Part shown: piece after piece, positions 1 to 64,000 of the stretch | Numbering within the stretch: position 1 is the stretch's first letter | How the letters are laid out: each line of letters starts with the position of its first letter | Origin: an uncultured Acidimicrobiaceae bacterium | GTDB taxonomy: Bacteria > Actinomycetota > Acidimicrobiia > Acidimicrobiales > Bog-793 | NCBI GenBank assembly: GCA_963801185.1 | Contig: CAWDDW010000001.1 | Span: 112,928 to 176,927 of the forward strand | Reading direction: 5' to 3' | DNA length: 64,000 bases | Program-made: the position numbers and the translations under genes | The notes under the pieces: model-generated | What the model was told of the DNA's origin: nothing | The model's input: the letters and a program-made list of their open reading frames with translations, nothing else | Database searches by the model: none

Positions 1-1407
1 CAGCCGGTGGGCCGTGCGATCGAGGGCAGCCTCGCTGCGGGCCGAGAGGACGAGCAGCTGCTCCGTCAACCCGGGCTCGGCTGTGGGAATGGGAGGGGCT
101 TCTTCCACGATGACGTGCGCGTTGGTGCCGCCGACACCGAGCGAGGAGATTCCTGCCCGACGCGGGCCGTCGGCCGTCCACGGCGTCCCTTCGTCCGTGA
201 TTGTGAAGGGGCTCTTCTGGAGCTCGAGCAGCGTGCTCGGCGCGGTGAAGTTCGCGAGCGGGGGAAGCCAGCCATGGCGGAGGGCCTGCACCACCTTGAT
301 GAGGCTCGCGACGCCGGCCGCCGTGTCGAGATGCCCGATGTTGGGCTTAGTCGACACCAAACGGCAGAATCCCGTCTCGGCGGTGTCGGCGCGGAAGGCC
401 TCGGTGAGGGCGGTGAACTCGACGGGGTCCCCGACGGCGGTCCCGGTGCCGTGGGCTTCGAGCAGCGTGATGCTGCGCGCGTCGACACCGGCGACAGCGA
501 GCGCTTCTCGCACGACGTCGATGTGGCCGTCGACGCTCGGGGCGAGGTAACCGACCTTGCGTGCACCGTCGTTGTTGACGGCGCTGCCCCGGAGCAAGGC
601 CAGAATCGGGTCCCCGTCCCGGACGGCGTCATCCAACCGCCGGAGGGCGACCACGCCGACCCCACTCGTGAGCACCGTGCCGGCGGAGTTGACGTCGAAG
701 GCGTGACACCGGCCATCCGGGGCGAGGATCTCGCCATCGTGGTAGACGTAGCCGACTCCGTGAGGAACTTCGATCGTCGCGCCACCGGCGAGGGCGAGAT
801 CGCACTCCAAGGCGAGCAGGCTCTGAGCGGCAAGGTGCACCGCCACGAGCGAGGTCGAACAGGCCGTCTGCACATTGACGCTCGGCCCGCGCAGGTCGAG
901 GCGGTACGACACTCCGGTGGTGAGGAAATCCTTGTCATTGGCAGTATGGCGAAGGAGGAACCAGCCAAGGTCCCGCACGAGCTCGCCTCTCGTGAGCAGG
1001 TTGTGCACGAGGTAGGTGTTCATGCCGCAGCCCGCGAACACGCCGATTGACCCCGAGAACCGCTCTGGCACGTGGCCGGCCGACTCGAGGGCCTCCCATG
1101 CACACTGGTAGAAGTGGCGATGCTGGGGATCCATGACGGCCGCGTCGCGCGGTCCGATCCCGAAGAACTCAGCGTCGAAGCACTCCACGTCGTCGAGGAC
1201 ACCGGCACGCCGGACGTACAGCGGGTCGCTCAACGACAGTGGATCCACGCCGCGTGCCTCTAGCTCACCGGTGTCCAGATCGACCAGGCAGTCCTCACCT
1301 CGGGAGACTCGTCGCCACAGGGAGTCCGGGTCGGGCGCGCCCGGGAACCGCCCCGCCATGCCGACAATGGCGATCTCTGATCCGGTCAGCTCGCCCGTTG
1401 TGCTCAT
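1..1407 (-). CDS. Type I polyketide synthase, N-terminal ketosynthase (KS) domain; partial, gene continues beyond the left window edge
   Basis: Own minus-strand translation from ATG 1407-1405 gives MSTTGELTGSEIAIVGMAGRFPGAPD... KS motifs: VQTACSTSLVAVHLA (active-site Cys), EAHGTGT and KPNIGHL (His). The frame stays open to base 1, so it is absent from the ORF track. Track ORFs 7..1050(+) and 66..968(-) are shadows of it. ATGA start/stop overlap (1404-1407) with the upstream NRPS gene. Confidence 0.9.
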   Translation of the reverse strand, partial: MSTTGELTGSEIAIVGMAGRFPGAPDPDSLWRRVSRGEDCLVDLDTGELEARGVDPLSLSDPLYVRRAGVLDDVECFDAEFFGIGPRDAAVMDPQHRHFYQCAWEALESAGHVPERFSGSIGVFAGCGMNTYLVHNLLTRGELVRDLGWFLLRHTANDKDFLTTGVSYRLDLRGPSVNVQTACSTSLVAVHLAAQSLLALECDLALAGGATIEVPHGVGYVYHDGEILAPDGRCHAFDVNSAGTVLTSGVGVVALRRLDDAVRDGDPILALLRGSAVNNDGARKVGYLAPSVDGHIDVVREALAVAGVDARSITLLEAHGTGTAVGDPVEFTALTEAFRADTAETGFCRLVSTKPNIGHLDTAAGVASLIKVVQALRHGWLPPLANFTAPSTLLELQKSPFTITDEGTPWTADGPRRAGISSLGVGGTNAHVIVEEAPPIPTAEPGLTEQLLVLSARSEAALDRTAHRL

Positions 1408-4400
1408 GCTGGATCACCCCGCCGGCTGGTCAGGGCGGCTCGCCGTCGCGCTCCTCGGTCCGCTGCGTCCGCCGAGCTGAGCTGGGCATTGCCGTTTGTG
1501 CTGGGTTCGCCGGCCGAGCCCAGATTCGCCCCCGGCGCGAGCCAGAACACGATCTCAGCCAGGTGGGCTCCGAGCGTGCGAGCGGTCGGGTAGCGGAAAA
1601 TGTCAGTGAGAGCCAGCGGAGCCGCGGTCTGCTCACAGAGCTCCCGGAAGACCTTGACGGCCAGGAGCGAGTGCCCGCCTATGTCGAAGAAGTTGTCGTC
1701 GCGTCCCACGGAGCGCTCGAGGACTTCGGACCATGCGGCTGCCACAATGTCTTCTGCCGCCTGAGAGCTAGCGGTCGCCGTGCCACGGCCGCCAGTGCCC
1801 GGAGAAACACTTGCGGCGGGTGCTGGGACGGCGGCGTTCGTGCGATCGAGGCGGAGTCTCGGCGAGAGGGCTGCCCGGTCGATCTTGCCGTTCGGCGTCA
1901 GCGGGAAAGCCTCCACCACGACGATGCGCGACGGAACAATGGCCTCGGGCAGTGCGGACCTAGCATGCTCCCTGAGGGCCTCTGCCGAGATCGCCTCGCC
2001 GTCGCGGGTGACGACGTAGCCCTCGAGGAGCGTCGAGGCACCCGTCCCGACGGTTCGCGCGACCGCGCGGACAACCGCGGGGTGAGTTTCGAGGACAGCC
2101 TCGATCTCGCCCAGCTCGACACGGTGGCCACGGAGCTTGATCTGGTTGTCGATCCGGCCGTGGAAGTGGACGAGCCCATCGTCGTCGACCCTCGCCAGGT
2201 CGCCTGTGGCGTAGCAACGACCAAGCCCTGGCGGGGTGACGAAGCGAGCAGCAGTGAGGTCATCGCGCCCGAGATAGCCGCGGCTCACACCGGCGCCGCC
2301 GATGTGGAGCTCGCCGAGCACGCCGACGGGACACTGCACGCCCTTGGCATCAAGGACGTGCACTTTGGTGTTCGCGACGGGTCGTCCGATCGGTACCGGG
2401 CCGTCGTGGTCGGCGGGTATCTCGTGAACGAGTGACCAGATCGTGGTCTCGGTCGGGCCGTACATGTTCGTAATCCGTCCGGGCATGACGCGTCGCAGCT
2501 CGGCTGCCAGCGTCGAGGGCAATTCTTCGCCACCAACGAAGAGGTGCCGCAGCGGCGACAGGGCCGCCCGGTCGGCGGCGTCGGCCAGCAGCAGGGTCGC
2601 TAGCGACGGGGTGCACTGAAGATGGGTGACCTTGTGACGGGTGATGAGCGACGAGATCGACTCTGGCTCGGACTCGGTCCGTGAACCCGAGGCGGCGAAA
2701 CGTTCGCGCGCCATGTTCCTCAGCTCCGCGATGCGCTCGAATCCTGCCACCGCCCGATCGTGATCGACGCCGAAGTCGACGAGGCAGGCGATCTCGTCCA
2801 CTCCCGCAGTGACCATCTGTACCACCAGCTCCATCGCGTCCTCGGGGGAGCCGAACAGCCCGGCGGTGCCCAGGTAGCGGTCGGCGGCCGCGTCGAGCAG
2901 CTGATCGAGCTCGCTCGGTGAGAGCGACCGGAACACCTCGTCGGCGTCTGCACCGCCACCTCGTAGCGTGGGGAACGAGGACGCCATGTCCTTCAGGAGG
3001 GACGTTGCCGATGCAAGGTACGTCTTGAACGGCTCCCGGGCAGCGCCGTGAGCCGTTTCGCGATCCGCGTCGAGGTAGGTGTGCACCATCAAGGTGACCC
3101 GGCCCTCGCCCGAGTGTCCGGCAGCCTGCCTAGCAGCCCGATAGGAGGCGATCTTGGCCGTGAGTTGCTCGATCGATTGCCCGAGGAGGTGGGTGAGGAG
3201 GTTGCAGCCCAATCGACCCGCCAATTCGAACGACTCGGCGCTGCCCACGGTGGTCAACCAGAGCGGCACCTGGTCCTGCACGGGCCGGGGAAGCGTCTGG
3301 ACGTCGACGTCGCCCTTCGGGCCGGCGAACGCAACATGCTCGCCGGCCCACAGCCGTCGCACGAGCTGAATGTTTTCGACAAGACGGCTCTTGGAGTCGG
3401 CGTACGCGTCCGGATTGAGGACGAAGTCATTCGGCTGCCACCCAGAGGCCATGGCCATTCCGACCCGGCCATTCGACAGGTTGTCGACGACGGACCAGTC
3501 CTCTGTGACGGTGATCGGCGAGTGAAGCGGTAATACGACGCTGCCGGCGCGGATCGCCACCCGCTCGGTGATGGCGGCGATAGCCGCCCCGGTGATCGCC
3601 GGGTTGGGGTAGATGCCGCCGAAAGCGTGGAAGTGGCGCTCCGGCGTCCAGATCGCTTCGAATCCATTGCGGTCGGCAAAGCGAGCCCCGTCCATCAGCA
3701 GCCGATAGCCGACGTCACCGTCGGCCTCCGCGCTGGCGAAGTAGAAGAGGCTGAACGTGGGCCTCGACCCGGCCACCGAGCGACCTGGTGCCTCCACGAC
3801 GCCTTGGCGGGAGTCGCCTCGTACGACGACCTGGAAACCCCGGGTCAACGTCCAGAGGAGCTCGAGGATCGAGATGTCAAACGAGAGGCTCGTGACTGCG
3901 AGCCAGACCCCGGGTGGGTCGTGGCCGATCACCTCGTCCATCGCCGCGAAGAAGTTGATCACGTTGCGATGCTCGACCATCACCCCCTTCGGCCGACCCG
4001 TCGACCCCGAGGTGTAGATGACATAGGCGAGGTCCTCCGCTGTGGCTGGTGCTGCCGCGTCGCGTGCCGGCAGGCCGACCGCGAGCGGTGGTAGCTGGTC
4101 GCGAGGATCGACGACGGGGACGCCCGGTGGGAGCCACGATGCCGGCTGCGTAGCGATCACGGCGGCAAGTCCGGCGTCCGCGGCCATGAGACGGAGGCGT
4201 TCGGTCGGATATGCAGGATCGAGCGGGACATATGCGGCACCGCGCGCCAGCACAGCCAGCACTGCAGGTACGAGATGCTCGTCGCGGCCGAGGGCGATTC
4301 CGACGAGATCTCCGCGCCGGACTCCACGCGCAGCGAGGAGCCGGGCGAGCTTCTCGGTGCGGTTGCGGAGGTCCCCGTAGGTGAGCGTGGTGCCGCCTGC

Positions 4401-4862
4401 GGTGACGGCTGGCGCGTTCGGAGTCGCCGCAGCTTGCCGTGCGAAGGCCATGGCGACCGTGTCGCGCTCGTCGAAGTCTCGAGACGTGTCGTTCACCTTC
4501 TCGAAGATGTCGGCATCTGGCGGTCCGATGAGCGGTACACGCCAGACGGATTCGCCAACGCCGGTGGCGACGGCCGCGAGCACACCTCTCAGCTGTGCTG
4601 CGGCACGCTCCAGCGCCGCTTCCGACATTGACCCGGTCGCGGCGCTGAGCACAATGCCACTGTCAGCCACCTCGAGATGCAACGGAGTACTCGGCTCGGG
4701 CGTGACAGCTCGGCATCCGGAGAGCCCGCGTTCGTCGTCGATGGCCACGGCGCCTCGGATGAAACGCCCGCGGAGCTCCGGGTCACGAGCCACCAGGTCG
4801 GCGAGCCAGGGCCCGTCACCCATAGCTGCCTCGAGGGCAGTTCTAGCTGAGCGCACGGCCAC
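1404..4862 (-). CDS. NRPS-type module: adenylation domain interrupted by a luciferase-like monooxygenase, then a peptidyl carrier domain (A-LLM-PCP)
   Basis: 1152-aa ORF. Adenylation cores: LTYGDL, LAYVIYTSGSTGRPKG, FDISILE, NMYGPTETT, GELHIGGAGVSRGY, YATGDL, GRIDNQIKLRGHRVELGEIE, NGKIDR. Carrier motif FFDIGGHSLLAV lies near the C-terminus. No complete condensation or thioesterase domain was recognised. Confidence 0.9.
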   Translation of the reverse strand: MAVRSARTALEAAMGDGPWLADLVARDPELRGRFIRGAVAIDDERGLSGCRAVTPEPSTPLHLEVADSGIVLSAATGSMSEAALERAAAQLRGVLAAVATGVGESVWRVPLIGPPDADIFEKVNDTSRDFDERDTVAMAFARQAAATPNAPAVTAGGTTLTYGDLRNRTEKLARLLAARGVRRGDLVGIALGRDEHLVPAVLAVLARGAAYVPLDPAYPTERLRLMAADAGLAAVIATQPASWLPPGVPVVDPRDQLPPLAVGLPARDAAAPATAEDLAYVIYTSGSTGRPKGVMVEHRNVINFFAAMDEVIGHDPPGVWLAVTSLSFDISILELLWTLTRGFQVVVRGDSRQGVVEAPGRSVAGSRPTFSLFYFASAEADGDVGYRLLMDGARFADRNGFEAIWTPERHFHAFGGIYPNPAITGAAIAAITERVAIRAGSVVLPLHSPITVTEDWSVVDNLSNGRVGMAMASGWQPNDFVLNPDAYADSKSRLVENIQLVRRLWAGEHVAFAGPKGDVDVQTLPRPVQDQVPLWLTTVGSAESFELAGRLGCNLLTHLLGQSIEQLTAKIASYRAARQAAGHSGEGRVTLMVHTYLDADRETAHGAAREPFKTYLASATSLLKDMASSFPTLRGGGADADEVFRSLSPSELDQLLDAAADRYLGTAGLFGSPEDAMELVVQMVTAGVDEIACLVDFGVDHDRAVAGFERIAELRNMARERFAASGSRTESEPESISSLITRHKVTHLQCTPSLATLLLADAADRAALSPLRHLFVGGEELPSTLAAELRRVMPGRITNMYGPTETTIWSLVHEIPADHDGPVPIGRPVANTKVHVLDAKGVQCPVGVLGELHIGGAGVSRGYLGRDDLTAARFVTPPGLGRCYATGDLARVDDDGLVHFHGRIDNQIKLRGHRVELGEIEAVLETHPAVVRAVARTVGTGASTLLEGYVVTRDGEAISAEALREHARSALPEAIVPSRIVVVEAFPLTPNGKIDRAALSPRLRLDRTNAAVPAPAASVSPGTGGRGTATASSQAAEDIVAAAWSEVLERSVGRDDNFFDIGGHSLLAVKVFRELCEQTAAPLALTDIFRYPTARTLGAHLAEIVFWLAPGANLGSAGEPSTNGNAQLSSADAADRGARRRAALTSRRGDPA
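2709..3758 (-). other. Embedded luciferase-like (FMN-type) monooxygenase domain inside the adenylation domain
   Basis: About residues 369-718 of the 1152-aa product (FSLFYFASAEADG...WTPERHFHAFGGIYPNP...LVDFGVDHDR) lie between cores FDISILE (A4) and NMYGPTETT (A5). Boundaries are approximate. Confidence 0.75.
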
Positions 4863-4870
4863 TTCGAAAT

Positions 4871-6161
4871 TTAGTACTCGGGATCTTCCGGCAGCTCCAC
4901 GATCGCGATCGGGCGCCGGACCAGGGGGGCCGTAGCAGCCACGACCGCTAGCACCGGGGCATCTGCGACCTCCAGCGGCACGACAAGCGAGCCCGTCAAC
5001 CGTGCAACCCAGACCGCGGCGGCGGCGGCGATCTCCACCAAAGAGTGAGACTCCTCGGTGACGACAACCTGTCGTCGTCCCAGCGCTCCCAAGCCGGACA
5101 CGCTCCCGACCTCGACTACTGGTACGTGTCGCAGCCGACGCATGACGGAGGCCTCCGCTCGCGCCATGCTCGGGTCCTGATCCTCGAGGGCGGCGAGGAA
5201 CCGATCGGGAGGAGGATCCAAGACGGGCGCCACCGGGCCGTCGAGTTGGGCGAAGACGTCGTCGGCCGGGACAGGTACGCCGTTGGCATCGCTGAGGCCC
5301 TCAAGGAGGAGATCACCATCGGCCATGGTGATGGTCAGGCCCCTCTCACTCAGCGCGATCGCGCCCACCGGCGCGGCACTGTCAGAAGGGAGGCTGCGAG
5401 CAGCGCCGACGACCCAGAACCGTTTGCCTGCCACGAGCCGGACCGAACCCATGGGATTACGAATCCGAGCACCGAGGTCGAGGGCGCGAACCGCCCGCGC
5501 CATCTCCCTGGCCGTTCGGCGTCGATCGACGATCGTCTCGCTGCGGGGCCGGTCGTACCGTCCCCGGTAAAAGCGGGGGCGGTCGGGCTGCCGCGTGGTC
5601 ACAACCTCACCGCGAACGACGGCCGTTACGACAGCAGGAAACGACTCGAGGGCCGCGGCGAAGCACTTGGTGTTCAGCGAGTAGGCCGTCTCGTCCGCGC
5701 TCAGCTCTACCTCGGCAGTGGCCACGATGTCACCGGCGTCCACCTCTTCAGTTAGGAGGTGCCAAGTGACCGCATGGGTGACGGCGCCCGACAACAGCGC
5801 CCAACTCGTGACGTTCCGTCCCGCGAGGTCAGGTAGAGGACCGTCATGGAAGTTCAGCGCGAGCCTCGAAGCGTCGGAGGCTCTCGTCGGGGACGACCCG
5901 GAAATTACCGACGCTGAAGAGCAGTTCGGCCTCGAAGTGGCCGATAGCTGCCGCGAGACCCGCGGCCGGTGAGCGAACAGCTATGCCCCGAGCGGCGGCC
6001 CACGACGCGGCGGCTGGGTGGTCGGATATGACCCCGACGACCTCCAGCCCGCCGCTCAGCGCCAGGTCGGCGCACTCGAGCACGAGCGCGCGGTCGCCGA
6101 CGAAGACTGTCCTCCGCTTGCGGGATCGAATCACTACGGTCCCGGACCGGTTGCTCATCAA
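4871..6161 (-). pseudogene. Formyltransferase-like protein with C-terminal extension; frame broken near 5847-5875 (pseudogene or 1-nt sequence error)
   Basis: ORF 5844..6161 encodes the N-terminal half (...LLFSVGNFRVVPDESLRRFEAR). The catalytic core ALNFHDGPLPDLAGRNVTSWALLSGAVTHAVTWHLLTEEVDAGDIV (N-x-H ... D pattern) continues in the frame of ORF 4871..5794. Skipping one base after ...FEAR restores LNFHDGPLP. Only 8 nt separate its stop from the NRPS start. Confidence 0.7.
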
Positions 6162-6410
6162 CTACACCCCCGCGAGCACAGACCCTCGCACGATCCGCGT
6201 ATCACGACGTAAGGCTATCCGCCCGGGCAACACGAGGTTTCTGGCACCGCACCGATAAGAGGCGATCAGTCGCGAGTTCGACAACGCTCCCGCTCGGCTG
6301 CCATTGACAACAGTTCGCTGGCGACGCCTCAGGCAGCGCACCTTCTCGAACACTCTCGCCCATACCCCACAGTGCGCATCGACCTGGCCGAGCTTCCTCG
6401 GCAGCGCCTC

Positions 6411-8306
6411 TTACGGCCCTTCGGGCCACAAGTCGCTCTCGATCGTTGACAGTGTCTGCCCCGCGAACACCGACCGGCACCAGACTTCGGCCGACCAGAG
6501 TCGGACGCGCAACGCGCCCTGAGCAGACTCCAGGACATCTGCAAACTCACGGGTCGGGAAACCAAACACATCCCTGAATACGCCGTCGGACAAAAATAGG
6601 GGGTTCGCGGCGTCCTCGATCCACGCGCCAGCATCGAACATCATGCCGTAGATCTTCGGTCGGTGGGCGATCTTCCAAGGCAGCAGACCTCGAGCGACGT
6701 CGCGCAGGATGCCCTTGCTCCAAGGGCTCACCCTGAACTCGAGAGGCAGGTTCAGAGCGAGTTCGACGACACGAGGATCGAGAAACGGCACTCGTGCCTC
6801 GACGGAGACTTGCATCATATTCTTGTCCATGCGGCTCAACAGGTGCGAAAGGGTGAAGTCAAGGTCGCGCAACAGCTTCGTCTCGAGCGCAGCCCTCGGT
6901 CCAGCGTGGTGCATGTATGCGGACTCGATTTCCGCCTTGATTGCGTCGTCACCGGCTATCCCATCACCGGTTGTCTCGTCACCCGTAGGGCTGTTCGCAC
7001 CCGATCCGTTGCGGCCTCTCGGAATACGTACGGCGGCTAGCTTTTTCAGCCGCCTGTCTACCGCCCGGAGAGTAGCTAGTGGGTGTCCGAGCATGACCGG
7101 TTCCAGGGTGCGGATCGCCCGCTGGCTCGGCGACAAGAATGTGGCTAAGGGGACAGTTCGCCCGCCGATGTACCCGCCGAACAACTCGTCCGCCCCCTCC
7201 CCCGTCAGAAGGACCTTGATACCACGGCCACGGGCACGCTCGGCCATTTGCGATATGGTCACGGAGCTTGCAGTTGCCAACGGAGCGCCGAAGTGAAGAG
7301 TTGCTGCCACGAAGCCGCTCCTCCAGCCCGATTTCGTGACTTCGAACTGGTCAAGTTCGATTCCCAACGCGTCGGCTACGCGCTGCGCAGCTGGGCCTTC
7401 GTCGAAAGCCGGGTCGCCCTTGTACCTGGCCCCGAAGGCGACGAGATCACTCTTGACCTCCACGGCCAACACGGTGATGAGACTCGAGTCCACTCCGCCG
7501 GAGAGCAAGGTCCCCATCGGAACATCGCCGAGTAGAGCATCGTGGACGGCGGAGCGAAGAGTGCCCTCCAGCTCGGAGACGAGGGTCGAGCGGGTACTCG
7601 CTTGCAACTGCCTTTGGCGTTCCGCGTCTACATGGCTCGTGGCGGAGTCCCAGCGGTGGCTTGTGACCCGTGAAGAGTCGAGTGCGATCTCCAACCAGGT
7701 ACCCGGTGAGAGCCTGCGAATGCCGCTTAGAAGCGTGTCGTCTCCTGGATAGCACGACCAATCGAGGATGCTTCTCCAACCGTCCGTCCGCGCTGATGGT
7801 TTGATGCCGGCCGCCAACAGCGCATCGGGTTCGCTTGCGAACCAGATGGCATCATCCGCGCAGGCTATATACAGAGGCTTGATACCGAAACGGTCACGGG
7901 CCAGCAGCAGGCGCCCAGCCGTGAGGTCGAGCGCGGCGAACGCGAACTGACCGTTGAGACGCGGAAGCACACTTGGACCCCAATGGGCGAGCGCATGCAA
8001 GAGTGTGTCGGTGTCTCCGTCGGACACGAAGGACTCGCTGTCAAATTCACTGCGGATCGCCTTGTGGTTGAAGATCTCTCCATTGAATGAGAGCCACCAG
8101 GCTCCGCTGGGGTGACGCATCGGCTGGCGCGCTCGCTCGCTTACGTCGACGATCGCAAGGCGCGTATGGACAAGCCCGACGTTGTCGAGTATCTCCACGC
8201 CCGACCCGTCAGGACCACGATGCGTGAGGGCGTCACGCATCGCCGCGAGTCGCTCAGGCGAGGGGCTCTGGCCGCGAGGAACCACGCAGCCGCCGATACC
8301 GCACAT
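6411..8306 (-). CDS. Asparagine synthase (glutamine-hydrolysing) family amidotransferase
   Basis: 631-aa ORF. N-terminal MCGIGG supplies the Cys2 Ntn glutaminase nucleophile. PP-loop LLSGGVDSSLI is in the synthetase half. Confidence 0.9.
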   Translation of the reverse strand: MCGIGGCVVPRGQSPSPERLAAMRDALTHRGPDGSGVEILDNVGLVHTRLAIVDVSERARQPMRHPSGAWWLSFNGEIFNHKAIRSEFDSESFVSDGDTDTLLHALAHWGPSVLPRLNGQFAFAALDLTAGRLLLARDRFGIKPLYIACADDAIWFASEPDALLAAGIKPSARTDGWRSILDWSCYPGDDTLLSGIRRLSPGTWLEIALDSSRVTSHRWDSATSHVDAERQRQLQASTRSTLVSELEGTLRSAVHDALLGDVPMGTLLSGGVDSSLITVLAVEVKSDLVAFGARYKGDPAFDEGPAAQRVADALGIELDQFEVTKSGWRSGFVAATLHFGAPLATASSVTISQMAERARGRGIKVLLTGEGADELFGGYIGGRTVPLATFLSPSQRAIRTLEPVMLGHPLATLRAVDRRLKKLAAVRIPRGRNGSGANSPTGDETTGDGIAGDDAIKAEIESAYMHHAGPRAALETKLLRDLDFTLSHLLSRMDKNMMQVSVEARVPFLDPRVVELALNLPLEFRVSPWSKGILRDVARGLLPWKIAHRPKIYGMMFDAGAWIEDAANPLFLSDGVFRDVFGFPTREFADVLESAQGALRVRLWSAEVWCRSVFAGQTLSTIESDLWPEGP

Positions 8307-8398
8307 GGGTCGAGGATAGTGGAACCGTCACCCAGCCTGAGACAGGGTCACAACCCGCTCTCGGCCTATAAGCCCGGGCTGGCGGACGACTCCAAACC

Positions 8399-10054
8399 TC
8401 ATCGTGAGCGACGCTCGGTCACAAGCGGCGTCAGTCGTTCTGCCAGCGCTTCGCGCCCGCTGAAGCTCAGCATGTTGTGGTCGAGTTCGTCCATACGGAT
8501 CACCTGAAGGCGAGCGCCCTCGCCGCTTGAGCCAAGGACGGACAGTGCTCGCATGCCGTTCTCGCCGGCGGCGACGGAGAGGCTCTCGTGGTCCTCGGCA
8601 GACAGGATCAGCGTCGTGTCCACATGGCGGTCTGAGAGCCACGTGAGGAGCGCGACCGGATCCCCGCTTGCGGGTTCCTTGCTGCTCTCGTCCCCGGTGA
8701 GCCTGACGGTGTTCCAATAGATCTGGTTGACCAGATGAACGGTCTGCACGCCTAGGGTACCGGCGGCCATCGCTGCAACCCATGCACCGGAGCACAGGCC
8801 CACGAATGTGACGGCTTCGGGGGCGTCCGGTGATAGCTCCAGGGCCGCGCTCACCGCATCCTCGACGAACTCTGGTGCATAGAGCGATGGCCTCTCTGAC
8901 GCCGCCAGGCTGTCTCCGATGCCCCTCAAGTCGAAGCGCAGCGCTCGGATTCCTCGGCAAGCCCAGCTTCTGGCGAGCTCAACCCACTGGCGGGAAGGAC
9001 CGATGTGATGTTCGAAGAACGGGTTGAGGAATACCACAGTGAGGCGGCTTTCTCCGCCGGCCTCGGTGAGCATGCCGAAGAGCCGATTGGCTCCGATGCT
9101 GATCGCGCGCTCGACGACGGGGCGCTCGTCTGGGGTCTTCCCGACAACGGCGAAGGGGCGGTCGTCTGGCGCGAGCGAGTGAGCGTCTGTGGGCAAGGTG
9201 TCAGACAGAAAGGATGTGATGGTCCCGAGGGTGGCTTGACTGAAGACCGCGCCCGATGGCGCCGTCTCGAGAAGCTGTCGCTGGCCGGGCACTTCGAGAT
9301 GTGTGACGAGCGGGTTGGAGATCAACTGCTCGAGCAATGGGGTCGGGGCCTCATCGACCCGGGTGAGCACCATGGTGGGCATCGTCGTATCGATTTGGTC
9401 AGGTAGCTCAAGGGCCGTGAGCCGCGCTGATGTCTCGGGAGAAAAGCATGCTCCCGGTATCTCGGTCCAATCAGGAGGCGCCTGCGCACCGCCGATGGCG
9501 CGGACCGTCAGCCTTTGCAGGAGGTATTGCTCACGCAGAAAGGTCGATCCGCTCGCGCAAGGGTCCCACAGGACGAGCGCTTCGAATCGACCAAGCTCAC
9601 TGGCGACACGCGCTGCCAGCGTGGCTCCTATCCGCAACCCCAGCAGGGCGATTCGCTGCTCGCCGGCATCGCTGGCGAAGCGGATGGCGGCTTTGATGCT
9701 CCACAGCCACGACTCGATGAGGTCGGTGTACGTACCTTGGTCGCCAGAGTCGCCGGTTCCGCAGTAGTCGAAACGGAGCGCGGCGAAGCCGGCACCCGCG
9801 AGTTGGTCCGCCAAGGTTCGGAGCGCTTCATAGCTAGCGTCGTGCTCGCGGCCAACCGGCGGACAGATCACTATTGTGGCTCTGGTGTTCTCGTCGGGCG
9901 GTCGGTGAAGCCAGCCGAAAAGCGGCGTTCCTCGGTCTTCGAACCACGTCGGCACGGCGAGCCCTTGCATGGTTGTGGCCAGCCGCTGGGTGTTGAGCGG
10001 GAGTGGTTCGGTCAACGAGGGAGAGGCGATCGGAGATTCATCGGTGGCCCGCAT
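8399..10054 (-). CDS. Fused tandem alpha/beta-hydrolase-fold protein (two hydrolase-like halves)
   Basis: 551-aa ORF. Half 1: PLFGWLHRPP..IVICPPVGREH..LRFDYCGTGDSGD..LLGLRIGATLAA. Half 2: VVFLNPFFEHH..LRFDLRGIGDSLA..FVGLCSGAWVAA. The start is uncertain: ATG 10054 abuts the divergent PPTase start, and the internal ATG at 9970 (MQGLAVPTWF) is an alternative. Confidence 0.7.
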   Translation of the reverse strand: MRATDESPIASPSLTEPLPLNTQRLATTMQGLAVPTWFEDRGTPLFGWLHRPPDENTRATIVICPPVGREHDASYEALRTLADQLAGAGFAALRFDYCGTGDSGDQGTYTDLIESWLWSIKAAIRFASDAGEQRIALLGLRIGATLAARVASELGRFEALVLWDPCASGSTFLREQYLLQRLTVRAIGGAQAPPDWTEIPGACFSPETSARLTALELPDQIDTTMPTMVLTRVDEAPTPLLEQLISNPLVTHLEVPGQRQLLETAPSGAVFSQATLGTITSFLSDTLPTDAHSLAPDDRPFAVVGKTPDERPVVERAISIGANRLFGMLTEAGGESRLTVVFLNPFFEHHIGPSRQWVELARSWACRGIRALRFDLRGIGDSLAASERPSLYAPEFVEDAVSAALELSPDAPEAVTFVGLCSGAWVAAMAAGTLGVQTVHLVNQIYWNTVRLTGDESSKEPASGDPVALLTWLSDRHVDTTLILSAEDHESLSVAAGENGMRALSVLGSSGEGARLQVIRMDELDHNMLSFSGREALAERLTPLVTERRSR

Positions 10055-10784
10055 GACAACTTATGATCATCCCATGATGTTGGCGGAGCGGGTGAGCCCG
10101 AGGGTCGACCTTCGAGCCGGCGAAGTCCATGTCTTTATAGTAGGCGTCGATGAGTTTCCCGAACATCTCTCTCCGTTGTCAGAGCGGATCGATCCACCTT
10201 CGGGACGGCGCACAACGGATCCTCGTCACCGGGCGGTCGTTGCGGGCAACGTTGCCCTCCGCAGGATGATCTCTTCCGTCCTCGGCATGCCTGCCGAGCT
10301 CGTTCGGATCGATCGGACATGTCCCCATTGCGGTGACTGCCGGCACGGCAAACCTAAGGTGATCGACCCCGTGGCTGGCGAGCTCGACTACAGCATCTCG
10401 TACTCGGGTGCGCACGCGTTGGTCGCACTCGCTCGGGGTTGCCAGGTTGGCGTTGACATAGAAGCGGTAGGAGACGACGATCGCTTGTCGCGCTGGTGTT
10501 TCGCAGGAGAGGAGAGAGTGCTCCTCACAGGGCTGCACTCGCATGAGCGGCACGAGCAAACCGCTCGGTCGTGGGTCCGCAAAGAGTCGGTTGCCAAGGC
10601 GTGTGGCCTCGGGTTGTTCATGCCGATGAGCCGAATCGTGGCGACCGGCGACCGGTCCGGCTGGAAGTTGCCGTCGCGCGACTGGCAGGTGGTGGACATC
10701 GACGTCCCGACAGGTCACGTGGCAGCCGTGGCCTGTGACGACCCGGTGGCGTCGGTGACGATCAGCAAGTGGACGTGGACGTGA
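10053..10784 (+). CDS. 4'-phosphopantetheinyl transferase, Sfp type
   Basis: Track ORF 9969..10784. Motifs: HGKPKV, SISYSGAHALVA, VGVDIE, WVRKESVAKACG. ATG 10053 (MTTYDHP) or 10074/10077 is preferred over the track start. Confidence 0.8.
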   Translation: MTTYDHPMMLAERVSPRVDLRAGEVHVFIVGVDEFPEHLSPLSERIDPPSGRRTTDPRHRAVVAGNVALRRMISSVLGMPAELVRIDRTCPHCGDCRHGKPKVIDPVAGELDYSISYSGAHALVALARGCQVGVDIEAVGDDDRLSRWCFAGEERVLLTGLHSHERHEQTARSWVRKESVAKACGLGLFMPMSRIVATGDRSGWKLPSRDWQVVDIDVPTGHVAAVACDDPVASVTISKWTWT

Positions 10785-10802
10785 GGGACCGGAGCGGCTC
10801 GG

Positions 10803-11048
10803 ATGTCTGATAGAGATGCGATCCTGCAGCTTCTCTCTCAGGAGACCGAGCTCGACCCCGCGGCTTTCGGGGCGGAGTGGGCGCTCATAGATCTCGGCAT
10901 CTCATCATTCGCCGTGATGAAGCTCCTTGTGGCGCTCGAAACGCGCTTTGACATTGAGTTCTCCGACGAGCAGATGGAAGAGATCGTGAGTTCGCCGGTC
11001 TCGGAGCTGCCGACGGTCGTCGAGCGAGCGCTCGCCGCCAAGCCCTGA
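10803..11048 (+). CDS. Stand-alone acyl carrier protein (81 aa)
   Basis: Small acidic helical ORF with the carrier-protein attachment region LIDLGISSFAVMKLLVALE. It sits 18 nt after the PPTase and 3 nt before the ligase. Confidence 0.7.
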   Translation: MSDRDAILQLLSQETELDPAAFGAEWALIDLGISSFAVMKLLVALETRFDIEFSDEQMEEIVSSPVSELPTVVERALAAKP

Positions 11049-11051
11049 GGC

Positions 11052-12569
11052 ATGGACGTCCTCGAGCTCGTACTCGAGCAAGCCAGGGCTCACCCGGACC
11101 GACCCGCGGCGAAGGACCTCACGACCGATCTGAGCTTCGCCGAGCTCGCGGGCGCTGTCGCAAGGCTGGCTGCCGGGCTGTTCGAACATGGCGTGCGCGC
11201 GGGGGATCGTGTCGGCCTCCATTTGGCGAACTCTGTCGACTTCCTCGTGTCGACGCTTTCGTGCATGTGGGTGGGGGCGATCTTCGTGCCTCTCGCACAT
11301 GCAGATCCAGTCTCGAGGATCGAGGAGATCATCACCGATTCCGAACCGGCCGTGGTCCTCGCACTCCCCGGCTCTCGGGGCACAACGGCGACGGAGATTC
11401 CCTATGCAGGCCGTCCCGTGGCCTCACCCCACGCTCTCTCCCGGCCGGGCGCCGCGCCGCCGCCTGCCGCCAGCGAGGAGAGCCGCCCGGCGTACTGCAT
11501 CTACACCTCTGGCACGACCGGCTCTCCAAAGGGCGTGCTCATCGATCACAAGGCCTTCCTCGCTGCAGTTCTCTCCGCTGCTGAGATACTCGGTCTCGAC
11601 GATCGGACTCGGGCGCTGTGCGTGTCGCCGTTTCATTTCGATGGGTCGTACGGCACCTTGTTCCCTGTGCCCGTAACGGGCGGGTCCCTAGTGATACCGC
11701 GTCGGGAGTCGTTGATGCTGCCGCGGCTCTTCTTCAAGGTCGTCGCTGACGAGGTGGTCAACCATACGAGCCTCTCACCGACCTACCTTCGGCTCCTGCT
11801 CTCGAGCCCTCACCTGTCCGACCTCAATCGGACGTCACTCCGGACGATGGCGGTTGGCGGAGAGGCCCTCCTGCCCGCCGACCTCCTGGCATTGTGGGAC
11901 GCTGTCCCGAATCTGCGCGTCTTCAATCGGTACGGCCCCACGGAGACGACGATCGCCGTCACCACCCACGAGGTGACGGCGGAGATGGTCATGGACGGCG
12001 GCCTCGTTCCGATCGGTCGTCCGCACCCGGGCGTTCGCTTCCACATCCTCGACGCCGAAGGCCACGTCGTCGTAGGACCCCGCGAGGTGGGAGAGCTATA
12101 CATCGGCGGTTCGCAGCTAATGACCGGGTACTGGGGCGATCCGAACCTCACGGCGGAGGTGATGCGGACTGACGCAGTTCCCGGAGAGCTCTGCTACAGG
12201 ACTCGTGACCTCGTGTTCCGCGACGAAGCCGGTAGCTACTTCTATGTGGGCCGAGCCGACCGCGTGGTGAAGCGCAGCGGCGTGAGGATCTCGCTCGACG
12301 AGATGGCTGGAGCCTTGAGTAACCTTGATAGCGTCTCGGCGGCTCACTGCGTCAGCTACGACCGCTCCGGTGACCTCGCGATAGCGGCTTTCGTTGTGGC
12401 GACGACGGCTGTCAGTGCCCCGGAGCTTCGTCACGCGGCCCGGGAGATCCTTCCAGCGACAATGCTGCCAGACGTGATCGAAATCGTCGAAGGCCTCCCT
12501 CTGACCGGCTCGAACAAGGTCGATGAGAACATGCTGCTCGCGGCGGCCGGGCTCGGAGAGCGGGAGTAG
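11052..12569 (+). CDS. Stand-alone AMP-forming acyl-CoA/acyl-ACP ligase (ANL adenylating enzyme)
   Basis: 505-aa ORF. Motifs: AYCIYTSGTTGSPKGVLIDH, NRYGPTETT, GELYIGGSQLMTGY, YRTRDL, GRADRVVKRSGVRISLDEM, SNKVD. Confidence 0.9.
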   Translation: MDVLELVLEQARAHPDRPAAKDLTTDLSFAELAGAVARLAAGLFEHGVRAGDRVGLHLANSVDFLVSTLSCMWVGAIFVPLAHADPVSRIEEIITDSEPAVVLALPGSRGTTATEIPYAGRPVASPHALSRPGAAPPPAASEESRPAYCIYTSGTTGSPKGVLIDHKAFLAAVLSAAEILGLDDRTRALCVSPFHFDGSYGTLFPVPVTGGSLVIPRRESLMLPRLFFKVVADEVVNHTSLSPTYLRLLLSSPHLSDLNRTSLRTMAVGGEALLPADLLALWDAVPNLRVFNRYGPTETTIAVTTHEVTAEMVMDGGLVPIGRPHPGVRFHILDAEGHVVVGPREVGELYIGGSQLMTGYWGDPNLTAEVMRTDAVPGELCYRTRDLVFRDEAGSYFYVGRADRVVKRSGVRISLDEMAGALSNLDSVSAAHCVSYDRSGDLAIAAFVVATTAVSAPELRHAAREILPATMLPDVIEIVEGLPLTGSNKVDENMLLAAAGLGERE

Positions 12570-13209
12570 CCGACGTCGTCAGGGAGTTAAGCCGCCGCTG
12601 TGAGAGCATCCTCGTCAGCGCTTCGGCGTGAGCCCGGAGAGCCTGGACATCACACCGACGAGCCGGCCGGCCCAAATGGGAGCGAAGGCACCGGAAATGG
12701 GCTCGACCAGCGAGTTTGTAGCTGTTCGGGCGCATGGTGCTGTCGGTCGCGACGAGACCAGGCACCCTCTCGGCGGCTCGCTCTGGGGGTCCGCGCCTCG
12801 ACAGGATCGGGATGATACGTTCAGACCGATGTCGCCGCTCGACAGCCGCGATCCTTCCTGCCAAGCGTGGTCGACGACGCTCTGCCCGCATCCCGATGAG
12901 CCCGGCGGGTGCACCTGTCAAAGCTGCCTTGATGCGCCGATCCCGCAGCCCGCGGAGAGCGTCCGCTACGAGGAGAGCTGGCGTCCGCCCAGGTCGCGCG
13001 TCTGGCGCTTGCTCAAACCCCGATCTGATGCCTTTGCCAAGCAGATCGACGCATACCTCGATCTCTTAGCAGCGGAGTCTGCCCCGTTCAGCGGGCACCG
13101 CAGTCCCGAGGAGGCTGCGGAGCGACGTAGGAGCTGCGAGCGGGCCGGCGCTCGGCAGGTGCACAGAGTGAGCTGACGGCGGTCCCTCGCTCCGGGTGCC
13201 CCGGTCGCG

Positions 13210-14988
13210 TCATCCGAGCAGCTCATCGACACACCGCTGAGCGTCGAGGCATACGCGCATCCTGCTCTTCGGCGAGGGAAGGTAATGCGTGAAGTAGCGC
13301 ACGCCCTCGGTCAAGGCCCCGAGTATCCAGAGCCGTGGCTGGACCTGCCCACTGTGGTCGATCGGATGGAAGTCCTCGGAGAGCGCCACACTGCCGACCG
13401 GAGTCTCGCCGTACTTGAACTGCTGGAGCCGACCCTGCCGGTAGAGCTTCGTCAAGAGGGTCGACGAGGAGCGATGCAAAGTCGGATCTTCGAGATACCC
13501 CTGGATGAGCAGGTCGACCTGAGATGAGTAGGGGGTGTCGAGCTCCCTCGAGCGGATGGTCCGTCTTGCATGGGAAGTGGTCAGTCTCGGTCCTGGGCCG
13601 AAGGGGACTCTCACGACTCCAGCATCCATGAGCGCGAGCAGCTGCTGAGAGCGGACAGCGGGGGGTCCAGCCACCAGACGGCTCACTTTGCTCCGTATGT
13701 TGGAGTGGAAGTCGAGGTAGGACTCGAGCGAAAGCCCGCCGAACTCAATGACCGAGCGCATCGCGTCGCGTTGGAAGCGGAGAACCTCGTAAGCAGCCTT
13801 CACCGCACTGGAGGGTCCCTTGAGTGCCTCTTCCAGATCGGCTTCGATCATGGCGTACACACGGTCCTCGTAGTCCTTTGAGGAGACGAAACCCTCCTCG
13901 GGAGCGAAGAACTGACGGTTCGCGTCAAAGGAGCCGTAGCGTGCCGCGTACGGGGCGACGGCCGTCTCGAAGTCAGCGCCGATGGATGACTGCTCGAGGC
14001 GGGCGCGTACCTCCTTGGCAGCCTCAGGCCCAGCTACCAAAGAGGCGGAATGGATGTAGTACCGGGCCTGCATCTCGGCGAGAATGAGAGGTAGGAGCAT
14101 CGTTCTTACATCGACTTGGCCGGCGCCAGTTCGAATCGCTTTGACCGCCTCGGGGGTGCAGATGACTGGCGCGTATTCATCAGTCTCGTCAAGGGCTCCG
14201 ACGGCTTTGGCGCAGTAAGGAAAGCCGCTCCGGGAGAACAGATAAATGAGCGGCTCACGACCGCTCGCGTGATACCGAAGCCGATCGTTGCGCTCGGCAA
14301 ATGATCCGCCGTTGCCGAGCGTGAGCGCTGTGATCACATCGGTTGCCACGAGGCCCATGCCGACGACTCCGACGGAGGCCGTCGACGGGACACGTTCGAG
14401 GTAATTGGTAACCGGGTAGGGCCTCACGAGGTGTTCAGGATGATCGAGGTTCTCTGTGTGACCAGTTGTCAGCACGACGTGGTCCACGGCAATGACCTCG
14501 CCGTTGGCGAGCAACACGCGCTCGCTCCCGTCCGGTTGCCTCTCGATGTCGACCGCGAGGGCTCGGTGCTCGATGACCTCGAGGGACCACGGCGCCTCTT
14601 CCAAGAGAGTCTGGTAGAACCATTGGAGATAGGCGCCCATGACGCGCCTGGGCAGATAATCGTGCGGCGAGATCTCCCGTCCGGACGGCCCGACTCTGCA
14701 GTGGTCACCATTCCAGCGATAGCCAACCCGCCTTGCCCACTCATACAGGCCGATTCCGTAACGCGGCGGTGTTCCCTCGTAGCTCCAGGGGTAAAGCGAC
14801 AGCTGGCCGCACGGGGTGTTCAGCAGCAAGTAGTCCGGCTGATCCAACACGTACACACCTGGGCCGGCCGGACCAACCTCTATTACGTGGACGCGGGTGG
14901 CGTCGGGTCGAGTGCGCGCGGCATCGACAAGGCGCTCCAGCACGCACAAACCCCATGATCCGAGACCGACAAGAGCTACCTCTGTCAC
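13210..14988 (-). CDS. Large FAD/NAD(P)-binding domain protein (about 590 aa)
   Basis: Track ORF 13210..15135. The dinucleotide-binding stretch VALVGLGSWGLCVLERL follows directly after the internal GTG at 14988, which I take as the likelier start. A second Rossmann-like stretch is SVGVVGMGLVATDVI. The family call rests on fold pattern only. Confidence 0.6.
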   Translation of the reverse strand: MTEVALVGLGSWGLCVLERLVDAARTRPDATRVHVIEVGPAGPGVYVLDQPDYLLLNTPCGQLSLYPWSYEGTPPRYGIGLYEWARRVGYRWNGDHCRVGPSGREISPHDYLPRRVMGAYLQWFYQTLLEEAPWSLEVIEHRALAVDIERQPDGSERVLLANGEVIAVDHVVLTTGHTENLDHPEHLVRPYPVTNYLERVPSTASVGVVGMGLVATDVITALTLGNGGSFAERNDRLRYHASGREPLIYLFSRSGFPYCAKAVGALDETDEYAPVICTPEAVKAIRTGAGQVDVRTMLLPLILAEMQARYYIHSASLVAGPEAAKEVRARLEQSSIGADFETAVAPYAARYGSFDANRQFFAPEEGFVSSKDYEDRVYAMIEADLEEALKGPSSAVKAAYEVLRFQRDAMRSVIEFGGLSLESYLDFHSNIRSKVSRLVAGPPAVRSQQLLALMDAGVVRVPFGPGPRLTTSHARRTIRSRELDTPYSSQVDLLIQGYLEDPTLHRSSSTLLTKLYRQGRLQQFKYGETPVGSVALSEDFHPIDHSGQVQPRLWILGALTEGVRYFTHYLPSPKSRMRVCLDAQRCVDELLG

Positions 14989-15188
14989 GGCGCCCAACTG
15001 TCGGATCGAATAGTAGCTGCCCCCAGCCCCACCCCTACAAGCTACCGCGGCTGAGCCAACCCGTCGCACGCTGCTGGTTTGGCCTCCCTCGAGCGTCGAT
15101 TCCGAACAGGCGGCTCGGGGTTCCGGCCCCATCACGCCGGGCCGCGCTCGATTGAGACGGTAGTCGTAGCTCTCTATGCTGGTCTCGG

Positions 15189-15237
15189 GTCATCGACTTC
15201 GAGCAGCGGAGGTGTGTTATCCCAGTCGTCATCGACT
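15189..15237. repeat. 10-nt direct repeat GTCATCGACT (15189-15198 and 15228-15237) in the divergent intergenic region between the FAD protein gene and metA-like gene
   Basis: Read directly from the sequence. The two exact copies are 39 nt apart start-to-start and lie 70-120 nt upstream of GTG 15309. Confidence 0.5.
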
Positions 15238-15308
15238 CGCCGGATTCCGCGCCTTCCTCTGGGAGCGGGTCCCCGCGGAGCGCTCGTGGCCGCAGTACCG
15301 ATACCCCG

Positions 15309-16292
15309 GTGCTCGAGATCGCGCTAGTGAACAACATGCCGGATGGGGCTTTTGCTGAAACGGAGCGACAGTTCACGCGCTTGCTCGAGGACGCGTCCGA
15401 CGACCTCGAGTTGCGTGTGGGCCTCTACAGCCTGCCGGGGCTCCCGCGAAGCGAGGATACGGCTGGTTACATCTCGTCTCGCTACTACCCGCTCGAGCGA
15501 CTGTTTGGAATGCAGGCCGATGCCGTGATCGTGACGGGCACCGAGCCGCTCGCAGAGCACCTCACAGCCGAGCCGTACTGGGAGGCATTGACCGGTTTGA
15601 TCAACTGGGCGGCGGAATCCACCGTCTCTGCCGTCCTCTCGTGCTTGGCAGCCCATGCCGCCGTTCTGCTCTTCGACGGGATCGAGCGCGAGCCACTTGC
15701 CGAGAAGTGCTCCGGCGTCTTCTCTCACGAAGTGGTCACGTCGCACACGCTCGTCGAGGGGATGGCGGGCCCGATCTTCGTGCCGCACTCGCGGCTTAAC
15801 GACGTGCCCTACCGCTCGCTAAGTGAGCACGGTTATACGAGCTTCCTCAGTTCACACGAGCTCGACTGGACCGTGCTTGCACGAGAGCGCGGCAACTGTC
15901 TCTTCATGTTCGTCCAGGGCCACCCCGAGTACTCGACCTCGAGCCTATTGCGGGAGTACCGGCGCGATCTGCATCGGTTCATCCGAGGAGAACGTGACCA
16001 TTCTCCGCCCGTGCCGAGCAACTACCTCGATGAGGAAGGCGAGCGGTTGCTGCGGGAGTTCGCCGCGGCAACACGGACACAACCGGGGTCGGCCGACGTG
16101 ATGGAAAGGTTTCCTTTCGATCACGTCAGGCAGCACGTGGTAAATACCTGGCGGGCACCGGGCAAGCGATTGTACGCGAACTGGATCAAAGAAATCCTGC
16201 GTCGCAAGCATCACAGGAAAACAGGTCGCGTCAGTGCCGCGGGCGAGCAGCCGGTGAGCGAAGAACAAGGAACGAGGTCTGCTGGTGCGTGA
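15309..16292 (+). CDS. metA: Homoserine O-acyltransferase (MetA/HTS family), short N-terminus
   Basis: LEIALVNNMPDGAFAETERQFTRLL resembles the MetA ILNLMP...TE.QF.RLL region. Active-site Cys lies in VLSCLAAHAAV. The His/Glu motif is VQGHPEYS. GTG start with no obvious SD. Confidence 0.8.
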   Translation: MLEIALVNNMPDGAFAETERQFTRLLEDASDDLELRVGLYSLPGLPRSEDTAGYISSRYYPLERLFGMQADAVIVTGTEPLAEHLTAEPYWEALTGLINWAAESTVSAVLSCLAAHAAVLLFDGIEREPLAEKCSGVFSHEVVTSHTLVEGMAGPIFVPHSRLNDVPYRSLSEHGYTSFLSSHELDWTVLARERGNCLFMFVQGHPEYSTSSLLREYRRDLHRFIRGERDHSPPVPSNYLDEEGERLLREFAAATRTQPGSADVMERFPFDHVRQHVVNTWRAPGKRLYANWIKEILRRKHHRKTGRVSAAGEQPVSEEQGTRSAGA

Positions 16293-17580
16293 CGAGACGA
16301 TCGCCATCCACGGTGGCTACACACCGGACTCGACGAACGCCGTGGCCGTACCCATCTACCAGACCGTTGCCCATGAATTCGAAGACGCCGACCATGCTGC
16401 TGCGGTGTTCGACATGGACATCCCGGGCTTTCACTACAACAGGCTCAACAATCCGACGAACCAAGTCCTCGAGTCCCGCCTTGCTGCGCTCGAACGAGGC
16501 GTCGGGGCTCTGACCTTGAGTTCCGGAACGGCGGCTGTCCTCTACTCGGTCCAGAACATCGCCGAGATCGGGGACAACATCGTCTCGACTCCGCAGCTGT
16601 ACGGGACCACCTACACGATGTTCGTGCACATCTTGCCGAGCCAGGGACTCGAAGTCCGGTTGGCGGCGGACGACTCACCGGCCGCACTCGAGCCGCTCAT
16701 CGACACGCGCACCAAAGCGATCTTCTGCGAGAGCATCGGCAATCCTGCCGGCAACGTCGTGGACATTGAGGCTGTTGCCGCCCTCGCCCACAGCCACGGG
16801 ATCCCGCTCGTCGTCGACAACACGATCGCCACACCGATGATGCTCAAGCCGATCGAGCACGGTGCTGACATCGTCGTGCACTCCCTGACGAAGTTCATTG
16901 CGGGCCACGGTACGACGCTCGCCGGAGCCATCGTCGACAGCGGCAAGTTCCCCTGGGCGGAGCACCCGGACCGGTTCCCGATGTTCTCCCGGCCAGAGCC
17001 GTCCTTTCACGGAGTGGTGTACCCGGAGCGCTTCGGCGAGGCCGCCTATATCGTTCGCTGCAGGACGGTGGGCCTTCGGAACGCAGGGGCGACGCTGTCG
17101 CCCTTCAGCGCCTTTCTCGTGCTGCAGGGACTCGAGACCATGTCGGTGCGACTCGACCGCCACGAGGCCAACGCGCGGGCAGTTGCGGCGTACCTCGCCG
17201 CCGATCGGCGTGTCGCGTGGGTGGACTTTGCCGGCTTTGCCGAGCATCCCCATCACGAGCTAGCCCAGCGATACCTCAAAGGGCGTTGCTCCTCGCTCTT
17301 CACCTTCGGCGTGGTCGGCGGCTACGAGGCAGGGCTGAGGTTCTTCAACGCCGTGAAACTCTTCAAGCGCCTCGTGAACCTCGGCGATGCAAAGTCGCTC
17401 GTGAGCCATCCCGCCTCGACCACCCATAGACAGCTCACTCCCGACGACTTGCGGGTCGTCGGTGTTACACCGGACATGATCCGTCTGTCGGTGGGGATCG
17501 AGCATATCGACGACCTGATCGCAGACATCGACCAGGCGCTGGGCATCGCCTGCGCCGGCGATCCATCGCCGGAGACATGA
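16285..17580 (+). CDS. metY: O-acetyl/O-succinyl-homoserine sulfhydrylase family PLP enzyme (gamma-replacement; MetY-like)
   Basis: 431 aa. N-terminus IAIHGGYTPDSTNAVAVPIYQT. PLP-lysine motif HSLTKFIAGHG. 8-nt overlap with the metA-like gene. Confidence 0.85.
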   Translation: MRDETIAIHGGYTPDSTNAVAVPIYQTVAHEFEDADHAAAVFDMDIPGFHYNRLNNPTNQVLESRLAALERGVGALTLSSGTAAVLYSVQNIAEIGDNIVSTPQLYGTTYTMFVHILPSQGLEVRLAADDSPAALEPLIDTRTKAIFCESIGNPAGNVVDIEAVAALAHSHGIPLVVDNTIATPMMLKPIEHGADIVVHSLTKFIAGHGTTLAGAIVDSGKFPWAEHPDRFPMFSRPEPSFHGVVYPERFGEAAYIVRCRTVGLRNAGATLSPFSAFLVLQGLETMSVRLDRHEANARAVAAYLAADRRVAWVDFAGFAEHPHHELAQRYLKGRCSSLFTFGVVGGYEAGLRFFNAVKLFKRLVNLGDAKSLVSHPASTTHRQLTPDDLRVVGVTPDMIRLSVGIEHIDDLIADIDQALGIACAGDPSPET

Positions 17581-17659
17581 GCAGCGGAAAACCCGGACTT
17601 GCCGCAATTCGAAGCGGTACCATTTTCCGTGATCGGGTGAATGCCCAGTTGGAGGAGAT

Positions 17660-18073
17660 TTGGTGGATCGAGCGAGCCAGTGCGATGGCAACTACGGCCG
17701 CGGGCTATCGGTAGGTGTCGACATGATCTCTGTGTCGGAGGTGTCGGACGCGATCCGAGAGTTCGGCGATCTTTATGTCAACCGTGTGTTCACAAGCCAC
17801 GAGATCGACTGCTCGACCGGAGACGAGTTGGCGACGGCACGTCACTTCGCGGCTTGTTTTGCCGCGAAGGAGGCGACCATCAAGGTCCTCGGTGCGGACG
17901 GAGAGGTGCCCGGCTGGGGTTCGATAGAGGTGAAGCGCGAGGCGGGGGGACGTACGTCCCTTCGCTTGACCGGACTGGCCGCCGAGCTCGCTGAGCGCGC
18001 TCGACTCAAGACGTTCGCCGTGTCTATGACGCACCGGGGCGACCTGGCTGCAGCGGTGGTGATCGCAAGGTGA
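17660..18073 (+). CDS. acpS: Holo-[acyl-carrier-protein] synthase (AcpS-type PPTase)
   Basis: 137 aa. Motifs: LSVGVDMISVSEV, FAAKEATIKVLG, SMTHRGDLAAAVVIA. GGAGGAG lies 5-7 nt upstream of the TTG 17660 / GTG 17663 start. Confidence 0.8.
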   Translation: MVDRASQCDGNYGRGLSVGVDMISVSEVSDAIREFGDLYVNRVFTSHEIDCSTGDELATARHFAACFAAKEATIKVLGADGEVPGWGSIEVKREAGGRTSLRLTGLAAELAERARLKTFAVSMTHRGDLAAAVVIAR

Positions 18074-18363
18074 CCTCACTGGACGAGCAATCGATCAGCC
18101 AGGAGGTCCGCCGCGTTCTGGACCAGTACGGGCGGCTCTCGGTGCCGATGGCCGAACTCGCTGACTCCGACGAGCTTTACCGCGTGGGCATGACCTCTCA
18201 CGCGGCCGTCAGCGTCATGCTGGCGCTCGAGGCCGCGTTCAAGGTGCAGTTCCCCGATGCCATGCTGCGGCAGAACACCTTTTCGTCGGTGGACGCAATC
18301 GCGGCCGCTGTCGGCCTGCTGATCAAGTTCCAAACAGGCGATGGGCTTGACCCTCTTCCCTGA
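18070..18363 (+). CDS. Dedicated carrier protein (97 aa)
   Basis: Attachment region LYRVGMTSHAAVSVMLALE. GTGA overlap with acpS. Its 3' end overlaps the ligase start. Confidence 0.7.
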   Translation: MTSLDEQSISQEVRRVLDQYGRLSVPMAELADSDELYRVGMTSHAAVSVMLALEAAFKVQFPDAMLRQNTFSSVDAIAAAVGLLIKFQTGDGLDPLP

Positions 18364-19255
18364 GGACAACTTCAGGACGCAGCTCGTAGCTGCTGGTCTA
18401 CTCCTTCCGACGGACGTCGACGGGATATATCTCCGCTCTGGGGCGTTCGAGAGCGTTGTGCGAGCAATAGACGATCTCGTGAGTGCAGCCGGCGCCGACG
18501 AGGACGCACAGGTCTTGTATTTCCCGGTTGTGATGCCACGGATCGTCCTCGAGCAGTCCGAGTATGTGCGGGCGTTCCCGGATCTGGTGGGCTCGGTCAA
18601 CACATTCGAGGGTGACGACGCGCTGCACGCAGAGATCCTGCACCGCCTCGAGCGCGGAGAGAACTGGGCCGAGCTGTTCGAGCCCTCCGACGTTGTGCTC
18701 TGCTCCGCAGGTTGCCACCTGCTGTACCCGCTTTGTCGTGGGCGCTTGATCGAGCACGGTCGTCGCTTCGAGATCTTTGGTCAGTGCTTCCGTCACGAAC
18801 CGAGCCTCGACCCGGCGCGGATGCAGGCCTTCCGCATACACGAGTTCGTCTACGTCGGAGATGCCGAGGACGCCGTGGCGCATCGCGATACGTGGCTCGA
18901 GCGCGCGGCTCATCTGCTGGACGGCCTCGGGCTGACGGTCGAGGCCGTTCTCACGACCGACTCCTTCTTCGGCCGGGCGGGCAAGCTCCTCTCTGCCCGC
19001 CAACGAGCCGAGTCCCTCAAGCACGAGATCGTGACGTCCGTGCGGCCAGGAGAAGGTCCGATCTCCGTTGTCTCGTGCAACTGTCATCTCGACCACTTCG
19101 GCCGTGGATTCGGTATCGAGACGGCAGACGGAGCCGTCGCACATAGCGCGTGCGTGGGATTCGGGACCGAACGCATCACGCTCGCGCTGCTGGCGGCTCA
19201 CGGGCTCGACCGTGATCGCTGGCCCTCTTCCATCACATCCCAGCTGTGGCCGTGA
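18341..19255 (+). CDS. Amino acid:[carrier-protein] ligase, truncated class II aminoacyl-tRNA-synthetase homologue
   Basis: 304 aa, catalytic core only. Class II motif 2-like GQCFRHEPSLDPARMQAFRIHEFVYVG and motif 3-like GFGTERITLALLAAHG. Cys-rich segments CSAGCH and SCNCH. A carrier-protein gene lies immediately upstream, as in the described aa:CP ligases. Confidence 0.7.
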   Translation: MGLTLFPEDNFRTQLVAAGLLLPTDVDGIYLRSGAFESVVRAIDDLVSAAGADEDAQVLYFPVVMPRIVLEQSEYVRAFPDLVGSVNTFEGDDALHAEILHRLERGENWAELFEPSDVVLCSAGCHLLYPLCRGRLIEHGRRFEIFGQCFRHEPSLDPARMQAFRIHEFVYVGDAEDAVAHRDTWLERAAHLLDGLGLTVEAVLTTDSFFGRAGKLLSARQRAESLKHEIVTSVRPGEGPISVVSCNCHLDHFGRGFGIETADGAVAHSACVGFGTERITLALLAAHGLDRDRWPSSITSQLWP

Positions 19256-19328
19256 ATCAGAAGGGGTCCCTACGAAAGACCGGGCACCAGGTCCTTGACG
19301 GCCTCAGTGCCGATTTAGACGTGGGTTG

Positions 19329-19970
19329 TCAGAAGGGCGCCATGTCAATCGGCAAGGGGGAGTCCGAGCGGCCGCCGACCCAGGCGAGCAGGCGCGCCCG
19401 CTGGGCGAGGTCACCGATCCGACCGGGCAGCGCCTCGAGCACGTCCGCGAGTGCTCCGGCGACGAACTCCGCCGGCCAGTCCGACGACTCGTATCCGAGG
19501 CCGAGATCGACGTGGTGGAACTCGACCTCGCGCAGGCGGCGAGCCGGGAGGCTCGTGCACGGAGCGACTTGACCGCTCATGAGCGTCCAAGTGCCGGACC
19601 ATGTGCCGAGATCGGCGGCGGAAAAGGCGGTGTCGAGGCGCCGAGCCGTGGAACGGACGTCGTTCACGATCGAGGCAGACGAGCGGGCTGCGCCGGCCTC
19701 GATCTCTCCTGTCCGCTGTGGAGCGCCGCTGGCGTATTGCGATACCTGCTGACCCTCGCCTGCGGCTTCGAGGATCCGCACGAAGGAGTCAGCGTTGCGA
19801 GCGACGTGGGTGAGCACATGCGCAACGGTCCAGCCGGGGAGGCGGCTCGGACGCCTGACGACGACCTCGTCTACGACTTCGAGCCGCTCGAACAGTCGCT
19901 CGTGAGAGGCGCGGCATGCTGCCACCACGTCTGTGGGCGGCCTGCCGGGAACGGCCCCGTTGTCGGTCAT
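19329..19970 (-). CDS. Maleylpyruvate isomerase family mycothiol-dependent enzyme (DinB-like fold)
   Basis: 213 aa. N-terminal DinB-like segment RLPGWTVAHVLTHVARNAD. Size and layout are typical of the actinobacterial family. Confidence 0.7.
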   Translation of the reverse strand: MTDNGAVPGRPPTDVVAACRASHERLFERLEVVDEVVVRRPSRLPGWTVAHVLTHVARNADSFVRILEAAGEGQQVSQYASGAPQRTGEIEAGAARSSASIVNDVRSTARRLDTAFSAADLGTWSGTWTLMSGQVAPCTSLPARRLREVEFHHVDLGLGYESSDWPAEFVAGALADVLEALPGRIGDLAQRARLLAWVGGRSDSPLPIDMAPF

Positions 19971-20031
19971 GAGCGAGAGTTTCGCCGCGTCGCCGCCCGG
20001 GAGCCTGGTGATCCACCCGCCGACGGCTTGG

Positions 20032-21156
20032 TCACGCGATGTCCAGCATCCGCCCGAGCGCCACTCGTGCCTCCGAGGCGGTCGCCTGATCGACGGTGAT
20101 CCTGTTGCGCACCACTCCCTCTGCGAGCCCCTTGAGAACCCACGCGAGATGTGGCAGGTCGATGCGGGACATGGTCGAGCAAGGGCATACGAGCGGGTCG
20201 AGCGACAGGACCGTGCGATCGGTGTACTCGCGCGCCAAACGGTCGACTAGGTGGATCTCGGTCCCTACGGCGATGACCGAAGCGGGCTCGGCCGCGGCCA
20301 CCGCGCTGATAATGAAGTCGGTCGAACCGACCTGGTCGGCCAGCTCGACAACCTCGTGGGAGCACTCGGGATGAGCGATCACGATGCCGCCGGGATGCTC
20401 GTTCCGGAAGGCAGCGACATGAGCGGTCGAGAAACGCTGGTGCACCGAGCAGTGCCCCTTCCACAACAGGAGCGTCGACTCCTTGACGACGCGCTCCTCG
20501 AGGCCTCCGAGGGCAAAGTGGGGGTCGACCACCGCCATGTCAGCCGCGTCGTAACCGAGCTGGAAGCCGGTGTTGCGACCGAGATGCTGGTCGGGAAAGA
20601 AGAGGACCTTGTCACCGCGCCCGCCACGTACTTCGCTCGCACCATCGAGACCGAGGGCCCACCTGAGGATTGCCCGGGCGTTGGACGAGGTGCAGACGGC
20701 ACCTCCGTGGCGGCCGACGAACGCCTTCAGGGCCGCCGAGGAGTTCATGTATGTGACCGGCACGACGCGGTCGGTGTCGGTCACGACGGAGAGCTCTGCC
20801 CAGATCTGCTCGACCTGCTCCTCGTCGGCCATGTCGGCCATGGAGCAGCCGGCATTCAGGTCCGGCAGGAGCACCTGCTGGTGCTCAGCGGTGAGGATGT
20901 CGGCGGACTCGGCCATGAAGTGGACTCCGCAGAAGACGACGAATTCCGCGTCGTGCTGGTCAGCCGCGTAGCGAGAGAGGCCGAAGGAGTCCCCCCGGGC
21001 GTCGGCGAACCGGATGACCTCGGATCGTTGGTAGTGATGCCCGAGGATGACGAGTCGGGTTCCAAGGCGCGCCCTTGCGGCAGCGACCCGAGCTGCTAGC
21101 TCATCTGATGGCGCCCGTGTGTACTCGTCCGGTAGCCGTGTCTGGAGACGGAGCAT
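20032..21156 (-). CDS. nadA: Quinolinate synthase
   Basis: Motifs: LVILGHHYQRSEVIRFAD, VVFCGVHFMAESADIL, AGCSMADMA, WKGHCSVH, HPECSHEV. The track ORF extends to 21303. ATG 21156 (MLRLQTRLPDEY) aligns with Bacillus-type NadA N-termini and has GGGAG 6 nt upstream. Confidence 0.9.
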   Translation of the reverse strand: MLRLQTRLPDEYTRAPSDELAARVAAARARLGTRLVILGHHYQRSEVIRFADARGDSFGLSRYAADQHDAEFVVFCGVHFMAESADILTAEHQQVLLPDLNAGCSMADMADEEQVEQIWAELSVVTDTDRVVPVTYMNSSAALKAFVGRHGGAVCTSSNARAILRWALGLDGASEVRGGRGDKVLFFPDQHLGRNTGFQLGYDAADMAVVDPHFALGGLEERVVKESTLLLWKGHCSVHQRFSTAHVAAFRNEHPGGIVIAHPECSHEVVELADQVGSTDFIISAVAAAEPASVIAVGTEIHLVDRLAREYTDRTVLSLDPLVCPCSTMSRIDLPHLAWVLKGLAEGVVRNRITVDQATASEARVALGRMLDIA

Positions 21157-21280
21157 GGGACTCCCTGATGTACGCCTCGCTAAACGGCCGGCGGGGACAG
21201 CCTGGTCGCCCATCCGCGGGTTTGTCGGCCACGAAGCGGAATGCCCGCCGGGGTACCAGGCCGGCGTAGCCTCCACTGTA

Positions 21281-23218
21281 GTGCTCGAACGTCCCCAAGC
21301 CATCCCGGACGCACCGGGGTCCTACCAGTTCAAGGACTCGGACGGACGTGTCATCTACGTGGGCAAGGCTCGTTCGTTGCGGAGCCGCCTCTCGAACTAC
21401 TTCGCTGACCCGCGAACACTCCATCCGCGGACCGCTCAGATGATGGAGAGGGCGGCCTCGGTCGAGTGGATCGTCGTACAGAACGACGTCGAAGCGCTGA
21501 TGCTCAAGTTCAGCTTGATCAAGACGCACAGACCTCGCTTCAACGTCCGTCTCGTCGACGACAAGAGCTACCCCTACCTGGCCGTCACGGTGGGGGAGCC
21601 CTGGCCGAGGGCGACTGTCATGCGGGGAGCGAAGCGCAAGGATACGCGTTACTTCGGGCCGTACGCTCACGCGTACGCCATCCGCGAGACGCTCGACCTG
21701 CTCCTGCGGTCCTTCCCGATCCGGACCTGCTCAGACGCGAAGATGCGCAGGCACGAGCTCCTGGGCAAACCCTGCCTGATGCATCACATCGAACGGTGCG
21801 CGGCACCGTGTGTCGGGGCAATCGACCGGGAGCGGTATATGGAGCTGGTGGGGGAGTTGATGGCGTTTCTCGAGGGAGACACCAAGCCGATCGTGAGCCG
21901 CCTCGAGGCAGAGATGCGGGCGGCGGCCTCGGAGCTCGAGTTCGAGCGGGCCGCGAGGCTGCGCGACCGGCTCGCCTCGGTTCGCCTCGCGATCGAGCGC
22001 CAGCAGATGGTCACCGACACCCCGGAGAACCTGGACGTCATCGCGATCGCCGAGGACGAGCTCGTGGCGGCCGTCCAGGTCCTGCACATTCGGCGGGGCC
22101 GCGTTGTCGGCCGGCACGGGTTCGTTCTCGAAAAGGTCGAGCCGCTCACCGAGGGCCAGCTGATCGCCCGAATCCTCGAGCAGCACTACGCGGAGACGCC
22201 AATCGGGATCCCGAAGACGCTCCTCGTTCCGGTGCTGCCCGAGGAGGTCTCGACCTACGAGGAGTGGCTGTCGCGCACCCGCGGAGGCCCGGTATGGATC
22301 AGGGTGCCGCAGCGCGGGCGCAAGCGGGAGCTGCTCGAGATGGCGCGCCAGAACGCCGCCGAGCAGTTGAACCGCCACCGGCTGAGGCGCTCCTCGGACC
22401 TGACGAGCCGTGCCATCGCGATCGAACAGCTCCAAGAAGCGCTCGGGCTGAGCGAGGCGCCCCTGCGGATCGAGTGCTACGACATGAGCCACCTACAGGG
22501 GTCCGATTACGTGGGCTCAATGGTCGTGCTCGAGGACGGCTTGCCGAAGCGCTCGGACTACCGGCGCTTCAAGGTCTCGGCAGTTCAGGGGAACGACGAT
22601 TACGGCGCCATGCACGAAGTGCTCTCGCGGAGGCTCAACCATCTTCTCGTGACCGAGGGTCCGGGCGGTGGCCCCGCGGCAGAGGTGCCCGAGGACCTCG
22701 AGGAGATCGGTCGGCGCAGGCGGCGCGCCTCGCGGTTCGCGTACCCGCCGCAGTTGCTCCTCATCGACGGTGGCAAGGGTCAGCTGAACGTCGCGGTCAA
22801 CGTGCTCGACGAGCTAGGTCTGTCGGAGAAGGTGGCAGTCGCGTCGCTCGCGAAGCGACTCGAGGAGGTGTTCGTCCCGGGCCGCGCCGAGCCGATCGTC
22901 ATCGCGCGCGACTCCGAGGCGATCTACCTGCTGCAACAGGCCCGCGACGAGGCGCACCGGTTCGCAATCGGATTTCACCGGGAGCTGCGAGGAAAGCGGA
23001 TGACCCGCTCAGTACTCGACGGCGTGCCCGGGCTCGGCCCGACGAGGCGCAAGCGCCTACTCCGCGAGCTCGGGAGCGTGAAGGCCGTCCAGGCCGCCTC
23101 GGCTCAGGACTTGCGGGCCCTACCGTGGTTGCCCGAGAAGGTGGCAGACGCGGTATACGACCATCTCCATTCGAGTCGCCTCGGCCGGCTGCCGTCGCCA
23201 GGCAGCGCCACGTCGTGA
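21281..23218 (+). CDS. uvrC: Excinuclease ABC subunit C
   Basis: GIY-YIG start region IPDAPGSYQFKDSDGRVIYVGKARSLRSRL, UvrBC-interaction segment ELEFERAARLRD, C-terminal HhH region. Start taken as the in-frame GTG 21281 inside track ORF 21047..23218. Confidence 0.9.
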   Translation: MLERPQAIPDAPGSYQFKDSDGRVIYVGKARSLRSRLSNYFADPRTLHPRTAQMMERAASVEWIVVQNDVEALMLKFSLIKTHRPRFNVRLVDDKSYPYLAVTVGEPWPRATVMRGAKRKDTRYFGPYAHAYAIRETLDLLLRSFPIRTCSDAKMRRHELLGKPCLMHHIERCAAPCVGAIDRERYMELVGELMAFLEGDTKPIVSRLEAEMRAAASELEFERAARLRDRLASVRLAIERQQMVTDTPENLDVIAIAEDELVAAVQVLHIRRGRVVGRHGFVLEKVEPLTEGQLIARILEQHYAETPIGIPKTLLVPVLPEEVSTYEEWLSRTRGGPVWIRVPQRGRKRELLEMARQNAAEQLNRHRLRRSSDLTSRAIAIEQLQEALGLSEAPLRIECYDMSHLQGSDYVGSMVVLEDGLPKRSDYRRFKVSAVQGNDDYGAMHEVLSRRLNHLLVTEGPGGGPAAEVPEDLEEIGRRRRRASRFAYPPQLLLIDGGKGQLNVAVNVLDELGLSEKVAVASLAKRLEEVFVPGRAEPIVIARDSEAIYLLQQARDEAHRFAIGFHRELRGKRMTRSVLDGVPGLGPTRRKRLLRELGSVKAVQAASAQDLRALPWLPEKVADAVYDHLHSSRLGRLPSPGSATS

Positions 23219-24000
23219 CCGGCGTGGAGAGCCGAGGAGCCGAACCTGGGCCGCCCGCCACCGACTGGGACGCCATCGCGCCGTGGTGGCGGGAGACGTT
23301 CTCGAACGGTGCGGACCTCGAGTACGAGCTGCAGATCCTGCCAGTGGCGGCATCCCACCTTGCCGGGCGCGAGCGAATCCTCGACGTCGGGACCGGCGAG
23401 GGGCAGCTCGCGAGGCGGCTTGTCACCAACGTGCCCCCGCCCACGCTCGTAGCGGGCATCGATCCCTACTTCCGGCAGCTGGCGAACGCGCTGGAGCAGG
23501 GCGGGGGGCCCGTCTATGCGCAGGCACGCGGGGAGCAACTGCCGTTCCCGGCAGGCGCGTTCGACGGAGTCGTCTGCTGCCTTGTCATCGAGCATGCTGA
23601 CGATCCCGACGCCGTGCTGGCTGAGATGGTTCGCGTGCTCGCGCCGGGCGGCGTTCTCCTGCTGCTCATCAACCACCCGGTGGTGCAGGGCCCCGGCAGT
23701 GGTTTCGTCGACGACCGGGTGCTCGACGAGCGCTACTGGCGGATCGGGCCGTACCTCACCGAGCAGGTGGTGGTGGAGGAGGTCGACCCCGGCGTGCCGG
23801 TCCGTTTCTCCCACCGGCCCCTTTCGGGATACATCAACCCGTTGTGCGACGCAGGGCTCGTGCTCACGCGTCTCGAGGAGCCGGAGCCGCCGCTCGAGTT
23901 CCTGAGTGACTCGTACGACCTGTCGCTCGAGCGCGCGATGCCCCGCCTCTGCCTCATGTGCTTCGAACACCGTGTCCCGACCGCAGGGGTGGGACAATGA
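23215..24000 (+). CDS. Class I SAM-dependent methyltransferase
   Basis: Only the last ~261 codons of the artefactual 844-aa track ORF 21466..24000 look real. Motif I is ILDVGTGEGQL; post-I/II is VVCCLVIEHADDP..LAPGGVL. GTG 23215 overlaps the uvrC stop (GTGA). Confidence 0.75.
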   Translation: MTGVESRGAEPGPPATDWDAIAPWWRETFSNGADLEYELQILPVAASHLAGRERILDVGTGEGQLARRLVTNVPPPTLVAGIDPYFRQLANALEQGGGPVYAQARGEQLPFPAGAFDGVVCCLVIEHADDPDAVLAEMVRVLAPGGVLLLLINHPVVQGPGSGFVDDRVLDERYWRIGPYLTEQVVVEEVDPGVPVRFSHRPLSGYINPLCDAGLVLTRLEEPEPPLEFLSDSYDLSLERAMPRLCLMCFEHRVPTAGVGQ

Positions 24001-24007
24001 TCTGATC

Positions 24008-24865
24008 ATGGCGGAGTACCTGTTCTTGGTAGGAATGTCCGGTGCCGGCCGCTCGACGGCCGCGGCCACGCTCGAGGACCGCGACTGGTTCGTGATCGAC
24101 AACCTCCCGCCGGCGCTGCTCGGGAAGGTTGCCGAGCTAGCCAACCAGCCCGGATCGGAGTACGAGCGCCTCTGCCTCGTAGCGGGCAGGGGCGGTTACG
24201 AAGGGATCGCCGAGCTGCCGATCGCGATCGCGTCGCTGCGAGCATCGGGTGCACGAGTCAGGGTGCTGTACCTCGAGGCCCCGGACGACGTTCTCGTGCG
24301 CAGATACGAAGGGACGCGTAGGCGTCATCCGATCGAGACCGAGAGCGGCATCCTCGACGCTGTACGCCAGGAGCGGCTGCTTCTCGCCGGGTTGCGTGAT
24401 GACGCCGATCTCGTCCTCGACACCGGTGACCTCAACGTTCACCAGCTCCGCGACCGGATCATCGAGCTCGTGGAGGATGCTCAGCCAGGTGCCAGCATGG
24501 AGACGACGGTGGTCTCGTTCGGTTTCAAGCACGGGATACCGCTCGACGTGGACCTCGTGTTCGACTGCCGTTTCTTGCCCAACCCGCACTGGGTGCCCGA
24601 GCTCCGCCCGCTGACGGGCCTCGACGAGAAGGTGCGGGAGTACGTCATGGCCGCGCCGGAGACGACGCTTCTGCTCGATCGCCTCGAGAGCCTTTTCGAG
24701 CTGCTGCTGCCGGCGTACGCAAGGGAGGGCAAGTCCTACCTCTCGGTGGCGATCGGCTGCACCGGTGGGCACCACCGATCGGTGGTCCTGGCCGAGGAGA
24801 TGGGAAAGATGATGCGCCGCCACGGTTACGAGCCTTCGGTCCACCACCGGGACATCTCGCGTTGA
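24008..24865 (+). CDS. rapZ: RNase adapter / nucleotide-binding protein RapZ (YvcJ)
   Basis: MAEYLFLVGMSGAGRSTAAATLEDRDWFVIDNLP (Walker A) and the C-terminal CTGGHHRSV motif. ATG 24008 lies inside track ORF 23906..24865. Confidence 0.9.
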   Translation: MAEYLFLVGMSGAGRSTAAATLEDRDWFVIDNLPPALLGKVAELANQPGSEYERLCLVAGRGGYEGIAELPIAIASLRASGARVRVLYLEAPDDVLVRRYEGTRRRHPIETESGILDAVRQERLLLAGLRDDADLVLDTGDLNVHQLRDRIIELVEDAQPGASMETTVVSFGFKHGIPLDVDLVFDCRFLPNPHWVPELRPLTGLDEKVREYVMAAPETTLLLDRLESLFELLLPAYAREGKSYLSVAIGCTGGHHRSVVLAEEMGKMMRRHGYEPSVHHRDISR

Positions 24866-25776
24866 GCGGCGCAGGTCACAAGTCAGGGCCCCGGGTGGTC
24901 GCGATCGGCGGCGGCCACGGCGCAGCTCAGACCCTTAGGGCACTGAGGCGCTACGCGGGCGACATCACAGCCGTCATCTCCGTGGCTGACGACGGCGGCT
25001 CGAGTGGAAGGTTGCGGGAGGAGCTGGGAATACCCGCGCCCGGGGACCTACGGCGTTGCATCGGCGCGCTCTTGCCGGAGGGGTCGCCGTTCGTAGAGGC
25101 CTTGGAGCATCGCTTCGACTCCGGCGAGCTGGCCGGACATCCTTTCGGCAATTTGCTGATCGTCTCTCTCGCAGCGGCGAAAGGCGACTTCGCAGCAGGG
25201 GTCGCCGAGGCGGCTCGCTTGCTCGGCGCGGTCGGTCGAGTCCTCCCGGCAACTGTCGATCCGGTCGTGCTGAAGGGCTTCGGGGTCGGCGGAGAGGTTT
25301 CCGGCCAGGTGCAGATCAAGCGGCAGGGCGGGATCTCGCGGGTCGAAATCGTCCCGGCTGACGCGTCGCCGCCGCAGGAGGCTCTGGAGGCGCTGTGGGC
25401 GGCGGATCAGATCGTGATCGGCCCGGGCTCGTTGTTCACGAGCGTGCTGGCGGCAGCTGCTGTGCCGGCGTTGCGGGCGGCGATCGCCGAGAGCACGGCG
25501 CAGCGGGTCTACGTCTCGAACCTGCGCGAGCAGCGACCGGAGACCACGGGCTACGACGTGGCTGCCCACGTCCGGGCGCTCGTTGATCACGGCCTCGTGG
25601 TGGATGTTGTCCTCGCAGACGCGTCGGCTCTCAAGATCGGTGAGGTGCCCGGTGAGGTCGTCGTCGAGCTCGCTCATCTGGCAGGCCCCGACCTCGTAGC
25701 CCACGACCCCGAGCTGCTCGCTCGTGCCCTTTCGGCGCTGGCTCTTGCAGGAATGGGCTGCGCTGGGGAAAAGTGA
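24862..25776 (+). CDS. yvcK: YvcK/CuvA family (CofD-like) gluconeogenesis/cell-shape factor
   Basis: VVAIGGGHGAAQTLRAL..ITAVISVADDGGSSGRLR..PGDLRRC. TTGA overlap with rapZ. Confidence 0.85.
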   Translation: MSGAGHKSGPRVVAIGGGHGAAQTLRALRRYAGDITAVISVADDGGSSGRLREELGIPAPGDLRRCIGALLPEGSPFVEALEHRFDSGELAGHPFGNLLIVSLAAAKGDFAAGVAEAARLLGAVGRVLPATVDPVVLKGFGVGGEVSGQVQIKRQGGISRVEIVPADASPPQEALEALWAADQIVIGPGSLFTSVLAAAAVPALRAAIAESTAQRVYVSNLREQRPETTGYDVAAHVRALVDHGLVVDVVLADASALKIGEVPGEVVVELAHLAGPDLVAHDPELLARALSALALAGMGCAGEK

Positions 25777-25842
25777 CGGGGCCAAGGTAACAACCGGGGG
25801 CGTTCCGTCGCGTATCGGGGCGTACGCGAAAGAAGGGTGATA

Positions 25843-26895
25843 ATGGCCGTTCGTATCGGAATCAACGGATTCGGCAGGATCGGGCGCAACTTTCTACGGG
25901 CCCTGCTCGAGCGCGACGCCGATGATGAGCGTGCGGGGACGTCGGCTTCCGAGTCGATCGAGCTCGTGGCCGTCAACGACATCGTGCCGCGCGAGGCGAA
26001 CGCTCACCTCTTGCAGTACGACTCGACACATGGACGCCTCAGGGAGCAGGTCGAATTGACCGAGGCCGGTATTCGGGTCGGCAGGCGGGAAGTCGCCCTC
26101 TTGGCAGAAAAGGACCCGAAGGCGCTGCCGTGGGGCGAGCTCGGGATCGACGTCGTCATCGAGTCGACCGGGCGTTTCACCGCTCGTTCGGCTGCCATGT
26201 CCCATGTCGAGGCGGGCGCGCGTCGCGTCATCATCTCCGCGCCGGCCAAGGATGCAGATGCCACCTTCGTCGTGGGCGTGAACGACGACGAGTTCGAACC
26301 GGACTCTCACGTGATCGTCTCGAACGCCTCGTGCACGACCAACTGCCTCGTTCCGATGGTGAAAGTGCTGGAGGACGCCTTCGGGCTCCGCCAAGGGATC
26401 ATGACGACGGTTCACGCCTACACCAACGATCAGCAGCTACTCGATCTCGGCCGGGACAACCTCCGCCGGGCCCGTGCCGCTGCCGTCAACATCGTGCCCA
26501 CCTCGACCGGCGCCGCCCGGGCGACGAGCCTCGTGCTCGGCCAGATGGCCGGCCGGCTCGACGGCCTGTCACTGAGGGTGCCGGTCGTCGATGGATCGAT
26601 CACCGACCTGACGGCAGTGCTGAGTGACGGCGTGACCGTCGCTGACGTCAACCAGGCCTTCCGCCAGGCAGCGGAGTGTGCGCCGCTTTCCGGCGTGCTC
26701 GTCTACAGCGAGGCACAGATCGTCTCGAGCGACATCATCGGTACGTCGGCCTCTTGCACGTTCGACTCGACCCTCACGATCGCGATACCCATCGACGACG
26801 ACTCGACCCTCGTGAAAGTAATGGGTTGGTACGACAACGAGTGGGGCTATTCCCACCGGCTGATCGACCTGGCCGTGATCATCGGACGGGCGTGA
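25843..26895 (+). CDS. gap: Type I glyceraldehyde-3-phosphate dehydrogenase
   Basis: MAVRIGINGFGRIGRNF, active site SNASCTTNCL, WYDNEWGYS. GAAGGG lies about 7 nt upstream of ATG 25843; the track starts at GTG 25837. Confidence 0.95.
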   Translation: MAVRIGINGFGRIGRNFLRALLERDADDERAGTSASESIELVAVNDIVPREANAHLLQYDSTHGRLREQVELTEAGIRVGRREVALLAEKDPKALPWGELGIDVVIESTGRFTARSAAMSHVEAGARRVIISAPAKDADATFVVGVNDDEFEPDSHVIVSNASCTTNCLVPMVKVLEDAFGLRQGIMTTVHAYTNDQQLLDLGRDNLRRARAAAVNIVPTSTGAARATSLVLGQMAGRLDGLSLRVPVVDGSITDLTAVLSDGVTVADVNQAFRQAAECAPLSGVLVYSEAQIVSSDIIGTSASCTFDSTLTIAIPIDDDSTLVKVMGWYDNEWGYSHRLIDLAVIIGRA

Positions 26896-28115
26896 GCAGC
26901 AAACGACCAGCTGCCGGACCGCTTCCGGTCCTCGAGGATCTCGGTGATGTCGCGCGCAAGCGGGTTCTCGTCCGGCTCGACCTGAACGTCCCGCTGGCGG
27001 AGGGACCCGGCGGCACGCGAGTCGTCTCCGACGACTTCCGGATCAGGGCGGCATTGCCGACTCTGCGCTACCTGCTCGACGGCGGTGCTGTCGTGACTGT
27101 GGCGACGCACGTAGGACGACCGAAGGGGAAGGAGGATCCCCGGTACGCCGTCGCACCTGTGGCAGCGCGGCTGGCAGAATTGGGCGCGGCGGTACCAGTG
27201 ATGGAGAACCTGCGCTTCTCTCCCGGTGAGGAGGGCAATTCGCCGGAACTAGTCGCCGCGCTCGTCAAGGACCAGGACCTTTTCGTGAACGACGCGTTCG
27301 GCGTGATGCACCGGGCCCACGCGTCCGTCGTCGGACCACCGAAGTTCCTGCCGTCGGCGGCCGGCAGGCTCGTGGAGCGCGAGGTGGCGGCGCTCATGCC
27401 GTACCTCGCCGAACCGCCACAGCCCTTCGTCGTCGTCATCGGCGGGGCGAAGGTGGCCGACAAGCTTGGGTTGCTGCGGAGTCTCTCCGAGCGGGCCGAC
27501 CGGGTACTTGTCGGCGGTGGGATGGCGTTTACGTTCTTTCACTCTCTCGGGCACCCGACGGGGGACTCGATCCTCGATCGCAGTGCCCTCGAGGAGTGCC
27601 GCGACCTCATTTCGTCATCCTCGGTGCTAATGCTGCCGGTCGACATCGTCGGCGCCGCGCCCGGGCTCGAGCTCGCCCCGCGAGAGGTGAGCGGTGCGGA
27701 CGCTGTGGTCGATTCCCGCTCGGACGAGATCAAGGTGTTCGGTCAGGGCCTTCCAGACGGTTGGAGGGGCCTCGACATCGGGCCCGCCACTGCTGAGCTC
27801 TTCCGGGAGGTGATCGTCGCGGCGGGCGCAGTCATCTGGAACGGCCCTGTCGGGGTGTTCGAAGACCCGCGATTCGCCCGGGGGACGTTCGATGTCGCCT
27901 CGGCGGTCGCGGCTGCGCCGGGCATGACGCTCGTCGGGGGCGGCGACACGGTGGCGGCGCTCGATCGTTTCGGGCTCGAGGACCGCGTCGACCACATCTC
28001 GACCGGTGGTGGGGCCGCGCTCGAGCTGCTCGAGCACGGTGACCTTCCCGGACTGGCCGCGCTTCGCGACTCAGCTCGTGAGCGGGCCGGCGGCGGCTCG
28101 GGGTCGTCGCCGTGA
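26892..28115 (+). CDS. pgk: Phosphoglycerate kinase
   Basis: RVLVRLDLNVPL, HVGRPKG, NLRF, FVNDAFG, GGGMAFTF, WNGPVGVFE, GGGDT. GTG 26892 overlaps the gap stop (GTGA). The upstream part of track ORF 26676..28115 is out-of-frame gap sequence. Confidence 0.95.
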   Translation: MSSKRPAAGPLPVLEDLGDVARKRVLVRLDLNVPLAEGPGGTRVVSDDFRIRAALPTLRYLLDGGAVVTVATHVGRPKGKEDPRYAVAPVAARLAELGAAVPVMENLRFSPGEEGNSPELVAALVKDQDLFVNDAFGVMHRAHASVVGPPKFLPSAAGRLVEREVAALMPYLAEPPQPFVVVIGGAKVADKLGLLRSLSERADRVLVGGGMAFTFFHSLGHPTGDSILDRSALEECRDLISSSSVLMLPVDIVGAAPGLELAPREVSGADAVVDSRSDEIKVFGQGLPDGWRGLDIGPATAELFREVIVAAGAVIWNGPVGVFEDPRFARGTFDVASAVAAAPGMTLVGGGDTVAALDRFGLEDRVDHISTGGGAALELLEHGDLPGLAALRDSARERAGGGSGSSP

Positions 28116-28885
28116 GTGACCGGGAGCTGTTGATTAGCGGCAACTGGAAGATGAACCACACCCACTTCGAGGCCATCCAGTTCGTTCAGACTCTCGCCGC
28201 CCTGCTGCGAGCCAGACCCCTGAGGGCAGGCAGGATGCTGTCGGTGCACCCTTCCTTCCCGGCGCTCCGATCAGTGCAAACGGCGCTCGAGTCCGACGGC
28301 GTCCCGGTGGCGCTCGGTGCCCAGAACTGCCACGACGCGGAGAATGGCGCGTTTACCGGGGAAGTGAGCGCCGAGATGCTGGCAAAGCTCAACGTTTCCT
28401 ATGTGATAGTCGGTCACTCCGAGCGGCGGCAGCTCTTCGGCGAGACCGACGAAGCTGTCCGTGCCAAGGTCGACGCGGTGTTCCGCCATGCGATGATCCC
28501 GATCCTCTGTGTCGGCGAGACCCTCGCCGAGCGCGAGGCCGGCAATGCGCAATCGAAGGTCTCGATGCAGCTCGAGGCGTCGTTGAAGGGGCGATCACGA
28601 GCTGCGGTTGCCGAGCTCGTCGTCGCCTACGAGCCGATCTGGGCGATCGGGACCGGCAAGACGGCTTCGAGCGGAGACGCGGAGGAGATGGCCGCCTACA
28701 TCCGCACTGAGATATCGCATTTGGCCGGAGAGGAAGCCGCTGGCGCCGTGCGGGTGCAGTACGGCGGTTCGGTGAACCCCGAGAATGCCGGGGAGCTGAT
28801 GCGGTGTGCGGACGTCGACGGGCTCCTGGTCGGCGGGGCAAGCCTCAAGGCCGAGAGCCTCTTCGAGATCGCCCAGGCGCGCTGA
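28112..28885 (+). CDS. tpiA: Triose-phosphate isomerase
   Basis: LISGNWKMN, VIVGHSERR, VVAYEPIWAIGTGKTAS, YGGSVNPEN. GTGA overlap with pgk. Confidence 0.95.
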   Translation: MSDRELLISGNWKMNHTHFEAIQFVQTLAALLRARPLRAGRMLSVHPSFPALRSVQTALESDGVPVALGAQNCHDAENGAFTGEVSAEMLAKLNVSYVIVGHSERRQLFGETDEAVRAKVDAVFRHAMIPILCVGETLAEREAGNAQSKVSMQLEASLKGRSRAAVAELVVAYEPIWAIGTGKTASSGDAEEMAAYIRTEISHLAGEEAAGAVRVQYGGSVNPENAGELMRCADVDGLLVGGASLKAESLFEIAQAR

Positions 28886-29012
28886 GCGAGTGGCCGCGGC
28901 AAGGGTCGCGCAACGTCGCGACTGATGAGCCGCTTTGTCCCGGTGGTAGCGTCTAAGTCCGCCGAGGAGCGACGTGCTCGCTCTGTTGAATCCCTGAAGG
29001 AGGTCCCTGCCC

Positions 29013-29243
29013 GTGCTTACCGACGCCCTGGTGGTCGTCGACGTCGTCGCTGCTCTCGGGCTGATCGTCCTGATCCTCTTGCACAGCGGACGCGGTGGCG
29101 GTCTATCGGACATGTTCGGTGCCTCGGCGGGCTCGTCTGCGGCGGGATCGACAGTGGCCGAGCGCAACCTCGACCGGATCACGATCACGTTCGTCCTGGT
29201 CTTTGTCTTCGTGACGATCTCGCTCGCGCTGCGGTGGAGTTGA
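29013..29243 (+). CDS. secG: Preprotein translocase subunit SecG
   Basis: 76 aa with two TM segments and the central LHSGRGGGLSDMFG motif. GAAGGAGG lies 9 nt upstream of GTG 29013. Canonical position after tpiA. Confidence 0.85.
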   Translation: MLTDALVVVDVVAALGLIVLILLHSGRGGGLSDMFGASAGSSAAGSTVAERNLDRITITFVLVFVFVTISLALRWS

Positions 29244-31154
29244 GGCGGGGCATACCCGCTCGCTTCTCGCTCGCCCCGCTCTGCGTAGCGCTGGCAGCGG
29301 CTTTAGCCGTTGCGGGCTGCAGCGCTCCCGGCGGCAGTCCCGGCTCGGTGACCCAACCGACGTTGCCGGGGGGTGACCTCCTCGACACCAATGGGAGCGT
29401 CACCATCGGTGTGAGGTCGCTCCCGACGAACTTCAACCCGTCGACGCCGGCGGGCGACAATCGCATCACCCAGATGGTGATGGAGCAGGTGTGGCCGCAG
29501 CCGTTCGTGACCGACCCCAGCTTCACCGTCGAGACCTCCGGGTTGCTCGAGAGTGCCGAGGTGCAGAGCGTCTCGCCTCTGACGGTCGTCTACGTCATCA
29601 ACGCCGACGCCGTGTGGTCGGACGGGGTCCCGATCGGCGCCGCCGACTTCATCTATGCCTGGCACGAGCATCTGTCGGAGTCTGCCGCGTTGCCCGACTC
29701 CGGGTTGGTCGCCGGGTACCGCGACATAGCGTCCGTGGTGGGTTCCGACGGTGGCCGAACGGTCACGGTCACCTTCAGCCGGCCGTTCTCGCAGTGGCAG
29801 TCGCTGTTCGCCAACCTCGTGCCTGCTCACATCGCCGCGCGCTACGGCTGGTCCGCCGGGTTCGCACGCTTCTCCCGCGCACGCTTGATCTCGGGAGGTC
29901 CGTTCGAAGTGACCTCGTACTCGCCGGGACGCGAGCTTGTCTTGAGCAGGAACCCCCGGTACTGGGGCACCCCGGCCCATGTCGCTCACATCCGTTTCGT
30001 GGTCGAGCGCTCGGAGAGGGCTCTTGTCGCCGGGCTCCAGTCCGGCGCCCTCTCGGTCGCCGAGGTCAACGCGTCACAACCGCAGCTCGATGCGCTGGGC
30101 AACGCTGCGCTCGGGAGCACGAGCGGTGACTCTGTGCGAACCGATGGTCAACCCGAGCGGAGCTGCACATCCAGGACTCGCGTGGTCGGGCGCAACGTCG
30201 AGCGAGATCTGGCAGCTCTGCTTCAACTTCGAGGATCCGCTGACCTCGGAGATCGCGGTACGCCGCGGGATCGAGCACGGTCTTGACCGGAGCGAGATCG
30301 TGGCGGACTCAGAGGACTTGGTCCACCCTCGGATCCGTGTAGCGATCTCGCGCCTGACGCTCGCCGGAGAGAGCACGAGCCCGAGCTCGTCCGGTACCAG
30401 TCCCGTGATCCAGCAGGCTCCGGTGCTGTACGAACCGGCAGTCGCGCGGCATTTCTTCCGTTCCGCCGGCTACATGCCGGGGGAGGGGGGGTACCTTCGT
30501 CTGGACGGCATCGGTGGCCCGCTCACGGTCAGCCTGCTCGAGCCGAGCAACGACTGGCCCGTCGACCAGGCTGGTCAGGTGATCCAGGCGCAACTTCGGT
30601 CCATCGGCCTTACGGTTCGTATCCAGAAGCGCCCGCTAAGGAAGATGCTGTCGCGGCTGCTTCCCCGCGGCTCTTATCAACTCGCCTTGGCGCCGTTCGA
30701 GGTCTCGCCGACCGAGGCGACGGTGGCGCCGGAGTACAGCGATCCCGTGCTGCCGCCGCGGACCCCGTCCTCGGGTGCTCTCCGCTCGGGGCACCAGCGA
30801 TGGACTACAAAGGTGGAGCTCGGGACGGATCCTGGAGCGGTCGCAGCCGGCGCGGTGACTCGTGACATCTCCGGCGTGGAGGATCACGGCATCAACCGCC
30901 GCTTTGCACAGGCGCTGGGCGAGCTGAATCCTCCGGCTGCCACCACATATCTGCAAAAGGCCGAGGCAGTGATGTGGAATCAGGTCGTTACGATCCCGTT
31001 GTTCCAGCCTGGTTTCGACCTGGTCCGCTCAGTGCGCATCGACAACGTCAGCGAGAGCCCGACGTGGGCGGGCCTGATGTGGGACGCGGAGGATTGGGCG
31101 ATCTTGAAGCATCCCCCGAAGACGACGCCCTCAACGGCTCCTGGTGCGGGCTGA
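29234..31154 (+). pseudogene. ABC-transporter solute-binding lipoprotein (family 5, peptide/nickel type), frame-broken; no adjacent permease or ATPase genes
   Basis: Lipobox LAVAGC after VELRRGIPARFSLAPLCVALAAA. The N-terminal two-thirds are in the frame of ORF 28925..30286. The remainder (IWQLCFNFEDPLTSEIAVRRGIEHGLDRSEIV...) is in the frame of ORF 29979..31154. The join needs a +1 shift, most plausibly around 30100-30170. Confidence 0.7.
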
Positions 31155-31311
31155 CACCTCCCCGGGGCCTGGCGCAGGGGGGCGACCGGCGCTCGATCGC
31201 GCGTCCTTGCCTCGAGATGGAGGCGCGGGGGTGCGATTCGATGAGCGCAAGGGTGGCTGAGCGCTAAGGTACAAGGGCTCTGAGGGTCGAGGCCCTCGTG
31301 GTACCACTCAT

Positions 31312-31395
31312 GTCGGAGTGGCGGAATAGGCAGACGCGCTAGGTTGAGGGCCTAGTCCGGGCAACCGGGTGGGGGTTCAAGTCCCCCCTCCGACA
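31312..31395 (+). tRNA. tRNA-Leu (anticodon GAG)
   Basis: Hand-folded cloverleaf. Acceptor GTCGGAG/CTCCGAC plus discriminator A. D arm GCG-GAATAGGCAGA-CGC. Anticodon arm CTAGG-TTGAGGG-CCTAG. Long variable arm CCGG-GCAA-CCGG. T arm GGGGG-TTCAAGT-CCCCC. No encoded CCA. Confidence 0.9.
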
Positions 31396-31616
31396 CGATT
31401 TGGGACACGCGCCAGGTCGGCGGTTACCCGCACCTGGTGAGTGCGGTCGTCGTAGGTCAGCCGTAGCCCAAGCGCTGCGTACGCTGCGGATCTCTCCTCC
31501 GGTGTGGCTTCCTGGAGGATGCTGCTGATCCCGCCAAGCTCCTCGACCAGAGCGGCGATCTCGCCCGGCGTGAGCGTGGAGGGGGCAACCGTCGCAGCCA
31601 CTCGGGCTTTGCGCAT
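31377..31616 (-). pseudogene. C-terminal remnant of a recombinase (resembles tails of actinobacterial serine-recombinase-family proteins)
   Basis: 79-aa ORF LTPGEIAALVEELGGISSILQEATPEERSAAYAALGLRLTYDDRTHQVRV. There is no catalytic N-terminal part upstream. The stop codon lies inside the tRNA T-arm. Confidence 0.35.
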
Positions 31617-31619
31617 CTC

Positions 31620-32003
31620 GTGATGCGCTCCGCAGCTCCACGTTCGGGTTACTCCCTGCCGTCGCTCCGCGAGCGGATTTACGACGTCGATGGACGACTC
31701 GGCTTCCTCGTGTACACGACTGTCGGCGACATCGAGGGCACCATGGGCGGACTGGCTGCGCTTGGCCGACCTGGGCAGCTTGAGCCACTACTGGCGAGCG
31801 CGGTGAGCCTTGCCGATTGGTGCACCATAGATCCGGTCTGCATCGAGGCTGGGACTCCGCTCGCGCTCCCGGCTACCACCGCACCGGGGGCATGTCACCA
31901 CTGCCTGCTACTGCCCGAGACGTCCTGCGAACTGCGGAACCGAGGGTTGGATCGGGCCGTCGTTGTCGGAGCCCCTGAAGATCGATGTGGATTCTCCGAC
32001 TGA
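31620..32003 (+). pseudogene. C-terminal fragment of a DUF1998-like (Cys-rich Zn-binding, DrmB/MrfA-associated type) protein
   Basis: GFLVYTTVGDIEGTMGGLAAL...WCTIDPVC...GACHHCLLLPETSCELRNRGLDRAVV matches my memory of the C-terminal module of these helicase-associated defence proteins. The N-terminal several hundred residues are missing. Confidence 0.4.
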
Positions 32004-32214
32004 CGGGCACCTGCTACCGGCATCGTGAGGAACCGGCCCGTCAGAGAGGTTCAGCGCGAGAACGATCAACCCCATCGCGCCGAGCTTTCGCATCGTGGTC
32101 ATGATCCCATGAAGCGTTGTGGCCGGGCTCTCCGTACGACGACCAGCAGGGAACGGCGCGGCCGCGGCATCATTGCCACTGTGATCGCCGCACTTAGGGG
32201 TAGGTAGCGCCGTC

Positions 32215-34497
32215 GTGAGACTTGTCAGGCTGGAGACGGGAGCCTATGGGCCGCTGGCTCCGGCCACATTGCCGATGGACGGCCTGGTCGTGCTGTTCGG
32301 CGCGAACTCCGCGGGCAAGACCTTCGCTCTTGAACAGGTTGCTGACCTGATGGTCAACAGGTCGGGGCGGTGGGACGAATCGACCGAGGACCCTCACACA
32401 CCAACGGGAGCGCTGTACTTTCAGCTTGAGCACGTAGACGTGCCCGGCCACCCCGAAGCCGACCTTTATCACCAGCTGCTGACCCACCGGCAGTTCCGCG
32501 TCTCAACCGAGTCTGCCGGTCCGCCTCTTGAGCTGGATGAGGTTTGGCTCAGAGACATGGACACCAGGGAGGCGCTGACGGCGATCTTCGAGGCGTTAAT
32601 GCTCACGGGTCTTGTTGGCGAGATCGACGACGAGCGGATCAGCTTTGCCGAGTACTGCGTGCAGAGCACGCTCTTGCGATTCGACGGCTCCGAGGTGTGC
32701 TTGGCGGTTCCGCGACCCGGAGATGACGGGCTACTGCGCGCTATGGACAACCTCGCTGACTCCGGTGCTCTCGACGACCTGCTCGCGGACCTGGCTCGTA
32801 CGCTCCAGACGCAGGCCTGCGCCCCGCTGAAACAGATCGGCCAGCTGGTGGACCCCGCGAGGTTTTTCGCCGGGCTGCTGCGGGTCGTGTGGCTTGATCT
32901 CAATGTTGATTCGATCTATCCGGACGTCTGCCGCTACCTGGTCCAGATTCACAACCGGCTGTGGATCATCCGGAGGCAGCCTGGATTCCTGAGGCCTGTG
33001 TCACAGCTATTTCAGCCCCGAGGTTGGTTCCAACAAGCACCTCGCCCTCGCTCAGGTCCTTTCGAGATGGACCTGGATGAAGACTGGGGCATGGATGAAA
33101 TCGTGGGCGGTGACGATTGGATCGGGCTTCCCAGCTCCGTCCCGATCGTCGAACTGGTGCTCGGGGTCGATCATGACGTGTTGGTAGGCGGTGAATCATG
33201 GTTGGAGCAACGCCAATTCGGCGAAGAAGCGCAGGCAGTCCTCAACGAGTGGTTCCGCGTAAAGCCGCGCGTCGTCGACGTTGCCAGACGGATCAGCGAA
33301 CGGGCCACGGAGTTACTGCCGTCCTTCGTAGACGGACGCATTGACGTTGAGGTGCTTCCGCCTCACCTCTGGGTCGATCACCCGACTCGGGTGCGGATCA
33401 CACTCGACTCGGGAGGCAGAGAAGCCGATCTTGGCGTGATCGGCTCGGGCGTTGCGCGCTGGGTCGTGGCAGCAATCCGGATGGCGTGCCACGAACTCGC
33501 AAACGCCGACGTCGAGGTACTCAATCCAACGACGGGGAACCCAGTCGAGGACTATGACCGGGCACACGAGATCGTCAACGCCGCCCAAGCAGACCCGCTG
33601 GATGCCGAAGTAGTGAGGCTGAAGCCGAGTTGGCAACCCCCGCTCATCTTCATCGACGAGCCGGAGGCACACCTGCACCCTGCCGCGTTGAGATCGGTGG
33701 CTAGCTGGCTGTTGGACCAAGCCAAGCTCGGGACTGTAATGGTTGCGACCCACCATCCGACCCTGCTGAATGCGGTCCGCAGTCGCTCTCACGTTGTGCT
33801 CGTGAGTCGCCCAGCGACTGGCCAGTCGCGTCTCAGGGAAGTGACCGAAAGCCTGCACCTTGCGCTTCGAGGCGTCGCCCTCGAAACCGGGCTTTCGGCG
33901 GCAGACCTTCTACTGCTTACTCGTCTCGTTCTCTTCGTCGAGGGGCCGGGCGACGAGATGCTCCTGAACGGCATGTTCGGTGATGAACTGGACGAGGCTG
34001 GGGTGCTGATCATCCCGATCTTCGGGACGCACAATGCGGAGGCACTAGTTGACTCCCGGATCGTTAACGAGCTGGGACTTCCGATGGCCATCCTCACCGA
34101 CGACACGAGTCCGTCAAGGGTTGCATCGAATCGACCCGAGAGTCCCGAAGAGGAGGCGGTGCTGCGTCTGATCCGAGAGCTACGCCAGATTGGCGCACAT
34201 GCCGAAGTCTTCGGTCACTCCAAACGCGACATAGTCGGTCATCTCAACGAAGACGTCTGTCGCCAGCGCGCTCGCGACTTCCCCGGCTGGGAGACAGCGG
34301 CAAGAGAATGGCGGGCTGCGGGTCGGCTCGGCGACTTCAAGCGGTGGGTCGGCGACCGCTACGGACTTCGTCTCGACCGGTGGAGCATCTTCGAGTTGGC
34401 GAGGGACTGTGCCCTCCAGAACAAGCGGTCGAATTCGCTGCACCAGCGGGTGCGCGCTATCACTGCATACGCCGCGAAGGATTCGGCGCCGACGTAG
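32215..34497 (+). CDS. OLD-family ABC-type ATPase fused to a TOPRIM nuclease domain (defence-type nuclease)
   Basis: 760 aa. Walker A LFGANSAGKTF, signature-like VIGSGVARWV, Walker B LIFIDEPEAHLHP, H-loop VATHHPTLL. TOPRIM elements LVLFVEGPGDEMLL and MAILTDDTS. Confidence 0.7.
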   Translation: MRLVRLETGAYGPLAPATLPMDGLVVLFGANSAGKTFALEQVADLMVNRSGRWDESTEDPHTPTGALYFQLEHVDVPGHPEADLYHQLLTHRQFRVSTESAGPPLELDEVWLRDMDTREALTAIFEALMLTGLVGEIDDERISFAEYCVQSTLLRFDGSEVCLAVPRPGDDGLLRAMDNLADSGALDDLLADLARTLQTQACAPLKQIGQLVDPARFFAGLLRVVWLDLNVDSIYPDVCRYLVQIHNRLWIIRRQPGFLRPVSQLFQPRGWFQQAPRPRSGPFEMDLDEDWGMDEIVGGDDWIGLPSSVPIVELVLGVDHDVLVGGESWLEQRQFGEEAQAVLNEWFRVKPRVVDVARRISERATELLPSFVDGRIDVEVLPPHLWVDHPTRVRITLDSGGREADLGVIGSGVARWVVAAIRMACHELANADVEVLNPTTGNPVEDYDRAHEIVNAAQADPLDAEVVRLKPSWQPPLIFIDEPEAHLHPAALRSVASWLLDQAKLGTVMVATHHPTLLNAVRSRSHVVLVSRPATGQSRLREVTESLHLALRGVALETGLSAADLLLLTRLVLFVEGPGDEMLLNGMFGDELDEAGVLIIPIFGTHNAEALVDSRIVNELGLPMAILTDDTSPSRVASNRPESPEEEAVLRLIRELRQIGAHAEVFGHSKRDIVGHLNEDVCRQRARDFPGWETAAREWRAAGRLGDFKRWVGDRYGLRLDRWSIFELARDCALQNKRSNSLHQRVRAITAYAAKDSAPT

Positions 34498-34582
34498 CGA
34501 CCCCCTCGTCCGTTCAGGGACTTGCGGCGCAAGCTGGCAACACGGGCGCCTCTCATGGCCGGACATTGATGCCGAGCGCGCC

Positions 34583-35659
34583 CTAGGCAGAGAGCGAATC
34601 TCTCACCCACTGCGAGTTCGTCGTGAGCACCCCGCTCAGTGCGGGTCGTTCCTTCCCACTCACCCCGCCAATGGCAACGAGACGCTCCTGGCTGCCCTTT
34701 CGCAGGAAGGCGCACCACAACGGACTGTAGGTGAGCTGGGAGGTCTCCGAGGCAAGGCTTCGGAGCGGCAGCTGGACACCGAGCTGGGTCAAGCTAGCCG
34801 CGTGCCTTTGCTTAGCTGCATCAGTGGTCACTGACCGGTAGCGCTCGACGCGAGCGAGCAGACCGTCTCGGATTTTCGCGTCGGTGAGACGAGGTCGTAC
34901 ATGTGCCCGCCCAACGTCAATTGGCACGAGGTTCGGCGGCTGTTCGCTCTTGTCCAAGTAAGTGCCTGCGAGAGCTTCGTAACGATTCCAGCTGCGGGTC
35001 ACCCTCGGTACCTGCCGGAAGCCCTGGACGCGGGTGATACCGAGCTGCAACACCCACACAGGCAGCCAGATGGGGCCGAACCAGATCACCTCCTCCCGAC
35101 CAATGCCGAGTGTGCCCCGTGCGATGCGCTCGACCAGCTGGCGCGCAGCCACACCATCTGTGGCGAAGGGACTGCCTAGCGCTTGGACCTGAGCAGCGGC
35201 GAATCTCACGTCGTTGACAGGCACTTGGCCGAGCCGGGCCGTGAGTTCTTCCGGACCCCATAGCTCGATGTTGGCCTGTCCGGCCACCTGAGCAGCCTGG
35301 GCGGTCCAGCCAGAGAGCGCCGCAATGATCCCCTTGGCGGCTCCCAGGTCAGCGAGGACGCCAGCAAGCTTGTAGATGACGTCTTTGTCGATGGGCGCTT
35401 TCCACGCTTTGCATTCCACGACCAGCCGGAAGGTCGTCAACCCATCAGACTTGTCTCCGACCACGTCCAGCTCGTGACGAGCGCCTGACCTCCCCTCGAC
35501 CATGACGTTGCAGCGGACCGCGTAGCCATGCTGGGTCAGGAACGCGCCGATCTGCTGCTCCAGTGCCCGTCCGCGGTCTTGAGTCGTGGTCACCTGCCCC
35601 CCAGTTGCCATCGCGATCATATGCGCTGAGGTCGGACGCGGACGGAGACACGGATGCAC
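34583..35659 (-). CDS. Mrr-like PD-(D/E)xK restriction endonuclease domain protein with uncharacterised ~220-aa C-terminal region
   Basis: N-terminal GARHELDVVGD...FRLVVECKAWKAPIDKDVIYKL. Alternative starts at 35620 or 35611 (MIAMATGG). Confidence 0.6.
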   Translation of the reverse strand: MHPCLRPRPTSAHMIAMATGGQVTTTQDRGRALEQQIGAFLTQHGYAVRCNVMVEGRSGARHELDVVGDKSDGLTTFRLVVECKAWKAPIDKDVIYKLAGVLADLGAAKGIIAALSGWTAQAAQVAGQANIELWGPEELTARLGQVPVNDVRFAAAQVQALGSPFATDGVAARQLVERIARGTLGIGREEVIWFGPIWLPVWVLQLGITRVQGFRQVPRVTRSWNRYEALAGTYLDKSEQPPNLVPIDVGRAHVRPRLTDAKIRDGLLARVERYRSVTTDAAKQRHAASLTQLGVQLPLRSLASETSQLTYSPLWCAFLRKGSQERLVAIGGVSGKERPALSGVLTTNSQWVRDSLSA

Positions 35660-35910
35660 GCCGAACGTCGCGGTGATCGACCGCGATGCAGCGAACGGGC
35701 TTCGCCGGTTGGGCGGGGCTACGGGACCAGTTGCGCCCGCTCGTCGAGCCGATGGTCGAGCGAGTGATGGCGGCGGACAGAGAGATGTGGAAACGGCTGG
35801 CCGTCGAGGAGGGGCGTTGATAGCTCAGTCGTAGGGAGCAGCCGTCGCGCGTTGCCTACCTGGTCACCCGGCATCCGCGCCTCCCGAGAGGAGTCCCTTA
35901 CTAGGCCAAC

Positions 35911-36303
35911 CTAGACCGATGCGGCTTTCAGCGCCCGCGGGAACAGGAGCGCCGCAAGGACGATTACGCCAAGCGCTAGCGCCCCTGCTGCCCGCTGGTT
36001 CTGCGACTGCATGTTCGCTGCGAGAGTCAGGCCGTCTACGAGCAGCTCCTCGTCTTGGCGGTAGAAGGGCGGGCTTACCGCTTCGACCGCCTCAGTGAAG
36101 AACTCGCCCTCGGGAGTGCCGAGCCAAGTTCCCAGACCAAGTGCTCGGTACTCGGCTGAGGCGAGCAGCTGCTGTGCCAGCTCTTGCTTCGAGGGTCGTT
36201 GTGCTGGCAGCGACCGACCGTAAGACGGCACCCCACCCCACCTCCTCGGGAAGGTGATGTGCCGATTGAGGAAGGCAGTGAGCCTCTGTTGCTTGTCGTC
36301 CAT
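35911..36303 (-). CDS. Hypothetical C-terminally membrane-anchored protein (131 aa)
   Basis: ATG 36303 (MDDKQQRL...) is preceded by AAAGGA 8 nt upstream. Hydrophobic tail AAGALALGVIVLAALLF. The upstream part of track ORF 35911..36582 looks non-coding. Confidence 0.45.
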   Translation of the reverse strand: MDDKQQRLTAFLNRHITFPRRWGGVPSYGRSLPAQRPSKQELAQQLLASAEYRALGLGTWLGTPEGEFFTEAVEAVSPPFYRQDEELLVDGLTLAANMQSQNQRAAGALALGVIVLAALLFPRALKAASV

Positions 36304-36438
36304 CGCATGTCCTTTCGCAGGTGAGCGAACTTCGTTACGGATGATGATGTCTGCCGAGCGCCTGGATTGCGCAACTGTGCCGAATTTCGATGGGGCGTCT
36401 ACAGGACAGCGAACACCCGCGTCGTAACCTCTAGGAGC

Positions 36439-36672
36439 ATGAGGCGCATTAGCGACGCACTGCGAAACCTCGTGGCCGAGGCAAACGCTCGCGGGGCGAC
36501 GATTCGCGGGCATGGGTTGAAGCCGTCTCAGGTGTCTAACTGGCAGGATCGCTCGATCATCGCGCCCGAGGCGTGGGATCACCCCGGACGACCGATACCG
36601 GACGCGCTTCGAGCATGTTCAACTCCCGCTGTACGTCGTCGTCGAGCCGGACGGAGGCTGCGCGTGCCATGA
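36439..36672 (+). CDS. Possible small HTH (XRE-like) protein
   Basis: MRRISDALRNLVAEANARGATIRGHGLKPSQVSNWQDRS resembles an HTH. The Arg-rich tail and the very short SD spacing make it doubtful. Confidence 0.25.
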   Translation: MRRISDALRNLVAEANARGATIRGHGLKPSQVSNWQDRSIIAPEAWDHPGRPIPDALRACSTPAVRRRRAGRRLRVP

Positions 36673-36850
36673 GGGAGGTGTATCTGAAGCTGTCATACAG
36701 GTCGCCCGCTACGCGAGAGCTGCGAAGGCGCTCTGGGTCGTGCGGACCGAACTCCACCACGTTGCGCGGTCTTAAGAGTTCTCAGAGTGCCAAAAAGGGC
36801 TTTTTCGGTCACGGCAGAGGCCCGGGACTTGCCATTGGATACAAGCTGCG

Positions 36851-38449
36851 ATGAAATGCGGGCACCCGGGTGGCTGCACCGAGTCACAGGAAGACGGATC
36901 GATGCGTGTACAACAAGCGAAGCCTTTGGGACCGGCCTTGCTACCGACGCCGCCTTCCGATGAGGAGCGGGTCCTCTACGTCCGGCGCGAGATCTGGATC
37001 CTGCTCGTCGCCCTCGCGGCCGCCTTCGCTTGTCTCACCTATGGGTTCGTCCGAGCGTGCTTGATCACCGGGTGGTACGACGTGTTCCTCGCCTATTGGG
37101 CATTCGTCACCGTGTCTTTCATCATCTCCGTGCCCGTGAACTTCTTCGCCAAGGACTTCGACCTTCGTGGCCACGACGAGCTCGTCGCCACCTGGTCGCC
37201 GGCAATCTATCCGAGCGTCGACATATGGCTGCCGATCTGCGGCGAGGCGACGGAAGTTCTGCGGAACACATGGGAACACGTCGCACGCCTCTCATATCCT
37301 GGCGAACTGAAGGTCTACTGTCTCGACGACGTCGGCGTTCCCGAATGCGAGGCCATGGCGGCGGAGTTCGGCTTCGCCTACCTAAGCCGCCCTGACAAGG
37401 GGTGGATGAAGAAGTCGGGCAACCTGCACTACGCCTACCGGCACAGCTCTGGGGAGTTGATTGCTCTCTTCGATGCCGACTTCTGTCCGAGGCCTGGCTT
37501 CCTCCTCGAGCTGGTGCCGTATCTCGACCGAGACCCGTCCGTCGGCATCGTCCAGTCGGCACAGTACTTCCGAGTAGACCGTGTCCAGAACTGGATCGAG
37601 CGAGGTGCGTCACAGGTGCAGGAGTTCTTCTACCGCGTGTGCCAGTCGTCGCGTGGCAAGAAGGGGGGCGCCATCTGCTGCGGGACGAACGCGGTATACC
37701 GCAGAGCCGCGCTCGATCAGAACGGCGGGATGACGGTGATCGCGCAGGGAGAGGACATGCGGACCGGTTTCGATCTTGCGCAACTCGGCTGGAGCCTGCT
37801 GTATCTTCCGCTCAACCTTGCCATGGGACTGAGCCCTTCGGAGATGTCGTCATACTTCAAACAGCAATACCGCTGGTGCAGCGGATCACTGAGGCTCGTC
37901 GCGGAGCGAGAGTTCTGGGAGTCACGCCTGTCACCGGAGTCGAAGCTCTGCTACATAGCGGGGTTCAACTACTACCTCCAGGCAGGGCTCTACAACTTCG
38001 TCCTGCCCATGCTGATCGTCTCGCTGCTCGTCTTCTTCCCACACCAGTTCAGGGCGATCGACTACGTGTTCATCCTGCCGGCGATCCTGGTGATGACCAT
38101 CGGGTACCCGCTGTGGCACAAGTGTAAGTTCGGTCCGGCAGCCTGGTCGATCCGCATTGTCCAACAGTGGACCTATGTCTTTGCGGCGATGGATTTCCTT
38201 CGCGAGATGACCATCCCATGGGACGCGACAGGAGCCAGGGGAGGCTCGGTTGGTTCAACGGCGCGTTATCGGCAGTTCCGGTGTTCGGTCATCGGGTGGA
38301 ACGGGCTCGTGAGCCTGGCGTGGGTCACCTTGTCCGTGTGGCGGCTCAGCACCGGCGACTGGACGAGCTTCGTCTTCGTGACGACCATGGGCATGTTCTG
38401 GCTCGTGACGACGTCTCGGGTCATCTACAGCTTCAGATGGTCGGAGTGA
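36851..38449 (+). CDS. Family 2 glycosyltransferase, processive cellulose-synthase-like
   Basis: VDIWLPICGE, YCLDDVG, ALFDADFCPRP, GTNAVYRRAAL, QQYRWCSGS (QxxRW), with flanking TM segments. ATG 36902 is an alternative start. Confidence 0.85.
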   Translation: MKCGHPGGCTESQEDGSMRVQQAKPLGPALLPTPPSDEERVLYVRREIWILLVALAAAFACLTYGFVRACLITGWYDVFLAYWAFVTVSFIISVPVNFFAKDFDLRGHDELVATWSPAIYPSVDIWLPICGEATEVLRNTWEHVARLSYPGELKVYCLDDVGVPECEAMAAEFGFAYLSRPDKGWMKKSGNLHYAYRHSSGELIALFDADFCPRPGFLLELVPYLDRDPSVGIVQSAQYFRVDRVQNWIERGASQVQEFFYRVCQSSRGKKGGAICCGTNAVYRRAALDQNGGMTVIAQGEDMRTGFDLAQLGWSLLYLPLNLAMGLSPSEMSSYFKQQYRWCSGSLRLVAEREFWESRLSPESKLCYIAGFNYYLQAGLYNFVLPMLIVSLLVFFPHQFRAIDYVFILPAILVMTIGYPLWHKCKFGPAAWSIRIVQQWTYVFAAMDFLREMTIPWDATGARGGSVGSTARYRQFRCSVIGWNGLVSLAWVTLSVWRLSTGDWTSFVFVTTMGMFWLVTTSRVIYSFRWSE

Positions 38450-38462
38450 ACTGGTCGGTTCG

Positions 38463-40160
38463 ATGACCGAGGGTCCTCGTGTCGTCGGCGACACCGTACC
38501 GGTGGGGGCACGGAGGCTGTATCTGGAGATTGGCCCAAGAGTGAGCACGCGAGCGGTCGCCGTCCTGCGGGCCCACGGTGTGCTGATCGCCATACTCGTG
38601 ATTCAGGCCGGCTTGACTCTCCGCCTTTCCAATACCGCGTTCAACGACGAGGCCACCTATCTGAACGCTGGCAACGCGGTGCTGGCACACCTTCTGCACG
38701 GAACGCCGCTTGCCGACTATGCGGCGAGCTTCTCGGGCGCGCCATTCATCTACCCACCGATCGCGGCGCTCGTCGCCCGGCTCGGCGGGCTGTGGGCCGT
38801 GCGCGCCCTCAGCGCCGCGTTCATGCTCGCGGCGACCGGTTTCGTCTTCGGGTTCGGCCGCCGGCAGTTCAACTGGACGGTGGGCATCGTGGCCGCGGCC
38901 ACGTTCAGCGTGGCTGCTTCGACGCTGTTCCTCGGCAACTTGGCGACCTACGACGCGATGGCGGTTGGCTTGTTGTCGTTCGCGCTCTGGCTCTTGCCGG
39001 TGGCGATCGGCGCGACCGGATGGAGATCGTGGGGGGCGGTCGCCGGCTCGGGGATGGTCGCGGCCCTCGCCGGCGTGACGAAGTATGCCGCCCTCCTCTA
39101 CCTCCCAGGGCTGATCGCAGTGGCCTTTCTCACGGCCGTGGCCAAGATGGGAGCGCTGCGTTCGACCACTCGGGTCCTTGTACCGATGGTTCTCGGGTCG
39201 CTCGGTCTGCTCGGCGCAGCTGTCTGGCTGGCACCGAGCCTTCTCCAAGGGCTTCACAGCTCGACGACGGCTCGCGCTCTTGGGACTACGCCGGAGTCGA
39301 CCATCGTCGCCCAAGCCGCCCTCTACATCGGCGGCATGCTGATCGTCGCGTTCGCCGCTGTAGTTGGCGAGGCTCTCGCCGAGGTGCCGCTCAGCCGGTG
39401 GGTGCTCGGGGTTGTGCTCGCGCTGAGCGGCCTGCTCGCGCCCATCTATCAGATGTACCTGCACACCAACGTGTCGTTACAGAAGCACGCCGGTTACGGC
39501 CTCCTTTTCGTCGCGCCGATGGTGGGTGTCGCGACATGGCGCGCGATGGTGCATTGGCGAAGGCGGATGCTCGTCCCGTTCGTCGGGCTGCTGCTCGTGT
39601 TCATCTCGCTCGGGGCGAACACGTCCGAGACTCTTTTCGATCAGTGGCCCAACACTACGAGCCTCATCCATTCGCTCGCACCGATGGTACGGCGCGGTCA
39701 TGAGGTCTACCTCGTCGAGGAGGCCTCGGTGCCGCAGTATTACTTCGGCTCGAGGATCGATTCGGACCAGTGGGTGAGCACGTACTTCTTCACGTACGAG
39801 AAGCCGGCGACCGGCGCCGATGCTCGACCTAGGATGCAAGGAGCACTTGCCTATAAGGCGGCAATCGCGGACTCGTACTTCGCGGTCATCGCACTCAGCA
39901 ACGGTCCGACGAAGCTGCTCGACGTCACGCTCGAGCGAGCAATCCGGGCGAACCGGGACTACAAGCTCGTCGCGCGCGTGCCCTACCTGACGTCGTTCGG
40001 ATACGGCCGTTGGAAGGTTTGGGAGCGCGTGGCACCGGCGGTCACGCCTCGCGCTCGTCTCGACGGCTCGCCCTGGTCACAGGCGCTAACACCGGACGTC
40101 GGGCCTCCGCCAGCTCGCCGATCTACTCCTGTGCCGTGCGCGGCCGGGCCTCGGCCGTAG
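38463..40160 (+). CDS. Polytopic membrane protein, GT39/ArnT-like glycosyltransferase fold
   Basis: 565 aa with about 10 hydrophobic segments. N-terminal loop motif NTAFNDEATYLNAG. Soluble C-terminal domain. Confidence 0.65.
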   Translation: MTEGPRVVGDTVPVGARRLYLEIGPRVSTRAVAVLRAHGVLIAILVIQAGLTLRLSNTAFNDEATYLNAGNAVLAHLLHGTPLADYAASFSGAPFIYPPIAALVARLGGLWAVRALSAAFMLAATGFVFGFGRRQFNWTVGIVAAATFSVAASTLFLGNLATYDAMAVGLLSFALWLLPVAIGATGWRSWGAVAGSGMVAALAGVTKYAALLYLPGLIAVAFLTAVAKMGALRSTTRVLVPMVLGSLGLLGAAVWLAPSLLQGLHSSTTARALGTTPESTIVAQAALYIGGMLIVAFAAVVGEALAEVPLSRWVLGVVLALSGLLAPIYQMYLHTNVSLQKHAGYGLLFVAPMVGVATWRAMVHWRRRMLVPFVGLLLVFISLGANTSETLFDQWPNTTSLIHSLAPMVRRGHEVYLVEEASVPQYYFGSRIDSDQWVSTYFFTYEKPATGADARPRMQGALAYKAAIADSYFAVIALSNGPTKLLDVTLERAIRANRDYKLVARVPYLTSFGYGRWKVWERVAPAVTPRARLDGSPWSQALTPDVGPPPARRSTPVPCAAGPRP

Positions 40161-40162
40161 GC

Positions 40163-41257
40163 TCAGGGTCCGGTGATGTCGGCGCCCGCCTCGTGGAAGT
40201 ACGTGCGCAACAGCTCAGCGGAACGTGGGAACGAGGAGATCTCGTAGCGTGTGCCACCGGTCTGGTCGAAGTTGAACCACAGCTGGGCCTTGACGAGCGG
40301 GTGCTCGTGCATCCAGCGCCAGAACTTGGATACGAGCACCGTCGAGTCGCCTGACCCTGGGTCACTGAGGGCCCACTCTGAGACCATTACCGGCTTGTCA
40401 CGGCTGGCTGCGAAGGTGTACTCGGCATCGAGCGCATCTGGCCCGTGCTGCATGAACTTCCAGCTAGCCGAAGCGAGGTACGCGTCGATACCGACCCAGC
40501 CGACATACGCGTTACCTGGATACCAAGCGCTGAGGGGATAGCGCTGCGGATGGTTCACTTCGTACATCGTCGGACACCACACGAAGGTCACGTTCGGAGC
40601 CGTGCGGAAGAGCTTCACCGTACGGCGCCACGCCGCCACGTACTCGGTCGGGCTGTTCCCCGGGCGGGTCTTTCCGCCCTGGGTCTCGGCCGACCACGGA
40701 TACCAGTGACCGTTGAACTCCCAGTCCAGCCGGATGAAGAGTGGGCGTCCGTATCGGCGGGCTTCGTTCGCGACCCGACGGATGTACCCGTCGTACGATC
40801 CGTCAGCGATCGACTCGAGCGTGCCGTTACCCGGGAAGTCCCAGGTGAGCATCGCGGTGTCTCCAACCGTTCTGATGTGGGAGAGGATGCCTCCGAAGTC
40901 CTGGTTGGGGCTAGTGAACAGGTCCCAGATCGCCACGTGCCTGAGTCCTGTCGAGTGGAGGAAGCCCGAGTAGGAGGGCCCTGTCTCAGTCGACGAGACG
41001 CCGACGTAAGTCTCGCCCGGCCCCGGCTCGAAGGTCGGCAGGGCGTGCTGGACGACCGTCGATGCCACCTGTCTCGGCTGACCATGTGAACGTGGTCCGT
41101 GGGAGCTGGCTAAGGCGGCGTGCACCGGCAGATCGCGTGCAGCGGCGGGACCGGCGACGATGAATGCAACCGCTGCCACCAGGATGGCGAGGACGCTCGA
41201 CAGCTGTCCGACGACCGAGATCGTTGTCCGCCTGGTCCCGCGAAACCCGCGTCCCAT
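40163..41257 (-). CDS. Glycoside hydrolase family 26-like (beta-mannanase-type) with N-terminal membrane anchor or signal
   Basis: FIRLDWEFNGHWYPWS (GH26-type W.E.NG.W..W), AWYPGNAYVGWVGIDAY, and N-terminal hydrophobic VLAILVAAVAFIVAGPAAA. Confidence 0.75.
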   Translation of the reverse strand: MGRGFRGTRRTTISVVGQLSSVLAILVAAVAFIVAGPAAARDLPVHAALASSHGPRSHGQPRQVASTVVQHALPTFEPGPGETYVGVSSTETGPSYSGFLHSTGLRHVAIWDLFTSPNQDFGGILSHIRTVGDTAMLTWDFPGNGTLESIADGSYDGYIRRVANEARRYGRPLFIRLDWEFNGHWYPWSAETQGGKTRPGNSPTEYVAAWRRTVKLFRTAPNVTFVWCPTMYEVNHPQRYPLSAWYPGNAYVGWVGIDAYLASASWKFMQHGPDALDAEYTFAASRDKPVMVSEWALSDPGSGDSTVLVSKFWRWMHEHPLVKAQLWFNFDQTGGTRYEISSFPRSAELLRTYFHEAGADITGP

Positions 41258-41440
41258 GGGGCTCAGTATGGCAGGTTTCGAGCGAAATTGCGACTCTCCG
41301 CGGTGAGGTGACCACTATCTGCGACATTCACGGTCGGACCGGCACGTGCGCGTGGCAGACTGCGTCTTGTAGCCGTTAGGCGCGCGACCACAGTGCGCCT
41401 GTCCCATTCGCTCTTCAACCGTCGTGCCCTGGAGGTCACC

Positions 41441-42928
41441 ATGCAGCCAAGACGGTCCTCGTCAAGAGTGCGGTTAGTCGTCCTTTCCACCTTGCTCGTC
41501 GCCGTCGTGAGCCTCGTCACTGTCTTCGTCGTCGGCCGAGGGGGTGCCTCCGCCAGCCGAGCACGCCCACCCAGCGAGCCGCTGGGCGTTGGCGCGGATG
41601 CGGTGAAGACACAACTGCTGACGACCTTCCTCGCGAACTTCGGAAGGACGAGCTACGAATCCGACAGCGCGCTCACGACGACGGACGTGGCCTTCTTGAA
41701 GCAGCAGTGGGCGATCAACGGGAAGTCGGCCATCTCGGCCGAGCCCGCTGTCTACGAGAACGTCGTCTACTGGGGCAACTGGGGCGGCTATGAGACTGCC
41801 ACGAACGCCTCGACCGGCAAGCAACTGTGGCAGGACTATCTCGGTCGCACAGTCGGCCAGCCACATCACAACTGCCAGCCGGATCGCGTGGGCGTGGCGA
41901 GCTCAGCCTCCGTGGCGAAGGTGGACGGCGCGTTGCGGATAATCGTCGGGACCGGTGCGGGCGGCGTCGCGTCGATCGACGCCTCGAACGGCAAGATCGA
42001 GTGGGACACTCGTATCGCGCCGAAGATCGGTGGCTTCGTGTGGAGCTCGCCCACCGTCTTCGACGGTTCCGTGTACATAGGCGTCGCCTCTTTGGGCGAT
42101 TGTCCCCTCGTCCCCGGCAAGATGGTGAAGCTGAATGCGAAGACCGGGGCGATCGAGCACGAGTTCACCTCCGCCGTGCCGAAGAATTGCAGCGGTGACA
42201 CCATGTGGTCGTCGCCCGCGATCGATGTGCATCTGAAGGCCCTGTTCATCACAACCGGGAACTCGAACACGAGCAGGGGGAAGAACTGCTACACGAAGGA
42301 CAACGACGCGATTCTGAAGCTGTCGGCGACGACTCTTGCACTCGAGAGCCGGTGGCGGATACCGCGCGGCCTCGAGTTCCTGGACGCGGACTTCGGGGCC
42401 TCCCCGACTTTGTTCAACGCGCACATCGGCCGGCGGACGGTCGCCCTCGTGGGTGCCACGAGCAAGGACGGTGTCTTCTACGCGCTCCGGCGGGACGACT
42501 TCGCGGCGGGACCGGTGTGGACGCTTCGAGTATCAATAAAGGGCGACTGTCCTAACTGCGGAGCAGGGTCCATCGCGTCCGCTGCTTACGACGGCAGCAG
42601 TCTCTACCTCGCGGGTGGGCAGACCACCATCAGGGGCAAGCACTGCGAAGGAAGCCTCCGGAGCGTCGACCCGTCGAACGGTAAAGAGATCTGGGCTGAT
42701 TGCCTCTTCGATCCTGTGCTCGCCGCGCCAACCGTCGTCCACGGCGTCGTCTTCGTGGTCTACGGTCCGGAGCTCAACGCAATCGACACCGCAGACGGGA
42801 CGAAGCTCTTCAAGTACTTCGATCCGGTCGAAAAGGCCGACCTATGGGGGACGGTGACAGTCTCGGGATCGTGGATCTACTTTGGTGGCATGGACAATCG
42901 GCTGAGGTCGTTCTCGATCGTCGACTGA
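41441..42928 (+). CDS. PQQ-like beta-propeller repeat protein, N-terminally anchored
   Basis: Repeated ..VY.G..dG.l.A.d..tGk..W motifs (e.g. ATNASTGKQLWQ, IDASNGKIEWD, LNAKTGAIEHE, VDPSNGKEIWA). GGAGG lies 6 nt upstream of ATG 41441. The track ORF starts at 41393. Confidence 0.75.
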   Translation: MQPRRSSSRVRLVVLSTLLVAVVSLVTVFVVGRGGASASRARPPSEPLGVGADAVKTQLLTTFLANFGRTSYESDSALTTTDVAFLKQQWAINGKSAISAEPAVYENVVYWGNWGGYETATNASTGKQLWQDYLGRTVGQPHHNCQPDRVGVASSASVAKVDGALRIIVGTGAGGVASIDASNGKIEWDTRIAPKIGGFVWSSPTVFDGSVYIGVASLGDCPLVPGKMVKLNAKTGAIEHEFTSAVPKNCSGDTMWSSPAIDVHLKALFITTGNSNTSRGKNCYTKDNDAILKLSATTLALESRWRIPRGLEFLDADFGASPTLFNAHIGRRTVALVGATSKDGVFYALRRDDFAAGPVWTLRVSIKGDCPNCGAGSIASAAYDGSSLYLAGGQTTIRGKHCEGSLRSVDPSNGKEIWADCLFDPVLAAPTVVHGVVFVVYGPELNAIDTADGTKLFKYFDPVEKADLWGTVTVSGSWIYFGGMDNRLRSFSIVD

Positions 42929-42957
42929 ATCGACAGAGCGACGCCCCTCGGGGCCAC

Positions 42958-43508
42958 CTACCGGGCCGTCGTACTGACGCTGCTCGGTGGAGTCGGCGTC
43001 TTCTGGATCTTCCAGCTCTTGCCGTTCCACTGCGGCAAGAGGCGGTGCAGGTTGTTGACGACACGCACGACACGGCGGACAGCTCGGGGTCAGTGCCGTT
43101 CGTGGGATCGGTGGTGGTCTCGACCTTCCAGGTCTTGCCGTTCCACTGCGCGGCCAAGCTCACGTACTCGCTCGTCGCGAAGTAGGTGCCGACGGCGGTG
43201 CAGCTCCTCGCCGACGCGCACGACACGCCGGACAGGCCGAAGTCCATGCCGCCGGACACGGCGGATGTCGCGTCCATCTTCCAGGTCTTGCCGTTCCACT
43301 TCACCGTCAGCGCCACCGACTTGCCGGCGGCGTCGATCGACGAGCCGACTGCCATGCAGAATCTCGGGCCGCGGCAGGAGACGCCCGCGAGCTTGCCGTT
43401 CGGCACATTGGCGGCCGTCACGTGCAAGTGAGCCCGGCCAGCGCCTCCGCCGGCGGCCATGGCGGGACTTGCCGACGCGCAGGCGGCCACAAGTAGGAGC
43501 ACCAGCAC
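42958..43508 (-). pseudogene. Secreted/lipoprotein with ~50-aa Cys repeats (L.GVSC....C.AVG...WNGKTWK); last repeat shortened and out of frame
   Basis: Track ORF 42810..43508 becomes Arg-rich nonsense after CVSSTTCTA. The -1 frame reads LLPQWNGKSWKIQKTPTPPSSVSTTAR and stops at 42958. Lipobox LLVAAC is present. An upstream ATG at 43549 is in another frame. Confidence 0.55.
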
Positions 43509-43669
43509 TGCAGGCCTTCCGACGAAGAGGTGTCGTCGGGCGAGGGCATCGCAACCTTCGTCTATGTTGTTGTCGCGATACGGTCGTCATGCAGCAACGC
43601 TCCCTCGACGGTCACCCGGTTGCCTTGGCCTAGCCTGCCAGCTGAACCCATCGCAAGGAGGCAGCCCAG

Positions 43670-44701
43670 GTGACCCTGTCCAATGTGGCCGATCCTGTCG
43701 ACTTCGAGACTTACGGCGACTACGCGCCTCCCGCATCGGGGGTGCCGCGCTCTGACGCGTGGTCGCCCTCCGAGCGCGACCCGGCCGCCTTCGAGCGGCC
43801 GAAGTACCGGTTTCAAGGTCGGGTCACGGCTGACGGTTCGAGCGGCTACCCGGCGGAGACCGGGCGCTACCACCTCTACATCTCGTGGGCGTGTCCGTGG
43901 GCGCACCGGAGCGCGATCGTGCGTGCCCTCGTAGGGATCGAGGACGCCGTCTCGCTGTCCGCCGTCGACCCAGTCCGCGACGGCCGTGGGTGGGCGTTCC
44001 GGGAAGGCCCGGGGTTCGGCCCCGACCCGGTGAACGGCTTTCGTTTCTTAAAGGAGGCGTACCTCGCGACTGACCCCGAGTACGACGGCCACGTCTCGGT
44101 CCCGTTGCTGTGGGACAAGCAGACCTCGCGGATAGTGAGCAACAACTTCCCCGACATCAGCCTCGACCTCGGCTCGGAGTTCAGGCCATGGGCAAAGTCG
44201 CGGCTCGACTTGTACCCGCTGGCTCTCCGCGCCGAGATGGACGTTCTCAACGAGCAGATCTACGAGACTGTCAACGACGGGGTGTACCGCACCGGCTTCG
44301 CTGGCTCCCAGGCGCAGTACGAGCGCAACGTCGGGCGCGTCTTCGAGACCCTCGATCAGCTCAAGGAACGCCTCGCCACGACAAGGTATCTCTTCGGCGA
44401 CGAGATCACCGAGAGCGACGTTCGGCTCTGGGTGACCCTCGCCCGTTTCGACAGCGTCTACTACTCCCATTTCAAGGTGAACCTCCGCCGGGTCAGCGAT
44501 TACCCGTCGCTGTGGGGCTACGCCCGGGACCTGTACCAGCATCCGGCTTTCTCCGCGACGACGAGGTTCGACCACATCAAGCGCCACTACTACGTCACCC
44601 ACGGCCGTCTGAACCCGTCCCGCATCGTCCCGGCCGGTCCGCTGCTCGACTGGGGCGCGCCGACGGACCGGTCGCGGTCGGCTCGCGGAGCTACACGCTG
44701 A
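43670..44701 (+). CDS. yqjG: Glutathionyl-hydroquinone reductase (Xi-class GST, YqjG family)
   Basis: GRYHLYISWACPWAHRSAIVRAL (CPWAHR active site). AAGGAGG lies 8 nt upstream of GTG 43670. Confidence 0.9.
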   Translation: MTLSNVADPVDFETYGDYAPPASGVPRSDAWSPSERDPAAFERPKYRFQGRVTADGSSGYPAETGRYHLYISWACPWAHRSAIVRALVGIEDAVSLSAVDPVRDGRGWAFREGPGFGPDPVNGFRFLKEAYLATDPEYDGHVSVPLLWDKQTSRIVSNNFPDISLDLGSEFRPWAKSRLDLYPLALRAEMDVLNEQIYETVNDGVYRTGFAGSQAQYERNVGRVFETLDQLKERLATTRYLFGDEITESDVRLWVTLARFDSVYYSHFKVNLRRVSDYPSLWGYARDLYQHPAFSATTRFDHIKRHYYVTHGRLNPSRIVPAGPLLDWGAPTDRSRSARGATR

Positions 44702-44752
44702 AGGTGACTTCGTAGCTCGTGACGTCACGGTCGCCGAGGCGGCCCGCCGAGA

Positions 44753-45673
44753 TCATCCGTCGTAGAAGAGAGGCGGGTGCAGCCCGATCAGCGTGCGTTC
44801 CCTCGGGCTGCTTGCGCGGGCGACGGCCTCGGCGGACAGCTGATTGGCATCCGAGGTCGGCCGCAGCCGCTGGGCAAGGTCGCGCCGCCCGTAGTGGCAT
44901 TGGAGAAAGTAGCGGCCGGGGTCACCGACCCCGGAGGAAAGACGACGGTGCCAGACGTCGGACACGAAGAGGCCCACGTCACCAGCTGCGAGCAGCAATG
45001 GCACTGCGCTGTGATCCTCCCAGGTGAGCCCGTCGTCGCTCAGCCGGTCGGGCGGCGGGGACTGGCCAGAGGTGTGGCTGCCGGGGATCACCGCCGTCGG
45101 ACCGGCCTCGATCGGGCACTCCTGGAGCATGATGTGAGCGGCCACAGCGAACACCGGGTACGGGATCCGGGCGTCCCAGCGCACGCCGGGCGGGCGGGGC
45201 ACGTGCGGACCGCTGTCGATGTGCCAGAAGCGACCTCCGTGGCTGGATTCCTCGGGCGGCTGGCGCCACGCAGTGTTCGCGATGACGTGGCAGTCCTCAC
45301 CCAGCAGCGGCTCGATCACGGTCAGAATGGCGGGATTGGCGACCGCGCTCTGGCAGACCTCGCTGCGATTGAGCATCTCGTAGCGAAACGGCAACCAGTG
45401 CTCCGCCGGCCGTGCCTTGCCGCGGACGTCGGGGGGGAACTCCTCGAACACGCGATCGATGTCGGCGCGGAGAGCCGACACCTGTTCAGCATCGAAGACA
45501 CCGGGCAGCACGGCGAATCCATGTTCCTCGAGTTGCCTGCTCTCCTCTGGCACCGATTCGGTCCGGAGACTCAGGTACAGGTTACGGGTGATCACACCAG
45601 CATTTTGGCGCGAATCGGGGCGCCTCGGCGTCGCCGCCCGCGAACCTGCCACGACGCGATACAACTGTCCCAC
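44753..45673 (-). CDS. Phytanoyl-CoA dioxygenase (PhyH) family Fe(II)/2-oxoglutarate oxygenase
   Basis: HGFAVLPGVFD, WHIDSGPH, VIPGSHTSG, HRR. GTG 45673 nearly touches the divergent ATG 45675. The internal GTG 45595 is an alternative start. Confidence 0.8.
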   Translation of the reverse strand: MGQLYRVVAGSRAATPRRPDSRQNAGVITRNLYLSLRTESVPEESRQLEEHGFAVLPGVFDAEQVSALRADIDRVFEEFPPDVRGKARPAEHWLPFRYEMLNRSEVCQSAVANPAILTVIEPLLGEDCHVIANTAWRQPPEESSHGGRFWHIDSGPHVPRPPGVRWDARIPYPVFAVAAHIMLQECPIEAGPTAVIPGSHTSGQSPPPDRLSDDGLTWEDHSAVPLLLAAGDVGLFVSDVWHRRLSSGVGDPGRYFLQCHYGRRDLAQRLRPTSDANQLSAEAVARASSPRERTLIGLHPPLFYDG

Positions 45674-45674
45674 G

Positions 45675-47143
45675 ATGGCCGAGCCTCCTACGTCTTCTCG
45701 CGATCAGGGAGATCCGCGCGACCCGCTCGGGCTCGCGTCAGATGCTCCACTGCTCAACGCGTACCTCCGCGCCCTCGATCGGCGAGCGTCCGGCGAGCAC
45801 TCCTTCACCACACCGGGCCACAAGGGCTCGACGGAGCTCACCGGGGTTGTCGTCAGCGGGGACTTCCCGAGCTCGGGCGGGCTCGACACGGTCAAGTTCA
45901 AGTACGGATGGCTGGCGCAGGCGGAGCGCCTGGCGGCGGAGTGCTTTGGCGCGGACGTCTGCCGTTTCTCCGTCGGCGGTTCGACGCATGGCAACCAGAC
46001 CTTCGCTCTCGCCGCCGCGAGGCCGGGAGACGAAGTCGTCGTGTCCCGGATGTTGCACCGCTCGATGCTGCTCGGCCTCGTGCTCGCGGGCTTGACCCCG
46101 GTCTGGGTGCATCCTGACGTGGACCTCAGCACTGGTCTGCCCCGGGGCATCCCACCCGGAGCGGTCCGCTCGGCTCTCGAGGACCACCCGGCCGCCGCCG
46201 CCGTCTTTCTCGTCGAGCCGTCCTACGTCGGGACGTTCTCAGACATCGAGGAGCATGCTCGCATCGCGCACGAAGCGGGCGTGCCGCTCATCATCGATGC
46301 TGCCTGGGCGGCGCATTTCGGTTTTCATCCCGACTTGCCCCCGCACACGCTCGGAGCCGGGGCGGACGCGATGGTGACGAGTGCCCACAAGGTCCTACCG
46401 GCCTACACCCAGGCTGCATTGGTGCTCGCCAGGACGGAGCGGCTCGACGGCGCTCGGATCGAGCGTGCGTTCGAAGCGACCCACACCACGAGCCCGGCTG
46501 GCGCCATTCTGGCGAGCACCGACGCAGCACGGGCGCTCATGCAACATCACGGCGAGCGCCTCGTGAGCCGCATGCTCGACATCGTCTCCCAGGCGAGAGA
46601 GCGGCTGATCAAGGTGGACGGCCTTCGCGTTCTCGCCGGTCCCGGAGTCGATCCCGCCAAGCTCGTCGTCGCGCTGGCGGGCACCGGCGCGCACGGGGTG
46701 GAGATCGAGGCCGACCTAATTGATGCGGGGTTGCCTGTCGAGATGGCCGATCGCGACACGATCGTCGCCTTGGTGACCGTCGCCGACCGCCCGAAGGACG
46801 TCGAACGGTTACCGCCGAGCTGACAGCGTCCGTCGGCAGGAGGCGTGGAGTACCGCGTGCCCTCCACGCGGCAGCGGGCTGGATCGTCGAGCCGCAGATG
46901 GTCGTGCCGCCGAGGGAGGCGTTCTTCGGGCGCTCCGAGAGGGTGCCCATCGACCACGTCGCAGGTCGCGTCAGCGCGGAGCTCGTGGCTCTCTATCCCC
47001 CCGGTGTACCGGTGCTCGCCCCGGTCAGCGTGACGACCGAGGCGCTTCGAACGCTCGCCGACGCACGGTCCGACGGCGTGCGGATCGCCTACGCTGCCGA
47101 CCCGACTCTGGCGACTTTGCAGGTGCTCGTCGACGATGCCTGA
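45675..47143 (+). pseudogene. Orn/Lys/Arg decarboxylase family PLP enzyme (SpeA/YaaO-like), frame-broken before the C-terminal domain
   Basis: Major domain from ATG 45675 (TTPGHKG, SVGGSTHGNQ, TSAHKVLPAYTQAA) stops at 46823. The C-terminal domain (PPREAFFGRSERVPIDHVAGRVSAELVALYPPGVPVL) is in the frame of ORF 46898..47143, which is open back to ~46811. One missing base near 46806-46811 would join ...DVER to (V/L)TAELTASV. Confidence 0.75.
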
Positions 47144-47260
47144 CGCTCGACCGGGAGGCTGTCACGAGCGATGAGGTTCAACCACATTGGAAACCCGACG
47201 GGCAGCTCGTTCGAAGGCGCGCTCTCCGCTGGCGCGCGGTGCCCGCTCTAACGCTGGCCT

Positions 47261-48022
47261 CTAGCTGGACTGGGCAGTCGTGTTCCGGACGTGGTCGTCG
47301 AGCTCCGCAGTCATCTCGGAGTCCTCGGGGCCGCTCTCGTGGAAACCGCCGCTCGCGCCCAACTCGTCCGCCTCGTTGAAGGCCGCCTCGAACGCTTCCG
47401 TCGCACGTGACATCGCCGCGTCGTGGTCGTGCAAGGCGGTCTGCAAGTGCTCGGCACGGGCTTGCGAGGCCTCTGCCACGGCATCTCCGTACGCGCTCAC
47501 CGCATCTCTCAAGTTGGATGCTCGCTCGACGCCTGCCCGATAGATCGACTCGGCTCTCAAGGCGCCTGCCCTCTTGATGGCTTGCGCCCTCTCGGTCGCG
47601 CTGTCCGCTGCCACCTCGGCGGCCCGGAGCGCCTCCTCGTGAGCTCGCTGAGCGGCAGCAAGTTCCTCCTGATATGCCTGCTCGACTCCGCGTGCCGCTA
47701 CGGTCTCGGCTCTCTGCAGGGCAGTGCCGTACCGCTCCTCGGCAGCACGCGATGCTGCAGCACGAGCAGCTTCAGCTTCTCGCAGCTGCTCGTCGTGGCG
47801 CTGTGTGAGCTCTTTCAGCGCCTCGGCCCGCGCCACTGTGGCCGACCGAATGATGTTCGCTCGGTCCACCGTCGCCTTGCGAACGAGGCGAGCTCGAGCG
47901 AGTTCGGCGCTTGCCACCTCCTCGGCAGCAAGGAGCGCCTCGTCGCGCGCCTGCTCGGCAGCTCGCATCGCCTCGTCCTCCGCCTGAGCCCCCGTCTCCA
48001 GCCGTATGACGTTGCTCTTCAT
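47261..48022 (-). CDS. Ala/Glu/Arg-rich helical repeat protein with acidic tail (253 aa)
   Basis: ATG 48022 (MKSNVIRLE) has GAAGGAGGAG 5 nt upstream. Degenerate ~11-residue A...A..Y/A periodicity. The N-terminal 80 codons of track ORF 47261..48262 are probably untranslated. Confidence 0.6.
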   Translation of the reverse strand: MKSNVIRLETGAQAEDEAMRAAEQARDEALLAAEEVASAELARARLVRKATVDRANIIRSATVARAEALKELTQRHDEQLREAEAARAAASRAAEERYGTALQRAETVAARGVEQAYQEELAAAQRAHEEALRAAEVAADSATERAQAIKRAGALRAESIYRAGVERASNLRDAVSAYGDAVAEASQARAEHLQTALHDHDAAMSRATEAFEAAFNEADELGASGGFHESGPEDSEMTAELDDHVRNTTAQSS

Positions 48023-48301
48023 GTCGCTCCTCCTTCGAGGCGTCAGGCTTCCCTCGGACAAGCCTGGCCCTGATGACATCGCCCTGCCGGCACCATCTGA
48101 GCGCTTCGGAGCGTCAGATGCAAGGCGCTCCTTTGGAATCTCCTTGTCTGCACCCAGCCTGAGATTGTCGTCTGGGGCGTGGCCCTGCTGGGCGCGAGCC
48201 GGACAAGGGCTACCGGGGGTTGTGAGCAGGTAGAGGTCCGTGAGCGCCATCGCGCTCGCCACTATCAGGAGCGCGCGGGAGGCCAGGTCGGCACCGTCCA
48301 G

Positions 48302-48335
48302 TCTCTTTCTCTTTCTCTTTCTCTTTCTCTTTCTC
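48302..48335. repeat. Hexanucleotide microsatellite (CTCTTT)5, pure pyrimidine tract on the + strand
   Basis: Read directly: tctctttctctttctctttctctttctctttctc. It is intergenic, about 280 nt upstream of the 48022 start (minus strand) and about 310 nt upstream of the 48647 ORF. Confidence 0.95.
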
Positions 48336-48646
48336 GGGCAAACAGGTCAATTAGTGCGACAACGTGTCTACCCATGGTCGGCGCGTTTGCGTCCAGTCCC
48401 GCAGCAGCGGTGATTCGTCATGGGCACAGGACGTGAGACCTGGAGGGCGCACCTTCTCCGTGAAGGGCAAAGGCGCGGCGAGGATCATGAAGGGCAGAGC
48501 GGCAGCGATGGAGTGGGAGGCCAAGAAGGTGACGAGGCTGGAGGACTCGAGGTGCGACCGGGAACACGGGATAGAGCAGCATGAAGGATTAGATTGACAA
48601 TCAATGACCCGAAGCGGCCTTTGAGTGGCCGGGAAACGGAGGGCTG

Positions 48647-48883
48647 ATGGTGTCGCTCCTCTTCGCAGTCCTTTTCGCAGGGTGGTTGTCCCCTGGAATG
48701 CGTGCGCATGAGGACGAGTTCCGCCAGGCGTGGGTGGCTCGCTTTGGGGAGAACCCCCACGGTCCGACTCCGCCTCCCGGAACGTACAAGGCTTGGTACA
48801 AGCAGTGGAAGAAGACGCAGATCGCGCCGACCGAGTACCTCGCGGTGCTGCAACAAGGACCTCCTGGGAGCCACCTCGTCTGA
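48647..48883 (+). CDS. Small hypothetical membrane protein (78 aa)
   Basis: GGAGGG lies 5 nt upstream of the ATG. N-terminal hydrophobic MVSLLFAVLFAGWL. Natural-looking composition and GC-rich third positions. Confidence 0.45.
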   Translation: MVSLLFAVLFAGWLSPGMRAHEDEFRQAWVARFGENPHGPTPPPGTYKAWYKQWKKTQIAPTEYLAVLQQGPPGSHLV

Positions 48884-48920
48884 GCCGAGACTCTGACGTG
48901 CTGAGGTGGGCCTTTTCGAG

Positions 48921-49547
48921 CTAGGAACTCCGACCGTTCAAACTCGACATGGCGTGCTCGATGAGTATGTCGCCCTCGGCCATCGAGTCGAGGTCCGTAC
49001 CGTTGGTGGCGGTCGTCTGGTTCTCTGATTCCCGAGCCGCTATCGCTCCAGCGAGCCCGAGGTCGTCGAGACTGTCGTCATCCGATGGCTCTAGGAAGTG
49101 CTGAACGTTCTGGACCGCGTTGCGATATGTCGCCAGCGCTCCCTCGACGGCAGCCTCGTACACCGTACGGGCGTCCTGGAGCTCGGTGGAGTAGGCGTCG
49201 CGGGCTGCGGAGATGGCTTCGTTGTACTCGTTCCGCACCCTCTCGGAGGTCTCGTGGTACTTCGCTCGAGCGCTCGCGACCCCGTCTCGTCGGTTCTTCG
49301 AGCCGGTCTCGTTGATCTCTTGCTTGTAGGTCGACCACGCCTCGTCGATGGCTTCGGCGTGGGCTGCCGCCGCATCGGCCTGCTTGGTCGCCAGAAGTTT
49401 GCTACCCGACTCGAGTGACTCTTCATAGGCGCTCTGAACCTCCTCCACCGTGACCCGGAACTCCTCCCAGGTCTCGTGGATCCCGCTCAGATACTCGTTA
49501 CGGGCCTCGTGGTCCGCTGCTGCCGAACTTCCCGCTTCCGTATACAC
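48921..49547 (-). CDS. Helical repeat protein with acidic tail (208 aa), compositionally related to 47261..48022
   Basis: GAAAGGA lies 9 nt upstream of GTG 49547. Repeated A..(D/E)AY...(L/V) segments, e.g. AISAARDAYSTELQDARTVYEAAVEGALATYRNAV. Confidence 0.55.
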   Translation of the reverse strand: MYTEAGSSAAADHEARNEYLSGIHETWEEFRVTVEEVQSAYEESLESGSKLLATKQADAAAAHAEAIDEAWSTYKQEINETGSKNRRDGVASARAKYHETSERVRNEYNEAISAARDAYSTELQDARTVYEAAVEGALATYRNAVQNVQHFLEPSDDDSLDDLGLAGAIAARESENQTTATNGTDLDSMAEGDILIEHAMSSLNGRSS

Positions 49548-49740
49548 GTGTCCTGTCCTTTCGACTTGGAGCGGGGGCTGTGATCAGCTCGTCGGCGCAC
49601 CGTCGGGGGCAGTCGCTTGATATCTCATCGGTCTACTCAGCGCGAAACTTGAGCCTGATTTCACAAGTGCCTCGACGGTTCACCGACGGTGTGCCACTGA
49701 CACGGTATGCGACCGCAGCTCCTTGCCGATCCCGCCCTCG

Positions 49741-51258
49741 TCAAGGCGCCGGGAAGAAGTCGCTCGAGGACCGATCGACCTTCGTGAGTGTGGACGCGTC
49801 GCAGGTCGCGGCCGCGACGTTGCGGTTCACGAAGAAGTACACACCGGGTTTGCTCGCGAGCCCGAGGACCGGCGCCGGCTGGTTGGCTGTGAGGTCGAGG
49901 ACTCCCCAGCAGTCACGGGTCTCAGCCGTAAAGGCCGTCATGGTCACAGAGGAGCCACCGGTCCCCACTTCGACGCTGACCGTGTCAGCCGACGTGGAAG
50001 GGGCGTTCGTGACGAAGCCCAAACCGGTGTCCAGGTTGTAGATCGAATTCGGCGACGAACGGTTCAGCAGGTCCGCGAACGAACGGTTGTTGATGACATA
50101 CGACGTGCGTGCTCCCGTCAGCGCCGTCTCGAGATTGGACTGGGCAACGGTGACGCTGTCGGCTGTCGCGTTGGTGCCTCCGTTCTCGAACCAGTGAACG
50201 AAGGACCGGATCTCGTCCACCGTGATCATCCTCGGAGCGCTCGGTGGCGAGACGCCGATGCTCGGGTGGGTTATGCCGACGGTGACCGTTGCTCTGTCGT
50301 AAGAGACCGCGACCTTGATCAAGGAGCCGTTCTCGATCCACATCTTGATGGGGATGGAAAGGCTGGCCGGGATCCGGTCGATCGCCTTGCGCAGCCTCGG
50401 GACGAGTTGCTGCGCCGATGGGGCCGACTTTTCCACCTGGGTCTCGAGGTCGGCGACCAAGGTGCTGAGGAAGTTCCTGACAGGCAGCGACACCGAGTAC
50501 TCGGTAACGCCACCCTGCGACCCGACCACGTGGGTGCTCTGCCATGCATCCCAAGCCTGGGCGAAGGACAGAGTGAAAGCCGAGCGCAAGCGATCGATAT
50601 CGGCGGTCGAGGTCGTGGTGTGAACGCCGTGTTCCCTCGCGTACTGCTCGAGCAGGCTCTCGTTCAAGCCGATCCAGTTCCCTTCCACCAACGAGTGGAG
50701 AAACTCGAGCGCCGGATGCCGCCGAGCGGCCCGGTTCAACGTCGACGCCAGCGTCGGACCGGAACCGGCGCCTTTCACGAGGTGATCGATTCCGGTCGCG
50801 TTCAACCGGAGGTAGAACGCCCCGTTCGCCACCATGAAGTCGCCGAGGTCGGTGCTGCCGTACAGGACCGAGACCTCGATGTCGTTCGTGGCCCCTTGCT
50901 CGGCGACCGGTCCGCCCGCCGGGTTCGTGAGCATGACGACTATCGAGTAGATCGAGAGCCCGTTAGGCCCCTGACCAGTGCCTGCCTGGCCCGAGCCGCT
51001 GACGCTCGCTGAGACGGCAAAGCGCACCGTCGGTTGCGCGAACACGCCCGACACGGCGGCCGACACGGTCTGCGCCTGGCCCATCTCGAGAGGCACGATG
51101 ACGATCGCGGCTGTAACTGCGAGTAGGCCGGCAATCGCAACCGTGAGCCGGCGGTGTCGCTTTCGCGCCGGGCGCTCGGTGCCGAGAATCAACTCATCGT
51201 GCGCGAAGTCGGACACCGGCACTGGTGCCGGAGTCGCCGACGGGTCGAAATCAGTCAT
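49741..51258 (-). CDS. Single-pass membrane-anchored extracytoplasmic protein, unknown function
   Basis: ATG 51258 (MTDFDPSAT); the track ORF extends to 51381. TM segment LTVAIAGLLAVTAAIVIVPL. The C-terminal ~130 aa have two Cys (CWGV...ATCD) and a pilin-like feel; this is not verified. Confidence 0.55.
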   Translation of the reverse strand: MTDFDPSATPAPVPVSDFAHDELILGTERPARKRHRRLTVAIAGLLAVTAAIVIVPLEMGQAQTVSAAVSGVFAQPTVRFAVSASVSGSGQAGTGQGPNGLSIYSIVVMLTNPAGGPVAEQGATNDIEVSVLYGSTDLGDFMVANGAFYLRLNATGIDHLVKGAGSGPTLASTLNRAARRHPALEFLHSLVEGNWIGLNESLLEQYAREHGVHTTTSTADIDRLRSAFTLSFAQAWDAWQSTHVVGSQGGVTEYSVSLPVRNFLSTLVADLETQVEKSAPSAQQLVPRLRKAIDRIPASLSIPIKMWIENGSLIKVAVSYDRATVTVGITHPSIGVSPPSAPRMITVDEIRSFVHWFENGGTNATADSVTVAQSNLETALTGARTSYVINNRSFADLLNRSSPNSIYNLDTGLGFVTNAPSTSADTVSVEVGTGGSSVTMTAFTAETRDCWGVLDLTANQPAPVLGLASKPGVYFFVNRNVAAATCDASTLTKVDRSSSDFFPAP

Positions 51259-51374
51259 GGTGTCTGCCCCCACATGGCCAGCCGGTCTGGGTTGGCCGTG
51301 TGCTCCATGATCTGACGATTTGTTGGTCGGATTCCCGCCAGCAGTGCAAAGCAGGGTCGTCAAGCCTGGACGGT

Positions 51375-51864
51375 GTGACACCGACCTTTGAGGTCAGACC
51401 GATCGAGCCCGGGGTTCTTCAGCAATTGCGCGAGCGCGACGACGCTGGCCGTCGGCCGGCCCTTGTCGTCGACCATGACGGGGGCAGCCCTCTTCGTTGC
51501 TGCCTCCGGCTCAGCCGACCGGGCGAGGAAGTCGCGCTGGTGTCCTACGCGCCGCTTCGCCGCTGGGCTGCCGAGGCCGGCGCGGACCCCGGCGCCTACG
51601 ACGAAGTGGGGCCGGTCTTCATTCATCGAGAACCGTGTCCGGGCCTTCAGCAGGAGGGTTATCCAGAAGAGCTCCGCCGCGCCCGGCGCGTTTTCAGGTG
51701 CTACTCGAGCTTCCGGGCAGATCGTGTGTGGGCGACCGGTGGAGCCAGGGGACCGAGCCGAAGAGGTGATCGAGGAGTTGCTCGCGCTGCCTGACACAGC
51801 GGTGGTGCATGTGCGCGCTCTCGAGTTCGGCTGCTTCACGTTCGAAGTGAGACGGGTGTCCTGA
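51375..51864 (+). pseudogene. DUF1203 family protein, frame-broken
   Basis: GSPLRCCLRLSRPGEEVALVSYAP...YDEVGPVFIH...RRVFRCYSS is in the frame of ORF 51225..51794, starting at GTG 51375. It continues as GQIVCGRPVEPGDRAEEVIEELLALPDTAVVHVRALEFGCFTFEVRR in the frame of ORF 51388..51864. One extra base lies near 51705-51716. Confidence 0.6.
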
Positions 51865-51879
51865 CCGTAAGCTTCGGTC

Positions 51880-52799
51880 ATGAACGACTCTCACGTGATG
51901 ACGCTGCGAGATGGTCGGGACTTGGCCTGGCTCGAGGTGGGGGAGCCGGCTGGCGTGCCGGTGTTCGCGTTCCATGGGACGCCCGGGTCGAGGCTGGGAC
52001 TGACAATGGACGAGGCTCTGGTCGCCGCCGCCGGCGCACGGTTGATCTGTCCAGATCGTCCCGGGTACGGCCTGAGCTCTACCAGCCGGGCAGGCGCCTT
52101 GTGGACTGGCCAGGCGACGTCTCAGCGCTTGCCGACCACCTCGGTATCGAGCGATTCGCCGTGATGGGCGTCTCCGGTGGCGGCCCGCACTCGGCGGTCT
52201 GCGCCGCACTACTGGGCGACCGCGTGACGACGGCAGCCATTGTGAGCGGGGTCGGCCCGCTGTCTGACCCGGCAGCCATCGAGGGGATGATGCGGGTCAA
52301 CCGGGTGCTAACGGGGCTGTCCAGACGGAGCCCACTGCTCGTGCGGGGGATTCTTGCTCCGCAGACGGTCGTGGCGCGGCGGTGGCCGGACAAGGCGATC
52401 GACTTCCTCATGCGGCAGTTGCCCGCCCCCGACGTGGAAGTGCTGCAGAGGCCCGAGGTGCGTGCCCTCTTCGCGTCGGAGGTCGCCAAGGCATCGCGGA
52501 CGACGTCGAAGGCCTCCGCCCAGGACTTCGAACTCTTCTGTCACGATTGGGGCTTCGCCTTGTCTGGGATCTCTGTCCCTGTGCATCTTTGGCAGGGGGA
52601 TGCTGACGTGAACGTGCCGGCGAGCCACGCCCGTCTTCAGCACGAGGCAATCCCCGGCTCGGTGCTCCACGAGTGCCCGGGCGAGGGCCACCTCTTGGTC
52701 TTCGGCCACCTGAGTGAGATCCTCGAAGTACTGGCCGTACCGGTGAACCAGCCGGCACGCAGCCGCAGGCCTAGGGCTAAGCCGCAGGGCCAGACCTAA
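51880..52799 (+). pseudogene. Alpha/beta hydrolase, frame-broken
   Basis: VPVFAFHGTPGSRL...LICPDRPGYGLS (ORF 51880..52164) continues as QPGRRLVDWPGDVSALADHLGIERFAVMGVSGGGPH...GDADVNVP...GEGHL (frame of ORF 52101..52799). One missing base lies near 52075-52090. Confidence 0.75.
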
Positions 52800-54220
52800 G
52801 GAGTGGCCATCCTCTCGGTGCGTTCAGTCTCACCGCGCGACACCGGCAGACCTGCCGCCTCCCAAGCGGAGTAGCCGCCGAGGACGTCTGAGACATCGGG
52901 AAAGCCTGCGTCGATCAAGACGCTGGCCGCCACTTGGGAGCGGGACCCACTGGCACAGTAGACGACCACGGGGCGCGTCCGGTCGAGTGTCCCGAGCGAG
53001 GACACGAGGACGGCCAGGGGGAGCTCGTGGGCGCCAGGCAGCGTGCCGCTCGCCGTCTCACCCGCGCCGCGGACGTCGACGATCTGGAGCCCGGGATCGG
53101 CCTCTTGCAGTGTGGCCAGCTTCTCGATCGTGAGCCGAGAGCTGGTCTCGACCAGGTCGGGTCGGGAGGCGAACACCTCCGCGAGCCCGTCGAGCTGACC
53201 GACGACCCGGTCGTAGCCGACGCGACCGAGACGGATCTTGGCCTCGGCCGCGACCGCCGGATCGCCCACGAGCACGACATTGCGTTCAGGGGACAGCACG
53301 TCGCCTGCCCACTCGGCGAATCGGCCCTGCAGCCCGATGTTCACCGCACCCCGGAGGTGACCGGCAGCAAAGTCGCCTGGCTCGCGGGCGTCGAGCAGAA
53401 CGGCGCCGGCGTCACGCTGCACCAGGACCTCTTCGATGTCGAAGAGAGGTGGAGCCTCTTCGTCAAGCAGCGGGTGGAGCTCGCGGTTCTGCTGCGCGTC
53501 GAACTCGAAGTAGTGAGGCCGCGCGGGCTGCCCCTCTGTGATCGCGACGACGAACTCGGCCTCGTCCATCGCTTGGAGCGCGTAGTTGACGAGTCGCTGC
53601 TCGCCGAGTGTCGAGCTCGTCTCACTCGACAACTGCTTGCCGCACGACGAGCCCGCCCCGTGGGCGGGAAAGATGCGTGTTGAGTCGGGAAGTGGTAGCA
53701 GCTTGTCGTAAAGCGACCGGTACAACCGCCGCGCCAGGGCCTCCGCTGACAGGCCAGCCCCTGCCGAGGCCAAGAGGTCGGGGCGCCCGACGTCGCCTAC
53801 GAACAGAGTGTCGCCGGTCAGCACCCCGTAGGGCACTTCGTCTGCGTCGTGCTCGTAGATGACGATGCAGATCGACTCGGGCGTGTGCCCCGGGGTGGCG
53901 AGTATCTCGAGAGTGACCTCGCCGAGCGACAGCCGCTGGCCGTCCGCCAAAGGCTCGATGGGGAACTCGACGTCGGCCTCCTCCCCGTAGGAGATCACAG
54001 CTCCGGTTCGCGCGGCGAGCTCGAGATGGCCGCTGAGGAAGTCGGCGTGCACATGGGTCTCGATCACCCTCTCGATCACGAGCCCGCGGTCGGCCGCCTC
54101 GTCGACGTAGAGGCCAACGTCGCGTCTGGGGTCGACCACGACCGCCCGACCCGTCGTCTCGTCTCCTATGACGTAGGACGCATGAGAGAGGCAGGCCAAG
54201 TAGTGCTGTGTGAGGATCAC
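52796..54220 (-). CDS. MBL-fold hydrolase (persulfide-dioxygenase-like) fused to rhodanese domains
   Basis: SHASYVIGD, ETHVHADFLSG, TPGHTPES, then rhodanese domains with VVYCASGSRS. GTG 54220 (VILTQHYL) has GAGG 8 nt upstream. ATG 54250 is an alternative. The track start 54490 is Arg/Pro-rich and unlikely. Confidence 0.85.
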   Translation of the reverse strand: MILTQHYLACLSHASYVIGDETTGRAVVVDPRRDVGLYVDEAADRGLVIERVIETHVHADFLSGHLELAARTGAVISYGEEADVEFPIEPLADGQRLSLGEVTLEILATPGHTPESICIVIYEHDADEVPYGVLTGDTLFVGDVGRPDLLASAGAGLSAEALARRLYRSLYDKLLPLPDSTRIFPAHGAGSSCGKQLSSETSSTLGEQRLVNYALQAMDEAEFVVAITEGQPARPHYFEFDAQQNRELHPLLDEEAPPLFDIEEVLVQRDAGAVLLDAREPGDFAAGHLRGAVNIGLQGRFAEWAGDVLSPERNVVLVGDPAVAAEAKIRLGRVGYDRVVGQLDGLAEVFASRPDLVETSSRLTIEKLATLQEADPGLQIVDVRGAGETASGTLPGAHELPLAVLVSSLGTLDRTRPVVVYCASGSRSQVAASVLIDAGFPDVSDVLGGYSAWEAAGLPVSRGETERTERMATP

Positions 54221-54312
54221 TCGACACCTCGCGCTCGGAGTCGGTTGCATTGTCGCGCCGAACCGGACCTCGAGACGAGCGATTCGTGGTGGGCCGACCC
54301 TCGCGCAAGACT

Positions 54313-55022
54313 GTGAGCGTGCCCGACGACGATCTGCTCGCCGAGCAGAAGGCGTTCTACCGCCGGCGCGCTCCCGAGTACGACCAGTGGTGGCAGCGCC
54401 GCGGCCCGTATGACCGCGGCCCCGAGGTCGAGGCGCAGTGGCAGGCGCAGGTCGACGTCGTGGCGGGAGAGCTGGCGGCGTTCGGAGCAAGGGGAGACGT
54501 GCTCGAGTTGGCGGGCGGCACCGGATGGTGGACCGAACGGCTGGCCGCGACTTCGACGACGTTGACAGTGGTCGACTCTTCGCCGGAGGCGCTCGAGATC
54601 AACCGCGAACGCGTAGGGCGTCGCGACGTCGAGTACATCACGGCGGACTTGTTCACCTGGGAGCCGGCGGGCTCATACGACGTCGTCTTCTTCTCCTTTT
54701 GGCTCTCGCACGTGCCTCGCCAGAGGGTCGCCGGCTTCTTCGAGTTCGTCGCGTCATGCCTGAGGGAGGATGGACGGGCCTTTCTGATCGACAACAGGAC
54801 CGATCCGTTTCCTGAGCACCGAGATCCCCACGTGCTCGACGCCCGCGACGATGTTCAGCGGCGCAGTCTCAGCGACGGCTCCGAGCACCGCGTCGTGAAG
54901 GTCATGTACGAGCCGGACGACCTGGCCCAGCTGCTCTCGGGGCTCGGGTGGGAGGCGGAGGTGGGGGAACGCGTTGGCTTGTCTACGGATCTGCGCAAAG
55001 GGCGGCTACGAGGGCACTTTGA
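54313..55022 (+). pseudogene. Class I SAM-dependent methyltransferase, frame-broken at a G5 run
   Basis: VLELAGGTGWWT (motif I) and VVFFSFWLSHVP. After ...LGWEAEVG the track ORF (54250..56385) runs on antisense to the next gene. Adding one G to GGGGG (54963-54967) gives GTRWLVYGSAQRAATRAL and a stop at 55020-55022. Confidence 0.65.
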
Positions 55023-56295
55023 CGCCGAGCATCGTGCTGACAATCTTCGCGATGGCGTCCGCCAACACGACGCTTCCGGCTTGGTTGAGGTGGACGCCGT
55101 CGAGGCGCACCGGTGTGAGCTGTCCATCGATGACGAGACTGCCGGCGTAGCTCCCGCCCGGCCCGTTCAGGACGGTCCCCGGATTGAAGAACACGACGCC
55201 AGGGATCTTCGCCGCCTCCTCGGCAAAGATTGCGTCGATCACCCTCATGTACGAATTGAGCGAAGGACTCTGCATGGCGGGCTCGCCGATCCAGAGCACC
55301 TTGCATCCCTCGTCGACGAGCGACCTCATCGTGTCGCCGACCGTCGTCGCGTAGGTGCTGTCCCAGAGCGCGCTCCCGACCGGCTGGTACCGGCCGTTGA
55401 CGACGATCGCTTGGCCGTCGTTCGCGCTGCCCATCCAGATCACGAGTCTCGGTCGCCGCGCCGCTGCGACGGCAAGGAGGTGCTGTGGCCAGTCGAAGAA
55501 GTCCCCGCGGACGAGCCCGGTGCCCACCTGGTACTCCGCCAGGGTGCGGGTGGTCGTCCGGTTCTCGTGGTACGCCCACCATGCCCACTCGGGCCCGGCA
55601 GCTGTGGAATCGCCGGCGAAGTAGATGGGTGGGCCCGGCGGGCCGAGCGGCACGGGCGGCAGCTCCTTTGCGGGAGGTCCGTTCGCGAGCACGTCGTGCC
55701 CCAGTGCTACGAGCTGGGCGGTGTGGAGCGAGCTGAAGTCACCGGGCATCTGAAAGAGCAGCCAATACGAGGTCGAGCCTTCCGTGAAGTACAGGTAGCG
55801 ATTGTTGGCGATGATCGCTCGCTGGCCGAGGCCGTCAACTGTCACGAGCGTGTCGACGTACTGGGTGGCGGTGTCGAACGAGACGTTCGGCATGACCTCG
55901 AGCGCAAGAAGCGAATCCTCTCCCACCAACCACTGGCAGTACGGGAACGTCGGAGTGGCCGGCCCGACCGGCCCGCCGAACTCCTTGAAGATCTCCGTCC
56001 GCGTGAGCAGCTTGCACGCGACGCGTGGCGCCTGCGCGCCGAGCGAGCCGTCGTCGATGCGCTTTGGTCGCTCCGGCCGCGGGCGGGAGCGCCGGCGCGA
56101 GACGGTGGTGCTGGCCGCCGAGGAGGTAGGTGCAGCGGAGGAGGGCTCGCCAGTCGGCGCCAACTTCGAGCACGAGGCCGCCGTCGCGTGGCAGCGACCA
56201 CTACTGCTGGTCGGTCTCGGCGCTGCTATCCAGGCGACCGTCAACGCCGCACCAGCGAGCGCGATGGCCACGACCACTCCGAGCGCGCGTCTCAC
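55006..56295 (-). CDS. Secreted or anchored SGNH/GDSL-type hydrolase with N-terminal accessory domain
   Basis: N-terminal hydrophobic VVVAIALAGAALTVAWI. SGNH blocks IYFAGDSTA, WMGSANDG, DGVHLN. Confidence 0.65.
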   Translation of the reverse strand: MRRALGVVVAIALAGAALTVAWIAAPRPTSSSGRCHATAASCSKLAPTGEPSSAAPTSSAASTTVSRRRSRPRPERPKRIDDGSLGAQAPRVACKLLTRTEIFKEFGGPVGPATPTFPYCQWLVGEDSLLALEVMPNVSFDTATQYVDTLVTVDGLGQRAIIANNRYLYFTEGSTSYWLLFQMPGDFSSLHTAQLVALGHDVLANGPPAKELPPVPLGPPGPPIYFAGDSTAAGPEWAWWAYHENRTTTRTLAEYQVGTGLVRGDFFDWPQHLLAVAAARRPRLVIWMGSANDGQAIVVNGRYQPVGSALWDSTYATTVGDTMRSLVDEGCKVLWIGEPAMQSPSLNSYMRVIDAIFAEEAAKIPGVVFFNPGTVLNGPGGSYAGSLVIDGQLTPVRLDGVHLNQAGSVVLADAIAKIVSTMLGVKVPS

Positions 56296-56368
56296 GAGTG
56301 TCAGACGCTGCTCGGCGTCAGAACGTTGCAGGGAATCCGGCGAGTCACCGGCCTAGCGGTGATCATGG

Positions 56369-57919
56369 GTGGACGGTCATGTTAGGTGCACAATGTTGTC
56401 CATGCGAACAGACCGCCAGCGGGTGACGAGCAGGCTTTCGAGGCGACAGTGGGTCGGGGCACGCCTCGCCATAGGAGCGACGATGGTCGTCATGGTCGCG
56501 GCGTGCTCCACCGGCGGAGCGGCAGCGCAAGGGGCGTCGACCTCGTCGACTCCGAAATCGTCGACGTCGTCGTCGGCCGCGAATGGCTCGGGCAGCTCCA
56601 GCAGCTCGACGGTGCCCGCCGCCTCTGCCAACGACTCGTCCGACTGGACCGTCTACCACCGCTACGTCAGCGGCTCGGGCAGAGGTCCTGCCGGTTTGAA
56701 GCTCTCCCCGCTCAAGTCCTCCTGGAACTCGCCGACGCTCGACGGGCAGCTTTACGGCGAGCCGCTCGTGTGGGGCAAGGACGTGTACGTGGCGACGGAG
56801 AGCGACACCGTCTACGCCCTGTCGGCATCGAAGGGCAAGATCTTGTGGCACCACCACCTGGGCACTCCCGTACCCTCGAGTGACCTCCCATGCGGCAACA
56901 TCTCCCCGACTGTCGGGATCACCTCCACTCCGGTCATCGACACTGCCCGCAAGGAGATCTTCGTCGTCGCCGACGAACTGGTGCGTGGCAAAGCCCATCA
57001 CGAGTTCTACGGCCTGAACGCGACGACGGGAGCTGTCGAACTCAGCCAGGGCGCCGACCCGGCCGGCGCGGACACGCTCGCCATCTTGCAGCGGGCGTCG
57101 CTCACGCTCGACGGGACGAATGTCGTCTTCGGATTTGGCGGCAATTACGGTGATTGCTCGACCTATCACGGCTGGGTCGAGTCCGTGCCGGTGATTGGGG
57201 GGAAGGCTCGTTTCTACAAGGTGGACCCGAAGTCGGGAGAGACCCAGGGTGCGATCTGGATGGGCGGCGGTGCGCCCGTGGTGAACACCGCCGGCGACGT
57301 TTGGGTTGCGGCCGGCAACGGCTCGGTCTCTTCGCCATCGGGACCATACGACTACAGCGACTCTGTGCTGGAGCTGTCGCCGTCGATGAAATTGCTGCAG
57401 TACTTCGCTCCTTCTGACTGGTACTACGACAACGGCCACGACCTCGATCTCGGCTCGTCGGTTCCGGCGGTGCTCTCGAACGGCCTCGTCGTACAGGCGG
57501 GCAAGTCGCAGACCGCCTACCTGCTGAAGGCCTCCTCGCTGGGTGGCATCGGTGGCCAGGTGGACGAACTGACCGGGATCTGCGGCAACGATGTCGACGG
57601 GGGAGTGGCGTTCTCGGGCAGCACCGTCTACCTGCCCTGCGAGAGCGGGGTGATGGCCGTCTCGACTGACGCCAAGACCCGCAAGATGAGAGTGCTATGG
57701 CAGACGGAGACCGGGGCGGGAGGACCACCCATCCTTGCCGGCGGGTTCGTCTGGACGATCTCGGGCGGCACGCTTTTCGCACTCAACCCAAAGACGGGAG
57801 ACGCCGTCCACCAGCTCTCGATCGGCAACAGTGCCACCGATTTCCCGACCCCGTCGGTCGGAGACGGGCTGCTGTTCGCGACCTCGGCCACGCAAGTGCA
57901 CGCCTTCGCCGGTCCGTGA
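56369..57919 (+). CDS. PQQ-like beta-propeller repeat lipoprotein (paralogue-like of 41441..42928)
   Basis: Lipobox MVVMVAACS. Repeats such as SASKGKILWH, LNATTGAVE, LNPKTGDAVHQ. Confidence 0.75.
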   Translation: MDGHVRCTMLSMRTDRQRVTSRLSRRQWVGARLAIGATMVVMVAACSTGGAAAQGASTSSTPKSSTSSSAANGSGSSSSSTVPAASANDSSDWTVYHRYVSGSGRGPAGLKLSPLKSSWNSPTLDGQLYGEPLVWGKDVYVATESDTVYALSASKGKILWHHHLGTPVPSSDLPCGNISPTVGITSTPVIDTARKEIFVVADELVRGKAHHEFYGLNATTGAVELSQGADPAGADTLAILQRASLTLDGTNVVFGFGGNYGDCSTYHGWVESVPVIGGKARFYKVDPKSGETQGAIWMGGGAPVVNTAGDVWVAAGNGSVSSPSGPYDYSDSVLELSPSMKLLQYFAPSDWYYDNGHDLDLGSSVPAVLSNGLVVQAGKSQTAYLLKASSLGGIGGQVDELTGICGNDVDGGVAFSGSTVYLPCESGVMAVSTDAKTRKMRVLWQTETGAGGPPILAGGFVWTISGGTLFALNPKTGDAVHQLSIGNSATDFPTPSVGDGLLFATSATQVHAFAGP

Positions 57920-57941
57920 CCGGCGAAGGCCCCCCTGCGGA

Positions 57942-58685
57942 TCACACCTCGAAGTCGCCCGACTCAGTCGGGTCCCAATCGGCGTCAGCCTCGGTAGCCC
58001 TCGCGCCGGGCCAGCCCGCGTGCCGAGCACGTCCCCGGCCCCTGGCCTGCCCTGGTCCGTGCTCCGCGCTCCCCTCGGGGACGAGTGCCGACAGCCGATT
58101 CCGAAGGTCGCCGAGGAGCGTGAGTATCTCCGCCCTTTGCTCCTCGGTGCCGTGTCGCGCTGCCCAGACGAGCTGGACGAAAGTGTCCCGAGCGGCGATC
58201 TTCAGCTGGAGTCGCGACTCGCCGAAACCATCTGACACCTGATCCCAGGGAGCCCTCGACCCCTGGGTGCGTTCGAACTCGGCCTGCCCGGCCTCGGTGA
58301 GCTCGAAGACCCGCTTGCCCTCCGGCGCGTCGCTGACGACGAGTCCTTCGTCCTCCAGCAGTTGCAGCGTCGGGTAGACCGAGCCGGGGCTCGGCCTCCA
58401 TGCCCCTCCGGTCCGAGTCGACAGCTCCTGGATCATCTGATACCCGTGCATCGGAGCTCCACCCGTGGCCTTTTGTTCGGCCAGCAATGCGAGGATGGCG
58501 GCTCGCACGTTTCCCCTGGCAGCGCGGTGCATCCCACCACCGCGGCTCGGACCGCGCCTTGCGCGACGGCTCGCCGGACCGCCAAGCCCCATACCACCAG
58601 CTCCTCCGCGGCCGCGCCCTCGCGGCCCCACCACTCCTAGATCATCGTGCTGGTGCTCCCACTTGTGCATTCGTTCGATATCCAT
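57942..58685 (-). CDS. PadR family transcriptional regulator with Gly/Arg-rich N-terminus
   Basis: ILALLAEQ...PMHGYQMIQELSTRTGGAWRPSPGSVYPTLQLLEDEGLV. ATG 58685 (MDIERMHKW) has AAGGAG upstream. The track ORF extends to 58790. Confidence 0.85.
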   Translation of the reverse strand: MDIERMHKWEHQHDDLGVVGPRGRGRGGAGGMGLGGPASRRARRGPSRGGGMHRAARGNVRAAILALLAEQKATGGAPMHGYQMIQELSTRTGGAWRPSPGSVYPTLQLLEDEGLVVSDAPEGKRVFELTEAGQAEFERTQGSRAPWDQVSDGFGESRLQLKIAARDTFVQLVWAARHGTEEQRAEILTLLGDLRNRLSALVPEGSAEHGPGQARGRGRARHAGWPGARATEADADWDPTESGDFEV

Positions 58686-58709
58686 CTCACTTCTTCTCCT
58701 TGTGCGAGT

Positions 58710-58739
58710 TAACGATATGTCGCTAGTAACGATATATCG
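58710..58739. promoter_or_regulatory. Candidate operator: direct repeat TAACGATAT (58710-58718, 58727-58735), the second copy within the perfect palindrome CGATATATCG (58730-58739)
   Basis: Read directly. It is an AT-rich patch in the divergent PadR/peptidase intergenic region, 25-55 nt upstream of the PadR ATG. Confidence 0.35.
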
Positions 58740-58865
58740 GTGAGAACAAAAATGCAAGCGATCCGTCTTTCCAGGACAAACCCATGACAAAGCCGCTGCC
58801 AGTGCGTACGATCCGCATCACTGACCGCTCTCGTGAGGTCCGGTCGCTGCCCCGTGGAGGTTTAG

Positions 58866-61800
58866 ATGCGCTCGTTCAAGTTGAAGACGTGGCTCATGGT
58901 TGGCGTCGCGCCGAGCCTCGCGATCGCCATCGCTGTTCCGGCGACCGCGGGAAGCGTTGCTTCAGCGCAGGCTCTCACTGCAAGGGCCTCGGCCCGCCTG
59001 AGCGGCCCGCCGAGGACAGTGATCGTGATACTCCGCGATCAGAACCAGGGTGTGGCAGCCAGAGCCGCCAGCCAGCTCGACGCCGTTCGTGCCGAGCAGA
59101 GGCCCATCATTGCCCAGCTCCGCGCCTCTGGCGCCAGGGACATCTCGTCCACGAGCGTCCTCAACACGGTGATCGCCAAGGTCTCTGCACGGGAAGAGGC
59201 GGCGCTCGAGGCCAACCCCGCCGTGGCGAAGGTCATACCGAACTCGCTGATCCCGGGTCCGACTCCACTCACGGCGGCCTCGGAGGCCGGCCTCGGTGGC
59301 GTCTCCTCGAAGGCAGGTGGCGCCGTCCCGAGGACGCCGCCGACCCCGGCATGTGGGACCGCTACGGATCCTGAGCTCGACCCGGAGGCCCTGGCGAACA
59401 TCAACGCCACGCCGGCGCAACTCGGCTCCGACGACGGTGCGGGCGTGACGGTCGCATTCCTAGCCGATGGCGTCGACCCGACCAATCCCGACTTCCAGCG
59501 CAACGCGGCCTTCGCGTCATCCGGGTCCACGACAGGCTCGCCCGTCATGCAGTACAAGGACTTCTCGACCGACGGACCGAACGCGGCCACCGCGGGTGGT
59601 GAGGCCTTTGGCGACGCGAGCTCGATCGCTGCTCAGGGGAACAACGTCTACGACCTCGCAGGGTTCGTCAACCCGTCACACTCACTGCCGACCATCTGCG
59701 ACATCAAGATCGTCGGAGCGGCCCCTGGCGCCAACCTCTTGGGGCTCAAGGTCTTTGCCCAGAACAACGACACCACGACGTCCGGGTTCATTCAGGCGAT
59801 CGACTACGCCGTCAAGCACGGGGCCAAGGTGATCAACGAGTCCTTCGGTGGCAACAACTTCCCTGACACGGCTCAAGACGCAGTCCGTGCCGCCGACGAG
59901 GCGGCCTTCGCCGCAGGCGTGACGGTGGTCGCGAGCTCAGGCGACGCCGGTGTCACGAGCACGATCGGTTCGCCTTCCACGGATCCCGACGTCATCAGCG
60001 TCGGCGCCACGACCACGTTCCGCGCTTACCAGCAGCTGGCCTACGGTGGCATCAACTACCCGGGCGCCAATGGGCAATACGTCGACAACAACATCTCGAG
60101 CCTGTCATCTGGCGGTTACAACCAGTCTGGGAGCACCGTCGACCTGGTCGCTCCCGGAGACCTCAACTGGGCGCTTTGCGACGCCAGCGACACGTACTCC
60201 GACTGCACGAGCGACGCCGGAACGACATCGTCCGAGCCCGCCACGGACATCGAGCTGTTCGGTGGGACGAGCGAGTCGTCTCCGCTCACGGCTGCTGCTG
60301 CCGCAGACGTCATCCAGGCTTACGCCTCGACTCACCATGGCACGGATCCGTCGCCTTCACTCGTGAAGCAGATCCTCATGAGCACCGCCACGGACATCGC
60401 TGCGCCGGCAGATCAGCAGGGCGCCGGGTTGTTGAACGTCCTCGCGGCGGTGAAGGAGGCCAAGTCGATCGATGGCGCGAGCGGCACGCCGAGCGGCGGG
60501 TTGCTCGTGAGCCCGAACCAGGTCAACGTGCAACAGGCTCCCGGTGCGTCGACGACCAAGACGATCACCGTGCAGAACACCGGATCGAGCACCGTTTCGG
60601 TCTCGGTGTCGAGCCGGAACCTCACCGACAAGGTCGCGCACCACTCGGGTTCTTTCTGCATGCAGCCGAGCACCACGCCCACGACTGCGTGTCCTGCCAA
60701 CACCGGGAGCTTCCCGATCTGGAGCGGGGTGACCGAGAACTACCAGGCCGAGACGTTCACCGTGCCATCCACCACAGGTGTGTCCCGCCTCGATTTCTCG
60801 GCGGACTACACGTACTCGGGACAGACCTCGCTCCTTCACTTCGCGCTGTTCGAGCCCGATGGGACGTACGCGGGGTACTCGCTGCCACAGGGTCTCGGCG
60901 ACTTCGGAGACGTCGAGGTGGCCAATCCGCCCGCTGGAACGTGGACGGCCGTCTTCTTCACGGAGCAGAACGGCGCGACCTCAGGTGGGGTCGGGACTAG
61001 CGGCACCGTGCAGTGGAACGCCGCTACGTACCAGTACGCCGCAGCCGGCAAGGTCAGCTCGAGCACACTCGACATCGCAGCCGGAAAGAGCAAGACCGTC
61101 ACGATCACTGTGACCAGCCCGAAGTCGGCTGGTGACACTCAGCAGTCGGTCGTGCTGAGCACCACGGGCGCCGGTACGACAACCATCCCCGTGACGATCC
61201 GGACGATGATCCCGATCACGAAGAAGGGCGGGACCTTCAGCGGAGTGCTGACCGGTGGGAACGGCCGTGGGGGCGCACCGGCACAGGAGAACACCTACGC
61301 GTTCGACGTGCCGAAGGGCGAGAGCGATCTCGACGCAAGTGTGACGTTGTCGACTGACCCGAGTGACGAGCTGATCGCCTACCTCGTCGATCCCGACGGG
61401 CAGACCGTCGGCTACTCGAGCAACGTCACGACCGACAACTTCGGGACGCCGGTATCGACCCCGTGGGTGAGCCTGTACCACGCCGCCCCCATGGCGGGCC
61501 AGTGGGAGCTGATCCTCGACTGGCTCAACCCGGTGAGCGGGCTGGAGCTGAGCGAGCCCTTCAGCGGCGCGATCCGCTTCAATCAGGTCAGCGTGACCGG
61601 CACGCTGCCCAACAGCTCCTCGACCTCGCTGAGCCAGCACAAGAGCCACACGTTCACCGTCACAGTCAACAACACGGGCGTCTCGCCGGAGTCGTTCTTC
61701 GTCGACGCTCGCTTGCCGAGTACCGAGACGGTCAGCCTTTTAGACCAGAATGCCAGTGGCCCCGCGACCGACATGAGCCTGCCGCTGCCGGCGGGTCTCA

Positions 61801-62360
61801 GTTTCCCCTACTACTTCGTGCCAACGGACACGACTCAGCTTCAAGCGAGCATCGCGGGAAGCGTGCCGGTCAGCTTCGACATGGAGTACTTCCCGGGTGA
61901 CCCCGACGTGTCGCCGGCGGTCAAGACATCGGGAACGTCGGGTAGCTCCAAGGGGGACAAGGCGAGCGTCACCTTCTCCGAAGCAGAGGTCAGCCCAGGG
62001 TTCTGGACGATGAACCCGGACGAGATCGGGCCGTACGGGTCAAGTGGTGCACCAGCGGCCACGGCGAGCGAGGCGATGAAGGCCGTCACTCGAGCCTTCG
62101 ACCCGACCGTGGCATCGTCGACCGGAGACATGTGGTCCTTCTTCAACGGACTGTCGAGCAGCTTCGCGCCGGTCTACGTCCCGTCTGGTGACAGCGCGAC
62201 CATCACGATTGCGATCACGCCCACCGCCAAAGTGGGCGCGAAGGTATCGGGCACGCTCTTTGTCGACGATTACACCATCGCCTCGTTCGTCACCGGCACG
62301 GATCTCCCCAACGGCGACCAGTTGGCGGCCATTCCGTACAGCTACACGGTGTCCAAGTAG
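58866..62360 (+). CDS. Large secreted clan SB (S8/S53) serine peptidase with propeptide and long C-terminal beta-rich extension
   Basis: Signal peptide MRSFKLKTWLMVGVAPSLAIAIAVPATAGSVASAQA and an I9-like propeptide. Motifs: VTVAFLADGVDPTNPDF, GGEAFGDASS, VVASSGDAG, GGTSESSPLTAAAAA. GGAGG lies 6 nt upstream. Confidence 0.85.
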   Translation: MRSFKLKTWLMVGVAPSLAIAIAVPATAGSVASAQALTARASARLSGPPRTVIVILRDQNQGVAARAASQLDAVRAEQRPIIAQLRASGARDISSTSVLNTVIAKVSAREEAALEANPAVAKVIPNSLIPGPTPLTAASEAGLGGVSSKAGGAVPRTPPTPACGTATDPELDPEALANINATPAQLGSDDGAGVTVAFLADGVDPTNPDFQRNAAFASSGSTTGSPVMQYKDFSTDGPNAATAGGEAFGDASSIAAQGNNVYDLAGFVNPSHSLPTICDIKIVGAAPGANLLGLKVFAQNNDTTTSGFIQAIDYAVKHGAKVINESFGGNNFPDTAQDAVRAADEAAFAAGVTVVASSGDAGVTSTIGSPSTDPDVISVGATTTFRAYQQLAYGGINYPGANGQYVDNNISSLSSGGYNQSGSTVDLVAPGDLNWALCDASDTYSDCTSDAGTTSSEPATDIELFGGTSESSPLTAAAAADVIQAYASTHHGTDPSPSLVKQILMSTATDIAAPADQQGAGLLNVLAAVKEAKSIDGASGTPSGGLLVSPNQVNVQQAPGASTTKTITVQNTGSSTVSVSVSSRNLTDKVAHHSGSFCMQPSTTPTTACPANTGSFPIWSGVTENYQAETFTVPSTTGVSRLDFSADYTYSGQTSLLHFALFEPDGTYAGYSLPQGLGDFGDVEVANPPAGTWTAVFFTEQNGATSGGVGTSGTVQWNAATYQYAAAGKVSSSTLDIAAGKSKTVTITVTSPKSAGDTQQSVVLSTTGAGTTTIPVTIRTMIPITKKGGTFSGVLTGGNGRGGAPAQENTYAFDVPKGESDLDASVTLSTDPSDELIAYLVDPDGQTVGYSSNVTTDNFGTPVSTPWVSLYHAAPMAGQWELILDWLNPVSGLELSEPFSGAIRFNQVSVTGTLPNSSSTSLSQHKSHTFTVTVNNTGVSPESFFVDARLPSTETVSLLDQNASGPATDMSLPLPAGLSFPYYFVPTDTTQLQASIAGSVPVSFDMEYFPGDPDVSPAVKTSGTSGSSKGDKASVTFSEAEVSPGFWTMNPDEIGPYGSSGAPAATASEAMKAVTRAFDPTVASSTGDMWSFFNGLSSSFAPVYVPSGDSATITIAITPTAKVGAKVSGTLFVDDYTIASFVTGTDLPNGDQLAAIPYSYTVSK

Positions 62361-62365
62361 TCGGT

Positions 62366-62398
62366 GCTCCGCCGTCCCCTGTCGGGGGACGGCGGAGC
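62366..62398 (+). terminator. Strong GC-rich hairpin directly after the peptidase stop (14-bp perfect stem, 5-nt loop, no U-tract)
   Basis: GCTCCGCCGTCCCC-tgtcg-GGGGACGGCGGAGC, read directly, starting 6 nt after TAG 62358-62360. Confidence 0.6.
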
Positions 62399-62529
62399 CC
62401 GCACATCGGGTAGAACCGACATATGAGCACGAGACCAACCAGCTGTGGCCCGGCCGGCTCGGAGCGCGGCCGCGTTCGTGCTCGGCTGTCGCAGACCTGC
62501 ACGGCGACCGACGGGGACCGCTGATCGCC

Positions 62530-63429
62530 GTGCCGGCCGACGAGAGCACGCTTCGTGTCGTGGCGGTTCCCTACGACAGCGGCTACCGCGACCTCCGTCA
62601 GGGCCTCGGCCCGGCGAGCCTCATCGCGCACTGGCAGGCGTACCCCGGAGATCAACTCGAGCATCTCGAGATCAGCTGGGTCGAGTCGGCGAACGAGTTC
62701 CCGACCGAGGTGGCGACAACCTTCGAGCTGACGAGGCTGGTAGCTCTCGAGGTGCAGTCGGCACTCGAGGCGGGGTGCTTCCCACTCGTGCTAGCGGGGA
62801 ATTGCAACACGAGCGTGATCGGTGGGGTTGCCGGCCTAGGCCTGTCGGATCCGCGCCGCGACATCGGAGTGGTCTGCTTCGACGCCCATGGTGACTTCAA
62901 CACCCCAGAGACCGATCCGGGCGGATTCCTCGACGGGCAAGGTTTGGCGATCGTCACAGGCCGGTGTTGGCAGGGTCCGGTCGCCAAGGTGCCGGGGTTC
63001 GCCCCGGTCAAGGAACGCTCGGTCCTTCTCATCGGGGCGCACGACTTCGACGCGGACGAGAGCGTCGCGATCGAGAGATCCGGGATCACACTTATCACGC
63101 CGAGCAGGATCTCCCACGACGGCGTAGAGGTCGCTCTCGGCGAGGCCCTCGCTGCGCTTGCACGGCGGGTCAGGCGGGTCTACTTGCACATCGACCTCGA
63201 TGTGATCGATGCGGGTTTTGGGCGGGCGAACTCGTACGCGTCGGTCGGGGGCTTGCAACCCGATCAGCTGTTCGCGGCCGCTCGTAGCGTGATCGACCAC
63301 CTGCCGGTTGTCGCCGCGGGCATCGCGGCGTACGACCCCACCGCAGACGAGACAGGGCGGATACGGGCGGCCGCCATGCAAGTGTTGGACCTGCTCAGGG
63401 CCGCTCCTCGGTCTCGGTCTACGCCCTGA
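62530..63429 (+). CDS. Arginase/agmatinase/formiminoglutamase family protein (variant first metal motif)
   Basis: VCFDAHGDFNTP and YLHIDLDVIDAG. GTG 62530 (VPADESTLRVVAVPYDSG) is chosen inside track ORF 62188..63429, which otherwise overlaps the peptidase gene. Confidence 0.75.
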   Translation: MPADESTLRVVAVPYDSGYRDLRQGLGPASLIAHWQAYPGDQLEHLEISWVESANEFPTEVATTFELTRLVALEVQSALEAGCFPLVLAGNCNTSVIGGVAGLGLSDPRRDIGVVCFDAHGDFNTPETDPGGFLDGQGLAIVTGRCWQGPVAKVPGFAPVKERSVLLIGAHDFDADESVAIERSGITLITPSRISHDGVEVALGEALAALARRVRRVYLHIDLDVIDAGFGRANSYASVGGLQPDQLFAAARSVIDHLPVVAAGIAAYDPTADETGRIRAAAMQVLDLLRAAPRSRSTP

Positions 63430-63530
63430 AGCGCCGCCGCCGGCTCGCCAGGCAACCACGAGATCGGTCTCCGCCGTCGCCGCCGTGACCTCGAACGTGG
63501 GTGGGCGATCACAACTACGCTCGACGTCAA

Positions 63531-64000
63531 ATGAGGCGACGCCCCTTGCGAGCGCGGAGTCGGAGCCGCCGTGGCCTCGTCCTCGACGCGTGCTTGGCGG
63601 CCGTCGTATTCGTCGTCAACTCGCTCAGCCCGACGCCGCAGGTGGGCGACTCGCGGCTCTCTGTCGTGACAGCGTGGCAGTTCCTCCACCACTTCAACTT
63701 CCACCTCGAGGACTATCCCTCGGTCACGCGGCTCTCCAACCACTACGACGTGGTCAGGCACGGCGGCCATCTGCTGCCGTTCTTCCCGTGGCCGACGATG
63801 CTGTTCGCGATCCCCGCCGACCTTCTCTATGCGCTGGCCGGGCACAATCCGGCGCTCGTCTCCATCAGCAACCCGAACCACACCTGGCTGCTCGAGGTCC
63901 CGACCGCTAGCGCCCTCGTCGCGATCACCGCCGTGTTGATCAGGCGGATCGTGAGCGCGCTCGAGGGGTCCTGGGGCCGGCCGGCGGTGGCCATGGCGGC
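63531..64000 (+). CDS. Membrane protein, 5' part only (runs off the right edge); possibly a GT39/ArnT-like glycosyltransferase
   Basis: Own translation from ATG 63531: MRRRPLRARSRSRRGLVLDACLAAVVFVVNSLSPTPQVGDSRLSVVTAWQFLHH...LLPFFPWPTMLFAIPADLLYAL. Open to the window end, so it is absent from the track. GTG 63501 is an alternative start. Confidence 0.5.
   Translation, partial: MRRRPLRARSRSRRGLVLDACLAAVVFVVNSLSPTPQVGDSRLSVVTAWQFLHHFNFHLEDYPSVTRLSNHYDVVRHGGHLLPFFPWPTMLFAIPADLLYALAGHNPALVSISNPNHTWLLEVPTASALVAITAVLIRRIVSALEGSWGRPAVAMA

Follow-up and report, generated by a model that had tools for sequence, protein, structure and literature searches.

A putative carrier-protein-dependent cassette with proposed homoserine chemistry links an amino acid:[carrier protein] ligase to MetA- and MetY-type enzymes

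Within the 64,000-nucleotide stretch of DNA analysed here (the window), an aminoacyl-tRNA synthetase (aaRS)-like amino acid:[carrier protein] ligase is coupled to a MetA/MetY-type enzyme pair. This coupling is functional and far wider than the window, since the gene set recurs elsewhere and MetY and MetA-type genes also lie near the Bradyrhizobium orthologue of the ligase Bll0957. From sequence and analogy, we give roughly even weight to the view that the window carries one form of a conserved biosynthetic cassette that depends on a carrier protein and has proposed homoserine chemistry. The system is a known but functionally unsolved one; the variant described here is an actinobacterial cassette with flavin monooxygenase (FMO), homoserine O-acyltransferase-like (HTS), MetY and hydrolase partners.

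Results

Gene organisation

All five open reading frames originally placed within 15309-19255 are present at those coordinates, in the order HTS, MetY, AcpS, carrier protein (CP) and ligase (Table 1). The overlaps read from the sequence agree with those claimed: 8 nt between HTS and MetY (GTG at 16285, TGA at 16290-92), a common GTGA at the AcpS/CP junction (18070-18073), and 23 nt between CP and ligase (ATG at 18341, TGA at 18361-63). The metY-acpS gap, given earlier as 80 nt, counts 79 nt (17581-17659). GGAGGAG lies within this spacer ahead of the acpS start, and the RNA structure of the spacer is not unusual (z = -0.6). Neither a terminator-like nor a promoter-like site was found in it, and no SAM or other riboswitch was found upstream of the operon. 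The cassette lies between PKS/NRPS genes and housekeeping genes.

The HTS frame is open upstream as far as a stop at 15153, and 15309 is merely its first canonical start. Orthologues of HTS carry an extra 30-45 N-terminal residues with a common I-x-(L/V)-V-I motif, and the NCBI call on the identical contig begins at ATC 15192 (366 aa). A second in-frame ATC, at 15219, is preceded by GGAGG at 15208-12. The true start is probably upstream of 15309 at a non-canonical codon, ATC 15192 or 15219.

Table 1. Genes of the cassette, with window coordinates and supporting matches.
Feature	Coordinates	Strand	Support
Tandem alpha/beta hydrolase ABH2, 551 aa	8399..10054	-	Pfam Hydrolase_4 + Abhydrolase_6, two halves
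Sfp-type phosphopantetheinyl transferase	9969..10784	+	Pfam ACPS E 2e-10; weak HetI-type NCBIfam match
Second free-standing carrier protein CP_a, 81 aa	10803..11048	+	Pfam PP-binding E 3e-8
Free-standing NRPS-type adenylation (A) domain, 505 aa	11052..12569	+	AMP-binding, TIGR01733; top PDB match LgrA module 2 A domain E 7e-94
Class B flavin monooxygenase (FMO), FzmM/CreE (L-aspartate N-hydroxylase) fold	13210..15135	-	PF13454; PDB 8cp2 E 4e-51
MetA-family (HTS) homoserine O-acyltransferase-like enzyme	15192..16292	+	Pfam HTS E 7e-58; NF003776 340, below cut-off 358
MetY-type PLP-dependent O-acylhomoserine gamma-replacement enzyme, 431 aa	16285..17580	+	PF01053 (Cys_Met_Meta_PP) E 1e-123; TIGR01326 579 vs cut-off 495 bits
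AcpS-type phosphopantetheinyl transferase, dedicated to adjacent CP	17660..18073	+	Pfam ACPS E 1e-13; TIGR00556 66.7 vs cut-off 45.35
Carrier protein CP_b, 97 aa, type partnered with amino acid:CP ligases	18070..18363	+	NF005480 91.4 vs cut-off 72; PP-binding E 2e-6
Amino acid:[carrier protein] ligase, 304 aa	18341..19255	+	NF005479 'amino acid--[acyl-carrier-protein] ligase' 377.7 vs cut-off 357

The ligase and its carrier protein

The AlphaFold2 model of the ligase (pLDDT 81.6) gave Bll0957 structures as the top Foldseek matches, both proteins matching end to end at TM 0.76/0.78, against only ~0.45 of the target for methanogen-type SerRS. Comparison with PDB Bll0957 yielded E values of 2e-59 to 2e-61 (~1e-60), and the zinc-ligand positions C125, E168 and C271 are conserved. 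The ligase is therefore predicted, as originally proposed for a Mocibob-type enzyme, to be a class II aaRS catalytic core, akin to methanogen-type SerRS, with no tRNA-binding domain. Its own CP and AcpS, also part of that proposal, are encoded just upstream of it and pass their family cut-offs.

The ligases Bll0957, Bll6282 and Atu2573, with their CPs (PDB 3MEY, 3MF1, 4H2S), were reportedly described by Mocibob et al. in 2010 and 2013. They resemble the window enzyme in the truncated methanogen-type SerRS core, the conserved Cys/Glu/Cys zinc positions and the dedicated adjacent CP; structural alignment gives 35-37% identity over the same full-length fold. Beside the zinc ligands, Tyr and Gly of the Bll0957-type enzymes are replaced by His126 and Ala270. 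Unlike those systems, that of the window is actinobacterial (Acidimicrobiales) and has its own AcpS; its flavoenzyme is an FzmM/CreE-like monooxygenase, whereas proteobacterial and type-2 operons encode an acyl-CoA-dehydrogenase-like protein, and their DUF1839 and GH2-like proteins are absent from the window cassette.

A homoserine-derived product had been suggested as the load of the ligase. A comparison of 17 cassette-linked ligases with 68 ligases without nearby HTS/MetY revealed no discriminating residue, zinc-ligand surroundings included, and so gave this suggestion no support. Because its active-site residues are the same as in ligases outside such cassettes, the enzyme probably loads an ordinary small amino acid rather than a homoserine derivative.

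Recurrence of the gene set

About 40 loci from other genomes and metagenomes carry the set again, and at least four gene orders occur among them. Of the 15 genome and assembly loci with the closest ligases (61-79% identical), 13-14 have the cassette (FMO, HTS, MetY, AcpS, ligase, ABH2 and CP); all 22 metagenome loci in which HTS reaches 50% identity have at least one cassette partner. In locus L090 all five genes overlap, AcpS with both MetY and the ligase. Locus L095 is a co-directional run of ten genes (flippase-AcpS-CP-ligase-x-ABH2-FMO-ATPgrasp-HTS-MetY), with 6 of 9 junctions overlapping or abutting, and in L155 a CP gene follows HTS after a 3-nt spacer, head-to-head with ACAD-ligase. Since the set is kept across shuffled orders and differing neighbourhoods, the link between the ligase and HTS/MetY, which the original prediction had drawn from the window, is functional and not accidental.

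In L093 and L140, where no aaRS-like ligase was detected, an A domain 49-50% identical to that of the window lies beside a CP_b-type CP and AcpS, near HTS, MetY, FMO and ABH2. Here the A domain stands in for the ligase, a non-orthologous displacement. The same A domain accompanies FMO, HTS and ABH2 in the less complete sets of L134 and L176.

At the Bradyrhizobium locus of the Bll0957 orthologue, MetY-HTS lies 3.2 kb downstream of the ligase, near the methionine-salvage genes mtnA and mtnP that flank the locus; this founder locus shows the same link and had gone unmentioned originally. Type-2 operons (Azospirillum, Mycetohabitans), which include a GH2-like protein, carry ligase, CP and hydrolase with no HTS/MetY nearby.

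By chance or inherited synteny, a housekeeping methionine metA-metY pair could merely adjoin an unrelated acpS-CP-ligase operon. The 79-nt gap between the two blocks in the window would fit this, as would the high conservation of MetY and the MetY-HTS-cupin pairs with no ligase in reach at 4 of 6 Xanthobacteraceae-type loci. Such synteny is already disfavoured, and we consider it very unlikely: the set persists in varied orders and neighbourhoods and in different phyla, L090 and L095 have gene overlaps across the supposed boundary, the remaining genes are retained where an A domain displaces the ligase, and all 22 HTS-anchored loci at 50% identity or more have cassette partners.

Tandem hydrolase and extended cassette

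Orthologues of ABH2 (550-620 aa) occur in 13 of 15 type-1 loci, in L093-L095, and in the Azospirillum and Mycetohabitans type-2 operons. ABH2 is a conserved partner of the ligase systems; its PDB matches are generic esterases only, and it probably releases or transfers the CP-bound product. The start of the neighbouring Sfp-type gene is uncertain (141-271 aa depending on the gene caller). CP_a and the A domain are conserved together in L010 and L097, where the A domains are 64-65% identical to that of the window, against 48-50% in L093, L134, L140 and L176. The A domain would be a second amino-acid-loading enzyme of an extended cassette. Domain searches found no condensation domain in the cassette, and the ATP-grasp gene carried by most relatives is absent from the window. 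FMO, ABH2 and, in relatives, the ATP-grasp ligases are conserved members that the original prediction did not include.

A divergent flavin N-hydroxylase

The FMO gene is divergent from the HTS operon and occurs in 14 of 15 type-1 loci. The aspartate-nitrosuccinate pathway uses the L-aspartate N-hydroxylases FzmM, CreE and AlaI (PDB 8CP2; PMC10404684). The window FMO has the same fold and domain order and retains the reference residues N62, R409, R412 and R416, the catalytic Asn and the Arg cluster being conserved. It differs by the replacements R13->W, R266->K, R276->E, N413->D and V571->F, and the aspartate-binding Arg13, Arg276 and Asn413 are Trp, Glu/Asp and Asp in cassette members. The W, K, D and F replacements are invariant in every cassette orthologue covering the position (Asp at 413 in 15/15 sequences compared), and position 276 is E or D in all orthologues but one. 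An N413E change eliminates aspartate hydroxylation (PMC10404684). No CreD/FzmL-type lyase was found near the flavoenzyme gene. We predict an amine N-hydroxylase with an altered substrate chamber; as aspartate-binding residues are replaced, the label of aspartate hydroxylase should be avoided.

HTS and MetY

The catalytic triad of HTS aligns at C112, H205 and E207 (numbered from 15309), and the homoserine-binding Arg193 and Arg249 are retained. MetY, the most conserved cassette protein (70-89% identity), matches the PDB O-acetylhomoserine sulfhydrylases 8sf5 and 7kb0 at E 4e-136, and the alignment includes the HSLTKF lysine motif. Fub7 of fusaric acid biosynthesis (PDB 8ERB), likewise a PF01053 O-acetylhomoserine-sulfhydrylase-like sequence, scores nearly level with these genuine sulfhydrylases (E 2e-122), so that sequence alone does not decide the nucleophile of MetY. 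MetY-like sequences can use non-sulfur nucleophiles, Fub7 being an example. LolC and the C-terminal part of RtxA (rhizobitoxine) are also MetY-family enzymes recruited to specialised metabolism. Fub7, LolC and RtxA belong to fungal or rhizobial pathways and work on free substrates; in contrast to the window, neither a carrier protein nor an N-hydroxylase partner accompanies them.

HTS and MetY could instead have kept ancestral O-acyl-homoserine sulfhydrylation, providing a building block or precursor in the form of homocysteine or methionine, with the flavoenzyme and CP acting on a sulfur amino acid or on glycyl/alanyl-CP. Consistent with this are the intact HTS triad and arginines, a MetY score above the OAH/OAS sulfhydrylase subfamily cut-off with true sulfhydrylases as top PDB matches, and the mtnA and mtnP genes by the Bradyrhizobium pair. 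MetY and HTS are 63% and 45% identical to Xanthobacteraceae-type pairs, with values of 62% and 43% for the Bradyrhizobium pair; this divergence from alpha-proteobacterial pairs is no greater than that from the pairs of distant cassettes, and the two enzymes may therefore simply make homocysteine. We nevertheless hold this unlikely: the cassette has no sulfur-related or methyltransferase gene, a SAM riboswitch is absent, and precursor supply leaves unexplained both the translational coupling with AcpS and ligase and the HTS-CP operon.

HTS enzymes follow a ping-pong mechanism in which a phosphopantetheine thioester acylates Cys142. The window HTS might thus take its acyl group from a (possibly oxidised) aminoacyl-S-CP rather than acyl-CoA and, via the Cys acyl-enzyme, esterify homoserine, so that the CP system feeds the transferase directly. 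The conserved Cys, the HTS-CP arrangement of L155 and the missing condensation domain would suit such a transfer. It is a decidedly improbable route, in that MetY would then wastefully expel the aminoacyl group, and type-2 operons employ this combination of ligase, CP and hydrolase with no HTS alongside.

Discussion

Our best guess at the chemistry is gamma-replacement on O-acyl-homoserine, possibly by an N-hydroxylated amine. Homology to characterised enzymes strongly implies that AcpS would convert the 97-aa CP to its holo form, and that the zinc-type ligase would, with ATP, thioesterify an amino acid onto it. From their conserved catalytic residues, HTS would O-acylate L-homoserine and MetY would exchange the gamma-acyloxy group for a nucleophile. 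The altered chamber of FMO suggests N-hydroxylation of an amine other than L-aspartate, possibly an aminoacyl-S-CP, which has no free carboxylate. More speculatively, the N-hydroxylated amine or another non-sulfur nucleophile might attack the PLP-bound vinylglycine intermediate, and an N-O- or N-C-linked homoserine-derived amino acid could result. ATP-grasp ligases in relatives, and the extra A domain/CP or an AsnB-like enzyme in the window, might join this product to the CP-bound small amino acid, and ABH2 might finally free or transfer the joined product.

The overall logic would parallel D-cycloserine biosynthesis, one carbon longer. In that pathway, the enzyme families reportedly assigned by Kumagai et al. 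in 2010 are an O-acetyltransferase (DcsE), a PLP beta-replacement enzyme (DcsD) and an ATP-grasp enzyme (DcsG). Its general scheme has an N-hydroxylation branch in which DcsA/B make hydroxyurea, which DcsD consumes (PMC10214352). The two systems share their mix of enzyme types: an acyltransferase of the Met/Cys pathways, a PLP enzyme of sulfhydrylase type, an N-hydroxylating enzyme and also, in most window relatives, an ATP-grasp enzyme. The D-cycloserine product is an N-O-C linked amino acid. The resemblance is one of analogy: the proteins are non-orthologous (MetA fold in the window versus MetX, PF01053 versus CysK fold, flavin versus haem hydroxylase), the proposed substrate is homoserine rather than serine, and the carrier-protein system is absent from the D-cycloserine pathway. 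For the speculative N-O linkage there are further parallels: canavanine has an N-O-C(gamma) bond on which a PF01053 enzyme works (PMC9533460), and aminooxy vinylglycines originate from homoserine (PMC13232609).

Several observations weigh against gamma-replacement by a non-sulfur nucleophile. The high conservation of MetY is typical of a housekeeping enzyme, a ligase lies upstream in just 2 of 6 Xanthobacteraceae-type loci with enough flank, type-2 operons do without nearby HTS/MetY, and the window lacks the usual ATP-grasp gene.

The fate of the product is a separate matter, and a Dlt-like role is compatible with gamma-replacement. As a candidate target by analogy, a cell-envelope glycopolymer may be decorated (e.g. 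aminoacylated) by the ligase-CP module, the homoserine and N-hydroxylase enzymes making the substituent. The DltA/DltC system, too, places an amino acid on a small dedicated CP by means of an ATP-dependent ligase outside an NRPS assembly line, and some homologous ligase loci lie within polysaccharide clusters: Tsukamurella has ligase, ACP and PPTase inside an exopolysaccharide glycosyltransferase cluster, in L095 a co-oriented Polysacc_synt flippase gene precedes the cassette, and L093, L094 and L007 have Wzy_C and glycosyltransferase genes at their flanks. The GH2-like protein of type-2 operons points the same way. However, DltA is an ANL-superfamily adenylating enzyme whereas the window ligase has an aaRS fold, no DltB or DltD homologue occurs at the window locus and no MBOAT or DltB-like transferase was seen, the window's own neighbours are PKS/NRPS and housekeeping genes, and the polysaccharide-cluster association is anecdotal. 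We regard envelope decoration as a possible but doubtful destination.

The cassette offers a testable lead to the role of the functionally unsolved amino acid:[carrier protein] ligase family.

The ligase and its operon

The window belongs to a metagenome-assembled genome of the Acidimicrobiales. Window ORF and profile searches recovered all five ORFs of the original prediction, each in the family assigned to it there. Together with a flavoenzyme related to the L-aspartate N-hydroxylase FzmM/CreE and a tandem alpha/beta hydrolase (ABH2), they form the set that we refer to as the cassette.

Genes of the cassette and its surroundings in the window
Feature	Position	Strand	Remark
Ketosynthase (PKS)	1-1407	-	runs off window edge
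NRPS A-T module	1404-4862	-	A domain split by luciferase-like monooxygenase
Formyltransferase-like ORF	4871-5794	-	weak
AsnB-type amidotransferase	6411-8306	-	
Tandem alpha/beta hydrolase (ABH2)	8399-10054		
Sfp-type PPTase	9969-10784		
Second carrier protein	10803-11048		
Free-standing A domain	11052-12569		
FzmM/CreE-like flavoenzyme	13210-15135		PF13454; divergently transcribed
HTS (MetA family)	15309-16292		
MetY-type enzyme	16285-17580		PF01053
AcpS	17660-18073		
Carrier protein	18070-18363		NF005480 type
Amino acid:[carrier protein] ligase	18341-19255		NF005479, above curated cut-off
Housekeeping genes (MDMPI-family gene, nadA, uvrC, rapZ, gap, pgk, tpi)			right of cassette

The ligase scored 377.7 against NF005479 (cut-off 357), and an identical protein is encoded on contig JBKQRP010000040 of GCA_052143955.1 and on JGI contigs. 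HMMER aligned its residues 25-299 with Bll0957, the founding amino acid:carrier protein ligase from Bradyrhizobium (E 2e-59 to 2e-61). The catalytic regions of the Methanopyrus kandleri and Methanosarcina barkeri SerRS also matched (E 3.5e-12 and 1.4e-5), with only residues 306-507 of the 527 of SerRS being aligned. The same picture emerged from an AlphaFold2 model of the ligase (pLDDT 81.6), for which the best Foldseek matches were Bll0957 structures, matched over the full length with a TM score of 0.76-0.79 on either protein (TMt 0.78); SerRS was matched in its catalytic half only, over less than half of the target (TMt 0.45-0.49). The 304-aa protein is therefore a class II aminoacyl-tRNA synthetase core without tRNA-binding domains, as had been proposed, and adds a member to a known family. 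Residues C125, E168 and C271, predicted to form the zinc site, align with Cys131, Glu176 and Cys279 of Bll0957, in what we take to be the numbering of its zinc ligands (chain index minus 20). Across 85 ligase homologues, both cysteines were invariant at the predicted positions and the acidic residue was either E or D.

The partner carrier protein scored 91.4 against NF005480 (cut-off 72). AcpS passed the domain model TIGR00556 (66.7; cut-off 45.35) and fell below the acpS equivalog TIGR00516 (45.2; cut-off 59.8), which fits a dedicated rather than a housekeeping phosphopantetheinyl transferase.

The predicted junctions were borne out when read from the sequence, with an 8-nt overlap of HTS and MetY, a GTGA shared by AcpS and the carrier protein, and a 23-nt overlap of carrier protein and ligase. 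The gap expected between metY and acpS was also present, but is 79 nt long and not 80. This spacer contains a Shine-Dalgarno-like GGAGGAG, and no terminator-like or promoter-like site or unusual RNA structure was found in it. A 45-codon ORF placed by gene callers at 17577-17714 overlaps the metY stop in ATGA and runs into the acpS start; nothing argues for its being a real gene. No SAM or other riboswitch was found upstream of HTS or in the whole window, where the sole Rfam match was a tRNA (31312-31395).

HTS and MetY

The HTS domain (Pfam) was detected in the gene at 15309 with an E value of 7e-58. When aligned and numbered from 15309, the triad C112, H205 and E207 corresponds to C142, H235 and E237 of the E. 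coli protein, and R193 and R249 are retained. The protein fell below the cut-offs of the curated MetA equivalog models (NF003776, 340.4 against 358; TIGR01001, 130 against 495; NF047918, 121.5 against 460.5), scored with a query starting at 15309, and a longer N-terminus might raise the NF003776 score. The gene probably starts upstream of 15309, at a non-canonical codon (ATC at 15192 or 15219). Its frame is open upstream to a stop at 15153, with 150 nt before the first ATG, GTG or TTG (window 15153-15309), and orthologues carry 30-45 extra N-terminal residues containing a motif shared with the upstream frame in the window. The NCBI call on an identical contig starts at ATC 15192, and the in-frame ATC at 15219 is preceded by GGAGG.

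MetY passed the subfamily model TIGR01326 (579.5; cut-off 495.1), and its PLP-lysine motif HSLTKF aligned with YSMTKF of 8sf5. It fell below the equivalog models, the best being NF004757 (631; cut-off 790). A rival explanation for the presence of both enzymes would be a plain supply of homocysteine, their function being unchanged. The intact HTS triad and both arginines are in keeping with this, as are the best PDB matches of MetY, which are genuine O-acetylhomoserine sulfhydrylases, and the conservation of MetY, at 70-89% the highest of any cassette protein, with 62-63% identity to its counterparts in the alpha-proteobacterial pairs. However, Fub7, a member of the MetY family that uses a carbon nucleophile and forms a C-C bond, scored nearly as high against the window protein; the MetY sequence therefore does not fix the nucleophile.

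Conservation of the cassette in related loci

A scan anchored on the ligase, with one genome per species, yielded 80 loci, mostly from Acidimicrobiales. Screening with the window proteins (tblastn) and ORF clustering divided these into two groups. In the first (type 1), the ligases are 61-79% identical, and the flavoenzyme, HTS, MetY, ligase and tandem hydrolase were each found in 13-14 of 15 loci, a number that counts the window itself and L090, a locus from a separate look-up. AcpS and the carrier protein were usually there too, one to three genes for ATP-grasp L-amino-acid ligases were added in many of these loci, and the flanks varied by lineage. In L090, the HTS/MetY, MetY/AcpS and AcpS/ligase junctions all overlap. 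Ligases of at most 60% identity belonged to a second (type-2) operon composed of AcpS, a carrier protein, an acyl-CoA-dehydrogenase-like protein (ACAD), the ligase, DUF1839, a GH2-like protein and a tandem hydrolase; it was annotated in a plasmid of Azospirillum sp. TSH58 (L179, 8479-16088) and in pBRH01 of Mycetohabitans rhizoxinica (L180, 8434-16432).

Six genes of the type-2 operon (carrier protein, ACAD-like protein, ligase, DUF1839, a GH2-like protein of ~830 aa and tandem hydrolase), seen also in locus L089, are conserved from Acidimicrobiia to Alpha- and Betaproteobacteria. On plasmid 13 of Tsukamurella tyrosinosolvens (L178, 6740-16909), a ligase, an ACP and a PPTase lie inside an exopolysaccharide-type cluster with a polyprenyl glycosylphosphotransferase, several glycosyltransferases and a flippase-like protein, and a distant homologue of the tandem hydrolase stands at its end, a hint that a glycopolymer may be aminoacylated there.

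Searches anchored on HTS supported the set independently. In a metagenome scan of this kind, at least one cassette partner was present at all 22 loci where HTS was at least 50% identical. At 40-49% identity, a partner was found in 19 of 58 loci; of the 11 that extend at least 5 kb to either side, 7 had one. The related loci are mostly from uncultured Acidimicrobiales, so that their conservation partly reflects shared ancestry; the loci that are rearranged or cross phyla carry most of the weight for the cassette link.

Locus L095 is a co-directional run of a Polysacc_synt flippase, AcpS, carrier protein, ligase (50% identical), a small ORF, tandem hydrolase, flavoenzyme, an ATP-grasp ligase, HTS and MetY, in which six of nine junctions overlap or abut. 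L093 retains HTS, MetY, ATP-grasp genes, the flavoenzyme and the hydrolase, and in place of the aaRS-like ligase, beside AcpS and a carrier protein of the same type as that of the window ligase, carries an A domain that is 50% identical to the one in the window. This arrangement recurs in L140, and in two further loci (L134 and L176) the same A domain accompanies most of the set. In L155, the hydrolase, ligase (37% identical) and ACAD lie on one strand and are head-to-head with HTS; a carrier protein gene comes after HTS, separated from it by a 3-nt spacer, and next come genes for a MetY-like protein and a PLP decarboxylase. An orthologue of Bll0957 itself (90% identical) is found in Bradyrhizobium sp. 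STM 3562 (L177; CP120694.1, 6003-16508), in the order carrier protein / ACAD-ligase-294 aa / class IV aminotransferase / alpha/beta hydrolase-MetY-HTS, with mtnA and mtnP, for methionine salvage, beyond the carrier protein gene. The link to the homoserine enzymes therefore also exists in the organism in which the family was first described. The link between HTS/MetY and the ligase is weaker in Xanthobacteraceae-type loci, where a ligase lies ~7.5 kb upstream of the MetY-HTS-cupin pair in only two of the six with enough flank.

Retention of the set through at least four gene orders, overlap of genes across the supposed boundary between the two parts, exchange of the ligase for an A domain and recurrence in two phyla together argue for HTS and MetY as functional partners of the carrier protein system.

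In the related loci that were screened, none of the PKS/NRPS genes at 1-8306 adjoined the cassette, and this hybrid stretch may hence be a separate or a fused cluster. The formyltransferase-like ORF had brought up the gvg (formylaminooxyvinylglycine) cluster as a possible relative; this was rejected, since the ORF is outside the conserved set and the described gvg gene set shows no sign of a MetA/MetY-type pair. The best PDB match of the free-standing A domain was the A domain of LgrA module 2 (E 7e-94), from linear gramicidin synthesis, which we take to be glycine-activating. Its specificity code, DGGSMVRIAK (Arg at position 322), is non-canonical and matches no standard code, as read from a hand alignment to the GrsA motifs that is unreliable. 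ABH2 matched only generic esterases in the PDB, and no ATP-grasp gene or remnant was found in the window. Further to the right, an SBP_bac_5 solute-binding protein gene (28925-31154) appears as two overlapping ORFs in different frames; on a JGI contig a single 639-aa product is called, and the disagreement could stem from a frameshift or from a difference in assembly. The tRNA is followed by genes for an OLD-family AAA_21/TOPRIM nuclease (32215-34497) and a Mrr-type restriction endonuclease (34583-35659, minus strand), and the stretch 31312-35659, with a lower G+C content (0.62-0.64), resembles a small defence island that has inserted at the tRNA.

A flavoenzyme with a remodelled substrate chamber

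The flavoenzyme is a homologue of FzmM/CreE (PDB 8cp2, E 4e-51) and shares its class B flavin monooxygenase fold, but differs in the residues of the L-aspartate entry chamber. We mapped the residues described for the aspartate enzyme (PMC10404684) onto the window protein. The catalytic Asn (N106) and the cluster Arg409/412/416 (R453, R456 and R460) are kept, whereas the aspartate-binding Arg13, Arg276 and Asn413 are replaced by W61, E320 and D457, and Arg266 by Lys. The Trp, Lys and Asp replacements were identical in every cassette orthologue covering the position, and position 320 (Arg276) was E or D in all but one. An N413E exchange is known to abolish aspartate hydroxylation (PMC10404684). 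No fumarase- or aspartase-family match, which would point to a CreD/FzmL-type nitrosuccinate lyase, was found among the scanned window ORFs, nor did one occur in the clusters conserved at the related loci. With Arg13, Arg276 and Asn413 replaced and no lyase gene seen, we read the enzyme as a putative amine N-hydroxylase acting on a substrate other than aspartate, and rejected the nitrite-forming aspartate-nitrosuccinate pathway. Loss of the carboxylate-binding arginines would fit an aminoacyl-S-carrier protein as substrate, which has no free carboxylate.

The amino acid loaded by the ligase

A comparison of 17 cassette-linked ligases with 68 others revealed no alignment column that separated them (thresholds of 85%/80% conservation), and the residues flanking the zinc ligands were the same in both. 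We therefore dropped the idea of a ligase specialised for a homoserine product. That half of the original prediction in which a homoserine derivative is loaded here thus appears less likely, as ligases with and without the cassette share their active-site residues. Ligases of the Mocibob type are characterised by ATP-dependent aminoacylation of the phosphopantetheine arm with Gly or Ala specificity. Judging from these sequences, we infer that ligase, carrier protein and hydrolase form a generic module by which one and the same amino acid, probably a small one, is loaded in different pathways, to which the homoserine and N-hydroxylase genes would be an add-on.

A possible pathway and its significance

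By homology, AcpS would activate the carrier protein, the ligase would aminoacylate it with ATP, HTS would O-acylate homoserine, MetY would perform a PLP-dependent gamma-replacement, and the flavoenzyme would N-hydroxylate an amine. How these steps connect is speculative, and by analogy they could follow the logic of D-cycloserine biosynthesis moved from serine to homoserine. The enzyme types of the two match: each has a Met/Cys-type acyltransferase, a PLP enzyme of the sulfhydrylase type, an N-hydroxylating enzyme and an ATP-grasp enzyme. In the D-cycloserine pathway, the PLP enzyme takes an N-hydroxy nucleophile; a scheme of that pathway has been published (PMC10214352). A PF01053 enzyme handles the N-O-C(gamma) bond of canavanine (PMC9533460), and the bacterial aminooxy vinylglycines are of homoserine origin (PMC13232609). 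Alternatively, HTS could take the aminoacyl-S-carrier protein as its acyl donor.

On a more far-reaching reading, the ligase systems of Actinomycetota and Proteobacteria would be one arm of an unrecognised carrier protein-dependent pathway. From homoserine, the MetA/MetY-type pair would make a gamma-substituted amino acid linked through N-O (aminooxy, canaline-like) or N-C, with an amine oxidised at nitrogen by the FzmM-like or ACAD-like flavoenzyme as nucleophile, and this amino acid would serve as a small peptide antimetabolite or as a substituent of an envelope glycan. We put this wider reading forward as a rather unlikely proposal when taken as a whole. Type-2 and Bradyrhizobium-type loci have an ACAD-like flavoprotein where the cassette has the FzmM-like one, and the former might have a similar oxidative role. 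Two observations hint that an envelope glycan might carry the product: the Tsukamurella locus has its ligase, ACP and PPTase in an exopolysaccharide cluster, and polysaccharide genes stand beside several cassettes.

The biological role of the amino acid:carrier protein ligases was described as unknown in a 2022 review (PMC9437257), and full-text literature searches found no later work assigning one. Likewise, no cassette that joins HTS/MetY and an FzmM-like hydroxylase to ATP-grasp or A-domain partners was found in the searchable literature, although the founding paper (Mocibob et al., 2010) may already mention the MetY/HTS neighbours in Bradyrhizobium. Through the window and its relatives, the question of what these ligases do gains defined, testable partners: HTS and MetY, an alpha/beta hydrolase, a flavoenzyme of the FzmM-like or ACAD-like type and, in addition, either ATP-grasp ligases or an A domain. 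MetY and HTS are neighbours of the ligase at the founder locus too, in Bradyrhizobium, which is amenable to culture and manipulation. An FzmM-like subfamily with a remodelled substrate chamber would broaden the known scope of the N-hydroxylase fold. Should the cycloserine-like logic be correct, one would expect a new amino acid, N-oxygenated and derived from homoserine, from a class rich in antimetabolites, and a carrier protein-dependent homoserine pathway, if true, would give the aaRS-like ligases of 2010 a biological role.
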